Origin: Somniosus microcephalus
Taxonomy: Eukaryota
NCBI GenBank assembly: GCA_052327205.1
Contig: CM126202.1
Location: 407,526,001-407,590,000, forward strand
Length of the DNA stretch: 64,000 bases
Direction: 5' to 3'
The notes under the pieces: generated by a model
Told to the model about the DNA's origin: nothing
Databases searched by the model: none
The model's input: only the letters and a program-made list of their open reading frames with translations
Position numbers and translations under genes: made by a program
Shown here: piece after piece, positions 1 through 64,000 of the stretch
How the letters are laid out: every line of letters begins with the position of its first letter
Numbering within the stretch: position 1 is the first letter of the stretch

Positions 1-199
1 AAACAGGCAAATAACATCACTATTTGCTGATATCATTACAGTAGCTAAAAGAAATGAAACCTGAACATTATAGAAGTGACACTAAACATTATAGAAGTGG
101 ACACTAAACCACTCACACTGCTTTTTACTTAAAGGGGAAGTACAACTAGTGGTGAGGGAGTGAGAAAATAAAGAACCAGCTCAGTTTTTTTCCCTGATC

Positions 200-520
200 T
201 TCTCTTAAAGGTGCTGGCTCCACTGGGGTTTTACAGAACTATGATACTTTACCCAAATGGTAATTCTTATCGGTGAGCATCTGCAGGCTGTTCGACCTGG
301 GTAGAATCACAGCGAGACCTATAGTGTTCTAACCTGACTCCTACACACATGTACTTTTCAACCAAAGTACTGGATACTGATCAGGAGCAGGAATCACAAC
401 TAATTTTTTTCCTCTCCCTCACCCAAGGGCACTGCTACCACCCGACTGAAATCAGCTAATTCAGCACAAATTAGGGTCTCTAATCTGGAACCTTCCTAGC
501 TGAACCATCAGGGAAACTTG
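200..520 (-). mobile_element. Ancient tRNA-derived SINE, degraded (same family as 37565-37915)
   Basis: Shares blocks (gatcaggagcaggaa, gaaatcagctaattcagcaca) with the reverse complement of the 37565 copy and about 8 other copies. Confidence 0.55.
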
Positions 521-1140
521 AATTCTAAGATTTAAATTAAGTCTTTCCCGCGTGTTTACATAAAAGAATGGATGCTGAAATACAGGTTTATCACTCATCG
601 CACATCACAATTGGAAACACGCCTTCACACAGGATGTAACACAGTCCACAGAGAGTTTTCAAACATTCACTAGACTGTTTTAACCCTGCAAGTGCTTCAA
701 GCTTTGTGCATCGGAGTGCGTCTCCGCATATCAGAGACAACTCAGTAACTGTCGTCAGCCACAGATGAGATCATCAGCATGGGCCATTAAAAATATTCCC
801 CCCAAAGAGAAAAAAATCCCCAAATTTTCCCATGCCCAATCAAAAACGGAACAGAAAGTCATAAACAGAGAAAAGAACAGACAAAAACAAGCTTTCTGTG
901 TAACAATTTAATGTGGGGTTGGAGGGTCCAGTGGGTGACCTTACAATGCTGACCTTTCACCTGCAGGATCTTGGTTTCAATGCTTGTTATAACATAATTT
1001 CAGGGAACTAAAAATTCACTTATTTGTTTAGTCATATCTGGTGAGTGAACACTAGCAGAACCTGAAAAACACAGCAGCCAAAGCCTAGTTACCTTGTTAT
1101 AACTGAAGGGTTAAAGGTGAGGGTGGAGGGAGTGGAGGTC

Positions 1141-1515
1141 ACCGGCGGCAGCAGCGAAAGCGGCCCTGGGTGGAGACTGAGCGCGGAGACCGAGGAGTTA
1201 AGGAGCGGGGAGCGAGAGCGGCCCAGACACACCGGCGGCAGCGGCGAGAGCGGCCCTGGGTGGAGACTGAGCGCGGAGACCAAGGAGTTAAGGAGCGGGA
1301 AGGGAGAGCGGCCCAGACACACCGGCAGCAGCAGCGAGAGTGGCTCTGGGTGGAGACTGAGCGCGGAGACCGAGGAGTTAAGGAGCGGGGAGCGAGAGCG
1401 GCCCAGACACACCGGTGGCAGCAGCAAGAGTGGCCCTGGGTGGAGACTGAGCGCAGAGGCTGAGGAGTTAAGGAGCGGGGAGAGAGAGAGCGGCCCAGAG
1501 TCACCGGCGGCAACA
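1141..1515 (+). repeat. 90-bp GC-rich tandem repeat (4+ copies) in the CR1 5' UTR
   Basis: accggYRgcagc unit starts at 1141, 1231, 1321, 1411 and partially at 1503. Confidence 0.95.
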
Positions 1516-1752
1516 GCGAGAAGTAAAAATTAATCAAAGTGTGACATCACCAGAAAGCAGGTAAGTAATTGGTTGGTGAGTATTTCTCTCTTTCTCGCTT
1601 TTTTCCAAACTTAATTCTTGTGGTTTATAGTTTCTAGGGTCTCTGTTGTGTAGCAGGGAGTGGAAGTAAACAAGGGCCCTTACATTTAATTGTAGTGTAA
1701 TTAATGGTATTGATTTGATTTAATTTAATTTGAATTAATTAAAGGATAAGTC

Positions 1753-2950
1753 ATGGCCGCACAGCTTGGACCGGTGGCATGCTCCTCCTGCACTATGTGG
1801 GAAATCAGGGACACTTCTTGTGTCCCTGACGACCATGTGTGCGGGAAGTGTATCCAGCTGCAGCTACTGACAATTCAATTCAATTTTATTTGTCATATGT
1901 AACTAGTACTAGTACAAGTACAATGGAATGCTTACTCCCCGTAGGGACACATCAGCTATTCTTACAGCGCCGTGTTCAGAAAGTCAATTCAATGGCATCC
2001 AGTGGCAGTGGGAACACGATGTCCCTCAGCCGCTCCATCCTCCTCATCACCGCGGCCTCCTCCTCAATGTTGCCGGCTCCATGTGTGGTGGCCTGCTTCT
2101 CCCGCTCACGATCCAACCTCTGACCACTCACAATCCAACCTCTGACCGCATTGCGGCGCTGGAGCTGCGAATGGATACATACTGGAGCATTCGCAATGCT
2201 GAGGACATCGTGAATAGCACGTTTAGGGAGTTGGTCACACCGCAGGTAAAGGCTGCACAGACAGGAAGGGAATGGGTGACCACCAGGCAGAGTAGTAGGT
2301 GCAGGCAGGTAGTGCAGGGGTCCCCTGTGGCCATCCCCCTTTCAAACAGATATACCACTTTGGATATTGTTGATGGTGATGGCTTATCGGGGAAGGCAGC
2401 AGCAGCCAACTTCCTGGCACCATGGGTGGACCTGCTGCACAGGACAGGAGGAAAAAGAGTGGGAGAGCTATAACGATAGGGGATTCGATAAGCGTTTCTG
2501 CGGCCGCAAACGAGACTCCAGGATGGTATGTTGCCTCCCTGGTGCAAGGGTCAAGGATGTCTCGGGGCAGCTGCAGGGCATTCTGGAGGGGGGGGGCATG
2601 AACAGCCAGTTGTCGTGGTGCATATAGGTACCAACGATATAGGTAAAAAACAGGATGAGGTCCTAAAAGCTGAATTTAGGAAGTTAGGAGGTAAATTAAA
2701 AAATAGGACCTCAAAGGTAGTAATCTCAGGATTGCTACCAGTGCCACGTGCTAGTCAGAGTAGAAATAGAAGGATATTTCATATGAATACGTGGCTAGAG
2801 GAATGGTGCAAGGGGGAGGGATTCAAATTCCTGGGACATTGGAACCGGTTCTGGGGAAGGAGGGACCAGTACAAACTGGACGGTTTACACCTGGGCCAGA
2901 CCGGAACAGATGTCCTGCGGGGGGGGGGGGGGGGAAAGAGTGTTTGCTAG
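1753..2950 (+). pseudogene. CR1 ORF1 (CxxC..CxxC zinc finger + SGNH/GDSL esterase), disrupted
   Basis: ATG 1753 MAAQLGPVACSSC...VCGKC; esterase motifs VVVHIGTNDIG and DGLHL; insertion at 1872-2141 and frameshifts. Confidence 0.85.
1872..2141 (-). mobile_element. Short retroposon 3' fragment with AATAAA + (TTGAA)n tail inserted in CR1 ORF1
   Basis: caattcaattcaattttatttgtca at the left end; interrupts QLL|..DRIAALE; ctgac on both sides. Confidence 0.6.
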
Positions 2951-3149
2951 TGCTGTTGGGAGGGTGTAAACAAAAATGGCAGGGGGTTGGGAACCTGTGC
3001 AGGGAGAGAGAGGGGAAAGGGAAGCAAGGATAGAAACAAAAGACAGGAAGGAGAAAAGCAAAAGTGGAAGGCAGAGAAATCAAGGGTGTAAATCAAACAG
3101 GGCCACAGTACATAATAATTCTAAAAGGACTAAGAGTGTTAAAAAATCA

Positions 3150-5965
3150 AGCCTGAAGTGTCTTAATGCGAGGAGCATTCATAATAAGGTGGATGAATTA
3201 GCTGCGCAAATAGATATAAACGGATATGATATAATTGGGATTACGGAGACATGGCTCCAGGGTGAACAAGACTGGGATTTCAACATCCAGGGGTATTCAA
3301 TATTCAGCATGGACAGGAAAAAAGGAAAAAGGGTGGGGTAGCATTGCTGGTTAAAGAGATTAACACAACAGTAAGGAAGGATATTAGCTCTGATGATGTG
3401 GAATCTGTATGGGCAGAGCTGAGAAATACCAAGGGGCAGAAAACATTAGTGGGAGTTGTATTCAGGCCTCCAAACAGTAATGCTGAGGTTGGGGATGGCA
3501 TTAAACCAGAAATTAGAGATGCGTGCAATAAGGGCACAGCATTTATCATGGGTGACTTTAATCTACATATAGATTGGGCTATCCAAATTAGTAACAATAC
3601 TGTGGAGGAGGAATTCCTGGAGTGTATACGGGATGGTTTCCTGGACTAATATGTCGAGGAACCAACTGGAGATCAGGCCATCTTAGACTGGGTATTATGT
3701 AATGAGAAAGGATTCATTAGCAATCTTCTTGTGCGAGGCCCCTTGGGGAGGAGCGATCATAATACGATAGAATTCTTCATTAAAATGGAGAGTGAAGTAG
3801 TTGACTCAGAGACTAGGGTCCTAAATTTAAATAAAGGAAACTATGATGGTATGAGGCATGAGTTGGCTAGGATGGATTAGGGAACGTTACTTAAAAGGGT
3901 TGACGGTGGATAGGCAATGGCAAACATTTAAAGATCGCATGGATGAACTACAGAATTTGTTCATCCCTGTTTGGTATAAAAATAAAACAAAAAGGGTGAC
4001 TCAACCGTGGCTAACAAGGGAAATTAGGGATAGCATAAGATGCAAGGAGAGGACATATAATTTGGCCAGAAAAAGCAGCAAACCTGAGGATTGGGAGTAG
4101 TTTAGGATTCAGCAAAGGAGGACAAAGGGATTAATAAAGAGGGGGGGAAATAGATTATGAGAGTAAGCTTGCAGGGATCATAAAAACTGACTGTAAAAGC
4201 TTTTATAGATATGTGAAGAGAAAAAGATTGGTGAAGTCAAGCGTGGGTCCCTTGCAGTCAGAATCAGGGGAATTTATAATGGGGAACAAAGAAATGGCAG
4301 ACCAACTAAATACATACTTTGGTTCTGTCTTCACAAAGGAGGACACAAATGACCTCCAAGAGACGTCGGGGAACATAGAGTCTAATGAGAGGGAGGAATT
4401 GAATGAAATCAGTATTTGTAGGGAAATGGTGTTAGGGAAATTGACGGGATTGAAGGCCAATAAATCCCCAGGGCCTGATAATCTACATCCTAGGGTACTT
4501 AAAGAAGTGGCCCTAGAAATAGTAGATGCATTGCTGGTCATCTTTCAAAATTCTATAGACTCTGGAACAGTTCCCATGGATTGGAGGGTAGCTAATGTTA
4601 CCCCACTGTTCAAAAAAGGTGGTAGAGAGAAAACGGGGAATTATAGACCGGTAAGCCTGATATCGGTAGTGGGGAAAATGCTAGAGTCCATTATAAAAGA
4701 TGTAACAGCAGAGCACTTGGAAAACAGTGACAGGATCGGACAAAGTCAACATGGATTTACAAAAGGTAAATCATGCTTGACTAATCTACTGGAATTTTTT
4801 GAGGATGTAACTGGTAGAATAGATAAGGGAGAACCAGTGGATGTGGTGTATTTGGACTTTCAGAAGGCTTTCGATAAGGTCCCGCTTAAGAGATTAGCGT
4901 GCAAAGTTAAAGCACATGGGATTGGGGGTAAGGTACTGTCTTGGACAGAGAACTGGTTGGCAGACAGGAAGCAAAGAGTTGGAATAAACGGGTCTTTTTC
5001 CGAGTGGCAGGCAGCGACTAGTGGGGTACCGCAGGGATCGGTGCTAGGACCCCAGCTATTCACAACATATATATAAATGATCTAGACGAGGGAACTAGAT
5101 GTAATATCTCCAAGTTTGGAGACGACACAAAGCTGGGTGGGCGTGTGTGCTGTGAGGAGGATTCAGAGAAACTCCAATATGATTTGGATAGGTTGGGTGA
5201 TTGGGCAGATGCATGGCAAATGCAGTATAACGTGGATAAATGCAAGGTTATCCACTTCGGTGGCAAAAATAGGAAGACAGATTATTATCTGAACGGCAAT
5301 AGATTGGGAAAAGGGGAAGTGCAATGAGATCTGGGTGTCCTTGTGCACCAGTTGCTGAAAGTAAGCATGCAGGTGCAGCAGGCGGTTAAGAAGGCAAATG
5401 GTATGTTGGCCTTCATAGCGAGAGGATTCGAGTACAGGAGCAAGGATGTCTTGCTGCAGTTGTACAGGGCCTTGGTGAGACCATACCTTGAGTACTGTGT
5501 GCAGTTTTGGTCGTTTTGGTCGCCTTATCTGAGGAAGGATGTTCTTGCCATGGAGAGAGTGCAGCGAAGATTCACCAGACGGATACCTGGGATGGCAGGA
5601 ATGACGTATGAGGAGAGATTGGGTCGATTAGGCTTATATTCGCTAGAGTTTAGAAGAATGAGAGGGGCTCTCATTGAAACTTATAAAATTCTAACAGGAC
5701 TTGACAGACTAGATGCAGGAAGGATGTTCCTGATGGCGGGGGAGTCCAGAACCAGGGGTCACAGTATAAGGATAAGGGGTAAGCCATTTAGGACTGAGAT
5801 GAGGAGGAATTTCTTCACCCAGAGAGAGTGATGAACCTGCGGAATTCTCTACCACACAGGGCAGTTGAGGCCAATTCATTAAATATATTCAAGAAGGAGT
5901 TGGAAATATTTCTTGAGGCTAAAGGGATCAAGGGATATGGAGAGAAGGCAGGAACAGGGTACTGA
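3150..5965 (+). pseudogene. CR1 ORF2 endonuclease-reverse transcriptase, fragmented
   Basis: APE motifs NARSI, GITETW, MGDFN; RT motifs KSPGPD, YLDFQKAFD, GVPQGSVLGP; C-terminal LEYCVQFWSP. Confidence 0.92.
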
Positions 5966-6059
5966 ATTTGGATGATCAGCCATGATCTCATTAAATGGTG
6001 GAGCGGGCTCGAGGGGCCGAATTCACTACTCCTGCTCCTATCTTCTATGTTTCTATGTA

Positions 6060-6450
6060 AATGGAGAGAGTATTATAATGGAGAGCCTTATATTGCGGGT
6101 GGTATGTAACCAAAGGAGTGTTGTGTTATAATAGCTGTGGCGTGTAACCAAAAGTGTTATATTGAGGGTGGTGTGTAACAAAGAGAGCTTCATAACCATA
6201 AGTGAGCCACAACTACGTGTATTATAACCGAGTGTCTTACACTGAGGACAAAGTGTAACAGAGTAAGTTATACGCCTTATAATGAGGGTGGATTTAACAG
6301 AGTGTTATAACTAACAGCCATATAATGTGGGTGGAGTATGTAATGGAGATAGTTATAACTGACAACCTTACAATGAAGATGGGTGTACCAAGAGTGCTGT
6401 AACTGAGAGCTCTATGATGTGGGGGTATAATAGAGCATGCTATAACGGAC
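6060..6450. repeat. Degenerate ~45-bp minisatellite (gtgttataactgagagccttataatgagggtgg-like)
   Basis: Motif recurs; a matching unit at 1094-1125 suggests the CR1 inserted into this array. Confidence 0.6.
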
Positions 6451-7194
6451 AGCATTGGGAGTCGATCTTAATCCTACCCAGCAGGTGAGTGGTTAAAAAC
6501 GAGCAGGTTACTTACCCACTCAGATCTGGACCATTTGCAATGTTAACATCCAGAGTTTTGCAGGTAGATGAGGCGCATGCCTGAAACAGGTGGGAGCCTC
6601 GTATATTTATGCAAACCGGGGTCCTGTACATCAATACCCCGATGCAATTTTAACCAGGGCTTGACTGGGGACGTGCCTTTCCCACTAGGGAGAAGCAGAT
6701 CTGCAGCTGGTGCAAAGACAGAAGAGGCCTTTTTGGCAAGTCTAAAACCTCTCTCTGTGGCAGCAGGAGAAGCAGGAGTGTCCGGCGGTTAAAATCACTG
6801 AACTCCTGCTGCCTCTGCCAGGCAGAAAATTACCTCACCAGAAACCCGCTTCGAGTCAAAATCCACCTCGTGGTATAATTTATGTAAGCCATATTTGTGG
6901 CTAAGAATTCAATTTTGTTTGGTTTTGCAATTAAGCATTATGGCTTCGATTTCCCAATTCCCATTCCACCAGTGGAAGTGCAGCAGATATGCACATCTAC
7001 TCATGGATCCCGCCACTGACCTCGCCAGATTTCCCGGGGTCAGTGCTTTTACATAATTATCAGAAGGTTCCCGCTGATTGAGCGCAAGTGCCTGTAGGAG
7101 TGGAAACTCAGATGTTGCTACAGGTTTTAAAAGCCATTGTTAGCTTAAGGATGATGGAACAGCAGAAGGAATATGGGAGAGGAGGTGAGGAGTT

Positions 7195-7830
7195 ATGACA
7201 GCTGGAAGACCTGCAGAAAATAGAGCATTAAACTTCACTAACTCCCAGATAAACGTCCTCTTGGAAGCAATGAGGGCAAGGCAGGCACAACCTTTTGGTG
7301 CACAGGGCAAGAGACACATTGAGGACACACTGGAAGGAGAAGCAGTTAGTACCGCCTCCACCACGTTCAGATTAGCAACTCAGTACCAACAAAATTGTAA
7401 TCGCTTGGCCAGAATGGGTAAGGTAAGTGCATGACCCACCTCATTAAATGTTGCCCAAGCAGCACCTTGTATGTTGGCCTCTTGGCACAATCCGTGTCTC
7501 AGTGTAGCATGTGCTGCCTGTAGTGAAGCACTAAGACTCACCCCAGCTGGATAATGCCTAATCCCCAGCAACCCACGTGCTTCCCATTTAAACTGCACTC
7601 CGAGCCCTACGAGTGGCATAGTTATGAGTCTTGAAGTTTGCATATAGTCAATGGGTGCCTTTCCAAATTCCCACGACATAAAACCAGGATGTTATCATAT
7701 GACCTAGGCTACATTTGCATTACAGGAAAAGACACCACATAATGCAAAATTAGTCCACAGGGAGAGTGACGAGTTGATCCCCAAATAGGGGGAGGGACTC
7801 AGCATCATAGGACGTCCAGTGACGGGAGCT
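7195..7830 (+). pseudogene. Harbinger Myb/SANT-like DNA-binding protein, degenerate, 2 exons
   Basis: RALNFTNSQINVLLEAM...NRLARMGK then gtaagt donor; acceptor ttacag then EKTPHNA at ~7725. Confidence 0.6.
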
Positions 7831-8140
7831 GAAGAGGTTGGTAGGCCAGTGTCAGAAATAGGTTTGCACATAAATGAAACACTTCTGGCCTCTAAAGCTT
7901 CAGCAGACAAAATGTGCCTTCAGCACGTTGTGATTGGACTGCACTCTGAAAGATTCAGAGGAGCTCAGTGGTGAAAGGCCTCAGATTCATTTGTTGCTCT
8001 GTCCTCCATCCAGATGAAATGCATCCAGATGTGGCTAATGCCATGGAGCAAGAGCAGCACTCCCACTCTAGTTACCAACCCACCAGAACACCATGAGCAA
8101 ACATTACCATTTCAAGTGCAAGGTTATAGACAAGCACCTA

Positions 8141-8723
8141 GGGTGAAAAAATTAAGTCGCGCTCCCTTTGGGGTGCTAACTTCGCCGGGGCACTACTTTT
8201 AAAGTTAGCGCCCCCTGCACCATAAATTAAGAGGTAGCGCCCCAAGCAGGATGCAGGGCACTACAGGAAGCGCTCCCCCTCCTTCCTGGGGCGCAGTATT
8301 ACAGGCCTCCCTCCCCTGATTAAAGGGGAGGAGCCTAGCACAGCACGCACCGGGGCCCTGCTGAACCACCAGGGAGCGGGGTACCGGGAAAACAGCCCAG
8401 CGCTCAAGAGGAGCCGGCACCCCGCATGAGGAAGTGGGAGGGGGCAGGTGCTGGCAGGCGGCCCAAAAAAAAGGCCGCCCGGCACCTGCCCTTTAATTAG
8501 CGCTGCCACAGCCGCAAAAACACCACCCTGACCCTGTTGGACATATCGTCTGGCGGTAGGTCAGGGGCCGCAACCGAAGTTTGCGATGACATCATCGCCG
8601 GAGGCGCAGCGCCACAGGGCGCTACCGGCTACTGCCACCGCTGACCTCCCGCTGAATTTCACGGGAGGCGTTAGCGACGCCACACCCAGGCGCCAGAGGC
8701 GCAAAGCAACCCAATTATTCCCC
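8141..8723. mobile_element. GC-rich Harbinger-type MITE
   Basis: Imperfect TIRs gggtgaaaaaatt / aattattcccc; internal similarity to the 51342 MITE (gatgacatcatcg, gcgctaccggcta). Confidence 0.6.
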
Positions 8724-9869
8724 ATAGGGCTTTTAGACGAGTGAGAAGGAAGAGAATGCAATGGGTGATACACAATTCACAAATGTCAGGAGGAAGTGGG
8801 GTTGGGGGAGGGGGGGGAAATGGAGGAAAATGATATGGCATCTTTGATTGGAGATGTCAGACTTTGGCTGAGTTGCTTCAGGACACAGATTTCATGGGCC
8901 ATGCTTTCAAATGAAGGAAACTTCTAGAGCATTGAACCCATGTGCAAGCACGGAAGAATCTCTCCAAAAATGTGCAGAATCTGTCTGGTATTCTAGAGGA
9001 GTCCATTACCAGCATGTGAAGCACCACTGGGGGGGGGGGGGGGTTCCTCATTGCACCATTGCCTGGCGAAGATGATAACTTAGAGACCTGCAGAGGATGT
9101 CCGCATGAATGAAACCTCTGGAGCAATGTCTGCTTATTGAGACGCACCTCACACTGCTATCATGGAGGCCTTGGGTGTTTACATTAAGAGACATATAGAT
9201 AGGGTTTTCTCAACTCAGACCATTCGGGCTGCCTTCCAGCAATCACTGGCCCACTGGAGAATATGCCCAGCACTAGTGCCCTGGCAGGCAGGTCTTCACA
9301 AGATCTAGCTTTCTCTCAAGAATTCAGATCCATTGAGTCTCTATCAGGTCCCCTGATGCTGTGTGGCAACAGTAGGATCAGGTTGCACCCCTCGTCTGAT
9401 TTGGAGATGCAATCTGCATGTTTGTCCTTCTCAGGACAGTGGCTGTCAAAGATATCATCCAATTCAGTCCCAGGAGGCTCAAAGATACAAAGAACAGTTG
9501 GCCATCCCCTCCAACTCAGTCACTCAAGTGACAACTACAAGATGTTCACAGTTAGCAAAAGGTTGTATGGCATGAAGAGGCAGAAAGGGGAAGTGCTATG
9601 GTGAAGATTGGGGAATTTTTGTGGTACATGATATATTTACATAATAAATTCAGGTGACTATGTTTCTACTTTTACATTTTAACAGTACTGAGTATTGTGA
9701 TAAAGGGAGATGATGTGTTACTAGGAAATTCCACAAAATTATAAAGTTGAGCATTCAATGTTGTAGAAAGATGTAATCAAGCACAAATATTGGGCTCTGG
9801 GTATATCCATGAATATATACATTCATTACTTATTTTCATGACAATGTTTTTTTTTTTTAAACAGAGCAC

Positions 9870-10560
9870 TTCTGACATTTCTCAGGCCAGGCACTAGATT
9901 ATCCTGTGGATCATTCTCATTATCATGCTCATCAACATCTACTACCACATCTTCCTCCCTTTCCTGCAGCAGTTTGTCCTCCTCATCCAGCTGGACTCTT
10001 CTCAAATGCATAATTATGCAGGATACTGAAGGCAATGCCCATCATCAATACTAATGTTGGAGTATAGTGTACAGCATCATCAGACGTACCCAGAAGGCAG
10101 AATTGTAGTTTCAGCATTCCAAAGATGAGCTCTAATAGGACTCTAGTGTATGTATGGGCCTTGTTCCACTCCTCAGCATTACTGTGAGAAATTCTGAGCC
10201 AGGTTTGCAGAGGGTGCTCCTTATCCAAAAAGCCATCTGTTAGTCTTCTTCTGATTGGCAAAAAGACCTAGCGCAGAGGGCTGACTCATTATAACTGCAT
10301 CACTCTAACTGCCTCATGTTGACGTGCAGGATCACATGCCTGTGGTCACAAACTAGCCGCACATATAGAGAATGGTATTCCTTCCTGTTGATGTAAGCCA
10401 CCGTATCTTCTGCTGGTGCTTTGGAATCCTGCTACTTGGAAAAGGTCTCTCAGATTGGGAAGCTGCCTCCATGGAGATTGAAATGAACTGGGCAGCTCTA
10501 ATGAACATTGCATCAGTCACCTGCCAATTGCAATAGTGGACCACTGACTGAAATGTTGCA
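9870..10560 (-). pseudogene. HARBI1-like transposase C-terminal remnant
   Basis: LDKEHPLQTWL...EEWNKAHTYTRVLLELIFGMLKLQFC...ILHN resembles the PIF/Harbinger DDE C-terminus. Confidence 0.7.
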
Positions 10561-10575
10561 GAAATCCCCTGCACT

Positions 10576-11670
10576 GGAACATACGAACAATGATGGACAG
10601 GTAAAGACCATCTGGTCTATCGAGCCTGTCCCACACAATTACAATACCTTGTGTATCACAACATATACACTCCATCCCACCTAAAACCATGTGATCTCCT
10701 GGGAGAGGCAAAAAATTTTTTTTTTTAAACCCAGGCCAATTTGGGGGGAAAAAATCTGGGAAATTTCTCTCTGACCCATCTAGGCAATTGAAAGGGCCCT
10801 GGTGAGACCACACCTGGAGTATTGTGTACAGTTTTGGTCTCCTTACCTAAGGAAGGATATACTTGCCATAGAGGGAATGCAACGAAGGTTCACCAGACTG
10901 ATTCCTGGGATAATGGGATTGTCCTATGAGGAGAGATTGAGTAGACTAGGCCTATATTCTCTGGAGTTTAGAAGAATGAGAGGTGATCTCATTGAAACAT
11001 ACAAAATTCTTACAGGGCTTGACAGGGTAGATGCATGGAGGATGTTTCCCCTGGCTGGGGAGTCGAGAACCAGGGGTCACAGTCTCAGAATAAGGGGTCG
11101 GCCATTTAGGACTGAGATGAGGAGAAATTTCTTCACTCAGAGGGTGGTGAATCTTTGGAATTCTCTACCCCAGAGGGCTGTGGAGACTCAGTCGTTGAGT
11201 GTATTCAAGACAGTGATCGATAGAGTTTTGGATATTAAGGGAATCAAGGGATATGGGATAGTGCAGGAAAGTGGAGATGAGGTAGAAGATCAGCCATGAT
11301 CTTACTGAATGGCAGAGCTGGCTCGAAGGGCCAAATGGCCTACTCCTGCACCTATTTCTTATGTTCTTATGAAACTAGTCCAGGAGATCACTCTGGCCCT
11401 GAATTCCTTGCAGTACCTACCTTCTGTAAGAGGTGATCTCCGCCCCAGCCAGAAACAGGTCCAGCTCTCGCCTGAAAGAATTCAGCGAGCCCGCGCCACC
11501 GCTCGAGACGGCAGCCTACTCCAGAGGTTCACTATTCTCTGGGAAAAGAACCACCTCCTGACATCTAACCTAGATCTGGCCTTATACAACTTAAATTTGT
11601 GATCCCTGGTCCTCCCTAACCTATTTAATAGAAACAAACTGTCAGCTGGAACACAATCTATTCCCTTCAT
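10576..11670 (-). mobile_element. CR1 3' fragment (second family), interrupted by the 10794-11370 insertion
   Basis: RTRDHKFKL..RRWFFSQRIVNLW at 11482-11670; tail at ~10576; tgaaa duplicated around the nested insert. Confidence 0.75.
10794..11370 (+). mobile_element. 5'-truncated CR1 3' end
   Basis: ORF 10802-11299 = ORF2 C-terminus; tail ttcttatgttctta. Confidence 0.92.
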
Positions 11671-11824
11671 ATGTGCAAAATGTCATCTCCATGGACAAAG
11701 CACTGGAATTCCTTGAAGATGACTTCAGGTCAGGTTCCAGGAACCTGCATAATACTTGAAGCACATCTTTTGTGCATTTGAGTCTCCTCAGGCACTGTTC
11801 TTATACAGCTGAAGATAAGAGTTC

Positions 11825-12068
11825 TGTCATGAATCTTATCATTCATGAAGAAATGACTCATGAAATAACACTGGGCAGCCAGCTGGTGGCGCCGTCCAAG
11901 GAGTATAAATACTCAGGCGTGGGCCCAGCTTGCCCAGGACATTTTTGTAACCAGGAACTAGTGATGTAACTAGAATCTCATGGTTGTGAAACAGTTGATT
12001 AAAGCCTTGTTTTATACTCAACCAAGTGCTTAATGAGTTTTCTTACACCAAGTTCTATGCTATGTACA
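11825..12068 (+). mobile_element. Probable solo LTR
   Basis: TG...CA ends, TATA (gagtataaatactc), ATTAAA; second copy at 47482-47723. Confidence 0.65.
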
Positions 12069-12316
12069 GTCTGGTGGCTGGATAACTCCTTAACCTCCTC
12101 AGTCCCCTTTGATATAGCCAGAACCTTCTCTGGCCCTATTGCTCTTCCTCGTTATGATGATAGAAGGCCATATAAAGAGGAATACCCAAAGGTAATGTCA
12201 TGCTTTCTGGCACCTCAAAGGAAATTTCCTCTAATAAGATATTGCAGATTACTTTAAAACCCTTCCACCCCAAATTCACAGCTTTAGGCCTCAGTAGTAA
12301 TGAGCCTTAAGATAAA

Positions 12317-13292
12317 GGCCTAGAAATTCAGATGGTTTGCGCCACCCGTTACCACCATGAATTGGTAAAAAAAAGTAAACCAGCGCTTTTCCGCCAGCTG
12401 GTGGCAGGTCCCATGGCAGCAGCCATTTTTCGGTAGGTCGCCAGCACTGCCGTTACCTGCCATCGGCGAAAGTATTTTAATGAGCCGGAGTGTGACATGA
12501 AATGGCGTACAACGCCGAGTTGACGCCAGCTCATCTGTTTTGGAGTTCACTGCACCCACTGCCGCCCACTCTAAATCACACCAGTGAGTGCTGTTGCTGA
12601 AAGATGTTTCAGCAGCGTTAACAGCCATGAGGTGTTTGACAGGACTTAGGAGGATGGACGCTGACAAGTGGAAAACACCTCAGATTGATGCCAGAACTTC
12701 AAACGTCTCCTTTGCCAAGGTTATTCTTCAAAACTTTCAATTTTTGCTCACCCCCTAGCAAATCTGGACTCAACTGCTTAAGATTTTAAAGAATCATAAA
12801 TAATTTATTCAAAATTCCATAGCCAATTATTAATCAAATAATAATATTGTGTCGAGTATGTAAGACCCACTAAATGCTGCCATGATGACTACACATTTAA
12901 ACACTTTCAAGAGTAACCAATGGGGAAAGATTAGTGTGACAGAGAACACAGATGCATTCATTCCATAAACTATTAAAAAATCCACCAACATCGGGTGGCA
13001 GCTAATATTTTTGGAGCAAGTACAGCAACTGTTCGGGACGCTCCTTTCTTCCCGCTCCCCTACACTGCAAGCGGGAGACAGAGGTGATCTTTGGCCTCCT
13101 TCTGAGATTAGCGCAGCAAAGAGCGCGTTCCACTAGAAAATCACTGCCACACTAGAAAATCACCGCCACGCTGATGTTAATGAGCAGACAGTGCCAAAAT
13201 GCCGGTACTGCCTGTGGTCTCTCAGCTGGCGGCCGTTATCCTTGGCCGCCAATGTTACCGGCAGGTTTCCAGCATTCCCCAATTTCTAGGCC
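12317..13292. mobile_element. Harbinger-type non-autonomous element
   Basis: Perfect 12-bp TIR ggcctagaaatt / aatttctaggcc, the same TIR as 51342-52039. Confidence 0.75.
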
Positions 13293-14354
13293 GAAGTGCT
13301 TAAATGACAGGAGCAATAAAATATCTCCCCAGATAAATCCTCTCCTTACCATAGATCAAAAATCTCACCTCACTAACATAAACACTTAAGTTTGCCACTA
13401 ACATCTTCCACTGAAATTTATATCTTGAGATCTGGGCCTGCCTTTTCCATTCCAGGGTGCCTCTGTGACCGACGTATGGTGGGGTGGGATATGAAGAATT
13501 ATCATGAATGACGTTGCAACAATATCCTACCCCTCGTTTGCATCTCCTCCACTTCATCTCTGGTAAACCTTGGCAGTGCTAGTCCCAGGGGCCAGTAAAA
13601 TTCGGCGGATCCATGCCAGCCAGAGCCTCAGTGTCGCGCCAGCCAGAGCCTATCTCTGCCCACACTCACCACTTGTGTAATCAGTTTTGATGGGAAGTGA
13701 TCCAGAATATCCAGGCCTACATCCCTCTAAACAGTACATCACTCACCTCGTCTCCCTCCTCCCTCCCTCTCCTCGGCACTTATAGTTCAGAACGAGTCTG
13801 ATTATCATCTTTTATTATATTTATATATACAGGTTTATTAGGATCACAGTGATTCAGTAGAGTAGATTGAAGAGCACAAATTATAATACATTTGTGCTAT
13901 CAGAATACTGCACCCAGTTATCCTGATCCTTACTATACTGTTCATGTCTCTAATAGCAAATATGGCACTAAAAATCAGGTGAAAGTAATACCTGTACTGT
14001 CTTTAAGAGTGCCTGCAGCTGCTACACTTAGATATGGATTTGCTTTAACCTGGCTGATATAATCAAGGCACATTTTCAAATGTTGTTCCCAGGAGCGGTG
14101 ACACACTCCTTGAGCTACAAATAATGGAAGTGGGAGGCACTCATTATGTTATTCTCAGAAGAGCAGGTAATCCTAATGCCCTGGCCAACATTCTCTCACC
14201 CACTGAAAAAAACCATGCTATATCTTGCTCCACATCCCCACCAGTTCCCCAGACACCCATTTAATGTGAAAATTGACATGTTTTTGGATGAGATCGAACT
14301 AATTCCTAAATGATCAAATTTATTGAAGCTAATAATACAGGAATGCTTTCAATT

Positions 14355-14595
14355 ATTCACGTGTGAGTCCAGATAGAGTGTAGGCAGACTACTCAACATG
14401 GAGAGGATTGTAGCTAAGCCTGATCCCATTCTCACCCAACGCCCATGGTGTAACCAACCTCATTACAAATCTCTCCAGGGTCACTGGATAGTGATCAGGA
14501 GTGGTTGATTTTCCCCCTCCCTAGTCCAGAGTTGCCACAGTATTGTAACAGCCCAAGTGCCGCCCTATCTGAGATCAGCCAACTCAACACAGAAT
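14355..14595 (-). mobile_element. Ancient SINE copy
   Basis: ggtcactggatagtgatcaggag...ctgagatcagccaactca matches the 37565 family. Confidence 0.6.
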
Positions 14596-15430
14596 TCTTT
14601 GAAGCATTTTGAATGTTCTAAAACAATAATCATTTTTATAACATATCTGCTGTGAACAACGTGCGAGCGGTTTTCAGTTCAGTGGCAATCTCCGTGTTGT
14701 CAATGCTCAGCAATAACATATGTGATCAGTGAAAATGAAACACCAGCCTGTGAAAGTTTAAACTTTCATCGTGACAAACCTCTGCCCTGTAGGCACTCGG
14801 AAGGTACGTTCCAAATCACGCTCATTCTTCCAACTAGCCAATCAGTCCCACTCTTAGGATTATTCTAGCTTTTAAAATTTGAATCATATTAAAAAGAAAA
14901 AGCAAAAGTTCTATAATGAATGGAGAGACGGGGTATATGTGTTGGGGATAACCATGTGGCATCACCATGTGGCAAAACTATCCTTGGCATTGTTTTAACA
15001 CCAAATAAACAGATTGCTTATTTGCTATCAGCCTAGTACCACAGCCCTGTATATATGTTTTAATATAGGGCAAGTGATGTGTTGTTAGATCGGCTCAGAA
15101 GCTGGCATTTCACTGCCAGCAGGACTATGTGTGTACTCGGGCAACACTGTATACAGTAAGTGTAGAAATTCACTGGGTTTGTCTCAGGATGTTGGACCAC
15201 AACATCGGATATGCCCTATTTATTTATAAAAGTATACTATACCATATACTATATAACATTCCACCCAGAAAAAGGCATCCAGAAACTATTAAAAATTCAG
15301 ACACTGCTATCCAAGACACAATTCAATGAATCTTGCTATTATGTATATATTATATATACACAATATATATACACAATCGGGTCGAGTTATAACAAAAACA
15401 AGTTTTAGAAAGAAATACATCTGTGCTTAC

Positions 15431-15533
15431 CTATTACCCGCCGGTCGCTCATTTTGCTGAGGAATGTTCTCAAGCTTTTAAAGTGGAAACTCCGTGACCT
15501 CCTGGGGACAGTCGGCGGCTCGGAACCATCCAT
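15431..15533 (-). CDS. Candidate first coding exon of an unidentified host gene (MDGSEPPTVPRRSRSFHFKSLRTFLSKMSDRRVI..)
   Basis: Non-repetitive CpG-rich patch; strong Kozak gcggcgATGG at 15533 (in-frame ATG also at 15578); donor AG|gtaag at 15430; phase 1. Confidence 0.45.
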
Positions 15534-15679
15534 CGCCGCCGAGATGGCAGCCCCCCGAGCCGGCTGCAAGTGAGACATGTGCCTGGTGTAGGTGTGAATA
15601 TCCTGCAGAGGACAACGCTTGGCATCCTCCGAGCCCAGGCGCCCCGGGCACACAGCGAGGATTTCTCTTTCAATCTGTG

Positions 15680-15800
15680 CTGGTGTAAAGTGGCGGGGAG
15701 GGGCTGAGTCAAGGCGCTCTGCTCACTCACTCCTGCTCACTTCGCTCGGATTGGAACAAACGGGGGTTTTTTTCTGCAGCTGCGGGAAGTTTGCAGCAAA
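15680..15800 (-). promoter_or_regulatory. Putative promoter of that exon
   Basis: GC-box-like ggcggggagggg and AP-1 site tgagtca (~15705) in a CpG-enriched patch. Confidence 0.35.
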
Positions 15801-17063
15801 GCCACAGTTTGAAGTCAGCAACAACTCAAAATGAGATCATGGATCATTTCTCAGCCTCCTGCACACCCACCCAACACACTCCTAGGAGAGAGGGATTACC
15901 AAAACAAACTACCGTATCCAACTGTCCCAAGATTATCATAGTCGAGAATCATACAGCACAGAAGGAGGCCATTCGGCCCATCGTGCCTGTGCCGGCTCTT
16001 TGAAACAGCTATCCAACTATTCCCACTCCCCTCCTCTATCCCCATTTCACTATTTAAATTTCTTTCCACAATGAGCCTTTAAAATGTTTTCCTGAAGATG
16101 CTGATTCCTTCTGATACAGAACCATAGCTGCTGAATACTCTCTGCATAGGTGCAATCACTGGGCCGGATGAGGGGGGTTACACGCCACCACATATTTTTG
16201 ACATGGGTTATCTCCTAATTAAATCTTGGAATTACTCCGCCCCCAAACTCTTGCTGGGGTATGGATTCAACAAGTGTCACCGGCCATCCACTATCTCAAC
16301 CAACTGGTCCTTCTTCACGTGGGGGCCGAGACAGTGGGTGTCATTAGGATATTCGACCATGGTTGGAACATCACAGCTGAGCCTTAACCTGACATCCACA
16401 CAGTCTAGCAAGGGTCACTGAGCAGCAATCAAAAATGAGAGCCTTCATTAATTGTTCCCCCTCTCTAGCCTAGGGACACTGAGGTAATTTTAATACAAAT
16501 CATTTTCATTCATCAGTATTGGACTGCACCCAAATCTTGAACAACATCCAAAGGCCACATCAAATTCGATAAGTGGCAACTTTCAAATCATGTATTTGCC
16601 ATCCAGCCTATGTTAGGATTGACATTTTACTTCATTTTATATATCACTAGCTGGAGTACCCGGCATTGCCAAGGGAACTGAAGAACCCTCTGCCATGTTT
16701 ATAAAACTGTTTATAAAACTGTTGGGATTGAAGAACTCTTCCTAAGCACTCAGGAGGTGGTTCTTTAACTTCGTTTTTTGTTAATGGGGATCGCCAGTAG
16801 CCATATACTCCAGGTTTTATAGTTTTGGGTATGTCTCGCCTGGTCAACAGCTTGCCGTGCCTGAGTCTGGTCAGAAGTCTCTGAGGCTCTGGCTTAGGTA
16901 TGTCTCGCCTGGTCAACAGCTTGCCGTGCCTGAGTCTGGTCAGGAGTCTCTGACTCCCCCCTCCCTCTCTGTCCCCCTCCCTCCCTCACCCTCTCTCCCT
17001 CCCTCCCTTCAGGGGAAGGAGAGAGAGAGAGGGGGGAAGGAGAGAGAGAGAGGGGGAAGGAGA

Positions 17064-19281
17064 AATATGCAAAAAACTGGAAAAGCTCGAAATGGCCATA
17101 AAAGATAACCAAAACCCGCTAGACTCCATAATAACAGAAAAAGAACTAGTTGAAAAACTCAAGGACCTGCGACCAGGAAAAGCTTGCGGTGCAGACGGCA
17201 TACTAAGCGAGATGATTAAACACACAGACGATAAAATGAAACTGGCTATCCTAAAACTCTTCAACTTGGTTCTGAGTGTCGGTTACTTCCCTGATATCTG
17301 GAACAAAGGACTCATAATGCCCATATACAAAAGTGGGGACAAAGTCGACCCAAATAACTATCGAGGCATCTGTGTAAACAGTAACCTGGGGAAGGTATTC
17401 TGTAGTATCATAAACAAAAGACTTATAAACTTCCTTGAGGAGCACAATGTCTTGAGTAAAAGCCAAATTGGATTCCTGCCAAACTATAGAACATCAGATC
17501 ATATCTTCACCCTACAGACCCTAATTGACAAACACGTTCATCAAAACAAAAGCAAAATCTACGCATGCTTTATAGATTTCCAGAAGGCTTTCGATTCCAT
17601 CTGGCACGACGGTTTATTCCTGAAACTTATCGAAAGCGGGGTAGGGGGAAAAACATATGATGTAATTAAATCAATGTATACAAACAACAAATGTGCAGTT
17701 AAAATTGGAGAAAAACAAACAAAATACTTCCCACAGGGGCGGGGGGTGACGCAGGGCTCGCCCATCTCACCGACACTCTTTAATATTTACATAAATGAAT
17801 TGGCAAAACTACTTGAACAATCTACAGCACCTGGCCTCACCCTATATGAATCCAAGGTTAAATTCCTCCTCTATGCAGATGACCTGGTTCTGCTGTCACC
17901 AACTAAGGAGGGTCTACAGCAGAACCTGGATCTGCTGGAGTCGTTCTGCCAGACCTGGGCCCTGACAATAAATCCCCAAAAAACCAAAGTCCTTGTGTTC
18001 CAGCAAAGATCCAGACATCAGGGACCCAAAATAAATTTCACACTAGGAACAACCAAAATTGAACAAACCACTAACTACACATACTTGGGCTTAAAAATCA
18101 GTTCTACGGGAAATTTTCATCTGGCTGTGAATGAACTGAAAGAGAAAGCAAGAAGGGCTTTCTATGCCATTAAAAAATCAATCCAAATAGAAATCCCAAT
18201 TAGCATTTGGCTCAAAATTTTTAAATCAGTAATTGAACCAATGGCAGTGAGGTGTGGGGACTGCTAACACAACAAGAATTTGCAAAATGGGACAAACACC
18301 CAATTGAGGTCCTACATGCAGAATTCTGTAAAAGTATCCTCCGGACTCAAAGGAAAACCGTAAACAATGCATGCAGGGCAGAACTAGGCCAATATCCATT
18401 AATAATCACTATCCAAAAAAGAGCCACCAAATTTTGGAAACACCTAGAAATGAGCAACCCCCAATGCTATCATTACGAAGCCCTGAAATGCCAAGAGAGG
18501 ACCATAAAGAAGAATACCGTCAGTCAACTAGTCCTGGGACTCAGTGAAGTAACTACTAACACTACTAACAATAACCAGCCCCAGGACAGTGACAGCGTAA
18601 CACAAAGAATTCGACCCAACACAATCGTCGCTAAGCAAAAGGAAAAATATCTGTCATATTGGACAGAAACAACAAAAACCCAAAGCAAACTCAATTGCTA
18701 CTTGGCCCTAAACAGACAATACAACATGGCTGATTACCTGACCATGGTAAAGGATAGCAAACTGAGAAAAACCTTGACAATGTACAGACTTAGTGAACAT
18801 AGCCTGGCGATCGAAAAAGGTAGACACAGGCAGACCTGGCTACCAAGAGAGGACAGGATATGCTCTCACTGCAGTCAGGGAGTGGTGGAGACAGAGATGC
18901 ACTTCCTCACAGCTTGTAGAAAATATCAGGGCATAAGGGAGAATTTCTACCCAAAATTCACAAAAATATGCCCGGAATTCAGAAATTTGAATGACGACCA
19001 AAAACTCCCATACCTACTAGGGGAAGAGAGAAATTGTGTAACCTTAGTGGCACACTATGTTACAGCTTGCCATAAACAGAGGGACAACCACTAAATATAA
19101 GAAAAGAGTATATACAAATTATATGAAGTATATTTATACACTCAGGGATATATCTGTTTATACACTGTATGGATAGATCTGTATTTTTGTGTACAACCAT
19201 GAATGTTTTTCGATGTTTTGGCAACATAAGATGTACCTTGTCATGCCAATAAAGCGATTTGAATTGAATTGAAATTGAATT
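17064..19281 (+). mobile_element. 5'-truncated RTE-X-like non-LTR retrotransposon inserted in a GA satellite
   Basis: RT plus C-terminal RLSEHSLAIEKGR..RICSHC..ETEMHFL..C motif; AATAAA + (TTGAA)n tail running into gagagag. Confidence 0.85.
17092..19094 (+). pseudogene. RTE-X reverse transcriptase ORF, one frameshift (~18245), no endonuclease domain
   Basis: ORFs 17092-18267 (FIDFQKAFD, QGSPISP, LYADD) and 18252-19094. Confidence 0.88.
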
Positions 19282-19447
19282 GAGAGAGANNNNNNNNNNN
19301 NNNNNNNNNNNNNNNNNNNNNNNNNNNNNNNNNNNNNNNNNNNNNNNNNNNNNNNNNNNNNNNNNNNNNNNNNNNNNNNNNNNNNNNNNNNNNNNNNNNN
19401 NNNNNNNNNNNNNNNNNNNNNNNNNNNNNNNNNNNNNNNNNNNNNNN

Positions 19448-19906
19448 GGGGAAGGAGAGAGAGAGGGGGAAGGAGAGAGAGAGAGGGGGAAGGAGAGAGA
19501 GGGGGAAGGAGAGAGAGAGGGGGAAGGAGAGAGAGAGAGAGAGGGAAGGAGAGAGAGAGAGGGAAGGAGAGAGAGAAGGAAGAGGAGAGAGAGAGAGGGA
19601 AGGAGATAGAGAAGAGAGGAAGACACCCCGGGGAAGGGGTTGGACTCAGAGCCCGGCCCGGTGTCCCAGAGCCCCCATGCGCGGCATAGCACCTCAGGCC
19701 CGGCCGGAGTGACCCCAGCTCAGCTCCCGCTACGGCCCGCTGCCGGAGAGAGAGAGAGAGGGAAGGAGAGAGAGGGGGAAGGAGCGAGAGAGAGAGGGGG
19801 AAGGAGAGAGAGGGGGAAGGAGAGAGAGAGAGAGGGGGAAGGGGAGAGAGAGAGGGGGGAAGGAGCGAGAGAGAGAGGGGGAAGGAGAGAGAGAGAGGGG
19901 GAAGGA
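19448..19906. repeat. (ggggaaggagagagaga)n satellite with assembly gaps
   Basis: Directly visible; N runs on both sides. Confidence 0.9.
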
Positions 19907-20705
19907 NNNNNNNNNNNNNNNNNNNNNNNNNNNNNNNNNNNNNNNNNNNNNNNNNNNNNNNNNNNNNNNNNNNNNNNNNNNNNNNNNNNNNNNNNNNNNN
20001 NNNNNNNNNNNNNNNNNNNNNNNNNNNNNNNNNNNNNNNNNNNNNNNNNNNNNNNNGAAGACACCCCGGGGAAGGGGTTGGACTTAGAGCCCAGCCTTGG
20101 TGACCCAGAGCCCCCATGCGCGGCGTAGCGCCTCAGGCCCGGCCCGAGTGACCCCAGCTCAGCTCCCGCTCCGGCCTGCCACCGCCGCTCCCCTGCTCGA
20201 TGTCTTTCGGGCTCTCAGGCCACACGGGTGTATCTGTCTCTGTGTGTGAATGCTCACTGTCTATCGGGCTCTCGGGCCGCGTGGTTGTCTCTGTCTATGT
20301 CTGTGTATCTGTTTTCCCAGTCCCGCACTCACGGCAGGCTGCAGGATTAGGCCCCACCCACACACGCCATGAAATGCCCCCCATGATGCACTGCGCTTCC
20401 CCCGTAGGACTGGTCAACCATCACATCACTCAACGCTAATGAGCGGATTTTGTCCGTTTTTTGAAAGTTTTCTGTATACTGTCCAAGTAATCTTTGTCTG
20501 ACCAAAAAGTAAATATGCCTATGACACTCCCCTAATCATAAGCTTTCTTTTGATATAACATATGTGCAGGTAAGCTCTATAACCTTTGAGTTTACCGCGG
20601 ACATACACACAGACAGACAGACAGACAGATCCATTTATATATATAAAATAATAACTAGCTGGAGTGCCCGGCGGTGCCGAGGGTTTTTTGAGGGCATGTT
20701 GTTGT

Positions 20706-22330
20706 TGGAAGAGAGTGAGAGAGTGACTGGGGGGAAGAAAGAGAGCGACTTGGGGGAAGAGAGAGAGCGACGGGGGGAAGAGAGAGAGCGACTGGGGGAA
20801 GAGAGAGAGCGACTGGGGGGAAGAGAGACAGCGACTGGGGGAAGAGAGAGAGCGACTGGGGGGAAGAGAGCGAGCGACTGGGGGGAAGAGAGAGATGACT
20901 GGGGGGAAGAGAGAGACGACTGGGGGAAGAGAGAGAGCGAAGGGGGGAAGAGAGAGAACGACTGGGGGCAAGAGAGAGAGCGACTGGGGGGAAGAGAGAG
21001 AGCGACTGGGGGGAAGAGAGAGAGTGACGGGGGAAGAGAGAGAGCGACTGGGGGAAGAGAGAGAGCGACTGGGGGGAAGAGAGAGAGAGCGACTGGGGGG
21101 AAGAGAGAGAGAGAGCGACGGGGGGAAGAGAGAGAGCGACTGGGAGGAAGAGAGAGAGCGACGGGGGGAAGAGAGAGAGCGACTGGGGGGAAGAGAGAGA
21201 GAGCGACTGGGGGGAAGAGAGAGAGTGACTGGGGGGAAGAGAGAGCGCGACTGGGGGGAAGAGAGAGATGACTGGGGGGAAGAGAGAGACGACTGGGGGA
21301 AGAGAGAGAGCGAAGGGGGGAAGAGAGAGAACGACTGGGGGCAAGAGAGAGAGCGACTGGGGGGAAGAGAGAGAGCGACTGGGGGGAAGAGAGAGAGTGA
21401 CGGGGGAAGAGAGAGAGCGACTGGGGGAAGAGAGAGAGCGACTGGGGGGAAGAGAGAGAGAGCGACTGGGGGGAAGAGAGAGAGAGAGCGACGGGGGGAA
21501 GAGAGAGAGCGACTGGGAGGAAGAGAGAGAGCGACGGGGGGAAGAGAGAGAGCGACTGGGGGGAAGAGAGAGAGAGCGACTGGGGGGAAGAGAGAGAGTG
21601 ACTGGGGGGAAGAGAGAGCGCGACTAGGGGGAAGGGGGGAAAGGGGGGGAAAGGGGGGGAAGGGGGGAAAGGGGGGAAAGGGGAGGGGAGGAAAGGGGAG
21701 GGGAGGGGGGGAAAGGGGGGAAAGGGGAGGGGAGGGGAAGGGGGAAAGGGGAGGAAAGGGGAGGGGAGGGGGAAAGGGATGGGGAGGGGGGAAAGGAGGA
21801 GGAAGGGGGGGAANNNNNNNNNNNNNNNNNNNNNNNNNNNNNNNNNNNNNNNNNNNNNNNNNNNNNNNNNNNNNNNNNNNNNNNNNNNNNNNNNNNNNNN
21901 NNNNNNNNNNNNNNNNNNNNNNNNNNNNNNNNNNNNNNNNNNNNNNNNNNNNNNNNNNNNNNNNNNNNNNNNNNNNNNNNNNNNNNNNNNNNNNNNNNNN
22001 NNNNNNNNNNNNNNNNNNNNNNNNNNNNNNNNNNNNNNNNNNNNNNNNNNNNNNNNNNNNNNNNNNNNNNNNNNNNNNNNNNNNNNGGGAGGAGCGAGGG
22101 GGAGGGAAGGGGGCGGGGGGAGGGGGAGGAGGGAGGAGGAGAGGGGGGGAGGAGGGAGGGAGGGGGGAGGAGGGAGGGGAGCGGGAGGAGGGAGGGGGAG
22201 AGGGGGGAGGGGGAAGAGGGGGGAGGGGGGGAGGAGGGAGAGCGGGGGAGAGGGGAGGGGGAGGGGAGAGGAGGGGGAGGAGGAGGGGGAGGGGAGGGGA
22301 GGGGTGGGGGAGGTGGGGGAAGGAGGGGGG
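20706..22330. repeat. ~22-bp (gagcgactggggggaagagaga)n satellite with a ~373-bp higher-order repeat, then G/A low complexity
   Basis: The variant block at ~20895 recurs at ~21268. Confidence 0.92.
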
Positions 22331-22645
22331 AGCCAGCAGACCCTCTCCCCTCTGCCGGCGATGGCTCCGCTGAGCTCCGTGCCGCCCCACGCACTGACAT
22401 GCCGAGCGCAGCGCCCCGGTCAACCCGAGCCCCGCCCTCCCGAGGCCGGGCCGGCTTGAGACGGCCGATTGCGGCTGGCCGGGCCCGGTTGCCTTGGTAA
22501 CCCTCCTCCCCTCTCCGCTTCCTGATCTCCGGGACCGGGCCTGAGCGGCTTGAGACGGCCGATTGCGGCTGGCGAGCCCAGTTGCCGGGGTAACCCTTTC
22601 CGCTCCCCCTCCCCTCCCGAGCCCGGATTCCTCCTGGTCCTCGCC

Positions 22646-23543
22646 TCAGGTGGCACTGGCACTGGCAGCTTCAGCGCGTTGAGCCCGAGTTGGTGCTGCT
22701 TCATCTGAAAGTGGGAGGTGGAAGAGTGGCTTTAGCAAAAGGACAGGTTTGCTGAAAGGCATGCCAGATTGCGGCAAGGCTCTGACATGGCTGTACACTG
22801 AGGATGCATGCTGGCGGGGGGACCAAGTGGAAGGCAACAGGTGGAAAAGGTGAGAGTCTTACCCTCGCTGTCAGTAATTGGGTCGGCAGATGCAGTGGTC
22901 ACTGGACCAGACAGACGTCCTCCAAGTATCTGGTGCACTCTCTGCTCCAGATCCGTGAGAGTGACCACTTGTGCAGGTCCGCCACCGGTTCGACGCTGCT
23001 CCTTTCTAATCTGTGCCATCTTGGACTGCAGGGGAAAGAAGGGGAGGTTCTGTTACATGAGGCCTTGAGACCTCATCGCATGCCCCCCATGGTGCAAGAG
23101 CCCTTACATGAGGCCTTGAGACCTCATCGCATGCCCCCCATGGTGCAAGAGCCCTTACATGAGGCCTTGAGACATCTGTCCATGTGTGTGGCCAGAAAGG
23201 GCCATGGGTGCATACTGACAGATGGCCATTGGGGCATCATTGCAGCAGGGTGCCCGAAGTCAGCTGCAGATGGAGGGAAGCACAAGTTTGGTAAACCATC
23301 ACTCACCCTAACGATCCGTGTGAGGTCATTGAATTTCTTCCTGCACTGAACAGGGGTCCTGGTCGCCATGCTGCTGGAATTCACCCTCACAGCAACCTCC
23401 CTCCAAGATCGTCGATAAGCCTTCTGATTTGGCCTCTTGCCATTATCCGGATACAGGACCTCTCGACGGTGTTCAACTGCAGCCACCAAGTGGTCCAGAG
23501 CCTCAGTGCTGAAGCGCTCTGCTCTCTGCCTAACCTTCTCCAT
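22646..23543 (-). CDS. Myb/SANT-like DNA-binding protein (Harbinger-derived), 3 exons 23543-23307, 23025-22863, 22704-22646, ~152 aa, C-terminally short
   Basis: FSTEALDHL..W..VA..VN..RTPVQCRKKFNDL; exon 2 KMAQIRKEQRRTGGGP..LTDLEQRV; canonical GT/AG sites, compatible phases (0,1), no internal stop. Confidence 0.75.
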
Positions 23544-23902
23544 AATGCACAAGTTTCTAACGCCAGACAAGGGCGAGCGCCGAATCTGAGGCCTACAGGG
23601 CGTTGGGTGTTTAAGCTCAGTCTGACTGACCCGCCCCTTTAAGAGCCGGCCGGCGCCTGTAGGTCTCGTGCTTTCCCGTAATTGAGTTCACCTGCGCTGC
23701 ACCCGTCTGCGTCGATATTGAGTAGCGCCTGGCCTTTTGCGCCTTAAGAGCACCATGCAACGGCTGATTTAGCGCCTCAATCCCCTTTAGGGGCGATGCA
23801 ACCCAATATCGCGCCAGTCGGCGATAAGTTTCGTCTGGCTATAAACTTTGCGCATCGCCAGTTCTAACGCCTCAAGCGGGGCTATACCCAATTTCTGGGC
23901 CT
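22650..23902 (-). mobile_element. One-ended Harbinger fragment inside Helitron B
   Basis: TIR-like aatttctgggcc at ~23891-23902; Helitron homology to unit C resumes at tgtgttttaaaagcaac; no second TIR and no transposase. Confidence 0.7.
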
Positions 23903-23969
23903 ATGTGTTTTAAAAGCAACTTTTTTTTTAAAGACGCAGAAAGCGGGAAAAAGAAATGAAAAGTTTGGA

Positions 23970-24200
23970 ATCAAGATGGCAGCGACTCACCTCGGTTCAG
24001 AACGATAAGGCCCGCCCACACACGCACCGATTGGTCGACCGTCAGGTCACCGAAGCGTAGGATTGGTCAATCGTCCCATCACTCAACTCTAGGAGGGCTC
24101 GCCCGCAAGCGCCAGGAACCCACCCCCGCCCCCGCCACGCAGCGATTGGTCGACCGTCGGGTCACTCGACCGTACGATTGGTCGAACTCGACGTCACTCG
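23970..24200 (-). promoter_or_regulatory. Promoter-like module in Helitron B: 4 CCAAT boxes, GC boxes, CRE-like and YY1-like motifs
   Basis: gattgg at 24029, 24061, 24144, 24176 (pairs 32 bp apart); ccgccc; acgtca; aagatggc. Confidence 0.55.
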
Positions 24201-24474
24201 ATGCTAATGAGCGGATAATGAGCGGAATGTTGAACGTTTTTTGGATACCGTGGGCGCAATTTTTGTCTCGCCGAAACGTAAATACGCTTATGACAGTTCT
24301 GGAATCGTAAGCTTTCTTTTGATGTAACACACGTGTAGGTACGCTCTATAACTTTCGAGTTTATACAATACAGACAGACAAACAGACAGACGGAATGACA
24401 GACAGACAGATCGACCGCTTTATATATATAGATGCCCGGCGGTGCCGAGGCTTTTTCGAGGGCATGTTGTTGTT

Positions 24475-25915
24475 GGAAGAGAGAGAGCGACTGGGGGGGA
24501 AGAGAGAGAGCGACTGGGGGGGAAGACAGAGCGCGACTGGGGGGGAAGAGAGAGCGACTGGGGGGGAAGAGAGAGAGAGAGCGACGGGGGGAAGAGAGAG
24601 AGAGAGCGACTGCGGGGGGAAGAGAAAGAGAGAGCGACTGGGGGGGAAGAGAGCGAGAGAGCGACTGGGGGGGAAGAGAGAGAGCGACTGGGGGGAAGAG
24701 AGAGAGCGACTGGGGGGGAAGAGAGAGAGCGACTGGGGGGGAAGAGAGAGAGCGACTGGGGGGGAAGAGAGAGAGCGACTGGGGGGGAAGAGAGAGAGCA
24801 ACTGAGGGGAAGAGAGAGAGCGACTGGGGGGAAGAGAGAGAGAGAGCAACTGGGGGGGAGAGAGAGAGCGACTGGGGGGAAGAGAGAGAGCGCCTGGAGG
24901 GAAGAGAGAGAGCGACTGGGGGGAAGAGAGAGAGCAACTGGGGGAAGAGAGAGAGCGACTGGGGGGAAGAGAGAGCGCGACTGGGGGGAAGAGAGAGAGC
25001 GACTGGGGGGAAGAGAGAGAGCGACTGGGGGGAAGAGAGCGAGCGACTGGGGGGAAGTGAGAGAGCGACTGGGGGGAAGAGAGAGAGCGACTGGGGGGAA
25101 GAGAGAGAGCGACTGGGGGGAAGAGAGAGAGCGACTGGGGGGAAGAGAGAGAGCGACTGGGGGGAAGAGAGAGAGCGACTGGGGGGAAGAGAGAGAGCGA
25201 CTGGGGGAAGAGAGAGAGCGACTGGGGGAAGAGAGAGAGAGCGACTGGGGGGAAGAGAGAGAGCGACTGGGGGGAAGAGAGTGAGCGACTGGGGGGAAGA
25301 GAGAGCGACTGGGTGGGAAGAGAGAGAGCGACTGGGGGGAAGAGAGAGAGCGACTGGGGGGAAGAGAGAGAGCGACTGGGGGGAAGAGAGAGCGAGAGAC
25401 TGGGGGAGAGAGAGAGAGAGACTGGGGGAGAGAGAGCGAGAGACTGGGGGAGAGAGAGAGCGAGAGACTGGGGGAGAGAGAGAGAGAGAGAGACTGGGGG
25501 GGAGAGAGAGAGAGAGAGACTGGGGGAGAGAGAGAGAGAGAGACTGGGGGAGAGAGAGAGAGAGAGAGACTGGGGAAGAGAGAGAGAGAGACTGGGGGAG
25601 AGAGAGAGATAGAGACTGGGGGGGAGAGAGAGAGAGACTGGGGGAGAGNNNNNNNNNNNNNNNNNNNNNNNNNNNNNNNNNNNNNNNNNNNNNNNNNNNN
25701 NNNNNNNNNNNNNNNNNNNNNNNNNNNNNNNNNNNNNNNNNNNNNNNNNNNNNNNNNNNNNNNNNNNNNNNNNNNNNNNNNAGAGAGACGGGGGGGAAAG
25801 AGAGAGAGAGAGACTGGGGGAGAGAGAGAGAGAGAGACTGGGGGAGAGAGAGAGAGACTGGGGGAGAGAGAGAGAGACTGGGGGAGAAGAGAGAGAGAGA
25901 GAGACTGGGGGGAGA
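24475..25915. repeat. GA-rich ~22-bp satellite of Helitron C
   Basis: Same unit as in B, grading to gagactgggggagagaga. Confidence 0.92.
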
Positions 25916-26734
25916 CTCACCGCCGCCGCCAACTACTCGCAGCACGTTTGCAGCCGGCCGTCTGATGGCGCGGCGCTCCGAGGTCAGGTAAGGAGGAGGG
26001 CAGCGGGTAGACTGGAGCCCTGGGCCTGGCCTCCCGCTCAGAGCCCGGGAGCCCCGGGGCGGTGGCACTGCCTGCAGCAGGCAGAGAGCAGCCCCGAGTC
26101 CCCCCTGCGTGAGGAGGAGGAGGGGCTGCGGCGGAAAACGCTGCCCTGCTCACAGCCATCAAAGCAGGAGCGTGTTTCTTCCTCCGGCCGGCCAATCGCG
26201 GCCTGGCGCTTCAGGCCCGGCCGGGCTCTCGGGACGAGACTGAACACGGGGGCGGGGTCAACAGCCCTGGGTGGACGTGCGCCGTGCGCGTGCCTCCGGG
26301 GCTTGTTGTTGTTGGCGGTTGCACTGAGGCTGCAGCGCGAGTGCGAATGAAGTTTGAGCAACTTCCAAGCAGATTGAGTTGTCCTGCCGCAGCCTCAGTT
26401 CCGCCCCACCAGCCTTTACAAAGATAGCGGTGGTGGCTATGTTCGGCTCAGACCCGCCCGGCCAGCCTTTAGAAAGATGGCGGCGATTGCGGGCCGCTTG
26501 TTGAGTGGGACGGGAGGTGCCTAGCTCGGGCGTGGCTGGGCAACAGAGGCCGAGGCTTCAAGGCCTAGAAAAACGGTGAAAGGTAGGAAAATTAATGAGG
26601 TTAGAGAAAAGATTTACAAATTAATTAATTTTTTTTTAAAACAATTTGTGTTTTAAAAGCAACTTTTTTTTTGCTGGAAATCTAGGTTTGAAAATAAACA
26701 CGCAGAAAGTGGGAAAAAGAAATGAAGAGTTAGG

Positions 26735-26960
26735 AATCAAGATGGCGGCCACTCATCTCAGCTCAGAAGGTTTAGGCCCGCCCACACACGCACCGATTGG
26801 TCAACCATCAGGTCACTGAACTGTAGGATTGGTCAATCATCACGTCACTCAACTCTAGGATGGCCCGCCCGCACACGCAATGAACCTGCCCCCGCGATGC
26901 AGCGATTGGTCAACCGTCAGGCCGCTCGACTGTACGATTGGTCAACCTTCACGTCACTCA
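26735..26960 (-). promoter_or_regulatory. Promoter-like module in Helitron C
   Basis: gattgg at 26795, 26827, 26904, 26936; YY1 aagatggcggc; cacgtcac twice. Confidence 0.55.
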
Positions 26961-28319
26961 ATGCTAATGAGCGGATAATGAGCGGAATTTTCAACATTTT
27001 TTGGATAACGCCTGAACAATTTTTGTCTGACCAAAAAGTAAATACGCTTATAACCATTCCAGAATCATAAGCTTTCTTTTGATATAACACATGTGTAGGT
27101 ACGCTCTATAACTTTTGAGTGTATAGAGTACATACAGACAGACAGACGGAAGGACAGACAGACAGACAGAAGAGCTATTTTATACATATAGATTATTAAC
27201 ATTTGTGCTCAGGATCTTTGTCTCAAATTCAAAGAACTGAGTGTCCTACTCCTTTCTTCCTCATGTGCTTATCTAGCTTCCCCTTAAATGCATATGGGAA
27301 AGCTAGATAAGTTACATCAGTTACTAGCAGCACTGCAGCTGGGTAGCTTCAGTGAATGAAAGTGAATGCATTGAATTACACCACTAAGTTATTTTGGTCA
27401 TCCGTTGCCCAGCATGTGTGCCTTCTGACTTTCTCCAGTTGAAAGGGCGCGCTAGCAATCTCTTCCAAGCTTCTTTCACTGTAATGAGAGAAGCTCCCGA
27501 GATCAGAAATCAGTGTTGGAACACTCTCTTTTGGGACCCAGTAACAATTGAATCCACAACAAAAGTTCACAAGTTTGAATCCCAGCACTGGCTCATTCAT
27601 CAATTGACTTTGTTTATACGCTGGCACAGTCTCACCAATTCTCAACTAGTTCTCCAACATAATATTAAGTAATTACTTCGGGTGCAATAAAAAATACACC
27701 TGAATTCCACTGCCTGCTGGCTAGTCTCACAGTGACATTGCTGGTAAGCACGGGAAAGTACACAGACACAAGAAGGCATGGCAGTAAGAGTAGCTGGCCA
27801 AAGGGAGAGGAACATTTAAAAAATGTTTTGTAAATTTTCAATTTTTGATTCAGAACATGCCTCAACAAGCTCTTTGCCCAGAGTAATACAATCCAATCAT
27901 TGCAAAGATCAATAAAAGCAAAAAGTGAAAGACCACTGAAAAGCTAAACAGCGCACTGGGTGAACAAGTTCACTCTCACTCAGTAGGTGAGGTCCCCATT
28001 GTCCTTTACGTTTAGTGTTTTGTTTAGTCTGTGCTCCACTTGCCACGGGTTAGTGGCTCAGGTTTCATTTCCCTAATTGATCAGGAGATGCAGCATTTCC
28101 TCCTAAGACTGCATCATTTCCAGTGTGTTGACAGCAACAGGAAGAAAAGCAGCCAAGCCAGAATCAACTGAGGTGAGAGAAAATGGGGTATGAATTCCAG
28201 CAGCACTCAAAGGGAAATTCTACACGGTCACTCTGCATTTACCTCCCTCCTAACATTTAACAGTCATACTGATCTACTGGCTCTTTTTGAACTTTTAGAA
28301 GGGGTTCATTTTCTACTCT

Positions 28320-28690
28320 CCTTTCATAAAGGAGCTGACTTATTAAGGGGTATGACTCCATAGACTCTGCCAGCCCTCCAGTCTCACTCAAAATACTTCT
28401 CTTCATGTGGCAATCTAGGCAGTGACTCTTGGCAGCCTATTTGGCTATGGAGGCCATCATAGTTGAGCCCAGTTCTGCCCTCACCCACTGTCGAGATACA
28501 TGCACCTTTCCAGCAGGGATCACTAGAGTGGGGAGTCTAGCTGCTTTTTCCCTCCTTTGCCCACAGGTGTTTGGCCAATTGTTAGACCCCCAGGGCTGAC
28601 CCAGCTGAGATCAACTAAATTAGCCCAGACCAGGGATCAAACCTGCTCTGTATTAATCGATTCTACAGCATCTGGTGCATTTACTCTCTC
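28320..28690 (-). mobile_element. Ancient SINE copy
   Basis: tttccagcagggatcact...cagctgagatcaactaa. Confidence 0.6.
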
Positions 28691-29399
28691 TCCAAACTTT
28701 CCAAGACAAGTAGTGAGTGATTCAGCGAGCATCATGTAAAGGATTAAGTCAGCATGTGATAGGTGCTATAATTAAATTGAAGGAATTCAAACTTCCATGT
28801 CAGACCTGCTCAGTTGCTTTCTGGAGTACCATAGAATCATAGAAATTTACGGCACAGAAGGAGGCCATTCGGCCCATCGTGTCTGTGCCTGCCGAAAAAT
28901 CTAATCCCACTCTTGGTCCACAGTCCTGTAGATTACGGCACTTCAAGTGATCTGTACAAGGTCAGGATCAGACACTTCCTGCACTTGAGGTAAACACGAT
29001 TGTTCTGCTTTTCTCGGTGAGCAGTTAAAAATCACATATATTTTTGGACTGTTCCCTTTCAATTTCTTCCTCTTCTTTCTGCCAATACTAAGGAATTTGG
29101 AATTCATTCTGAGGCTGTTACACTGATCCTCTTTTTTTCTGCTGACAATTTAATTAAATTAGTTCTTTAATTGGAATGTCTTTAGCGGGAACTAAGGACA
29201 ACCAATCAGGCAATTAGATAATGACTCTGCAGTTGTTGGGTGGACAGTCAGGGCCCTGTGATTCCACTCAGAAATAGTCCTGCCAATTGTAAGGAAACTG
29301 ACTGAGGAGGGCACCAAGGTTCCAGATAGAAGCCACAGATCTTAAAGAAAATGGGCCTGGAAACTGCAAATAGGAAAAATAGAGAGACTTGAGTTCATA

Positions 29400-29710
29400 T
29401 AGTATATTAGCACATCCTTAAAAATATCACAAGACATTTTGCATACAGTAAAATGACTTCTGAACTGCAGTGACTGCTATTACGTAGGCAAATGCAGCTG
29501 CCATTCTATGCCACTAAAGTCCCACAAACATCAATAAGATAAATGTAGTTTGTGTGTTTTTAGAGGTGGTTGGTGAAGGAGAAATACTGGCCAGGACACG
29601 AGGAGAACTCCCTAATACACTTCAAATAGCACCGTGGAATCTTTAACCAACAGACGATGCATAGAATAGCACCTTCAGCAATGCAGTACTTCCACAGCAC
29701 TGTGCTGGAC
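29400..29710 (-). mobile_element. DeuSINE-like fragment
   Basis: Reverse complement resembles 50750-51020 (tggccaggacac..gagaactcc). Confidence 0.55.
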
Positions 29711-30406
29711 TGCCAGCTAAAGAAATGGCCACAATTAAATTGGGGAAGCTGCAGGAATATGAATAGTTATACTACGGCCTTCTTCAGGAATCTTCAGCTC
29801 CTCGTGCAAGTGTCTTAGGACATTTCCAGATGAGAGAGCCTGGTATTGTACACACAGGTGATGGCGTAAAGGTGGGTCCTATTGGAGCTTCTTAAGGTAT
29901 CTGTCATGCCTCCTCTGATCCTCTTCCACCACATCCTACAAATAAAGGTATGTCTATACAGGTACCCATAGATCCTCACAAATGAGCTCGTTAAGTTAAT
30001 TCACTGGATGAACAAGCATAGTTTAGCAGTACAGCTTTAAGAAGCTGTCAGGAATTCTACAAGAAGTTTTATCACTTTCCTTTGTCCAACAGCAGCAATA
30101 TAGCAGAGAAACAGTGACTTGCAAACAGATTCACTAAAATGGATCGTTTACCTTTAAGACCAAGGACCTGCTGAAGGAAAGAGGCCTCCCTTGCAGTGCG
30201 TGTTTTATATCAACACTGAACCACTGAAGTGTTGGGCACTCCACTTGCACTATTTGCATAAAAATTGAGACTTTAATGAGCCTAGTACACAAGTGGTGCA
30301 GAGGCTCCAAGAATCTGAGGTGCTTCTGGGTCACATTGCTGAGCAGTGTGTGCATCGCGTACTCCTTAGGCTCCAGCACGATAACATAGGGAGCCAGGAC
30401 CCCATG

Positions 30407-30810
30407 CAATTTCAATTTCAATTTCAATTTCAATTTCAATTTTATTGGTCACATAACTAAATACAAGAAGTGTAATCTAGTCGGTGAAATGTTTTTTTCT
30501 TGACGAGCCGAGAGCACCAAGCAGCAAGAACACTTCGCTGCCTGGTACGCACGGAGCTCGCAAGGACGGCAGCCATCTTCATCGGTGCCATCACAAAAAA
30601 ACACATACTGACATATACACGCATACATACTTTAAATATAAATAAAGCAGGCATAAAATAAATAAAAGACATAAAAAGACAGCACATAAAATGAACAATA
30701 ATGTAAAAAAAGTAATTTCTACAGCAATTACATTGATATTTCTACCCAGGCTTCTAGAATAATCTTTGGTTACAGGGTGGCCGCACTGGGAGAGCATCGT
30801 GAGGAACTCA
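30407..30810 (-). mobile_element. Retroposon 3' end with AATAAA + (TTGAAA)n tail (Rex1/Babar-like)
   Basis: (caattt)6 then tattggtcacata; related in style to the 1872 insert. Confidence 0.5.
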
Positions 30811-31071
30811 CAACTTATAATTAAATAAATGTAATTAATTAATTAATTAATTAATTAATTAAATTAAATAAATAAAGTGCCCCCTCAGTCTTTCTCGATG
30901 TTTCCATCTTGGTCTCTTTCGATGTTTCCCCTCTCTCTCTCTCAATGTTTCCTCTGTCTTTCTCGATGTTTCCTCTCAGTTTTTCTCAATGTTTCCCCTT
31001 GGTTTCTTCCACACACCTGACCTGCACATTACCCCTGGCTGTCCAACTTGGCGTCCTGGTAACCGGGTTCC

Positions 31072-31222
31072 GCTCCAGCTCTCATCCTTCAAACTGTCTC
31101 TCCAGCTCTCGACCTTCAAACTGTCTCTCCAGCTCTCGACCTTCAAACTGTCACTCCAGCTCTCGACCTTCAAACTGTCACTCCAGCTCCCGACCTTCAA
31201 ACTGTCTCTCCAGCTCTCGACT
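31072..31222. repeat. 27-bp tandem repeat x5.5, preceded by (TAAT)n and a ~22-bp repeat
   Basis: ctccagctctcgaccttcaaactgtct. Confidence 0.9.
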
Positions 31223-31589
31223 GGACTGACACTGCAATATGAGTGCCCAAGGCTGCATTATTCACCCTAACTAGTGTGGTGTTTTTGGTCAATTTCTTAA
31301 TTCTTTTCCCACTGAAGGTGTTGACTCTTGATGGGGTATGGTTCTATTGAAGCTGGCAGCCAATGGTACCTGATTCAAGTGGCTGGTCTTCATGCATGAG
31401 CCTTGCAGTGAGTGTCAGCAGGCTATTCAACCATGAGGAATATCAGAACAAGTCTAATCCTCACCTGTCTTCACCTGGTGTCCATATTTGTGCACTTACT
31501 GGCAGGAGTCACTGGATGGTGATCAGGAGTGGGAATCCAGATAATTTTCTCCTCCCTTATTCAGAAGCACATATGACAGTTGTAGCAAT

Positions 31590-32205
31590 CACACTTGGAA
31601 TATTCTGTACAGTTCTGGTCACCACATTACAAAAAGGATATTGGAACAATTGAAAGCGTACAGAAGACAACAAACAGAACGACTGAGGGAATGGAGCGAT
31701 TCAATTATAATTGCATTTGTGTAATGTGCTCACTGGAAAAGAAGTGGTTGAAAGGTGATATGATTGCTGTTTTTAGGATTCTGAAAGGACTAGATAATGT
31801 AGACCATGACAAGCTCTTTCACCTTGTCCAGAACAGTAAAACCAGAGGACACGACCTGCGCTTGAAATAAATTCAAAACTAATCTGTGGAAACAATTATT
31901 TCAGTGAGCGAGTGGTCAATCGATGGAAAAGGTGCCCTAGGAAGACAGTGGAAGCAGTTAGTATTGATTAATTCAAATATAAATTAGATATATTTCTTTC
32001 AGTAATAAATATTTTGGGATACAGTATATGAGTATGTTTAGACATAACATGTGGTAAGTGTAGCATGCTTTCGAGGAACAGGTGACTTTGGATCTTTGTT
32101 TCCCAAAGCACTCCACCACTGGGGTTTTCCTTGACTCATGTCTGGATCTGTAGACTAATTGGTAGAGATTGATTGCTATGATTAGTCAGCAACTCTATTA
32201 TCATT
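31590..32205 (+). mobile_element. Old CR1 3' fragment, continuing at ~35487-35570
   Basis: EYSVQFWSPHYKKD...KTRGHDLRL; split by the 32209 LINE. Confidence 0.7.
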
Positions 32206-32208
32206 GTA

Positions 32209-35200
32209 TTTTTTTTTAATTCATTCACAGGATGTGGGCATCACTGGCAAGGCCAGTATTTATTGCCCAAACCTAGTTGTCCTCGAGAAGGTGGCGGTGA
32301 GCTGCCTTCTTGAACTGCTGCAGTCTGTGTGGTGATGGTACTCCCACAGTGCTGTTAGGGAGGGAGTTCCAGGATTTTAACCCAGTGACGATGAAGCAAC
32401 GGTGATATATTTCCAAGTCAGGATGGTGTGTGACTTGGAGGGGAACTTGCAGGTGATGATGTTCCCATGCACCAGCTGCCCTTGTCCTTCTAGGTGGTAG
32501 AAGTCACGGGTTTGGGAGGTGCTGTCGAAGAAGTCTTGGTGAGTTGCTGCAGTGCATCTTGTAGATGGTACACACTGCAGCCATGGTGCACCGGTGGTGG
32601 AGAGAGTGAATGTTTAAGGTGGTGGATGGGGTGCCGATCAAGTGGGCTGCTTTGTCCTGGATGGTGTCGAGCTTCTTCAGTGTTGTTGGAGTTGCACTCA
32701 TCCAGTGAAATGGAGAGTATTCCATCACACTCCTGACTTGTGGAAAGGCATTGGGAGTCAGGAGGTGAGACATTTGCCACAGAATACCCAGCCTCTGACC
32801 TGCTCTTGTAGCCACAGTATTTATGTGGCTGGTCCAGTTAAGTTTCTGGTCAATGGTGACTCCCAGGATGTTGCTGGTGAGGGATTCGGCGATGGTAATG
32901 CCGTTGAATGTCAAGAAGTGATGGTAAGACTCTCGCTTGTTGGAGATAGTCATTGCCTGGTATTTGTGTGGTGCGAATGTTAATTGCCACTCATCAGCCC
33001 AAGCCTGAATGTTGTCCAGGTCTTGCTACATGTGGGCATGGATGGCTTCATTATCTGGGGAGTTGCGAATGGAACTGAACATTGTGCAATCATCAGTGAA
33101 CATCCCCACTTCTGACCTTATGATGGAGGGAAGGTCATTGATGAAGCAACTGAAGATGGTTGGGCCTAGGACACTGCCCTGAGGAACTCCTGCAGCGCTG
33201 TCCTGGGTTGAGATGATTGACCTCCAACAACTACAACCATCTTCCTTTATGCTAAGTATGACTCCAGCCAGAGGAGTGTTTTCCCCCGATTCCCATTGAC
33301 TTCAGTTTTACTAGGGCTCCTTGATGCCACACTCAGTCAAATGCTGCCTTGATGTCAAGGTCAGTCACTCTCCCCTCAATTCTGTAATTCAGCTCTTTTG
33401 TCCATGTTTGGACCAAGGCTGTAATGAGATTTGGAACCGAGTGGTCCAGGCGGAACCCAAACTCAGCATTGGTAAGCAGGTTATTGGTGAGTAAGTGTCG
33501 CTTGATAGCACTGTTGACGACACCTTCCATCACTTTGCTGATAATTGAGAGTAGACTGATGGGACGGTAATTGGCCAGATTGGATTTGTCCTGCTTTTTG
33601 TGGACAGGACATACCTGGGCAGTTTTCCACATTGTCTGGTAGATGCTAGTGTTGTAGCTGTACTGGAACAGCTTGGCTAGAGGCGCGGCTAGTTCTGGAG
33701 CGCAAGTCTTCAGCAAGAGAGCCGCGATGTTGTCGGGGCCCATAGCCTTTGTTGTATCCAGTGCGCTCAGCCGTTTCTTGATATCACGTGGAGTGAACTG
33801 AATTGGCTGAGGACTGGCTTCTATGATGATAAGGACATCAGGAGGAGGCCGATAAGGATCATCCACTCGGCACTTCTGGCTGAAGATGGTTGCAAACGCT
33901 TCAGCCTTGGTTTTGCACTCACGTGCTGGGCTCCGCCATCATTGAGGATGGGCATATTCATGGAGCCTCCTCCTCCCATTAGTTTTGAATTGTCCACCAC
34001 CATTCCCGACTGGATGTGGCAGGACTGCAGAGCTTTGATCTGATTTGTTGGTTGTGGGATCGCATAGCTCTGTCTATAGCATGCTGCTTCCGCTGTTTAG
34101 CATGCATGTAGTCCTGTGTTGCAGCTTCCCTAGGTTGGCACCTCATTTTTAGGTACACCGGGTGCTGCTCCTTGCATGCTCTTCTGCACTCCTCATTGAT
34201 CCAGGGTTGGTACCCTCACTTGATCGGAATGGTAGAGAGAGGGATATGCCAGGCCATGAGGTTACAGATTGTGGTGGACTACAATTCTGATGCTGCTGAT
34301 GACCCATTGTGCCTCATAGATGTCCAGTTTTGAGCTGCTATATCTGTTCTGAATCTATCCCATTTAACATGGAGGTGGTGCCACACAACACGATGGAGGG
34401 TCTCCTCAGTGTGAAGATGGGTCTTCATCTCCACAAGGACTGTGCGGTGGTCACTGCTACCAATACTGTCATGGACAGATGCATCTGCAACTGGTAGATT
34501 GGTGAGGACAAGGTCAAATAGGTTTCCCCTTGTTTTCGTTCTCTCACCACCTGCCGCAGACCCATTCTGGCAGCTGTGTCCTTCAGGACTTGGCCAGCCC
34601 GGTCAGTAGTGGTGCTACCGAGCCACTCTGAGACATTGAAGTCCCCCACCCAGAGTATATTCTGTGCCCTTGCTACTCTCAGTGCTTCTTCCAAGTGGTG
34701 TTCAACATGGAAGAGTACTGATTCATCAGCTGAGGGAGGGCGGTAGGTGGTAATCAGCAGGAGGTTTCCTTGCCCATGCTTGACCTGAAGCCATTAGACT
34801 TCATGGGGTCTGGAGTCAATGTTGAGGAGTCCCAGGACCACTCCCTCCCGACTGTATACCACTGTATCGCCACCTCTGGTGGGTCTGTCCAGCCGGTGGG
34901 ACAGGACATACCCGGGGATGGTGATGGAGGAGTCTGGGACATTGGCTGAAAGGTATGATTCTGTAAGTATGACTATGTCAGGCTGTTGCTTGACTAGTCT
35001 GTGGGACAGCTCTACCAATTTTGACACAAGTCCCCAAATGTTGGTGAGGAGGACTTTGCAGCGTCAACTGGGCTGGGTGTGCTGTTGTCGTGTCCGAAGT
35101 TGATGCAGAGTGGTCAGTCCGGTTTCATTCTTATTATTGTTTTCTGTAGCGGTTTGTTACAACTGAGTGGCTTGCTAGGCCATTTCAGAGGGCAGTTAAG

Positions 35201-35482
35201 AGTCAACCACGTTGCTGTGGGTCTGGAGTCACATATAGGCCAGGCCAGGTAAGGACAGCAGATTTCCTTCTCTAAAGGACATTAGTGAACCAGATGGATT
35301 TTTACGACAATCCGATAGTTTCATGGTCACCATTACTAATACTAGCTTTTTATTCCAGATTTATTTAATTCACCAAATTGAAATTCCCCAGCTGCCGTGG
35401 TGGGATTTGAACTCATGTCTCTGGATTATTAGTCCAGGCCTCTGGATTACTAGTCCATTAACATAACCAATATGCTACCGTT
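32209..35482 (-). mobile_element. Jockey/CR1-group LINE, apparently full length: tRNA-like head, single APE-RT ORF (disrupted), A tail
   Basis: APE (IVILTESYL, VGDFN), RT (KAMGPDNI, NYRPISLLS, DIKAAFD); A/B boxes at 35402-35477; attatcat on both flanks. Confidence 0.85.
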
Positions 35483-35594
35483 CCTGATTATCATGTGACT
35501 ACCAGGATGTTAAAAGGTGAACTAAATGGACCGTGGTCTTTTTCTCATCTAGCAATTCCTATGTTCCTAAATGCTGCCCCAACGGAGACAATAT

Positions 35595-36288
35595 GGTCCT
35601 GATTTTAATGGGGGGGGGGGGCAGGGAGGGTGGGAATGGTGCGCACGAGCCTCCGAGTGGGTGGTGCACCCGGAAACCACAGAGATGGCTTAGCCCGGCA
35701 GGGGCTCATTTCCATGACTTTCATCGGATTCCCACTCGAACCTGGCCAGATCCAATACCTGGCCAACGGGTGGGAGCGGGAATTCAGGTGGCAGGACACC
35801 GCTGCCGGGGACCCACAGGAACGGACCCTGTCAGTCAAGTAAGTGATGGGGGGGCAGTCGGGAGAGGGTGGGGAAAGTCCAAGGCAGGGGCCACCCAAGG
35901 TTTCTTTGTGGGGTCTGGAGGAGCCCTCCTAGCCACAAGGAAGCCTAAAAGAAAGTTTTAAACTGACCTGTCTGGGCCTCTTCTGGCCCATGATCCACTC
36001 CCCGTGAGGTTTTGCCTGATGGGGAAGACGTCACTGCACCCCTGCTCAAGCCTCAGACTAAAATTGCCGTTGGGTCACGATGACATCATCGGTCCCCAAT
36101 CTCCATATTTAAAGCAGGACCCCGCTATCTTCCTGTGGGTATACTGCTTGCCTGCTCAAAAGAGCAGGTTAATATTGGAAGCCGGCAGGAAGGCAGTGGG
36201 ATCACAGGGGGTAAGTCGCTGTCTTTATTTTAATTGCCTCCCTGCCCGATTTCCACCATGCGGGGGGGGGGAAATTAAAATCGGGGCC
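35595..36288. mobile_element. Harbinger-type MITE
   Basis: TIRs ggtcctgattttaat / attaaaatcggggcc. Confidence 0.7.
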
Positions 36289-37564
36289 TTTGTGTTATAC
36301 ACTGAGATGATATTTTAGAGTATAAGACAGATGGGTCTTCACTGCGTTGGGCTGCTCAGGGAGAGTCTGCACAAATGGGCTTTTTTTCTCAAATCTGGGA
36401 GTTGATTTTGTTCAATTTAACTGCCTAGTAAGCACTAACTTATGTTAAAGTAGACAGAGCAGGGGGAATTCTTGCTCGCTCTGCCAAGTAGATAGCGTTT
36501 CACTCAAGGGTTACTGAACTCCATCCGCTCAGTGACCTTATCCATTGGCCGACTGCAGGGTCCATGTCACAAAATCGCATGTTATTTCCCAGCAGTCTGA
36601 AGGCCGGATAGCTTCCTCAAGCCATCGCTGACATTTCCAGAGGCCTCGAATGAAAGGATTGTTACATGAAACTGCACACACTTCCTGCAATACTTATCAT
36701 TCCTGTCTCCTTCCTTCCAGCCTCCAGACAGACCACACATTATTATAAAGCTGTGTTTTTCACATTTTCTGCCAGGGGGTAACTCTGTGTTTAACCGTGT
36801 CAAACCACGGCGCGAATCATTGGTTTGGTGGATGTGGGGTTTTTTAATTGTGAAGAGCAAGTCCCACAATGCAAGACCAAGGTCAAAAAGAGCAAAAGCG
36901 AAAATAAGTTGATTCAAGAAGCAGTGATTATGTGATGCCAGGCTCGGATTTTAAAAACCTATAAATTATAGCAGGAAGAGCAGTGTAATGGAGGTCACAA
37001 GATAAATCCAGGAAAAGAAGGCCATTTCTCTGATCTTTATCCATCAGCCCCCCAAAAAATCGTACAGTTCCATCACAGCATCCAACTGCTCCCGATGAAC
37101 TGTTTTTAACTTCTCTCACCACTCCACTCCCCCGCCTCCCCCACCCCCCTCAGCCAGATGTCTACTCCAAGTGGAAGAAGTTCCACGGGTTTGAGGTCGT
37201 GGGAAGAAATAAGTTGTAGTTTGTCTTTAATTGTTATTTGTGTGTAACTTGTGTTTGCAAGTACTGTGACATTGTGACACCATTAGTATATTGATGTTAT
37301 CACATCGTCAGAAGAAAGACTTGCTTTTATTGAGCACCTTAGCACATCCTTCAGAAAAATTCCAAAGCACTTCACACACACTGAATTACTTCGAAATCCA
37401 GTGACTGTTGTTATGTAGACAAATTTGTGTTTAAGTCCAGAGAGGAGCCCTTCTAGTCTATACCGCAGCCGTGTGCTAAAACATATGTTTAATTTCTTAA
37501 GAAACAATACATGATGCTATGCATTGGTGGAGGGGAGTATTGCTCTTCTACATTACATGGATAG

Positions 37565-37915
37565 AACTCGCTCAATGGCTCAATTGGTAAACGTACCCCA
37601 CCCCAGAAAGCCCAGTGTTGAAACCCGTTCTCAACTGTTAGCTGATATCAGCTAGGACAGTAGATGGGGGCATTACAATTGCCTTCAGTTTCTCCAAGCT
37701 GTGAAAGGGGAAATTTAGTCAGCATTTCTGCTCCTGTTCACTTCCGAAAGATCCCTGCTGGAAATGTGCGTATGTGGTGATGTCAGGTGAGAACCGGATC
37801 AGGCTTGGCTCTGAATAGCCTCTTGACATTCATTGTCTAGGCTCACACAAAACTTGGGTGAGGTATCAAAGGAGCAGCTAATGCTCAGCAATAGGTCATA
37901 TCTTCAGGGAAGGAG
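37565..37915 (+). mobile_element. Ancient tRNA-derived SINE (possibly AmnSINE2-like), best copy
   Basis: Degenerate A box tggctcaattgg; body gttagctgatatcagct...ccctgctggaaa...gtcaggtgag; further copies near 16235, 31300, 45020, 47900, 48420, 55940. Confidence 0.55.
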
Positions 37916-37921
37916 GAAACC

Positions 37922-39324
37922 TAGAAACATAGAAACATAGAAGATAGGAGCAGGAGTAGGCCATTCGGCCCCTCGAACCTGTTCCGCCATTTATTGAGAT
38001 CATGGCTGATCATCCAAATTCAGTACCCTGTCCCTGCTTTCTCCCCATATCCCTTGATCCCTTTAGCCTTAAGAAATATATCCAACTCCTTCTTGAATAT
38101 ATTTAATGAATTGGCCTCAACTGCCTTCTGTGGTAGAGAATTCCACAAGTTCACCACTCTCTGGGTGAAGAAATTCCTCCTCATCTCAGTCCTAAATGGC
38201 TTATCCCTTAGCCTTAGACTGTGACCCCTGGTTCTGGACTCCCCGGCCATCGGGAACATCCTTCCTGCATCTAGTCTGTCTAGTCCTGTTAGAATTTTAT
38301 AAATTTCAATGAGATCCCCTCTCATTCTTCGAAACTCTAGCAAATATAAGCCCAATCGACCCAATCTCTCTTCATACGTCATTCCTGCCATCCCAGATAT
38401 CAGCCTGGTGAATCTTCGCTGCACTCCCTCCATGGCAAGAACATCCTTCCTCAGATAAGGCAACCAAAACTGCTTACAATACTCAAGGTGTAGTCTCACC
38501 AAGGCCCTGTACAACTGCAGCAAGACAGCCTTGCTCCTGTACTCGAATCCTCTTGCTATGAAGGCCAACATACCATTTGCCTTCTTAACTGCCTGCTGCA
38601 CCTGCATGCTTACCTTCAGCGACTGGTGCACAAGGACACCCAGGTCTCATTGCACTTCCCCTTTTCCCAATCTATTGCCATTCAGATAATAATCTGCCTT
38701 CCTGTTTTTGCCACCAAAGTGGATAACCTCGCATTTACCCACATTATACTGCATCTGCCATGCATCTGCCCAATCACCCAACCTGTCCAAATCATACTGG
38801 AGTTTCTCGGCATCCTCCTCACAGCACACATGCCCACCCAGCTTTGTGTCGTCTGCAAAATTGGAGATATTACATCTAGTTCCCTTGTCCAGATCATTTA
38901 TATATATTGTGAATAGCTGGGGTCCTAGCACCGATCCCTGCGGTACCCCACTAGTCACTGCCTGCCACTCGGAAAAAGACCCGTTTATTCCAACTCTTTG
39001 CTTCCTGTCTGCCAACCAGTTCTCTATCCACGTCAGCACCTTGCCCCCAATCCCATGTGCCTTAACTTTGCACGCTAATCTCTTATGCGGGACCTTATCG
39101 AAAGCCTTCTGAAAGTCCAAATACACCACATCCACTGGTTCTCCCGTATCTATTCTACCAGTTACATCCTCAAAAAATTCCAGTAGATTAGTCAAGCACG
39201 ATTTACCTTTTGTAAATCCATGTTGACTTTGTCTGATCCGGTCACTGTTTTCTAAGTGCTCTGCCATTACATCTTTTATAATGGACTCTAGCATTTTCCC
39301 CACTACCGATGTCAGGCTTACTGG
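37922..39324 (-). mobile_element. 5'-truncated CR1 (RT to tail)
   Basis: ORFs 38647-39303 (FADD) and 38020-38631; (tagaaaca)n tail. Confidence 0.95.
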
Positions 39325-40519
39325 ACTAAGAAAACTGAAGCAAAAAATTGGTGTGCCTCAACTCCAAAAAGTGTACTTCTACTATCCTTGGCCCTGGCGA
39401 GCAAGTGAGAAATGAAGAAAAGTAAGGAAAATGGGCTAAGAGCTCAGAGAGGCCAGAAAAGGGGTATTTTCAATAAATTATGACAATCTGCATTTTACAT
39501 GGACATCATTGTTTCAAACATAATATCCACTGCCCATGTTTGTGGGTAAAAGTTAGTGCAGATTTAGAGTCCTGTGCTTGGCCCAGGTCAGCCAAAGAGC
39601 CAGCACAACTCCGTTTTTCTATGGATGCACTAATGGGTTATACAGTTTCACAGCTTCAAGAATTGCCAACCACTCAGCCAAGACCTTGTGCTGTAGAGCT
39701 GACATTGGGTTGAATTTTAACTCTTACTACATCACCAGCCAAGTGTTCTTGATTGTCTTGTCCAGCTAAATCATTGGTGGAGAGGGAGAGAGGCAAACGG
39801 GGGATGCAAGACAGAGAAATCCTATTTGGCGCCAGGGAAATCAGTCAGCACTATAAAAGTCAATACAATGCCTAATAAAAGCAGACTCCAACCTGTCACT
39901 CGGGTATCATCCAGAGGGAGGATGTAGGTGGACTGGATAATCATTGTTCATTTCTTTGGCAAGTGAAAAGATTTTCACAAAGTAAAAAAACCAACCACAG
40001 CAAGTTGCTGAAATCTCAGGTGTAGGTCACAAGACAATGGTTCATTATTTTGCTGTGATATGGAGTTGCATTTTGCTTCAGTTTAGTATTATAGGATTAT
40101 GATGACTCTGTCAGCTGAGTTTCTGTTATTGATGGGATTCCCAGCTGAAGTAACATTTGTTTTGTGAAATAATATGGTCAGTCTGCTAAGAATAACTCAG
40201 CAAAGCAAGGAGAGATTGTTGCAGCTTTTAGGCGAAGATATGTAGTGGGCTCACAGTCATGTGGATATTTTATCCCGTGTTTATGAGTCTGTATTTAATT
40301 TGTGTAAATTAACATGTAATGGGCTATGCCTTTTGCTGGTTTGTATCTAGTGGGAGTGCCCGTTATATCAATCACCTTTAGATTCTTGCCATAGCATTCT
40401 CATACTGTGCTAGATTCCTGTTCTTTCCCACACTCTGTCTGTCACTTCCTGTCCTGTCCTGCCACTTCTCGACATATCTTTTCCATCTCATCCCATCAGT
40501 CATACCGCAGTGAGAAATA

Positions 40520-41336
40520 GGGGTCGATTTTCCTGGAGCCATCAGGCGGGGTTTCAGGCGTGTGGGGGGGGAAAATCCCGAATTCGGGAGTCCCGACACC
40601 ATCCCGCCCAAAACCCCGCTCCACGCAAGTTTCAGAGGCGGCGGGTACCCGCCCTGCACTGGGACCCGCCGACCCCAGGCGGGAAGGGATTAGTGCCAAT
40701 TAACTGCCTGTTAACAGGTAGTTAACAGGCAGTTTTTAGCCTAATCCCTATTTTGAGGGGTGTCGTGTGGGATTCCCGACGGCTCCAAACCATGCCAGGT
40801 TAGAGCAGGCGGGCCGTCGGGTTGAAGGAGTTGGAGGGGTCGCGATGTCGGTGTTCAGGTGAGTGATGGGTGCATGAGTGCAAAGGTAAGTGTGTTTGGT
40901 GTGTCCAAAGTGTGTAAAGAACTTTTAACTTACCTGTACTTACCTTAACAGCCTTTCTTCCTGTAGGCGTCGAGAGCGCATCACTCAGCCGGCACTTAAA
41001 GCTGAATGGCTGCGATCTGTGAAAAGTGACAGCCTTCAGCTTTGAGTGCTGCTGAGAGTTCTAACTGAGTCTGTGCAGAAGGACTCAGGTTAGAACTCAG
41101 ACTGTCAGTGTTTGGCAGCTTCAAACAGCTGTGAAACACTGATATTTCATCTGTCAAGAACTCTTGACAGATGAAATTGCAGTCTGTGACGTCACCTGTT
41201 GCTGGGTGGCCCTTAATTGGCCTGCTGAGCCCGCTGGGAAAATCGCACGGATTGGCTGGACGTCGATGTAGGCGGGTCTAAAACCCAAAAGTTGTAGTCT
41301 CGCCTTCTTCCCGACAGCTTCGGGAAAATCAACCCC
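40520..41336 (+). mobile_element. Harbinger-type MITE, TSD ATA
   Basis: TIR ggggtcgattttcc / ggaaaatcaacccc; ATA on both flanks. Confidence 0.85.
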
Positions 41337-41475
41337 ATAGACTTTGATTTAATCTCTTGCTGTTCCTTTTTTTTTCATTCCTTTAACTAGTTGAACAACC
41401 TCAGTGGAACGATCTCGGAAGGAGTATGGGAATTCAGGCCAATTCTTCTGGCAAACACAAAGACGCAGACACAAG

Positions 41476-42299
41476 GGGCTGGATTTTCATTGAGGAGGTG
41501 TGTAGGAGGCGGAACTACAACGTTCGGGGTTGTAGTCCCGCCTCCATCGAGTTGTGGCCAACCCACGCGATTTTCACTTGATTGACCTTGTTGAGCCCAC
41601 CCAGTGGGCTCAGCAGGCCAATTAAGGGCCACCCGGCAACAGGCGATGTCACAGATTGACATTTCATCTGTCAAAAGCTTTTGACAGATGAAATATCAGC
41701 GTTTGACAGCTGTCAATCTGTACTCCAAGTTAATTCCTTCCTCTCAGGCTGATTTAGAGATCTCTCCAGAACAGAAGGCTGAATGCTGCAACTTTTGACA
41801 GCTCACGGCCATTCTGCTTTCTATGCCGGTGAGATGAGGGACTCCCGAGACCTGAAGGAAGGAAGGCTGTAAAGGTAAGTAAATGTAAGTAAAACTTCTT
41901 TAAACACTTTACAAACACCAAACACACTTACCTCTGCACTCATGCACCCATCACTCACCTGAACACCAGACATCTCGAACCCTCCAAGACCTTCAGCCCG
42001 ACGGCCCGCCTCGCTAACTTGGCGTGGTTTGGAACCGTCGGGAATCCCACACTTCAGCAATAAAAATAGGGATTAGGCTAAAAACTGCCTGTTAACTACC
42101 TGTTAATAGGCAGTTAATTGGCACTAATCCCCTTCCCACCTCGGGGAGGTGGGTCCCAGCACAGGTTGGGTATCCGCCTCCTTTGAAACTGGCATGGAGG
42201 CAGGTTGGGGGCAGGATGGGTTTTTGGCCCCCGATTTTGAGATTTTAACCCCCCACATGCCTCCAATCCCGCCTCCACGGCCCAATGAAAATCCTGCCC
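41476..42299 (-). mobile_element. Related MITE in inverted orientation, TSD AAG
   Basis: TIR gggctggattttca / tgaaaatcctgccc; the body is the reverse complement of the 40520 element. Confidence 0.85.
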
Positions 42300-42317
42300 A
42301 AGATCTGTAACACTCAG

Positions 42318-42946
42318 CACTGGATTTTCTTCCAGGGTGGGTTCCACTCACTATGGCAACCCCACTATGACCCTAACCCACCTTCCTGGGCTGCAGCTTA
42401 TTACCCATAGAGGGAGAGCTTCCACATCACCGAGGGAGCAAAACGCTGCAGTGGGACACTTGCTGCAGTGCCAGAAAGAGCAGGATGCACAGTTAAAGAG
42501 GGCAGAAGCACCCCAAAAATTGTTTCAGGAACTTAAAAGAAAAGGTTCTTACTGAGCTGCGAGCTATTTGAGACCAAATATAGGGTGGCAGCGAAGGAGA
42601 GGTGCCCACTAATCAACCCTTTCCCTCCAACGGGCCAGTAAGAGGCTTACTGCTGCTGCCCCACCAATGTACTGCCATCTCCGGTAGGTGATGTTGCCTG
42701 TACTTCAGGCAGGAGGTGGGGGGGGGGAAATCAGCCAGTTTTCCTGTAGCCACCATCTCCCCAGCTGTCATTTAAATGTGGCAGGGTGGTCATTGGCCAG
42801 GCAGCTGAGTTCCATGCTCGGGGCAGGGGGAGGAAACTTTCCGGTTGTGCTTGCTGGGGTGGGAGTTGAGTAGCCGGCTTCTCCACCCCATTTTCCTTCA
42901 CTATAACTCCCAATTTTGGGCAGTATAGCAGAGGAAAATCCAACCC
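42318..42946. mobile_element. Older MITE of similar TIR type
   Basis: ctggattttc ... gaaaatccaaccc. Confidence 0.5.
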
Positions 42947-45900
42947 TAACTGTCCTTATACAATGCAGATGGTTACCATGTACAGGTTAAACTCACTATA
43001 GAAGGAAGTGGACTTTGTAAAGTTACATAGAATATTACAGCACGGAAACAGGCCATTTGGCCCAGCAGGTCTATGCCGATGTTTATGCTCCACACAAGCC
43101 AGGTTGGCTTGATGTTCTGTACAGCTACTTTATTTTCATATTTAAAGAATCTGTAATCCTCTCAGGCTAAATTATTTTTGATAAGTAGAAATACAATATC
43201 CTCCAAAATATTGAGAAATACATGAAAAGAGTGTCAAAATTTATTATTTCCTGGGAGGATGGGATTTGCCTGCAGATCCCCCTGGAAAATGTAAAAAATA
43301 TTTTGTATCCTCGTATCTGCCACCGTTGCAAAACATTCTATCATGTGCTTCAGTTTATTTTCCTCCTATCTAAGCATTTGAATATTTGGCAAACCTGTAG
43401 TTTAAGTTATAACAAGCCTGTTTTATGACAAGCCTGCCTCACAACAAGCCTGTGTTCACTGCACTTGCAGTGTAACTATTTGTTTTCACATGTTATAGGC
43501 TGATATTCAAGACTGCTTCTGAGAATTAGCCTTGGCCCTTCAGACAGGTGCTAAAATGACACTGTGGGATGCTAGTATAAAGTAATTTCTTCTGAAATAG
43601 TCAAGAAATAAAAGTGTTAAACATTTTAATGTTTTGGCAAGCAAAGAGATTGTGGCTTTAAATGCTGCCTTCCTGGCAGCATAATAGCTTGTTTGTTTTC
43701 ACTGTAACACTTACACTGTAAACCACTGTGACAATACAGTCCCTACCACTTATAATGGGTGCATTGGTGATTTGCCGGATACACACGGTGAACAGTTAAA
43801 TCAAAAAAGGTTAGTAACCAACATATTTTTAACAAACAGAAAATCTCACTTAGCAATTGCCTTTCCTACTTGTTAGCAATTGTACTCAGAATCTCGTCAC
43901 TAAGGTAATCGCACTTTAATCAGATGTAAAAAGCTAATTGAATCCTCTTTGAGACCCGACTGTGCTTGAGATCAGCAGAGCCTTTTAAATCAGTTAAGTA
44001 AGTAATAAGTACTTATTGAATTGCCGAAAATAGCCACCATGTTTATTACATTATAAGCGGCACCTTTGTATTTGACTCCTATGGTATTGGCAAATGGTCA
44101 GTGCCATTTGCCAGATATAGGCAGCTTCCAGTGATAAGCATGAACGCTTTAAGTGATGGGGACTGTAATTAGAAATCACAGTTCTGTTTGCCCCATCACA
44201 CACAAGGAGGGATTCAAGTACTAGATCCCATTGGATTAAAGATCATTCTCTAGCTATGGGTTAGACAGAATATTGGTGAACATTAGAAACCTCTTTTTTG
44301 AATACACTGCTTGGAGTCCATCTTGGATGGCCACAATTAAAATGATGTCTATGTATTTTAAATATAGTAAAAATCTAACATTTGTGCACCCTGGTCTAAT
44401 TATCCTCTGGCCTCTAAGCCCACTTCACCTGAAGACCATACTTAGTCTTGACTCCCCATGTGCAACACCATGGGAGATCAACTAGTAATATATTAAGAAT
44501 CTTTCATTTGCATGCACTTCCTGGCAACTTTTCCCACTATAAATTTCTATATCCACGTTAATAATGGTATCTTCCTATGTAAACTTGTCACACTGTAATC
44601 ACACCCTCCCACCTGTGGTGGTGCTGTAGTGCCTCCATTTTGCACCTCTCAGCTGCTCAGCCTGTACTGCTCAGAAACTCCTATACTCCAACCAACTCCG
44701 CTTTGCAAATTGCCATAATATTTGCTTTATTTATTAATAATAACATGAAATCAAAGCATTATAAAAAAAGTAAGGAATGTATGACTTTAAAAGGAAATTG
44801 AATTACGTCTACGCACCCTGGTCCCATTATTCCCCGGCCCCTAATCTCACTTCACCTGAAGACTATGCTTGGACTTGACTCCCCTTGTGAAGCATCGTGG
44901 GAGATTGAGTGGTAATATAGTCCTAACTGCCTCTCTCTCTCTCACTCACTTTCCCTCCTTCCCTTGTTGTGTAAGTACCTCGTCTCTTTCTCCTTCCTCC
45001 TTTTTCAGTCAATTTTCTCCCCACCTCCTCTTCTGAACACATGGACTCATGCTGAGGTAGGGTCTCACAGGGATCAGTAACCTTCCAATAACCCACTCAA
45101 GTGGCCATTGTTCATGTGTGAGCCTGGACAGCAAAAATTCATAGGATATGCTTCCATTTGGGGCTTCACAGCTGAGCCTGATCTTGTCCCCACCTGACAT
45201 CCACATTTGCACTTTCCAGCAGGGTAAAGTTACTGGAGAGTAATCAGGAGCAGGAACCCTGGTTAATTTTCCCCTCCCTAGTATGGCACAGGTCTGAGTG
45301 CAAGGGTGCTTGTTAATCCTCCAATATTTCAGTCAACCATTTGACCAAGAAGCAGCCCCACCCCCACAGTCACCATTGCTCATATCTGAACAAAACTGAA
45401 CCAATATTAGGCAGAAGCCGTCTACAAGCATTTACCATGCTCCCCTGACAAGCACCACACAAGATTCACCAACTACAGTTGCCTCTAACTGGACCTGCTC
45501 TGAGGAGATTCCCAGCATATGGGTCCAATTGGTCCATTTTTCACATATCTAATTCTGTATACAGAGATTCTGGATGGATTCCTCGCTAACTCTTGCTGGG
45601 TTCCACAGACGCCAACACCTCCATATGTTGGCGTCTGTGGAACCCAGCAAGATTTAGTGCCTTCAGAAGAGATGGAGGTGGGGTGGCAGGGGTGGAGGGA
45701 GGAATGATTGGTGTAGTGTGGATATCCTGGTTCACATATCTTTATCTTGCTTTGTAAATTTCACGGAATTTAATATTCATGTGCTAGTAACATCTAGTGG
45801 CTGCCTAATTTGGATGTGTTTGTGTCCCTTTTATGGTGCAGAGTTCGAATGCCAACCCCCATTAAAAGGTACATCACATGGATTCATAGAACACTGCTGA

Positions 45901-46294
45901 CACTATAAACAGCTCACCAGTACCACAAACATCTCACTAACACCATGTAGAGATTTCACCAACATGTACGGATCTCACTGGCATGGCCACAGTTCAACAA
46001 TAACACACCTGGCTGCTACCATGCACTTCAATGGAACACACCATGTAATAGCTGTGAAAGATGCTTACCAGATCTGGTTCTGTTTGCCGTCCATGGCAGC
46101 ATCTGAAAACAAACCATCAAAACGATAAATTAATTAATATAAGTCAAATGGGTAAAATATTGAGGAAATATCAATTTAAAAATGAATATGTTTCAGTTAT
46201 TCAATCTATTTATGTCTTGGGGGGGAAATCCTACATTATTCACTGCAACTCTCATATATATCCTACATCAGCCACTGTAACTTTGAAAAGGACC

Positions 46295-46960
46295 TGAGGA
46301 AAGGGGATTATTTGCAATGTCAGTTACCATGGGGGCCAGGAAGGGAAGTTGGGTATTCAGGAGTTTAGTTGGAATGGGGTCAAGGGAGCTGGAGATAGGT
46401 CTCATGGACAAGATGGAGGAAACAGGAGAGAAACTAAAGAAAGACATGGGATCAGGACCAGGGCAGGGGGAGTTCTGTTGAGAGTTTTAGTTTGATGGGC
46501 AAGGGAAAGGGGGAAAAGCAGCTGAGACAGTTGAATGGATGGTCTCAAATCATAGTGACAAAAAAGTCCACAAACTCCTCACATGTCTTGTTGGAGGTGA
46601 AGATGGAGGGGACAGGGGAAAGGAGATGGTTGATAGTGGAGAAAAGAAGCCAGACAGTTATCTTCACTGTCCAGGATAATCCTGGACTAGTGGGCGGTTT
46701 TGGCAGTGAGGCCTGATTATGCTTGATGTGGTCCAGCCACATCTGGTGATGGATAGCTGAACCAGTTGTGCACTAGATATGCTTAAGTCTGCACTCCTTG
46801 GACTTGAAGGAGCAAAGCTTGGGCCCATACCAGGGACATGATCAGGATGGGTGAGAATAAAGGTTTTACTGGGCACAAGGGCATAAAAGGTAGAAGTGAG
46901 GGAATGGTTGAGCAGATCAACAGCTGCAGAAGTACTGTGGCAAATGGAAGGCCAAAAGCG
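46295..46960 (-). mobile_element. L2-like LINE fragment
   Basis: WLDHIKH..., NKTCEEFVDFFVT; homologous to 61050-61650. Confidence 0.7.
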
Positions 46961-47059
46961 AGGAAGGAAAGATATTGAGGCTACAGGAAGGGTATTGAGA
47001 CTTTAAAGGGGATGTAATGCAGATTCATTTTGATGCTCTCTGGTCTGAGGAAATAAAAT

Positions 47060-47442
47060 ATGAAAGACTTGAAACATTGAGTTGTTTTTCGTTAGAACAT
47101 TAGAGATTATGGGGAGGTGTAATAGAATTGCTCAATGGGGTAGATAGAAGCAGACTGTTTCCAGTAGTTGAGGGGTCTAGAATGAGGGGCCAGAAATACA
47201 TGATTAAATGTTGAGAGATTTAGAACGAGGCAAGGGAAACTGTGAGGCTGTGTAATTCACTTCCAGGGTTAGTGGTTGAGACGGAAAGTATATCAACATT
47301 GAAGAATAGGTTAGATAGGTAGATAAAGGAAAAGAGCTATGAGAACAGGGTGTGTAAATGTGATTAGGACTATTTGCTCATATGGAGGGTAAATGGACTG
47401 GTTGGCCTGTTTCCGTGTTGTAACTTCTTTGTACTTCTATGT
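47060..47442 (+). mobile_element. Old CR1 3' fragment
   Basis: tctagaatgaggggccag; tail ggcctgtttccgtgttgtaacttc. Confidence 0.6.
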
Positions 47443-47481
47443 TTTTCTCACTGTCATACTATTGTTATACGCCATACTTCC

Positions 47482-47723
47482 TGACATGAATCAGTCATTC
47501 ATGAAAGAAAGACTTATGAAATAATACTGAGTGGCCTGCAGGTGGTGCTGTCCAGGGAGAGTATAAATACTCGGGCACGGGCCCAGCTTGCGCAGGGCAT
47601 CCTTAACAGGAACTAGTGAAGGACACAACTAGACATCCATGTTGTAAAACAGTTGATTAAAGCTTTGTTTAACGCTTAGACCAAGTGCCTAGTAGTTTTC
47701 TTACGTCACTTCCTACTATAACA
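47482..47723 (+). mobile_element. Probable solo LTR (second copy)
   Basis: Colinear with 11825-12068; TG..CA ends, TATA, ATTAAA. Confidence 0.65.
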
Positions 47724-50700
47724 CTTTGTCAGATTGTACCTCCTCACTGTAGCACTCTCTATAAAACCTCACCACTCTCACTTTAACACTTTTGACATAC
47801 TGTAATATTCTGATATACCCACATTTCTCACTGCAACACTCTCTGATATAGCCACACCCCTCATTCTAACAGTCTGATATACCCGACATCCCTCCAATAC
47901 CCACTGTCTGGGCTCACACATGAAGAATGGCTGTTTGGGTGAGGTGCCAGAGTGTGCCTAGTCCCCAGTGCCAGTGGGACTTTATGCCAGCATAAATTAG
48001 TGCCTTCAGGAGAATCAGGGAATTTTAAAAAAAGCTTATTAAAAATAAGCAGTAAATCAAAAGCAAAACAGTGCCCCAGTTATTAAACAGGATGGAGTCA
48101 CCACATTCTAAGGCCAATTAGGGATAAGGACTAACCCCAAGCCACCTTTCTGCCGATCATGGTAACTGATCGTTAGGCCTCAGCTCTACCTTTTCTACTC
48201 AGCCTGCACCCACTCGTCACGGAGATACTTCAACTCTTTATACAGAGCACTACCTAACTGTACACAACCACCTGTGTACCTGTCTACACATACTTAGCAA
48301 TCCAATTGACCTTCTGTCTACTACGATTTACCCAGATAAGTAAACCTTATAGATGATGACAAATTTGGTTTTAAAATTTAAATAAAGTACTCAAGACATC
48401 TGTTGCAAACAGAATTATTTCATGTCTAATTTTCTCCGCTTTCCTGAAGACACTGACTCTCCTCTCCTGAAGATACCGATAAGGTCCCGTTCCACAGACA
48501 CCAACAAGCTTCTCAGCTCATTCCTCACGTTTGAATCTAGATAGTGAGTGTTGGTGGGGTATTTGACCATGAGGAGCATCATAGCTGAGCAAAATTCTGC
48601 CCTCACCTGATAACCACACATGTTTGCAGCAGAGATCACCGGATTACAATTGGTAATGGGAGCCTGGATTGATTCTTTCCCCCTCTCTTGCCCAGGGGAG
48701 TGGAGACTAATTGTAGTGTAGCAACTGCTGCACTGACTTTAATCAGCTAACTCAGCACAAACCAGGAACACAACTTTGTAATTTCCTTGTCTGTATAATT
48801 CAGTATTACATCTAGCTGTGCATTGCCATTGGGAGACTTAGGCTACATGTCAAAATTGCAATAATTACTGGGCCTTATGATAAGGGATGTTGCCGTTTAA
48901 CTGATGATGGAGTAAGGGGCTTTGACCAATTAACATACCTAGTGCTTTATCCAGCTCCCTCTGTATTCTTTACATCCCTGCACACTGGGATATTCAGGGT
49001 AACCTCAGCAACCGAATCACTTAAACTGTAACGTTCCAATGTGTGATTTTCTTTCCTCTCCCCTTCTTTTCAGATCAGACATACTGCTGAGTTTCTAACT
49101 GAAATCACAGACTGCCAGCTTTCAGTGCACAGCAAGAAAAGAAAAAAGCTGGATTTCCTCCAAAATGAACAGCACAGGACAGAGAGAGTACTGTGCACAG
49201 ACTCCATTACTACATTTTTTATAGGCTACGTGTTGGAGTAACAAAAAATAATAATAATAAACAGTTCAGTGTGAATTCCTGCTCAACGAACATTCCCATT
49301 GAACAGCAAGAACATTGTGAAGCAGGAGGCCAGCTCCATAGAGAAAATATTCAACATCAATGTTTGCATTCTCAAAAGAAATAAACCTGGAATGTATATG
49401 TTATATATATATTAGCGCTGTCAAATGTTCATATTGTATATAGCTCGGAAAAATTCAGGGGAATGATCTGAAACCTTTTTCCACATTCAGAGGTTTGTCG
49501 GTAATGTCTTCACCTACACTTCTGTGAGACGTTCTTTCCACTACCCACCTCTATACTGTCTATCAAACACTCCCAGGTCAGGTACAGCATGGGCTTGAGA
49601 AGTTAACTAGCAAAAGATTATTTCCACTGCTCATTAAATTAGTAACAATGAGTAAAGAGGGAGAGTTAGAGACAGATGAGAATTCAGGTGTAGCTCTCTT
49701 CAAGATTCTCATCAAGCACTCGCAAATCACAACACAGATTAGATGTAAAGTGCTATCTTCACTGTCCCCATCAAGCAATAAGTTATTTGAATTCTTATAG
49801 GAAATTACTAAGCATATAGACAAAGGGAATGCAATAGGCATGCTATTCCACACGTGATTTCCCGATATGTGAGCTCGAGGGACCAAATGGCCTATTCCTG
49901 TTACTGTGTTCCTATGTGGTCCCGGAATGTGAGGCTACATCCTGGGAGCATGCAAACAGGAAATTTACCCTTAGGAGTAAATAGATGTTTCTCAGCTCAG
50001 AGTTTCACGGAACTTTGAAGTATCACCTCTAAGAGACTTGTTATGAAAATTAAAGCCTATGGTAGCAAAAGCAAAGTGGCAGCATGAAAAGAGGGATAGC
50101 TGAAAGAGGGAAAGCATGGATAAATCATGCACATAATTTCCCAATATGCACTACGAGTGGGCAAGGTTCTGTGCCAAGAGTGCAAGTGAAAAAGTTCTCC
50201 TCAGGAGTAAATGGATGTTTCTCAGATTGCCAAGGTGTAGCCAGTGGGATACCCAGGGACCACTATTGGGACCATTCTTGATCTCCATATAAATAAATGA
50301 GGTGTCCTTCATGACCCTCCTTAAAACCCAACTCTTTGTTGTTTTTAACATTCCAAGGGGAATAGTAAAGTTTGTAATTTCTGTAAATGTATCGCTCGTA
50401 CTGATAAATGTTCTTTAACTGTTTAATAGACTTAGATGATGGCCAAAACCGTAGTTTGATGATACTTACTTTTCCACCTACTAAAATTAAGGACATCACA
50501 TGAGAGCACATCCTCTTTCCAATAAACATAGTATAGTGACAGGATTCTCCGTTCGACCCCAGACTGTGCCTATACCTACCCAATACCTAGCTACATTTAC
50601 CTAGGTATTGGGTAGGTATAGGCACAGTCTGGTTTGTAGAGGACATGAGGTCTGCTTACAGAAGTGGTCACTGACAATGACCCCAAGGAACATATCTACG

Positions 50701-50749
50701 GTGTAAATCCAAAAATGTTACAGCTTGGCACAGTTGGTAGCCATCCCCC

Positions 50750-51020
50750 CTCTAGATTCCATGGCTCAATTTGAAAAAGAGCAGAGCATTCTCCTGGTGT
50801 CCTGCACAGTATTCCCCCCTCAACCAGCACCACAAAAAAAAGGTTAACTGGTCATTTACCTCATTTCTTGTTTGTGGGACCTTGCTGTGCACAAATTGGC
50901 TGCCATGTTTGCCGACAAATCAACAATAACTGCACTTTTAAAAGTAATTCATTGGTTGTGAAGCACTTTGGGACATCTTGAGGACATGATAAGGTACTCT
51001 TATAAATGCCAACTCTATCT
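50750..51020 (+). mobile_element. DeuSINE/SacSINE1-like 3' half
   Basis: gtttgtgggaccttgctgtgcacaaattggctgcc (Deu-like) and tail ttcattggttgtgaagcactttggga. Confidence 0.7.
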
Positions 51021-51341
51021 TCTTTGTGTGGCTACTGCTACAAAAACACAACAATGGATATGTTAAAAAGGCTGATAGGAGGGATTGATCTGTGAATAAT
51101 AAATGGACTTATTGGGCCTAATGAAATTTTCCAGTTCCTACAAATTGTAATGCTGTTATGTCTTATATGGAATGATGTGGCCTTTAACCTATTATGTATG
51201 GAGTCCCGCACACCTTTGTTGGCATCCCATCCCCAAGTGCAAGTACCTCACTCTGCAACCTTTTTCAGTCCTATGCACTCTTTACTTTCCAACTCTGATG
51301 TCTTGTGTGTCAGCTCCTTCTATTCCAATATCAAACACCAC

Positions 51342-52039
51342 GGCCTAGAAATTCGGTATGGCCCCGCCAGGTCTTTTGCGCCCGAAATTTAGCGCTCGCC
51401 AGGATTCCCGTAGCGCCCACCTAAAATTCAGTTGCGACGGGCCAAGACGGCGGCGGGCGCTATTGCAGGGTTTGGCCGCCTCGCTAGGGGCGTTAAATGT
51501 CACTTTCAGGCGTTCAGCTCCCGCTGCGGCACCCGATGCGGTGCGGCAGGCTGGGGTACTGCAGGCCTCCTCCTTCTCTTAAGGAGGAGCTGCCTACAGC
51601 CGTCAGATCACCGGTGGATTCCCCCGGCAAATGAGCCCGGCACCACGGAGAAGTGCCGGGCTCGCGGGACACAGACATCAGTGCCGCGGGGGGGTGGTGC
51701 AGGAGTCCGGGGAGGGAGGTGCGGGCAGGCGGCCGCCGGGAAAGCGGCCGGCCGCCGCTCCACCTTTATGCGCCGGCCTTTCGGAGCTGCAAGACCCCGT
51801 TTCACAAACGCTGTTTGCGGCTGCCACAGGCGAGGCGGCCGCAACTGAATTTGGCCATCGGGCCAGAATAGCATTGCAACCGGGGCGCTGCGCACACCGA
51901 TGACGTCATCGGTGCCGGCGCAGCGCTACCGGCTAACGCCGATGTTAGGGTCCATCTGAATTTCGGGCGGTAAAAAACTTTAGGCGCAAACCACTTTATA
52001 GCCAATAAGTGGGTGCAAACGCAACTGAATTTCTAGGCC
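51342..52039. mobile_element. Harbinger-type MITE, TSD CAC
   Basis: Perfect TIR ggcctagaaattc / gaatttctaggcc; CAC on both flanks; CpG-rich. Confidence 0.9.
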
Positions 52040-52651
52040 CACCTCTCTGCACTCTGGAACACTGGGGGTAAAATTGGGTGCCTTTGTGCCTCCCGTTAGC
52101 GCTCCGGGGGGCTCGAATGGCTTTGCGACCGGGCACGGCGCTGACATTGACTCCCGCCATATTTGGCAGGAGTTTTGCGGCAGCACTACAGCGTTGCACC
52201 CCGATCTCCTTTGCCCGGAGATCGTGATGTCATTGCCGTGCACATCGTCCCGGTAGCGCCCTGGACCCGAAATTGACTTCTGCCCCCTGCAGCAGTGCCG
52301 GTCGAAAACACCGACAGCTGCAGGAGGTGTGCATCAGGTGGCCGGCCGCTTCAGGGGTGATGATTAAAGGCGAGGTGGCCGGGGTAAGTGGAAAAAAAAC
52401 CTTTCTTGTTCTAGTTTTTTCACGGGTTCCTGCCCACAATCGATCAGCCCGGTACTCTGCTTGAGTGCCGGGCTGATCACACGGGATCGTGGCTGCCTTG
52501 GTGGTCCAGGTATGTACTTTTTAAATTGCAGAGCCTGCAGTGATGGCCCTTCCCTTTAAGGGATGGTGTGGAGATGCCGGAGTTGGACTGGGGTGGACAA
52601 ATGTAAGAAGTCACACAACACCAGGTCATAGTCCAACAGCTTTATTTGAAA

Positions 52652-52688
52652 TCACAAGCTTTCGGAGCGCTGCTCCTTCTTCAGGTGA
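52652..52688 (-). ncRNA. Minimal type I hammerhead ribozyme
   Basis: Minus strand: tcac CTGAAGA a GGAGC agc GCTCC GAAA gc tt gtga (stem I tcac/gtga, intact core, stem II, palindromic AAGCTT). Confidence 0.8.
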
Positions 52689-53036
52689 AGTGGAGAAATG
52701 CATAAAGACACAGCTTATATAGTCAGAGAATCATGTCAGATGTTTACAGGTAACCTTTCCAACTGCCATTTATCACACCTCGGCAGAGAGATAATCACAG
52801 CAGTCAAAGGTGTGAATGGTGTCCAAACAGGTCAGTCAGGGAAACATTACATCAAAGAACAATGAGGTGGGGTCACAAGGGGTCAAATATTGCAGATGCT
52901 GGGGTCTGTATGAAAAACAAAAAGACAGACAAAAAACATTTTTTTTGGCTGGAAATCACAGCAGGTCCGGCCGCATCTGTGTAGAGAGAACAAGCCAATG
53001 TCGACTCGAGTCTGGATGACCCTGCATCAGGTGGGG

Positions 53037-55022
53037 TTACATGTAGCATGACATGAACCCAAGATCTCGGTTGAGGCCATCCTCATGGGTGCGGAACTTG
53101 GCTATCAGTTTCTGCTCGACGATTTTGCGTTGTCGTGTGTCTCGAAGGCCACCTTGGAGAATGCTTACCCGAAGATCGGAGGCTGAATGTCCTTGACTGC
53201 TGAAGTGTTCCCCGACTGGGAGGGAACACTCCTGCCTGGTGATTGTTGCGCGGTGTCCGTTCATCCGTTGTCGCAGTGTCTGCATGGTCTCGCCGATGTA
53301 CCATGCTCCGGGGCATCCTTTCCTGCAACGTATGAGGTAGACAACGTTGGCCGAGTCACATGAGTATGTACCATGTACCTGGTGGGTGGTGTCCTCACGT
53401 GTGATGATGGTATCTGTGTTGATGATCTAGCATGTCTTGCAGAAGTTGCTGTGGCAGGGTTGTGTGGTGTCGTGGTCGCTGTTCTCCTGAAAGCTGGGTA
53501 ATTTGCTGCGAACGATGGTCTGTTTGAGGTTAGGCGGCTGTTTGAAAGCGAGTAGTGGAGGCGTGGGGATGGCCTTAGTGAGGTGTTCGTCGTCATCAAT
53601 GACATGTTGAAGGCTGCGAAGAACATGGCGTAGTTTCTCCGCTCTGGGGAAGTACTGGACGACGAAGGGTACTCTGTTGGTTGTGTCCCGTGTTTGTCTT
53701 CTGAGGAGGTCTATGCGATTTTTCGCTGTGGCCCGTCGGAACTGTCGATCGACGAGTCGAGTGTCATATCCCGTTCTTACAAGGGCGTCTTTCAGTGTTT
53801 GTAGGTGTCCATCGCGTTCCTCCTCGTCTGAGCAGATCCTGTGTATTCGCAGGGCTTGTCCATACGGGATGGCTTCTTTAACGTGGTTAGGGTGGAAGCT
53901 GGAGAAGTGAAGCATCGTGAGGTTGTCCGTGGGCTTGCGGTAGAGTGAAGTGCTGAGGTGTCCGTCTTTGATGGAGATTCGTGTGTCCAGGAATGAGACT
54001 GATTCTGAGGAGTAGTCCATGGTGAGTTTGATGGTGGGATGGAACTTGTTGATGTTATCGTGTAGTCTTTTCAGTGATTCTTCGCCGTGGGTCCATAGGA
54101 AGAAAATGTCGTCGATGTATCTGGTGTATAGCGTTAGTTGGAGATCCTGTGCAGCGAAGAAGTCTTGCTCGAACTTGTGCATGAAGATGTTTGCGTATTG
54201 GGGTGCAAATTTGGTCCCCATGGCTGTTCCGTGTGTTTGGGTAAAGAACTGGTTGTCGAAGGTGAAGACATTGTGGTCAAGGATGAAGCGGATGAGTTGT
54301 AGGATGGCGTCTGGAGATTGGCTGTTGTTGGTGTTGAGTACTGAGGCTGTCGCAGCGATGCCGTCATCGTGGGGGATACTGGTGTAAAGTGCCGAGACGT
54401 CCATCGTGGCGAGGAGTGTTCCTGGTTCAACTGGTCCGTGGGTGCTGAGCTTCTGTAAGAAGTCTGTAGTGTCGCGACAGAAGCTGGGGGTTCCCTGTAC
54501 GATGGGTTTCAGGATGCCCTCGACACATCCAGAGAGGTTCTCACACAGGGTTCCGTTGCCTGATGCGATAGGACGTCCAGGTGTGTTGGCTTTGTGTATC
54601 TTTGGGAGGCAGTAGAAGTCTCCCACGTGGGGAGTACGTGGGATGAGAGCATGTTGGATGCTTTGAAGGTCTGGATCGAAGGTTTTGATCAGTCTGTTGA
54701 GTTGGCGGGTGTGTTCTTTGGTCGGATCTGCGGGTAACTGTCTGTAGTGTTCCTGGTTGTCCAGTTGTCGGTATACTTCTTTGCAATAGTCCGTTCTGTT
54801 CTGTATGACGATGGCACCTCCTTTGTTTGCTGGTTTGATGACGATGTTGCGGTTGGTCTTGAGAGCGTGGATGGCGTTGCGTTGTGCTCGGGTGACATTG
54901 TGAGTGCGGCTGATGAATCTGGCGTTGATGCATCTCCTGACAGCTTGAGCATACATGTCAAGCTTAGGGCAGCGACCCTCCGGAGGGGTCCAATTTGACT
55001 CTTTCTTCTTCGGTTGCTGCAC
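53037..55022 (-). pseudogene. Penelope RT-GIY-YIG ORF with a single in-frame stop at 53427
   Basis: FYCLPKIHK, MDVSALYT, GTAMG, RYIDD; Cys linker PCHSNFCKTC; VVY..WYIGET..RMNGH in the same frame. Confidence 0.92.
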
Positions 55023-56514
55023 TGCGGATCCCTCTGTCTGCTGTTCCGGATCATTGATTGTCTCATTGGGTTCGCTGCTGACATCTTGGGATTTGTGGAA
55101 GAATTCCCGGAGCCTTTAAGGGAGGGAAGGAGCCCTTGAACGCGGCAGCGCAGCATGGCCCAGTGTGCAGCGCTGCTGAAGTCTCCGCCCCGCTCTGCGA
55201 TGTCAGCACCCTAAGAAGGAAGTGGCGCATTTGATTTAGCGCTCCACATCTCTCTTAGGGCGCTAAAACTCAATTTCATAGTCGTCAGTGCTAAATAGCG
55301 CCCAGGCGACGTTAGCACCCCAAAATGGTCGATACCGAATTTCTCTAAATCTCTTTGTCTTGCTACATCTCAATCTTCTTTCAAAAACCTCCTTTAAATT
55401 TACCCCTTCAACTGTACTTTCAGTTAGCTCTCCTAATGTCTGTCCTATTTTCTGCTAGGTTATCATGACTCTCCATAGATGATCTTGGAACATTTTGTTA
55501 TGTGAAAAGTTCCGCATAAATGTGAATTGTTGTTGTCTTCTGTAGAATGTAGTGCTGTTTTAAGACATTTTTCTCACAAATATATTTTCTGGTGTGGCAT
55601 TGGATAATTGGAAGTGCGGTTGTTAATGTGTTTCTACCTCCTGGAGGATTTCAAATAAGAATACTTAATAGGTTGTGAATAAGCCAATGTCTCACCAACA
55701 AGACGCCATCATAACTATCAGAGAACCACAAGCCAGACTCTGAAGCAGGGAGTCAAATTCTCTAGACAGCAAAGAGCTTTCATCAGAAAATAGGAAGTAA
55801 CATTTGTTCAGCAACAATGAGAATCACGGATTTATGTAGCAACCCACTTTTTTTTTAAAACCTGCTTGATATTTCCATTTATAATGCATAGCAGTCTCAA
55901 ACTTTCTGTGGATGTTTCCCCCTCCAATTTTCTTTCCTCTTCTCCTAAATTTCCTAACTCCTGTTGTGGCTGCATAGGCTATGGTCAACCTCTGGTACCT
56001 CACCCACATGACCATTCTTCATGTGTGAGTGCTATGCAGTAAATGTCAACAGGTTTAGCAAGTGTGCGGAATAATACAGCCAAGTCTGATCCTGACCTTG
56101 CCCGAGGTTCACCTTTATATGTACTTTGTAGTAGGGGCCACTGGTTAGCAATCTGGGCAGCAGGCCTGACTGATAATTTCCCCTCCCTATTCCTCTACCA
56201 CAATTCCAATGAGATTGGCTCACCTCAGGGATCGGCCTTGGAATCCTAGGAAGTGTCACCTGTTCGTTGGGAGACAGCAGACTGGCCAGATGTACAGTGG
56301 TATAGTCAGAAAGCAGTAAACAGCAATAACTGTGCTGGGACATTCTTCTGAGTCACTGCTGTAATCAAATACTGATTACCGCACCAGCAGGTGTCTGAAT
56401 GAATCACTCACACACAGTTCCCTCAAACACAGCTTTCAAGGTCTGGGACCTGGGGGCTAGAGGCTATTTCAAGAACTTTGATTATAAAGGTATGAGACAA
56501 CATCCGACCAATAA

Positions 56515-56835
56515 ATATCTCTCTTCCCTTTCCTGTGTGTCTCTTTTTCCCTCGGTCTCCTCCCCTGTGTCCTTTGTGTCCTCTGCTTTTCTCTTTTCCA
56601 TTCCCTTCCTCCTTTTTCTCTCTGCTGCCTCTCCCCTTTATTTTTTCCTTTCTCTCTCATGCTCATTTCTTCTCTTTGCTTTTCCCATTTCCTTCCTTTT
56701 CTCTGTCTGTCTGCCTCTCTTCTCCTTTCTCTCTGGCTTCTCTCCCTCCCTTCTTCTGGGTTTCCCTTTCTTTCTCTCTTCTTCCTTTGGTTACTCTATA
56801 CCTCGCTTTCTCCCTTCCCTTCTCCCTTTTTGTAC
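56515..56835. repeat. Pyrimidine-rich low-complexity tract
   Basis: Almost entirely C/T. Confidence 0.85.
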
Positions 56836-59486
56836 TTATGGTGGCTGATTTTATGAAATTGTGCTCCCACCAGGAGTGTGCATTAGGATATCATGGGCAT
56901 GCTCCTGATTTTTTTTTGTCCATTAAAATGGAAGCACACCTACAATTTCTCAATACATGCTCCCGGAAGATAAGCTCCAAGAAAACACATTCATAAAATC
57001 ATCCCTATGTATTTCTATTTGCTATACTTTTATTTCTTAATATAAATACACTGGGGAGGGGGAAGTGTCTTGTGGATGAAGCACACTGGTGCGCCAAAAC
57101 ACTGTGAAATGGAATTGTAGAATAAAGATTCCTGTCAGCAATTCCTTAGATATGGTCAGCTCCCGATCTCAGTTGAGCAGTCAGGATACAGCCGTAAGCA
57201 GTAGTTCAGGGATATCTCAGCGGGAAACAAAATTTGCGAGGACAGTCACCCTTCGGCTGACTCTTATGTACCTCCTAGCAACTGGGTCAAGAAACAAAAT
57301 GCCGGCATTGAATCACAAAATGATATTTGATATTCATTATCGCTACTAATTGCTGAATCATCAAATTCTAGACTGGAATGGTAGGGATCCCTGTCTCCAA
57401 ATGACAGGAGGACTCCATCCTCACATATTGTACCCAGCTAACTTCATCATTATTTTAAGGAGCATACACCCTCTGTGGAGGACATATCAGTCAAAATTGT
57501 CATTCTGGACCATGGCAGTTTTGCAAGACCAGACTGTGTACTTGTACTGACTTCAAAAGTACTTCATTGGCTGTAAAGTGCTTTGGGACGTCTTAAGATC
57601 ACGAAATGCGCTATATAAATCTTTCTTTTTTCTTTTTACTACTTGTAACACACAAAGCAGTCTTCACTGAGCAGCTGAGATATCTAACAAGTCTGACAAA
57701 TGTTACCGGAAGGATCGAGACGCCATGAAATTTAAATATACTATCCTTTAAAAATATTTTTGCTGGCAATAAGCCGCCGAGCTGTAGAAATTTGAACTTG
57801 CTCAGGGACGGGCAATTTTTAGCAAAATGAAAGCCGGAAGGAATGGAGGGGCGCAGATTCATTCACAAAACCGTCACCCTTCAGTTCGTAGATTACTGAG
57901 TTTATAGATTATTAGCTCAATGCTGTAAGGAACTGTGGAGTTACAGCCTCAATTTAAACTCTGCACCAACTGAAGTAAATATTTTCATATTCCTGGCCAT
58001 AATTTATTTGTAATATTAAACCAAATGAGATACTTGTGTGGATGGGATGGAGAGGGAGTAGAGAGTTCGTAATATTCAAAAAATGATTAAAACTAAAAAA
58101 TAGCTCCAAATTTTACAATATAATCTGTAACAATCTGTCTCGCTGACAAGCAAGATGATGAGACCAGTGGCAGTTTCAGAATCTGACGTGCGAGACAAAT
58201 ACAGCAGCAGCAATCACTGAGAGCATCAGACAAGGCAGTGAGTGTAGCAGCAGTGGCGAACAGTTGATAAACAAGGTGACATCCGCCGTGGAGAGAGAGA
58301 GACAGATGCGATGGTCAGGAGAGTAGCAGTGATGGAGAGTGACAGGCGATACAATCAGTGCAGTAGCAATTACAGATAGTGAGAGAGATAGCAAGGACAG
58401 CAACCGTTAGAGAGTGATGGACGAGACAGTGAGAGTGGCAGCAGTTGTGAAGAGCGAGGTTTGAGACACATAAGGATGGCTGCAGTTGCTGCAGACAGTG
58501 ACAAAGGAGTAGCAGTCACTTTTGCACAAAGTGACAGGCTAGATGGCAAGATAGTTGCAATTGTGGAACGTGACAGATGGGACGATGACATCAACTACAG
58601 TTGCAGAGAGTAACAGACTGGTAGAGAAACAGTTCTATTCTCCATTTTCAAAGACAAGTGTGAATATAATCAAAGAAAAATTCCTGATAGTTCCCACATC
58701 ACGAATGTCAGAATAATTTCAGCACACTAGACTGGAGTTCCCCTTTAACTGCTTTTCTGGCTGTGACCAGTATTCACTGTTTATACAGTGCGATGGAAAT
58801 AAGGGTGGATAATTGCCACAATGCCGGAAGTGTGAGGCAAGGGTGATGGAGAAGATATGAGGCCTGAAGGAGAATTTATTTTTATTTTGATATGTTACAA
58901 CTGTTCAGAAGAGACAAGTAGTCGAGTACACTTTAATCTCAATAGAACAACAAAAAAGGATAAGAAATTCCTGTGCAGATTTTATCAGGACACTGCTTGC
59001 AGTATCCTGTCGGCCTGAATTCATAAGTTGAAAAAAAAACATTTTTTTAAAGCAAGAGATCCAGAGTTACAAGGACGATGTAAAGCGAGAACCCCGTGTT
59101 CCATGTGTGGAGTTGCTTCTCTCAGTAGTGTTTATGGAGAGCAGCAAGATTAGGTCAGACAGCTCCACGCAGGGCGATAGGAGCTGCTCTTGTACGCTGC
59201 CTTGTGGTTGAAATCAGAGCAGTGTGGCAGAGGCATGGCACCCCTGCCTGTTCTCTTGGCTGACAATAGTACATTGCAGGGAGTCACCAAGAAAAGTGGA
59301 GGGTAGAAAATGCTATTCCAAAAGTAAGTCTCGCCAGTCTATCCAGTTGTTGCACAAATTCCAGGCTCTATTCAGTACATTTTAATTACCTTTTACCTCA
59401 ACTGCGGAGGGACTCAAAACTCACCTGCAATAAAGTCATTTGTGAATTACAAACTTACCTTCACATGTAAGAATATAAACAGTGTT

Positions 59487-60897
59487 TAGAAACATAGAAG
59501 ATAGGGGCAGGAGTAGGCCATTCGGCCCCTCAAGCCCGCTCCGACATTTAATGAGATCATGGCTGATCATCCAAATTCAGTAGCCTGTCCCTGCTTTCTC
59601 CCCATATTCCTTGATCCCTTTAGCTTCAAGAAATATATCCAACTCCTTCTTGAATATATTTAATGAATTGCCCTCAACTGCCCTGTGTGGCAGAGAATTC
59701 CACAGGTTCACCACTCTCTGGGTGAAGAAATTCCTCCTCATCTCTGTCCTAAATGGCTTACCCCTTATCCTTAGACTGTGACCCCTGGTTCTGGACTCCC
59801 CCACAATTGGGAACTTCCTTCCTGCATCTAGTCTGTCTAGTCCTGTTAGAATTTTATAAGTTTCAATGAGATCCCCTCTCATTCTTCTAAACTCTAGCGA
59901 ATATAAGCCTAATCGACCCAATCTCTCCTCATGTGTCATTCCTGCCATCCCAGGTATCAATCTGGTGAATCTTCACTGCACTCTCTCCATAGCAAGAACA
60001 TCCTTCCTCAGATAAGGTGACCAAAACTGCACACAATACTCAAGGAGTGGTCTCACCAAGGCCCTGTACAACTGCAGCAAGACATCCTTGCTCCTGTACT
60101 CAAATCCTCTCACTATGAAGGCCAACATACCATTTGCCTTCTTAACCGCCTGCTGCACCTGCATGCTTACCTTCAGCGACTGGTGCACAAGGACACACAG
60201 GTCTTGTTGCACTTCCCCTTTTCCCAATCTATTGCCGTTCAGATAATAATCTGTCTTCCTGTTTTTGCCACCAAAGTGGATAACCTCGCATTTATCCACA
60301 TTATACTGCATTTGCCATGCATCTGCCCAATCACCCAACCTGTCCAAATCATACTGGAGGTTCTCTGCATCCTCCTCACAACACACACGCCCACCCAGCT
60401 TTGTGCCATCTGCAAACTTGGAGATATTACATCTAGTTCCCTCGTCTAGATCATTTATATATATGTTGTGAATAGCTGGGGTCCTAGCACCGATCCCTGC
60501 GGTACCCCACTAGTCACTGCCTGCCACTCGGAAAAAGACTCTTTGCTTCCTGTCTGCCAACCAGTTCTCTATCCAAGACAGTACCTTACCCCCAATCCCA
60601 TGTGCTTTAACTTTACACGCTAATCTCTCATGCGGGACCTTATCGAAAGCCTTCTGAAAGTCCAAATACACCACATCCACTGGTTCTCCCTTATCTTTTC
60701 TACCAGTTACATCCTCAAAAAATTCCAGTAGATTAGCCAAGCATGATTTACCTTTTGTAAATCCATGTTGACTTTGTCTGATCTTGTCACTTTTTTCCCA
60801 AATGCTCTGCTATTACATCTTTTATAATGGACTCTAGCATTTTCCCCACTACCGATTCCCTGTTTTCTCTCTACCACCCTTTTGAAATAGTGGGGTT
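59487..60897 (-). mobile_element. 5'-truncated CR1, same subfamily as 1127-6058
   Basis: ORF2 fragments 59577-60740; shared diagnostic variants; tail tagaaacataga. Confidence 0.95.
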
Positions 60898-61049
60898 TCA
60901 TGAATGTTTCTGGAATACTCATTTTACATAAACTCCACAGAGTAGCAATTAATGTCTGTACATCAAAGGTTTGTGAGGCCACAAGGATGCAGCAGGGTCT
61001 ATTCTTCTGACAGTGGAGTTCAGGAATATTGTAGAAGCAGAGAAGAGGG

Positions 61050-62000
61050 AGCTTTCAACCATACCCTCACCACCACCTTTGATGCCCTAGTCCCTATTAA
61101 AACAATTACCCTCTCTCACCCTAGCTGTTCCCCCGGTACGGCCCTCATTTTTGCTCCCTTAAGTCCAAGAGACGCAGACTTGAACGGATATGGCAGACAA
61201 CTGGTTTAGCCATTCACCGCCAGGTCTGGTTGGACCACATAAAGCATTATTGGGTTCTGCTCTCATCTGCCAAAACTACTCACTATTCCAGAATCATCCT
61301 GGAATGCAAAGATAAACCCCAGATTCTATTCTCTACTGCTAGCCATCATTTTAAACCCCTTTCCCCTGTCTCCTCCACCCTCACCTCTGGCAACAAGTGT
61401 GAGGAGCTCCTGGACTTTTTGTCTCGAAGATTGAGACCATCCGTTCAGCTGCCTCTGCCACTTCCCTTCCTTCCCCAAGCCCACCGGGCCAAACTTTCTC
61501 TTATGTTCTCCCCTGCCCTAGCCCTGAACTCGCATCATTCTCCAGTTGTTCTCCGATCTCCCCTCATGACCTCTCCGCACTCATCTTGTCCACGAGACCC
61601 AGTTCCTGCTCCCTCAACCCTATTTCCACCAAACTGCTGACTACCCAACTTCCTTTTCTGGCTCCCATGTTAGCTGACATTGTTAACGGTTCTTTTTCCT
61701 CAGGTACTGTCCCCCTCTCCCTCAACTCTGCCGTCATCACCCCACTACTCAAAAAAACAACCCTTGACCCCTCCGTCCTTGCAAACTACTGCCACATCTC
61801 CAACCTCCCTTTCCTCTCCAAAGTCCTTGAACGTGTTGTCACCACCCAAATCCGTGCCCATCGTTCCCCCAACTCCATATCTGAATCCCTCCAATCAGGT
61901 TTCCGCCCCTGCCACAGTACTGAAATGGCTCTCATCAGTCACAAATGACATCCTTTGTGACTGTGGCAAAGGTAAACTATCCCTCCTCGTCCTTCTCGAC
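61050..62000 (+). mobile_element. L2-like LINE ORF2 fragment
   Basis: SSCSLNPISTKLL..NGSFSSGTVP..ISNLPFLSKVLER..QSGFRPCHSTE. Confidence 0.85.
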
Positions 62001-62783
62001 AAAGTCCCACATGGGAGACTGGTCAAGAAGGTAAGAGCCCATGGGATCCAGGGCAAATTGGCACATTGGTTCCAAAATTGGCATAGTAGCAGGAGGCAGA
62101 GGGTGATGGTCGAAGGTTGTTTTTGTGACTGGAAGCCTGTGTCCAGTGGTGTACCGCAGGGATCAGTCCTGGGTCCTTTGCTGTTTGTAGTGTACATTCA
62201 TGATTTAGATATGAATGTAGGAGGTATGATCAGTAAGTTCGTAGATGACACGAAAATTGGTGGAGCGGCAAATAGCGAGGAGGGAAGCCTTAGGCTACAG
62301 GGCGATATAGATGGGTTGGTCAGATGAACAGAACAGTGGCAAATGGAATTTAACCCAGAAAAGTGTGAGGTGATGCATTTTGGGAGGACTAACAAGGCAA
62401 GGGAATACACAATGAATGATAGGACCCTAGGAAGGACAGAGGATCAGAGAGACCTTGGTGTGCATGTACATAGATCCCTGAAGGCAGCAGGACAGGTAGA
62501 TAAGGTGGTTAAAAAGGCATATGGGATACTTGCCTTCATTAACCGAGACATAGAACATAAGAGGGGAGGTTATGATGGAGCTGTACAAAACGCTAGTTGG
62601 GCCACAGCTGGAATACTGTGTGCAGTTCTGGTCGCCACACTATAGAAAGGATGTGATTGCATTGGAGAGGGTGCAGAGGAGATTCATTAGGATATTACCT
62701 GGGCTGGAGCGCTTCAGCTATGATGAGAGACTGGACAGGCTGGGGTTGTTTTCCTTAGAGCAGAAAAGGCTGAGGGGGACCTG
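62001..62783 (+). mobile_element. CR1 RT fragment fused to the L2 piece and interrupted by the LTR element
   Basis: KVPHGRL..GVPQGSVLGP..FVDDTK..LEYCVQFWSP. Confidence 0.88.
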
Positions 62784-64000
62784 TGATGTACCTATCAATT
62801 CATTCCATGAAAAGCGACGAGTTAAGATAGTAACTATAGGTTTTTATTGGCTAAATAACAGAGCCCACCCTCGTGGGTGATCGGTTCCAACAAGCAAGAA
62901 TACTAGCCAAGCGGTCACCTTTATACCTGGGCAAGCAGGCGGAGCCATGGGCGGAGTCAGCTGAGGTGTGCCTAGGTATAACAGCGTGCGTGGCAAGAGG
63001 TAACCTTGTGTAGTGATAACAACAGTGTAAACAGTGATAACAACAGTGTAACAATAGTGAACGGTTGTGAACGATAACAGTGGTTTACCACATTCACCCC
63101 TTGTTTAAAATTGAGTCCGGCGGGGTGAAGTGTACTACCAGTTCGTGTATGTCAGTCTATCAGGAGGCCTCGTAAGCCTTTCTGGTCGGCGCAGCAGCGG
63201 CGGCGGTGGTGCAGTATCCGATGTTAATGCTGGTGTCTGCGTGGTCGACGAAGGCTCCTGGGGTTCCGGCATGCCGCCTACAGGAGCTGGATTTGGGGGA
63301 GTGGTGGGGGATAACGGTGGTATCTCAGGGGTGCCCGAGGGTGCGAGGTCTCGCAAGGAGCAAGGAGCTGCTTTCAAGCCGAGGTCCTTTGATTCGAGCA
63401 GTCTTTGCCATGAGTAGTCGGGCCGAAGGCCTTTCACGAAGGCATCACGGATATTTCCTTCAGCATGTTGTGCAGCCGATACAGCTTTAAAGTCACAGTC
63501 CCTGCCGAGTGTTTGTAGCGCCCGTAAAAATTCATCTACAGACTCTCCTGGCTGTTGCGAGCGGGATCTTAGGAGGTGTCTGGCATACATTGAATTTACT
63601 GGGCTCCGGTACTGCTCTTTTAGCAGGTCGAGGGCCTCCTCGTATGTAGCAAGGTCCCGGATGAGTGCAAATACTTTAGGGCTCACCTGGGCGGTCAGAA
63701 CTCTTAGTTTGTCGGCTTCCGATGGCACGCCGGAGGCTACCAGGTAGGATTCAAAGCAGCTCAGCCAGTGATCGAAGTCGAGGGCTGAATTCGCTGCCTG
63801 TGGGTTTAGATCCAGGTACGGCGGTCGGAGGGCTCGCAGCCAAGTCGGCTGCTGGGGCTGTTGTAGCTGGCCGTTTGGCTGGTCGTTTGGCTGCTCCAGT
63901 CCATTCATTTCAAAATTTAGCCAATAAAATTGATATACCTATCAATTCATTCCATGAAAAGCGACGAGTTAAGATAGTAACTATAGGTTTTTATTGGCTA
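62784..64000 (-). mobile_element. Internally deleted Gypsy-like LTR retrotransposon: 3' LTR 62784-63092; 5' LTR from 63931 past the window end
   Basis: Near-identical direct repeats; TG..CA ends; PPT (aaacaaggggtgaa) at ~63093-63107; TATAAA at 62920-62925 and AATAAA on minus. Confidence 0.9.
63135..63908 (-). CDS. Gag N-terminal/capsid region fused in frame to a Pol C-terminal tail (257 aa)
   Basis: FDHWLSCFESYL..QQPGESVDEFL..IRDAFVKGL then Pro-rich LRRPERLTRPPDRL; no PR/RT/IN. Confidence 0.75.
   Translation of the reverse strand: MNGLEQPNDQPNGQLQQPQQPTWLRALRPPYLDLNPQAANSALDFDHWLSCFESYLVASGVPSEADKLRVLTAQVSPKVFALIRDLATYEEALDLLKEQYRSPVNSMYARHLLRSRSQQPGESVDEFLRALQTLGRDCDFKAVSAAQHAEGNIRDAFVKGLRPDYSWQRLLESKDLGLKAAPCSLRDLAPSGTPEIPPLSPTTPPNPAPVGGMPEPQEPSSTTQTPALTSDTAPPPPLLRRPERLTRPPDRLTYTNW

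Follow-up and report, generated by a model that had tools for sequence, protein, structure and literature searches.

The window, the whole 64,000-nt stretch of Somniosus microcephalus DNA analysed here, contains three adjoining units on the minus strand (A, B and C; Table 1). The evidence supports reading them as a cluster of related non-coding, non-autonomous Helitron1-type elements. No RepHel-sized ORF was found in the window, where the longest non-satellite ORF (562 aa) is a reverse transcriptase. Searches of GTDB and of phage and plasmid sets gave 0 matches to the cluster sequence, the outcome that an animal repeat should give.

Table 1. Units, blocks, interior pieces and nested transposons of the cluster (positions in the window).
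Feature	Position	Strand	Description
Unit A	24433..27192	-	5' TC; 3' truncated past hairpin; internal pseudo-terminus without CTAG
Unit B	20655..24432	-	complete TC...CTAG element; its TC directly after A's ...GGGCA
Composite A+B	20655..27192	-	6,538 nt; sole unit with fully canonical Helitron1 ends, A|TC...hairpin-CTAG|T
A/T spacer TTATTA	20649..20654	-	6 nt between B's CTAG and C; presumed host DNA
Unit C	16647..20648	-	related element; 5' end decayed, with TT in place of TC; 3' CTAG|T intact
5' block, copy A	26930..27192	-	TC, (TA)n, (CTGT)n, then ~190-nt conserved core
5' block, copy B	24170..24432	-	CpG o/e 1.85
5' block, copy C	20400..20648	-	shared block
Promoter-like block common to A and B	26647..26960 (A), 23904-24200 (B)	-	duplicated ~80-110-nt unit, then YY1-like word
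A-specific CpG-rich interior	25920..26646	-	GC 62%, CpG o/e 0.83; candidate true capture
A satellite	24475..25916	-	20-22-nt GA-rich unit; spans N gap 25649-25781
Harbinger-like insert in B, one-ended	22630..23901	-	TIR-like start GGCCCAGAAATT at 23901; right limit approximate
B-specific GC-rich stretch	22335..22630	-	73% GC; holds 60-nt duplication
B satellite	20717..22334	-	A's 22-nt unit and G-rich tract; spans N gap 21814-22086
C interior	19283..20345	-	57-nt tandem pair; two 123-nt GC-rich units (92%), each followed by C-type GA satellite
C interior N gaps	19907-20056 and 19290-19447	-	within 19283..20345
5'-truncated LINE in C	17065..19282	+	reverse transcriptase ORF, TTGAA-type tail; strand opposite to C
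C 3' part	16647..17064	-	satellite remnant, 59-nt duplication, unique tail, weak hairpin, CTAG

A 27-nt word from the 5' block occurred 3 times in the window versus 0 in 100 shuffles. Identity across the first ~250 nt was 84% for A/B and 81% for both A/C and B/C, and A and B have 546 nt in common at 86% identity. The earlier note had described three units in one orientation with a common 5' block containing (CTGT)n, and both descriptions were borne out on the minus strand, with a block of ~250 nt at 81-86% identity. Its statement that the block opens with TC held for A and B but not for C, which starts with TTTTATATATATAAA; without TC, the 5' boundary of C can be placed only to within 1-3 nt. 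At 81-86% identity between 5' blocks, the units do not represent a single rolling-circle concatemer or the duplication of one contig.

The outer ends read A|TC at 27192 and CTAG|T at 16647, and the longest direct duplication of the flanks was 0 nt for A, B, C, A+B and A+B+C, confirming the claim of such ends without a target site duplication (TSD). Terminal inverted repeats (TIRs) were not found, the longest exact end-to-end inverted match being 4-7 nt (5 nt for A+B). A|T flanks, read from flanking sequence without an empty site, border A+B (TAATAA|TTATTA), C (TTATTA|TGATAT) and A+B+C. Homology between units begins at TC (A/B) and ends at CTAG (B/C), with unrelated sequence beyond. The inner junctions were less exact than the proposed head-to-tail trimer implies: CTAG|TC was seen at 0 of 2, unit A ends in ...GCCGGGCA without the final 10 nt present in B and C, and B and C are split by TTATTA. 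With imprecise junctions and units 14-19% different, an exact head-to-tail tandem array is unsupported. The spacer belongs to a 22-nt A/T-only run (20633-20654), the third longest of the 12 such runs of at least 16 nt in the window. The reverse complement of the spacer is identical to the 6 nt on A's left side.

CTAG closes B, hence also A+B, and C, and is absent from A alone; an 18-nt 3' word closing in CTAG occurs only twice. The termini therefore vary (A without CTAG, C without TC), contrary to the idea that they are fixed. A hairpin was predicted in all three units; in B and C it precedes the end by ~11 nt. The A hairpin beat shuffled sequences (z -2.26, 3/200), whereas those of B (47/200) and C (106/200) were no better than shuffles, which makes the claimed common 3' hairpin a weak one. 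Most differences between B and C in this region are in the loop or beyond the stem, and the last 30 nt of C and B are identical at 25 positions. The 3' tails of A and B match at 46 of 48 positions, versus 86% at the 5' end (p about 0.02).

We compared these features with those of the HLE1 (Helitron1) class. The 5' TC was found in A, B and A+B and not in C alone; the 3' CTRR was found in B, A+B and C, while A alone stops at an internal pseudo-end. Insertion at A|T without a TSD and the lack of TIRs also agree with HLE1. The proposed identity as non-autonomous Helitrons is thus supported, specifically as Helitron1-type; C is treated as a decayed relative, judged by its 81% homology, and is not filed as an intact HLE1 element.

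Each unit has a purine-rich satellite, as had been claimed, but of differing type: A and B use a common 22-nt unit and C a different 18-21-nt unit. Interiors had been described as differing between units, and we found them unrelated, with 0 of 20 pairwise tests reaching 1/100 shuffles or fewer (best pair A/C, 2/100). The duplicated ~80-110-nt unit of the promoter-like block carries CCAAT and GGGCGG words, followed by a YY1-like one; the motifs were picked after viewing, and their counts are inflated by the internal duplication. C has one partial copy of this unit. No Pfam family reached its cut-off in the A-specific interior. About 1.8 kb of CpG-rich, partly promoter-like interior may be true capture. 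Satellite and gaps make up about 3.8 kb of the interiors and two nested transposons 3.5 kb, so the picture of cargo shuffled between fixed termini was overstated.

The two largest interior pieces are other transposons, not captured genes. The insert in B carries a Myb/SANT gene with putative exons ending at 23307, at 23025-22863 and starting at 22704, limits that rest on GT/AG words only. Its ORF matches PF13873 (E=3.6e-10; 40.1 bits against a cut-off of 21.7), and its top Atlas match falls in the same family (0.90). Alignment of the insert to a TIR element at 51342 scored 44, above the maximum of 32 from 1000 shuffles. Homology between A and B stops 2 nt before the TIR-like start, a breakpoint expected from insertion and not from read-through capture. 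Neither a DDE transposase ORF nor a right TIR was found in the insert, and because of the missing transposase ORF we call it a Harbinger-like fragment rather than a PIF/Harbinger member. PIF/Harbinger elements are described as having TIRs and a 3-bp TSD (PMC9179366); with one end only, the TSD of this insert is unreadable, and the flanking 3 nt of two related two-ended elements in the window read CAC/CAC and AAA/GAA. The Myb/SANT piece would have entered the B lineage as a Harbinger-like insertion and then lost its right part. The LINE in C has an RVT_1 match (E=5.5e-42), and its best matches are 67-75% identical, the top named ones being from teleosts. C-type satellite flanks it on both sides, and the satellite beyond the LINE has a 7-mer cosine of 0.98 to that across gap 1. 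The identity of both transposons, like the termini, junctions and divergences above, was read directly from the DNA.

In our interpretation, the more decayed relative C had an A|T site 6 bp upstream of it, into which the composite A+B inserted; from this single locus, we give that reading a probability of about 0.68. The cluster would have been assembled by serial insertion, not in a single rolling-circle run; the stacking arose most likely by Helitrons inserting at each other's ends. The units would form one loose Helitron1-type family that is mobilised in trans, its RepHel transposase coming from another locus. We infer the order of events, the mobility and the site of A+B formation as follows. 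C would have entered an A|T site, later losing its 5' TC and gaining the LINE in its satellite. B would have entered an A-type copy between hairpin and CTAG, probably at another locus, where the target was either an A|C step or a variant reading A|T. AC is among the main non-AT targets reported for Helraiser, which are rare (46 of 1,751; PMC4778049), so an A|C step would be a minority event. Peel-and-paste from A's TC to B's CTAG would then copy A+B, with the final 10 nt of A staying at the old site. An identical A/B junction would result if A had been truncated or had lost those 10 nt later. Among the multi-terminus maize Helitrons described, 99 of 100 have an internal 3' end without CTAG; 28.7% of helAs are multi-terminus, with insertion preferred near or inside other Helitrons (PMC3288121). 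Finally, A+B would have entered the A|T site next to C, whose (TA)n 5' end would supply the A/T-rich 3' flank favoured by Helitrons; Helraiser is reported to prefer A/T-rich DNA, especially at the 3' flank (PMC4778049). CpG o/e is 0.40-0.68 in C, 1.2-1.85 in the 5' part of B and 0.83-0.89 in A (window 0.44). We counted the greater depletion of C in favour of serial insertion, and CpG content is no clock where DNA is unmethylated.

It is unlikely that A+B+C was assembled at a donor site and reached this locus as a single composite of 10.5 kb (~8.3 kb before the LINE), with B's weak terminator bypassed and TTATTA representing donor-site DNA. The canonical outer ends and the weak B hairpin fit such a transfer, for bats both the bypass of ends and compound transposition have been documented (PMC4224331, PMC4778049), C without TC would depend on an upstream 5' end, and no second insertion within 6 bp would be required at the locus. 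However, identical serial insertions would still be required at the donor, CpG decay is greater in C than in A+B, and the spacer mirrors the 6 nt left of A, which points weakly to one host site (a post hoc estimate of ~1/32).

A scaffolding artefact, in which a gap was filled with repeat-only contigs from separate Helitron copies and the true locus has fewer units, is improbable. With four N gaps (714 nt in total) interrupting the region, the whole trimer is not contained in one contig, and the three middle contigs (19448-19906, 20057-21813 and 22087-25648) are all repeats. Nevertheless, the junctions A|B and B|spacer|C both lie within contigs, and the adjacency of the units is therefore real somewhere in the genome. 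Divergence is also too high for one copy assembled twice, satellite subtypes agree across gaps 1, 3 and 4 (7-mer cosine 0.98, 0.43 and 0.98), and A's 5' side is unlike B's 3' side (0.03). The edges of gap 2 are unmatched (0.05), and gap-edge matching cannot separate gap 1 from gap 2 (0.98 vs 0.97).

A rolling-circle concatemer whose monomers later gained different captured cargo between fixed termini is highly improbable. Orientation, adjacency and the common 5' block would suit it, and Helitron-derived tandem arrays exist, for example the 4 Heli1Xen1 arrays reported in X. laevis (PMC12001565). The absence of CTAG|TC junctions and the 14-19% divergence of the 5' blocks largely refute it; with unrelated interiors, the monomers are not near-identical, the satellite and 3' region of C are unlike those of A and B, and the two largest interiors are nested transposons.

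Helentron/HLE2 elements can carry a (GTCY)n-type microsatellite as well as internal satellites, and the (CTGT)n tract near the 5' end and the internal satellite arrays recall Helentron/HLE2 (DINE-1-like) or MITE-like elements, but this identity is barely credible and fails on both the short TIR and the T|T site, since no short TIR is present, the left flanks end in A, and the ends are TC and CTAG. HLE2 elements are described with TIRs of 11-18 nt and a T|T insertion site (PMC11417382).

We found no detailed description of non-autonomous Helitrons of cartilaginous fish in the literature searched. The 5' block (26930-27192) and the 3' end (20655-20684) are usable as family probes for annotating shark and ray genomes. 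The cluster would matter more if its CpG-rich interiors were captured host promoters, amplified and active; among vertebrates, Helitron promoter capture has been reported for vesper bats and 5' gene-fragment capture for Xenopus. A speculative and quite doubtful extension is a Helitron1 family of chondrichthyans that directs its insertion to the A/T-rich ends of related elements and builds composites with swapped 5' and 3' modules, to which the closer match of A and B in their 3' tails would point. It would also disperse an unmethylated promoter cassette of CCAAT/GC-box/YY1 type, which in subfamily B is placed directly upstream of a same-orientation Harbinger-derived Myb/SANT gene. If true, the result would be a protogene both mobile and expressed, and cartilaginous fish would have a counterpart of promoter capture by bat Helitrons.

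Chondrichthyan HLE1 elements are already catalogued, including Repbase Helitron-1_CM from Callorhinchus milii, with HELIANO HLE1 calls in 4 of 8 chondrichthyan genomes (Leucoraja 11,154; Mobula 4,818; Hypanus 1,651; Carcharodon 1; PMC11417382). They and the cluster, compared by description only, belong to one group and one host class; given that catalogue (Table S10), only the specific family could be undescribed. Heli1Xen1 is a vertebrate Helitron1 whose non-autonomous copies carry 5' gene fragments and form a few tandem arrays; the hosts named in its description are Xenopus, other amphibians, lizards and bichirs, chondrichthyans not being among them (PMC12001565). The arthropod Hel-2/MITE01, Lep1 and Hel1/Hel2 elements resemble the cluster in their conserved 5' block and variable acquired interiors (PMC4344730, PMC4038834, PMC6544945), and Hel-2 also has (CTGT)n near its 5' end (PMC4344730). 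By eye, B and the spider Ptep_Hel2Ca are identical over their first 14 nt, and several Hel1 3' ends finish in CAGCTAG like B and C. The family criterion given for the arthropod elements is at least 65-70% identity to a 134-250-nt consensus; a short-word look-up did not find the core word AAAGAAAGCT in 5 Hel1 supplement files. Unlike the multi-kb units here, the Hel-2, Lep1 and Hel1 elements described are mostly 0.15-1 kb.

In structure, the cluster also resembles Myotis Helibat/Helraiser and maize helA. The bat elements are described as having TC/CTAG ends, A|T targets and compound transposition, as well as neighbouring copies joined 5' end to 3' end and interiors of promoters, retrotransposons and DNA transposons (PMC4778049, PMC4224331). 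Capture by Helibat was demonstrated through donor genes and empty sites, whereas the GC-rich pieces of the cluster are candidates only. Multi-terminus helA shares with the cluster the internal pseudo-3' end without CTAG, stepwise build-up and insertion near or inside other Helitrons (PMC3288121); the plant elements contain recognisable protein-coding gene fragments, whereas no host coding fragment was identified in the cluster. Helitron stacking has thus already been described in maize and bats, and the cluster is an example of this known process.

The region appears, from its sequence, to be a cluster of three related non-autonomous elements of the Helitron1 (HLE1) type, units A, B and C, whose features we give on the minus strand unless stated otherwise. 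Self-BLAST and alignment revealed a 5' block of ~250 nt in three copies, whose first bases lie at 27192 in A, 24432 in B and about 20648 in C. Identity across these first ~250 nt was 84% for A/B and 81% for both A/C and B/C, and 546 nt were common to A and B at 86% identity. A 27-nt word of the block occurred three times in the 64 kb and in none of 100 shuffles. The three same-orientation units with a common 5' block described in the earlier note are confirmed. The units were also called a head-to-tail trimer there, and in the exact sense this did not hold: CTAG|TC was found at 0 of 2 inner junctions. Unit A broke off after ...GCCGGGCA at 24433, lacking the final 10 nt of the B end, with B's TC directly adjoining, while six A/T bases (TTATTA, 20654-20649) lay between B's CTAG and C. 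In the window, an 18-nt 3' word closing in CTAG was present only at 20655 and 16647. Both A and B started with TCTATAT, and unit C started with TTTTATATATATAAA, without TC.

HLE1 is defined by a 5' TC, a 3' hairpin with CTRR and insertion at A|T, and HLE2, the Helentron group, by short TIRs and insertion at T|T, as described in PMC11417382. Taken as a single unit, A+B showed those HLE1 features that sequence alone reveals, the hairpin at its B end being predicted but no more stable than in shuffles. A 3' hairpin was predicted in each unit, and only that of A beat its shuffles (3/200, compared with 47/200 for B and 106/200 for C); folding in longer windows brought no improvement. Unit C kept its CTAG|T end, had an A preceding its start and had lost its TC. 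The longest inverted match between element ends was 4-7 nt. No flank duplication was found for any unit or any combination of A, B and C, which upholds the claim of outer ends lacking a TSD. With A+B and C removed, the site reads TAATAA|TTATTA|TGATAT, which is A/T-rich with both cuts at A|T.

The most plausible reading of the arrangement is that a composite, A+B, inserted beside a decayed relative, C, at a distance of 6 bp. Unit C would have arrived first; B would have inserted into an A-type copy, within its final 10 nt; A+B would then have been copied, from A's TC through B's CTAG, and pasted next to C. The predicted donor is an A copy holding an inserted B, with CTCCAGCTAG still downstream. 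B's TC position corresponds to an A|C step in an A-type end. On the 3' side of B, the spacer and C's (TA)n start together form a 22-nt run of A and T only, which ranks third in length among 12 such runs of at least 16 nt in the window. Non-AT insertions of Helraiser (46 of 1,751) are chiefly at TT, AC and AA, and Helraiser favours A/T-rich DNA, above all at the 3' side (PMC4778049); both properties fit B's insertion site and flank.

We tentatively infer the order of events, C first and A+B later, which is faintly favoured by C's lost TC and by CpG observed/expected ratios of 1.2-1.85 in the 5' part of B, 0.83-0.89 in A, 0.40-0.68 in C and 0.44 in the window. Among 41 A/B transitions, CpG was kept in B at 21 and in A at 4. 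The main rival, weighed like the composite on a single locus, is that A, B and C moved in as one piece, B's weak terminator being bypassed. Misplacement of contigs is unlikely. Four N gaps divide the cluster, and its three middle contigs contain nothing but repeats; both inner junctions lie within contigs. Satellite subtypes matched across gaps 1, 3 and 4 with cosines of 0.98, 0.43 and 0.98, against 0.03-0.04 for cross-matches between the A gap and the B gap; for the low edge of gap 1 the satellite beyond the LINE was used, because the LINE lies only 7 nt from the gap. The edges of gap 2 gave no direct match (0.05), but the second copy of the 123-nt unit found there does adjoin satellite of this kind (0.84). 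One rolling-circle run as the source of the units, or one copy assembled twice, is ruled out by the 14-19% divergence between units and their unrelated interiors.

Of the 10,546 nt in the cluster, satellite and gaps account for ~3.8 kb (714 N), a LINE for 2.2 kb, a Harbinger-like fragment for 1.3 kb and the shared 5' blocks for about 1.4 kb, leaving ~1.8 kb of unique interior that is mostly GC- and CpG-rich. The B satellite carries a higher-order duplication, which reflects either very recent expansion or local assembly duplication.

Features of the cluster and its surroundings
Feature	Position	Strand	Remarks
Unique interior, A	25920-26646	-	
Unique interior, B	22335-22630	-	
Unique interior, C	20057-20345 and its duplicate; 3' tail	-	
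B satellite duplication	20712-21634	-	373-nt higher-order duplication at 96-99%
LINE in unit C	17065-19282	+	RVT_1 domain, E 5.5e-42
TIR elements, non-autonomous (2)	51342-52039; 12317-13292		ends GGCCTAGAAATT; same TIR type as B insert
CR1-like LINE copies	1066-6058; 10784-11374; 37927-39328; 59487-60896		three 92-93% identical
Tandem repeat, first CR1-like copy	1140-1521		90-nt repeat; GDSL/esterase-like ORF upstream of RT
Foldback-like element	40526-42293		1.77 kb; imperfect inverted arms ~700 nt (79%), internal palindromes
Repeat-rich stretch	30407-31221	-	(CAATTT)6, (TAAT)n run, 23-nt and 27-nt tandem repeats
gag-like ORF, within 62784-64000	63135-63938		PF03732 below cut-off
Direct repeat, 70 nt, beside gag-like ORF	62784-62853; 63931-64000		
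Isolated near-perfect palindromes, 72-74 nt	45586-45657; 50559-50632		89% and 95%

The two largest interior pieces of the cluster appear to be nested transposons. The LINE is read as an insertion into C on the basis of C-type satellite on both sides, its 5' truncation and the TTGAA-type repeats at its end. Its protein was 67-75% identical to its best matches, the top named ones being teleost (Leuciscus, Sparus), and none of the 120 matches listed named a chondrichthyan. With two long ORFs kept and one frame change, it is possibly young and horizontally transferred.

In unit B, homology to A ended at 23904 and a TIR-like end started 2 nt on, at 23901. This end aligned with the end of the two-ended TIR element at 51342-52039 (score 44, against a maximum of 32 in 1000 shuffles); the 3-nt flanks of that element were CAC/CAC, and those of the second AAA/GAA. 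The TIR-like end was followed by a Myb/SANT domain (PF13873, 40.1 bits against a cut-off of 21.7; Atlas also). Harbinger hallmarks are TIRs, 3-bp TSDs and a Myb-like ORF (PMC9179366). Neither a transposase nor a right TIR was present in the B insert, and we therefore use the name Harbinger-like fragment for it. Ten nucleotides within A's interior (26562-26571) match the right TIR of the TIR elements; they were rejected as the missing end because their 3-nt flank, TTG, mismatches B's ATA. The homology breakpoint at the TIR argues that the Myb piece inserted into the B lineage rather than being captured by read-through. No homologue of the piece was found among longer proteins; a HMMER scan of representatives returned 71 relatives at 28-55% identity, with the Myb domain mostly N-terminal.

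Pfam searches of 12 interior frames yielded no family at its cut-off and thus identified no coding sequence of host origin in the interiors. The idea that the interiors are deeply homologous was rejected, the best of 20 pairwise comparisons being equalled in 2/100 shuffles. A GC-rich word of 31-33 nt, at A 26192-26222 and C 20114-20144 and 19675-19707 (82-84%), was borderline (2/100 shuffles) and might point to an interior inherited from a shared ancestor. CCAAT, GC-box and YY1-like words, which with CRE-half words we take to be promoter motifs, were enriched against shuffles in the block shared by A and B and in the interior of A. The counts, with frequencies in 300 shuffles, were CCAAT 4 (0/300), GC box 2 (1/300), YY1-like 1 (6/300) and CRE-half 1 (99/300) in the 5' part of B, and GC box 6 (0/300), YY1-like 2 (3/300), CCAAT 5 (8/300) and CRE-half 2 (11/300) in A. 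None of the four was enriched in C, and no enrichment of splice-donor words was seen across the 4 regions. The promoter-word enrichment is a lead only, since the motifs were selected once the sequence had been inspected, and duplication within the blocks raises the counts.

A CR1-like reverse transcriptase in the flank best matched, among named sequences, Hypanus (68-74%), Callorhinchus (66-73%), Leucoraja (70%) and Scyliorhinus (61%), and turtles and birds mostly at 50-59%, supporting a cartilaginous fish as host. Elsewhere in the window, 30407-31221 resembles a further small non-coding element, represented by its tail and body, and 62784-64000 is apparently part of an LTR-type element ended by the window boundary. 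The window held no RepHel-sized ORF (RepHel, the autonomous Helitron transposase, measures 1,401-1,496 aa; PMC12001565, PMC6544945). Outside the cluster, 15 of 19 ORFs of at least 150 aa were scanned, and Pfam matched RT, gag-like and GDSL/esterase-like domains. Rfam (0 matches) and ARAGORN (0 genes) gave no RNA gene or tRNA-headed origin. The 27-nt word had 0 matches in GTDB genome contigs and the 546-nt block none in phages or plasmids; animal genomes are absent from these collections, so the lack of matches is uninformative about copy number.

Helitrons have been reported in the whale shark (PMC8455134), and HELIANO found HLE1 in 4 of 8 chondrichthyan genomes, its tables including Repbase Helitron-1_CM (PMC11417382). 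The spiny dogfish paper has Helitrons in its reference list only, and a search with the 3' words returned unrelated papers only. No detailed account of the A/B/C family or of non-autonomous chondrichthyan Helitrons was found in the literature searched, which covered few subscription papers and neither Repbase nor Dfam. By analogy with bat Helitrons, which captured promoters of 15 genes (PMC4224331), the CpG-rich blocks could be captured host promoters, or else the family's own promoter. In 5' anatomy the units resemble arthropod Hel-2, Lep1 and Hel1. In maize, multiple termini occur in 28.7% of helA elements, intact CTAG is missing from 99 of 100 internal 3' ends, and Helitrons favour insertion near or within other Helitrons (PMC3288121).

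Follow-up and report, generated by a model that had tools for sequence, protein, structure and literature searches.

Helitrons of bats carry promoters, splice donors, DNA transposons and nested retrogenes, and some of them were amplified after a secondary insertion, according to the available text of PMC4224331, in which HelibatN211 and HelibatN424 are examples with a nested retrogene. HelibatN3 carries the promoter and splice donor of NUBPL, and this donor is spliced to downstream acceptors (PMC4778049, available portion). The same portion gives the hallmarks of the Helraiser Helitron as a 5′ TC and a 3′ CTAG, with a hairpin about 11 nt upstream of the latter. The Myb proteins of Harbinger transposons bind a 9-bp subterminal motif and carry the transposase into the nucleus, as described in the accessible parts of PMC9710019 and PMC9392472, by which the results on Harbinger3_DR quoted here are relayed second-hand. 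Expression of Harbinger Myb genes at the family level has been reported in newt (PMC5741667, in part), and the genes MSANTD1 to MSANTD4 are described as single-copy, syntenic, 275 to 559 aa in length and under negative selection (PMC9392472, accessible part). In the literature surveyed, which was mainly open-access and left Repbase aside, no report of a Helitron with a Harbinger Myb gene was found, and the supplementary tables on bat Helitrons may list such cargo.

In the 64,000-nucleotide stretch of DNA that was analysed (the window), three related Helitron-like units, designated A, B and C, are arranged head to tail, and unit B contains a piece of a Harbinger transposon with a Myb gene (Table 1). 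A 5′ TC after an A was found in units B (24432) and C (27192) and is degenerate in unit A. At the 3′ end of unit B (20655) there is a CTAG before a T, with a hairpin of a 6-bp stem (−4.1 kcal/mol) located 12 nt from the end; a second CTAG-type 3′ end is present at 16647, and unit C retains the hairpin without the CTAG. These termini match the hallmarks given for Helraiser in the available portion of PMC4778049, and positions 23929 to 24433 and 26695 to 27193 were 83% alike in a blastn comparison. The element is dispersed and multi-copy, with three units in the window and thousands of contigs in three of the public sequencing runs described below. Neither a RepHel protein nor a DDE transposase was found among the 44 stop-free stretches of at least 45 aa between 19600 and 27300 (low-complexity stretches and N gaps excluded). 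The piece in unit B is therefore a Harbinger fragment and not a complete element, as far as the transposase is concerned, in keeping with the first-pass annotation, which had stated that no transposase came along.

Table 1. Positions of the Helitron-like units, the Harbinger piece and the Myb gene in the window.
Feature	Position	Strand	Description	Support or remark
Unit A, Helitron-like	16647..20648	-	LINE-like reverse-transcriptase frame inside	Probably ends at CTAG 16647; pairing of the ends is likely
Unit B, non-autonomous Helitron-like, with Harbinger piece	20655..24432	-	TC/CTAG termini	83-84% to unit C at both ends
Unit B distal part	20655..22332	-	Low-complexity tract, 273-N gap, 22-bp satellite, Helitron 3′ end	
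GC-rich repeat segment	22345..22622	-	Internal duplication	Repetitive in all four aligned runs
Myb exon 3, start	22623..22704	-	Premature stop 22648-22646, then acidic linker to break at 22623	
Intron 2	22705..22862	-	158 nt, GT-AG	Mostly retained; minority of RNA reads spliced
Myb exon 2	22863..23025	-	163 nt	43% to P0009 residues 140-187
Intron 1	23026..23306	-	281 nt, GT-AG	Holds 51-bp tandem duplication
Myb exon 1	23307..23543	-	237 nt, phase 0, 79 codons, Myb/SANT domain	PF13873; 66 homologs
Harbinger subterminal region	23544..23889	-	GC box at 23636	Putative own promoter of the Myb gene
Harbinger-type terminal inverted repeat (TIR)	23890..23901	-	Single end	
Helitron 5′ segment	23904..24432	-	Common to unit C and partly unit A	blastn and alignment
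Splice-donor consensus	23985..23993	-	GT at 23990	GT lost in unit C
Promoter-like module	24012..24183	-	Tandem pair of blocks, with two CCAAT boxes and one GC box in either	
Unit C, sister Helitron-like unit	24433..27192	-	No Harbinger piece (empty site)	Final bases including CTAG missing

LINE-like frames are abundant in the window, and four N gaps lie between 19290 and 25781. In unit A, two long LINE-like reverse-transcriptase frames lie on the plus strand at 16954 to 19094, between the 5′ part of the unit and the CTAG at 16647. Outside of the array, nested long inverted repeats (88 to 92%) at 40681 to 42136 are probably a foldback or MITE-like element, and the minus strand at 53037 to 55115 contains a reverse-transcriptase-like frame of 562 aa and, after it, a short one that we take to resemble a GIY-YIG nuclease, as in Penelope-like elements. 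The GC-rich segment of unit B was evaluated for homology to the middles of units A and C, and this was rejected at scores of 42 and 37 in comparison to shuffle maxima of 44 and 52. The palindromes in this segment (22345 to 22622) presumably resemble RFX X-boxes, and the segment is possibly a second captured promoter fragment.

As claimed in the first-pass annotation, the CCAAT/GC-box module and the splice donor are co-oriented with the Myb gene, all being on the minus strand. The CCAAT boxes start at 24181, 24149, 24066 and 24034, in pairs 32 bp apart, and the GC boxes at 24131 and 24017. The CCAAT-box 8-mer occurs eight times in the window, always in units B and C, relative to an expected 2.26, a number reached in none of 100 shuffles; the CpG observed/expected ratio of the module was 1.31, compared to 0.44 for the window. 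A candidate acceptor is present at 23556, 13 nt before the ATG of the Myb gene. Just past the donor there is a motif that we take to be YY1-like, in both unit B (23975 to 23985) and unit C (26740 to 26750), and motifs of the units would presumably also include NF-Y sites. The middle of unit C (25920 to 26560) is CpG-rich and bears sites that resemble an acceptor (near 26563) and a donor (near 25920), and because of these sites Helitron units without a Harbinger piece also resemble promoter/exon cassettes.

The gene model of three exons with canonical splice sites was confirmed. The joined minus-strand frame of the three GT-AG exons encodes 152 aa up to the stop codon at 22648 to 22646, and in a Pfam scan exon 1 matched Myb_DNA-bind_5 (PF13873) with an E value of 3.6e-10 and 40.1 bits (cut-off 21.7). 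A HMMER search yielded 66 matches to exon 1, the closest of which is about 55% identical across the exon; the taxa of 20 of the 66 comprised 17 sharks, rays or skates, 2 teleosts and 1 entry without a taxon, a distribution that suggests a cartilaginous fish as the source of the window. In the homolog P0009, residues 65 to 138 correspond to exon 1 and residues 140 to 187 to exon 2 (21 of 49 identical), as a gapless continuation of one protein. Because exon 2 continues the homologs of exon 1, intron 1 is backed independently of its splice consensus. The median homolog length is 314 aa (at least 200 aa in 56 of the 66), and the acidic linker encoded after the stop aligns with homologs that continue into a C-terminal region absent here.

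Other searches gave no further relatives: none of the 104 and none of the 19 candidates from two word-based protein searches were related (weak evidence; homologs were found by HMMER), a PDB sequence search gave a single match that was not meaningful (E 0.31), and scans of a metagenome collection unlikely to contain the host gave 595 pattern matches, of which none were confirmed, and no match to the junction pattern. Intron 1 contains a 51-bp tandem duplication (23053 to 23173; 2.4 copies, 100% identical) that is either recent or an assembly artefact. Among the proteins compared, a cluster represented by P0008 (409 to 420 aa, 90% clustering, four ray species in three genera) is a Myb relative that may represent a Harbinger Myb gene domesticated in rays.

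Units B and C share 26 identical bases up to 23904, and three bases further on unit B enters a 12-bp end, with the Myb gene starting 358 bp inside of it. This arrangement fits what would be expected of a PIF/Harbinger end. No second end of this type was found in the 19 to 27 kb array, in agreement with the description of the Harbinger piece as one-ended. The same 12-bp TIR is present as inverted pairs at 12317 to 13292 and 51342 to 52039, the latter flanked by a perfect 3-bp repeat and the former by a repeat matching at 2 of 3 positions. The 51342 to 52039 element shares 46 subterminal 8-mers with the unit B end, relative to 19 expected (0 of 200 shuffles), whereas the 12317 to 13292 element shares 16, relative to 18 expected. 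Thus, the many MITE ends proposed in the first-pass annotation exist in the form of TIR pairs, but there are just two in the window and subterminal words are shared by the second only. Since the target of Harbinger Myb proteins is a subterminal motif of 9 bp, a common 12-bp TIR does not predict Myb binding; a clear repeated 9-bp binding motif was not found in the subterminal region of the unit B end. On the plus strand at 7190 to 8140, the window contains what appears to be an older, decayed Harbinger-type Myb relic with the same layout of exons 1 and 2, which gave weak tblastn matches from three homologs and is without a Pfam match.

Other copies of this stretch were evaluated by aligning 4 of 17 listed public sequencing runs to positions 22345 to 24440 at 90% likeness. 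Three of these consist of contigs, namely X5 (organism A, 2018 contigs aligned), X2 (organism B, 8712) and X4 (organism C, 3204), and the fourth, X15, consists of RNA reads of organism B. The three organisms are probably sharks or other cartilaginous fishes. All 30 of 30 bins were covered in each run, and therefore the whole stretch is a repeat, depth in these runs being different from copy number. The idea that X5 is a transcriptome was rejected; its depth peaks within intron 1 between PstI sites, which would fit reduced-representation DNA.

At the position of the stop codon (22648 to 22646), a glycine codon was present in 58 of 62 RNA reads and in 98.0, 98.7 and 98.7% of the contig depth. 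The glycine codon was absent from 4 of the 62 reads, and so the stop may be common to a few copies. The 152-aa frame would thus be an accident of the window copy or of a small sub-lineage. A short regulatory product had been proposed in the first-pass annotation, and this is not supported, given the absence of the stop from 94 to 99% of the aligned material and the median homolog length of 314 aa. At 22623, 52 reads (median of 39 loose letters), 2 contigs of X2 and 2 of X4 depart from the window sequence, and no joint returns to it afterwards; the 30-letter consensus of the loose ends, read by hand, provides ten further in-frame codons. These departures and the in-frame consensus indicate that most copies hold more of the Myb gene than the window copy does.

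Taken together, these findings are best explained, with a probability of roughly 70% in our estimation, by the window locus being one decayed member of a subfamily of non-autonomous Helitrons that multiplied a Harbinger Myb gene nested within them. In the proposed sequence of events, a Harbinger element would have landed immediately behind the promoter-like 5′ module of a non-autonomous Helitron, and rolling-circle transposition by the Helitron would have copied the nested piece, giving rise to a large subfamily that is now found in three or more related organisms (probably cartilaginous fishes). The copy in the window would be a decayed member of the head-to-tail Helitron array, probably without function, with a nonsense codon at position 153 and a break at 22623 that are both particular to it. 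The RNA of the family would be mostly pass-through and antisense, plus a weak sense RNA seemingly from the Harbinger's own promoter.

Unit C matches unit B as far as 23904, which lies three bases from the TIR, and this supports the preferred reading, as does the behavior of the family at position 23897, four bases inside of the TIR. Here all 75 of the 75 RNA reads, together with 93, 38 and 23 contigs, carry a family letter from which the window copy differs, and the TIR of the other copies is an exact match to the TIR of both MITE pairs. The contigs covering 23897 end 17 to 18 letters away and so reach into the Helitron flank, and the share that continues into unlike sequence was 0. An alternative is that a local nested insertion was followed by deletion, such that the depth comes from free Harbinger elements and ordinary Helitrons and the composite exists in one or a few copies. 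It would account for the absence of a fully bridging contig (a 31-letter two-sided bridge of the 5′ junction) among the 24 of 13,960 pieces listed, in which record 16 of X4 ends at the TIR, and for the 22623 junction not being common to most reads. It would also account for the drop in X2 depth from 83,000 at 22625 to 22694 to between 13,000 and 22,000 in the distal segment. However, contigs that end 17 to 18 letters away make up the near-complete depth at 23897, no pile of loose ends was present at 23901 among the 24 of 551 listed, and the RNA depth passes over the junction without a dip (64, about 75 and 90). We therefore consider a local insertion unlikely. On indirect evidence, the Helitron-Harbinger junction appears to be common to many copies; as for the copy number of the junction, it looks multi-copy by 23897 depth and contig ends, but it was not bridged by 31 letters in the pieces listed.

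The RNA data were obtained from run X15, of which 16.65 million reads (about 24% of the run) were searched and 2523 aligned. Organism B may not be the species of the window, and the reads inform on the family, none being assignable to the locus. Only 74 of the 2523 reads were at least 99% alike to the window, and expression of the window copy itself is thus not supported. The joint of intron 2 (22704/22863) proposed from the sequence was supported by 12 reads with 3 starts between them, the first mate always lying on the plus strand (taken as the sense channel), and intron 2 is therefore spliced in the RNA of the family. The joint of intron 1 (23307/23025) was not among the 13 joints listed, although sense depth drops in this intron and poor alignment at the start of exon 2 may hide the joint. 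The sense depth was 25 to 42 in exon 1, 4.6 to 8.8 in intron 1, 53 in mid exon 2 and 73 to 79 in intron 2. Upstream of the ATG it was 4 to 6 at 23548 to 23557, 5.8 at 23535 to 23604 and 0.8 at 23605 to 23674. Antisense depth was greater than sense depth over most of the gene, at 52 to 160 in the introns and 33 at 23605 to 23674.

The first-pass annotation had envisaged a transposon-in-transposon chimeric gene, in which the Helitron module drives a spliced transcript and the 152-aa product binds MITE ends as a repressor or regulator. The nested part of this idea stood, in that a Harbinger Myb gene lies within a Helitron, whereas drive by the Helitron module was not supported. The Myb domain and splice sites are intact, the module, the donor and a possible acceptor at 23556 are in place, one related MITE is present in the window (51342 to 52039), and the donor of bat HelibatN3 is spliced to downstream acceptors in the available text of PMC4778049. 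A shortened Myb protein as a competitor is also conceivable, as Harbinger Myb proteins bind DNA and import the transposase. Against this, the stop is a rare variant, few reads are close to the window copy, and Harbinger Myb proteins inherently lack catalytic activity and recognise a subterminal motif of 9 bp (PMC9710019, accessible part). In addition, no joint from the 23990 donor was found among the 13 listed (3% threshold, one RNA run), and sense depth is nearly nil from the module to the ATG. Such a chimeric repressor is, in our view, very improbable. Because the sense depth is nearly nil between the module and the start of the Myb gene, use of the Harbinger's own promoter fits these data, with a weak sense RNA starting near the ATG on top of antisense pass-through. 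These readings are from one run with few distinct molecules, and the donor may be used in other tissues.

The gene-like appearance of the sense RNA, with little depth in intron 1 and splicing of intron 2, is a counterpoint to interpreting the family as decayed. It is consistent with the existence of a subfamily master, in which a full-length, working Myb gene is maintained under purifying selection inside the Helitron, the window copy still being dead. The product might, for example, be a DNA-binding or anti-silencing helper, or supply Myb protein to Harbinger elements in trans. The family frame is open through codon 153 and past the 22623 break, and the Myb-bearing form seems to be a sizeable fraction of the copies that bear the module, the ratio of depth at 23897 to that at 23981 being 0.64 in X2 and 0.14 in X4 (depth is not copy number).

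The exon differences between the window copy and the family were evaluated for selection. Among the 40 of 388 differences listed, eight are in the exons, namely the stop, 5 synonymous changes and 2 nonsynonymous changes. The 5 of 7 synonymous changes, compared to an expected fraction of 0.245, give P = 0.012 (P = 0.025 when the stop is counted), and if there was one founding insertion these changes arose inside the Helitron. This excess of synonymous changes is a hint of selection somewhere in the history of the family. The evidence is offset by the small number of sites and by the comparison with the noncoding rate (3 of 347 nonsynonymous sites versus 17 of 797, P = 0.15), in which the deficit is not significant, and either free Harbinger copies or CpG decay could have produced the differences. 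Furthermore, intron 2 is mostly retained and its joint is based on 3 starts, no 3′ part of the family gene appeared in the aligned runs, and the two word searches gave no close protein relative, which is weak evidence. A selected master therefore appears distinctly unlikely, and it is more doubtful still that a Helitron lineage adopted the whole Harbinger Myb gene, multiplied it to hundreds or thousands of copies in several species of sharks and maintained it by selection. If this were true, the Helitron would use a Harbinger DNA-binding protein for targeting or anti-silencing, or alternatively the genome would be flooded with a protein acting on Harbinger ends, and a full-length selected cargo would demonstrate that two classes of transposons exchange proteins.

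Under our preferred reading of a decayed member in a Helitron subfamily with amplified Myb cargo, the amplification of nested transposon genes by Helitrons beside promoter-like modules could be one way in which the many Myb-like gene models annotated in sharks and rays arose. The locus also calls for caution, in that a neat, short, spliced frame in one copy of a repeat can be a private nonsense mutation.

In comparison to the described systems, unit B resembles Harbinger elements in that its short TIR is also found in a MITE with a 3-bp flanking repeat. Its gene resembles the Myb ORF of the Harbinger3_DR type and the related shark proteins, which carry the annotation "myb-related transcription factor, partner of profilin-like", in the N-terminal PF13873 domain, the continuity of the exons and the acidic linker. 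It differs from a Harbinger Myb ORF in its length of 152 aa, compared to about 300 to 400 aa (PMC9710019, accessible part), and in having neither a transposase nor a second TIR. Like NAIF1 and MSANTD1 to MSANTD4, the unit B gene has a Harbinger Myb-like domain, three exons and no transposase; unlike these domesticated, single-copy genes, it is a high-copy repeat that lies inside a mobile element and has a rare stop. The closest likeness is to the non-autonomous Helitrons of bats, with which unit B shares the TC and CTAG termini, the absence of RepHel, a promoter-like 5′ part with a splice donor and, apparently, a co-amplified secondary insertion. Unlike the exon trap of HelibatN3, the unit B donor was not found spliced among the 13 joints listed from one RNA run, and the host is probably a shark. 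The cargo of unit B differs from those of bat Helitrons, being a Harbinger Myb gene with introns that starts at its TIR, and the promoter-like module may be either a captured host promoter or the Helitron's own. Read in this way, the locus is an example, probably from a cartilaginous fish, of the known principle that Helitrons amplify nested transposon genes.

What the first reader, a model, noticed from the sequence alone, without database searches (positions are those of the whole stretch)
63915..64000. No tRNA PBS: the sequence after the 5' LTR is complementary to the LTR's own poly(A) signal
Seen: on the element strand the LTR is followed by A-TTTTATTGGCTAAAT (63929-63915), not TGG. This is a perfect 15-nt complement of ATTTAGCCAATAAAA in the LTR (62856-62842; partly visible at 63989-64000), which contains AATAAA. 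Known: Tf1/sushi elements self-prime through LTR-PBS pairing. Inference: self-priming and/or masking of the poly(A) signal only at the 5' LTR. The paired segment lies ~40 nt past the TATA-predicted start, unlike Tf1.
Basis: partly seen in the sequence, partly recalled or inferred. Interest (0 to 1): 0.7.

Follow-up and report, generated by a model that had tools for sequence, protein, structure and literature searches.

The report
Self-priming site in gypsy retrotransposon
This cut-down jumping gene, like its relatives in many animals, carries at the spot where a host tRNA normally binds a short sequence that instead pairs with the end-processing signal in its own terminal repeat, so the group probably starts copying itself with a piece of its own RNA.

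Summary
One base after the 5' LTR lies a 15-mer (63929-63915) that is the perfect complement of LTR 62856-62842, which holds the LTR's only AATAAA; 0 of 20,000 shuffles reached 14. The element is an internally deleted Ty3/gypsy copy, probably from a shark or ray. Intact relatives are single-ORF gag-PR-RT-RH-IN elements with no chromodomain detected. In 23 of 24 families the PBS pairs with the family's own LTR (at least 10 of 11 pairs) although the letters differ (22 distinct 11-mers; cross-family mean 7.2 of 11). Pairing covaries to position 16 and then falls to chance. No family has TGG within 5 nt of the LTR. Best reading: tRNA-independent self-priming of Tf1 type, with the primer ending at ...TAAA, which is usually a poly(A) signal (15 of 24). 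Priming, the cut and the transcription start are inferred, not shown. Membership of Tf1/sushi is unsupported, but RT placement could not be tested. This scan noted what appears to be the same group twice before, in other genomes.

The parts
63931..64000 (-). last 70 nt of the 5' LTR (the rest lies beyond the window); ends in CA
   Evidence: 1 mismatch against 62853-62784
63989..64000 (-). visible 12 nt of the PBS partner (candidate self-primer) in the 5' LTR, with AATAAA at 63995-63990
   Evidence: predicted pair probabilities 0.72-1.0 with the PBS
63937..63988 (-). U5 stem-loop: arms 63988-63983 and 63942-63937, starting directly behind the partner
   Evidence: minimum-energy fold; purine-CCT follows the partner in 16 of 24 families and a matching AGGY lies in U5 in 12 of 24
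63930..63930 (-). 1-nt spacer (A) between LTR and PBS
   Evidence: A in 20 of 24 families
63915..63929 (-). non-tRNA primer binding site, 15 nt complementary to the element's own LTR
63135..63908 (-). 257-aa ORF: N-terminal half of gag joined to the C-terminal tail of integrase; no protease, RT, RNase H or integrase core, so non-autonomous. The junction lies near 63360
   Evidence: 2095 gag homologs; tail resembles relatives' C-termini; no RT hit in the window; other copies carry different sequence beyond 63360
63093..63106 (-). polypurine tract
   Evidence: sequence and position directly before the 3' LTR; relatives have a similar purine tract ending in GAA or AAA
62784..63092 (-). complete 3' LTR, 309 nt, TG...CA
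   Evidence: the end at 62784 is confirmed by reads and contigs of other copies joining 62784 to 63930
62920..62925 (-). TATAAA, possible promoter; not conserved in relatives
62842..62856 (-). full 15-nt PBS partner in the 3' LTR, with AATAAA at 62848-62843 and initiator-like TTAGC at 62854-62850
62779..62783 (-). expected right half of a 5-bp target-site duplication (left half beyond the window)
   Evidence: inference: 5-bp duplications in 12 of 21 two-LTR relatives, none of 4 or 6 bp

Best explanation
The 15-mer is the primer binding site of a Ty3/gypsy lineage that primes reverse transcription with its own RNA, in the manner of Tf1. Shown: the PBS lies one base behind the 5' LTR and pairs with a stretch of the same LTR in nearly every family, in the polarity that puts the partner's 3' end (...TAAA) against U5. 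Inferred: (1) the 5' part of the transcript folds onto the PBS as an 11-16 bp helix next to a U5 stem; (2) the RNA is cut just behind ...TAAA, by analogy with Tf1 by the element's RNase H; (3) the freed 3' OH primes minus-strand DNA through U5; (4) because the cut lies directly behind the poly(A) signal, the 10-30 nt between cut and poly(A) site remain as the repeat for first strand transfer; (5) plus-strand synthesis copies the primer and so rewrites the PBS, which explains the covariation. The helix would also hide the 5' poly(A) signal, while the 3' LTR has no PBS behind it and stays free; I take this as a likely second benefit, not the main constraint. The start of transcription most likely lies within a few bases of the helix's 5' end (about 55%), less likely at the TATA-predicted site (about 30%). 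This copy lacks pol and would need RT from an intact partner; such partners exist in rays and sharks.
For: Perfect 15-nt complement, 0 of 20,000 shuffles at 14 or more. 39 of 42 related loci have a perfect inverted repeat of 10-18 nt in the 220 nt before gag, against 3 of 126 shuffles. Own-LTR pairing is at least 10 of 11 in 23 of 24 families, with 22 distinct 11-mers; cross-family mean 7.2, perfect in 4 of 552. With a random copy per family, own versus cross pairing is 0.96/0.45 at positions 5-9, 0.85/0.42 at 12-13, 0.66/0.40 at 14-16 (0 of 10,000 permutations each) and 0.26/0.26 at 17-20. No TGG within 5 nt in 24 of 24. The helix forms with mean probability 0.79-0.99 in 22 of 23 related leaders. 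In L009 one base is changed in both LTRs and compensated in the PBS; in L001 a change in both LTRs is not in the PBS: both states are expected if the PBS is rewritten from the LTR one cycle later. A ray protein with 58% gag identity carries RT, RNase H and integrase and groups with the self-pairing loci. Tf1 precedent: PMC7175516 (passage).
Against: No cut, primer or strong-stop DNA was observed. RNA-seq reads showed no pile of starts at 62852-62856 or near 62895, and no poly(A) tails among the loose ends shown (426 were not shown). Anchors were chosen to maximise pairing over 13 positions (16 for five loci), which inflates own-pair values there; positions 14-16 are mostly free of this. One family (L060) fails the anchored test at 6 of 11, although it has an offset 13-nt complement. 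The overall fold energy of the visible leader is unremarkable (z -0.93). Covariation to position 16 does not fit a strict 11-nt primer starting at the A of TTAG. L009 and L001 are single events.
Confidence: 0.82

Rival explanations
1. The helix serves only to hide the 5' poly(A) signal (as recalled for HIV-1 and foamy virus leaders), and priming uses something else.
For: The partner holds the LTR's only AATAAA. 15 of 24 families have AATAAA or ATTAAA there. The helix is predicted to form.
Against: The masking strand sits exactly at the PBS position and leaves no other primer site; no TGG within 5 nt in 24 of 24. 9 of 24 families pair without a canonical signal. The partner's 3' end is fixed against the base behind the spacer, which priming needs and masking does not.
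Confidence: 0.07
2. Self-priming by the 3' copy of the repeat: the end of the genomic RNA pairs with the PBS, is cut behind its poly(A) signal and primes, closing the RNA into a circle.
For: The 3' copy always carries positions 12-16 whatever the start site, which would explain the covariation there. The primer end coincides with the poly(A) signal.
Against: The 5' copy lies 20-86 nt from the PBS and pairs with high probability in cis. Cutting the 3' copy removes the sequence behind the signal that strand transfer would use. Cleavage by the poly(A) machinery falls 10-30 nt downstream, not at the signal (established knowledge). No precedent seen.
Confidence: 0.06
3. A host tRNA, tRNA half or other small RNA primes, and the match to the LTR is secondary.
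For: The window's PBS contains a TGG 7 nt after the LTR end. Half-tRNA primers exist in copia lineages (PMC6317226, passage). Host tRNAs, including AT-rich mitochondrial ones, could not be compared.
Against: 22 different 11-mers each follow their own LTR, not a shared host RNA. The TGG at that place is found in 1 of 24 families. Read as a tRNA 3' end, the window's sequence lacks the conserved C61 (recalled tRNA rule, checked by eye). No tRNA or Rfam family in the element.
Confidence: 0.04
4. Chance or a one-off replication error in this copy.
For: The segment is AT-rich and the copy is defective.
Against: Shuffles, clade-wide conservation, and other copies of the same family joining the LTR end to the same PBS in RNA reads and contigs.
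Confidence: 0.01

Closest known systems
Tf1/Tf2 of Schizosaccharomyces pombe and Tj1 of S. japonicus
   Same: Ty3/gypsy domain order; PBS complementary to the element's own LTR; no tRNA site; a helix core of 11 bp (Tf1: first 11 bases, cut by RNase H between bases 11 and 12; PMC7175516 passage; Tj1 in PMC4600332 passages). A U5 stem next to the helix recalls the U5-IR-like structure Tf1 needs (Lin and Levin 1998, title only, seen in reference lists).
   Different: Pairing covaries to 16 positions; the primer end is fixed at TAAA and usually is the poly(A) signal; only 20-86 nt separate partner and PBS; no chromodomain found in 11 of 11 polyproteins scanned; animal hosts; start site not mapped here.
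Tf1/sushi group (vertebrate sushi, fungal and moss Tcn1-like chromoviruses)
   Same: Predicted self-priming through LTR-PBS complementarity (PMC6317226 passages); vertebrate hosts; AATAAA close to the LTR's 3' end (PMC3601003 passage).
   Different: No chromodomain and no DUF4939 or Ty3_capsid gag hit at E up to 0.1 in full-length members. RT placement was not testable. Butler et al. 2001 was not read (title only), so I cannot say whether sushi primers also overlap the poly(A) signal.
TAR lineage of plant Ty1/copia (Houba, Osr-1)
   Same: Self-priming predicted from LTR-PBS complementarity outside Tf1/sushi (PMC6317226 passages), showing that the trait can arise more than once.
   Different: Copia domain order, plants, prediction only.
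Fungal GalEa copia conserved hairpin site and bivalve biv-TRIM
   Same: No tRNA PBS; a conserved inverted repeat at the PBS position (PMC5445492 and PMC6934838 passages).
   Different: There both arms lie downstream of the LTR and no complement was found inside it; here the partner is inside the LTR, upstream of U5.

Membership tests
Ty3/gypsy LTR retrotransposons | LTRs with TG...CA ends, PPT, target-site duplication | tested here: met
   309-nt LTR and PPT; 5-bp duplications in 12 of 21 two-LTR relatives, none found in 9; the window's own duplication cannot be checked
Ty3/gypsy LTR retrotransposons | pol order PR-RT-RH-IN | tested here: met
   in relatives; best solved-structure match is Ty3 Gag-Pol, E 9e-65; the window copy itself lacks pol
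tRNA-primed LTR elements | PBS starting with TGG within 0-5 nt of the LTR | tested here: not met
   0 of 24 families
half-tRNA-primed elements | PBS complementary to an internal part of a host tRNA | not testable with these tools
   no host tRNA set held; covariation with the own LTR argues against it
Tf1-type self-priming (mechanism) | PBS complementary to the element's own LTR, with priming polarity | tested here: met
Tf1-type self-priming (mechanism) | the partner is the first bases of the transcript | tested here: inconclusive
   no pile of read starts; initiator-like motif and no conserved TATA against a 32-nt complement in 9 reads
Tf1-type self-priming (mechanism) | RNase H cut behind the helix yields the primer | not testable with these tools
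   needs biochemistry or primer sequencing
Tf1-type self-priming (mechanism) | U5 stem-loop beside the helix | tested here: inconclusive
   predicted in the window; purine-CCT with a matching AGGY in 12 of 24 families; the arm letters hardly vary, so no covariation support
Tf1/sushi group (chromoviruses) | chromodomain at the integrase C-terminus (recalled as typical, not universal) | tested here: not met
   no Pfam chromodomain at E up to 0.1 in 11 of 11 polyproteins, nor among the precomputed domains of 120 of 120 listed RT relatives
Tf1/sushi group (chromoviruses) | RT nested in the chromovirus branch | not testable with these tools
   no labelled Tf1 or sushi sequence was available; the tree has one unlabelled, very long outgroup

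The most novel reading that the evidence does not exclude
A large animal Ty3/gypsy lineage invented self-priming independently of Tf1/sushi and made one short sequence do three jobs: poly(A) signal at the 3' LTR, masked signal at the 5' LTR, and primer end. The primer is not the first 11 bases. It is a longer capped fragment (32 to about 55 nt, paired only at its 3' end) or the 3' copy of the repeat, cut exactly behind the poly(A) signal.
Probability: 0.22. Interest if true: 0.8.

Novelty: new variant of a known kind. Interest (0 to 1): 0.58.

Why it matters
Self-priming has been demonstrated for Tf1 and is predicted for its relatives and for one plant copia lineage (PMC7175516, PMC6317226, passages). 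A widespread chromodomain-less gypsy lineage with named relatives in sea anemone, nematodes, sea cucumber, tunicate, sharks and rays would be a further and possibly independent case. It bears on whether hairpin priming is ancestral to tRNA priming, as proposed in PMC3601003 (passage). It predicts a cut site to the base, and it ties primer formation to the poly(A) signal. Such elements should escape control by tRNA fragments (inference), and tools that require a tRNA PBS will mis-score them.

Tried and rejected
Word-index protein searches with the gag found nothing; the full HMMER library did. The viral contig collection held no relatives in 3 scans. No RNA holder was listed by index, which is no evidence on expression. 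RNA-seq could not place the start or the poly(A) site. Splice-acceptor reading of the conserved T-rich/AG: rejected, because position 11 is T in 6 of 24 families and the PBS pairs with the unspliced sequence across it. Contig ends of L011 and L012 as RNA ends: rejected, both LTR matches are exactly 127 nt, as expected of an assembly word length. L041 begins exactly at the 5' end of the paired segment; its origin is unknown, so it is kept as a hint only. A gag profile gave no informative solved-structure match. Rfam gave only a chance-level hit. Naming the clade failed: 9 paper searches and passages from PMC2836005 and PMC6238403 gave no description of this PBS. The name Smaug is recalled as a possible label and was not found in this sense. 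Rows dropped: 38 of 84 loci had no usable gag start and 4 too little upstream sequence, leaving 42; two of those 4 (L015, L020) show 12- and 13-nt pairing with an LTR copy at the contig end. The first notebook entry on this gave these counts wrongly.

Full report
Observation. On the minus strand the window ends inside the 5' LTR of a small element. The last 70 nt of that LTR (64000-63931) match the end of a complete 309-nt 3' LTR (63092-62784, TG...CA) with one mismatch. After one A (63930) come 15 nt (63929-63915) that are the exact complement of 62856-62842, which contains the LTR's only AATAAA. In 20,000 dinucleotide shuffles of the LTR the best such complement was 13 nt once and never 14. 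A TGG lies inside the 15-mer, 7 nt from the LTR end.

The element. Between PBS and polypurine tract lies one 257-aa ORF with a weak Retrotrans_gag match. HMMER over 1.84 billion representatives found 2095 homologs of its first part. The closest named ones are from a stingray, two sharks and a manta, so the host is probably a cartilaginous fish (inference; no genome is held). The tail resembles the C-termini of relatives' integrases, and the window has no RT. Other copies continue with different sequence at 63360, so this copy is internally deleted and non-autonomous. Full-length relatives are single ORFs of about 1,200 aa in the order gag-PR-RT-RH-IN. No chromodomain was found in 11 of 11 scanned or in the precomputed domains of 120 of 120 listed RT relatives. 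A ray protein with 58% gag identity carries RT, RNase H and integrase; four shark and ray RTs form a 100/100 group among 22 related loci tested for self-pairing, on an unresolved backbone with one long unlabelled outgroup.

Comparative test. 46 had a usable gag start and 42 enough upstream DNA. 39 of the 42 carry a perfect inverted repeat of 10-18 nt in the 220 nt before gag, against 3 of 126 shuffles. With the window they form 24 families at a 75% DNA threshold. Anchored on LTR end plus one base (five loci re-anchored by a second rule), the best copy of each family pairs with its own LTR at 11 of 11 positions in 18 families, 10 in 5 and 6 in 1. There are 22 distinct 11-mers, and cross-family pairing averages 7.2, perfect in 4 of 552; the window's PBS reaches at most 8 with any other family. 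With a random copy per family, own against cross pairing is 0.96/0.45 (positions 5-9), 0.99/0.68 (10-11), 0.85/0.42 (12-13), 0.66/0.40 (14-16), each 0 of 10,000 permutations, and 0.26/0.26 at 17-20. The anchor search favours pairing in the first 13 positions, so those values are upper estimates; the sharp loss after 16 is not an artefact of it. Fixed features: A-T pairs at positions 1-3 (21, 23, 23 of 24), G-C at 10 (22 of 24), purine-CCT behind the partner (16 of 24), a downstream AGGY able to close a U5 stem (12 of 24). No family has TGG within 5 nt; 15 of 24 have AATAAA or ATTAAA at the partner's end; the helix forms with probability 0.79-0.99 in 22 of 23 related leaders. 12 of 21 two-LTR loci have 5-bp target duplications, two of them probably the same insertion. 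In L009 a base is changed in both LTRs and compensated in the PBS; in L001 a change in both LTRs is absent from the PBS. Both fit a PBS that is rewritten from the LTR one cycle later; each is one event.

RNA and other copies. Two RNA runs of one organism and contigs of two organisms were laid on 62760-63930. The family is multi-copy and transcribed, the internal part mostly in element sense if the libraries are stranded in the usual way. 7 and 57 reads join the LTR end to the PBS. No pile of starts was listed at 62852-62856 or near 62895, and no poly(A) tail among the loose ends shown (426 not shown). In one run 9 reads from 2 start points join the LTR end to the opposite strand at 62842 with at least 32 nt on each side, that is, a PBS complement at least 17 nt longer than here. 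It was absent from the other RNA run and from both contig sets. It may be a genomic copy made from a long primer or a fold-back artefact of library preparation; I cannot tell which.

How it most likely works. In Tf1 the first 11 bases pair with the PBS and RNase H cuts between bases 11 and 12 (PMC7175516, passage). Here the geometry is the same: the partner's 3' end meets the first PBS base, next to U5. I infer folding, a cut behind ...TAAA, extension through U5, strand transfer on the 10-30 nt between cut and poly(A) site, and rewriting of the PBS by plus-strand copying of the primer (confidence 0.82). Masking of the 5' signal is plausible but untested, and 9 of 24 families pair without a canonical signal. 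The start site is open. For a start at the helix: TATA-like hexamers in only 5 of 24 families at scattered distances, an initiator-like T-T-A-G-pyrimidine at positions 13-9 (the initiator consensus is recalled), the loss of pairing after 16, and one contig that begins at the helix's 5' end. For a longer primer: this family's TATAAA and the 32-nt reads. A strict 11-nt primer does not explain covariation at 12-16. In Tf2 the choice of start decides whether the primer is made (PMC5341516, passages), so both starts could be used.

Comparison with what is known. It works like Tf1/Tf2/Tj1 (PMC4600332, PMC7175516, passages). It is not filed under Tf1/sushi: the chromodomain test was not met and RT placement could not be run. 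Self-priming is also predicted for Tcn1-like chromoviruses and TAR copia (PMC6317226, passages); GalEa and biv-TRIM hairpins differ (PMC5445492, PMC6934838, passages). Nine searches of the open library found no description of a self-complementary PBS overlapping the poly(A) signal in an animal gypsy clade outside sushi. All papers were seen as search listings or passages only. No supplement was read; those of PMC6317226 and PMC6238403 may bear on clade names. Butler et al. 2001, Lin and Levin 1997 and 1998, Repbase and GyDB entries were not available, so the clade and its PBS may already be on record.

Verdict. A real, clade-wide feature and a new variant of a known mechanism. The priming reading is strong by comparative evidence and unproven by experiment. 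Interest 0.58.

Noticed in passing
window 62784 and 62842, run X17: 9 RNA reads from 2 start points carry, behind the LTR end, a complement of at least 32 nt of the LTR from 62842 upward: an over-long PBS or a fold-back artefact.
   Followed up: partly
window 62000-62783: The element is inserted in what looks like the 3' part of a CR1-type LINE ORF2 on the + strand (ORFs 62328-62645 and 62554-62880; family recalled from peptide motifs, Pfam gave no hit). Similar LINE pieces recur at about 4600-6060, 10790-11380, 37920-39330 and 59490-60900.
   Followed up: partly
window 40681-42136: A 1.45-kb stretch with nested inverted arms at about 90% complementarity (40681-40803/42014-42136, 40850-40927/41890-41967, 41125-41238/41600-41713), like a large palindromic non-autonomous DNA transposon.
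   Followed up: no
window 19260-25600: Long GA-rich tandem arrays with units of 8-23 nt and strong strand skew.
   Followed up: no
window 1140-1521 and 31046-31248: Tandem repeats of 90 nt (4 copies) and 27 nt (about 6 copies).
   Followed up: no
L023, L029, L033, L059, L060: LTR, 15-45 nt upstream of the paired segment: Pyrimidine runs ending in CAG that look like 3' splice sites; an intron in the LTR or in the 3' part of the transcript of some families is possible.
   Followed up: no
L081-L084: Elements of this animal-type clade lie on contigs filed under bacterial genome bins, most likely host DNA in the bins.
   Followed up: no
P0152 and P0068, P0093 and P0142: Several RTs of the clade have DN in place of the second catalytic D of the YxDD motif, including full-length open polyproteins.
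   Followed up: no
L041:1-13: The contig begins exactly at the first base of the 13-nt paired segment.
   Followed up: partly
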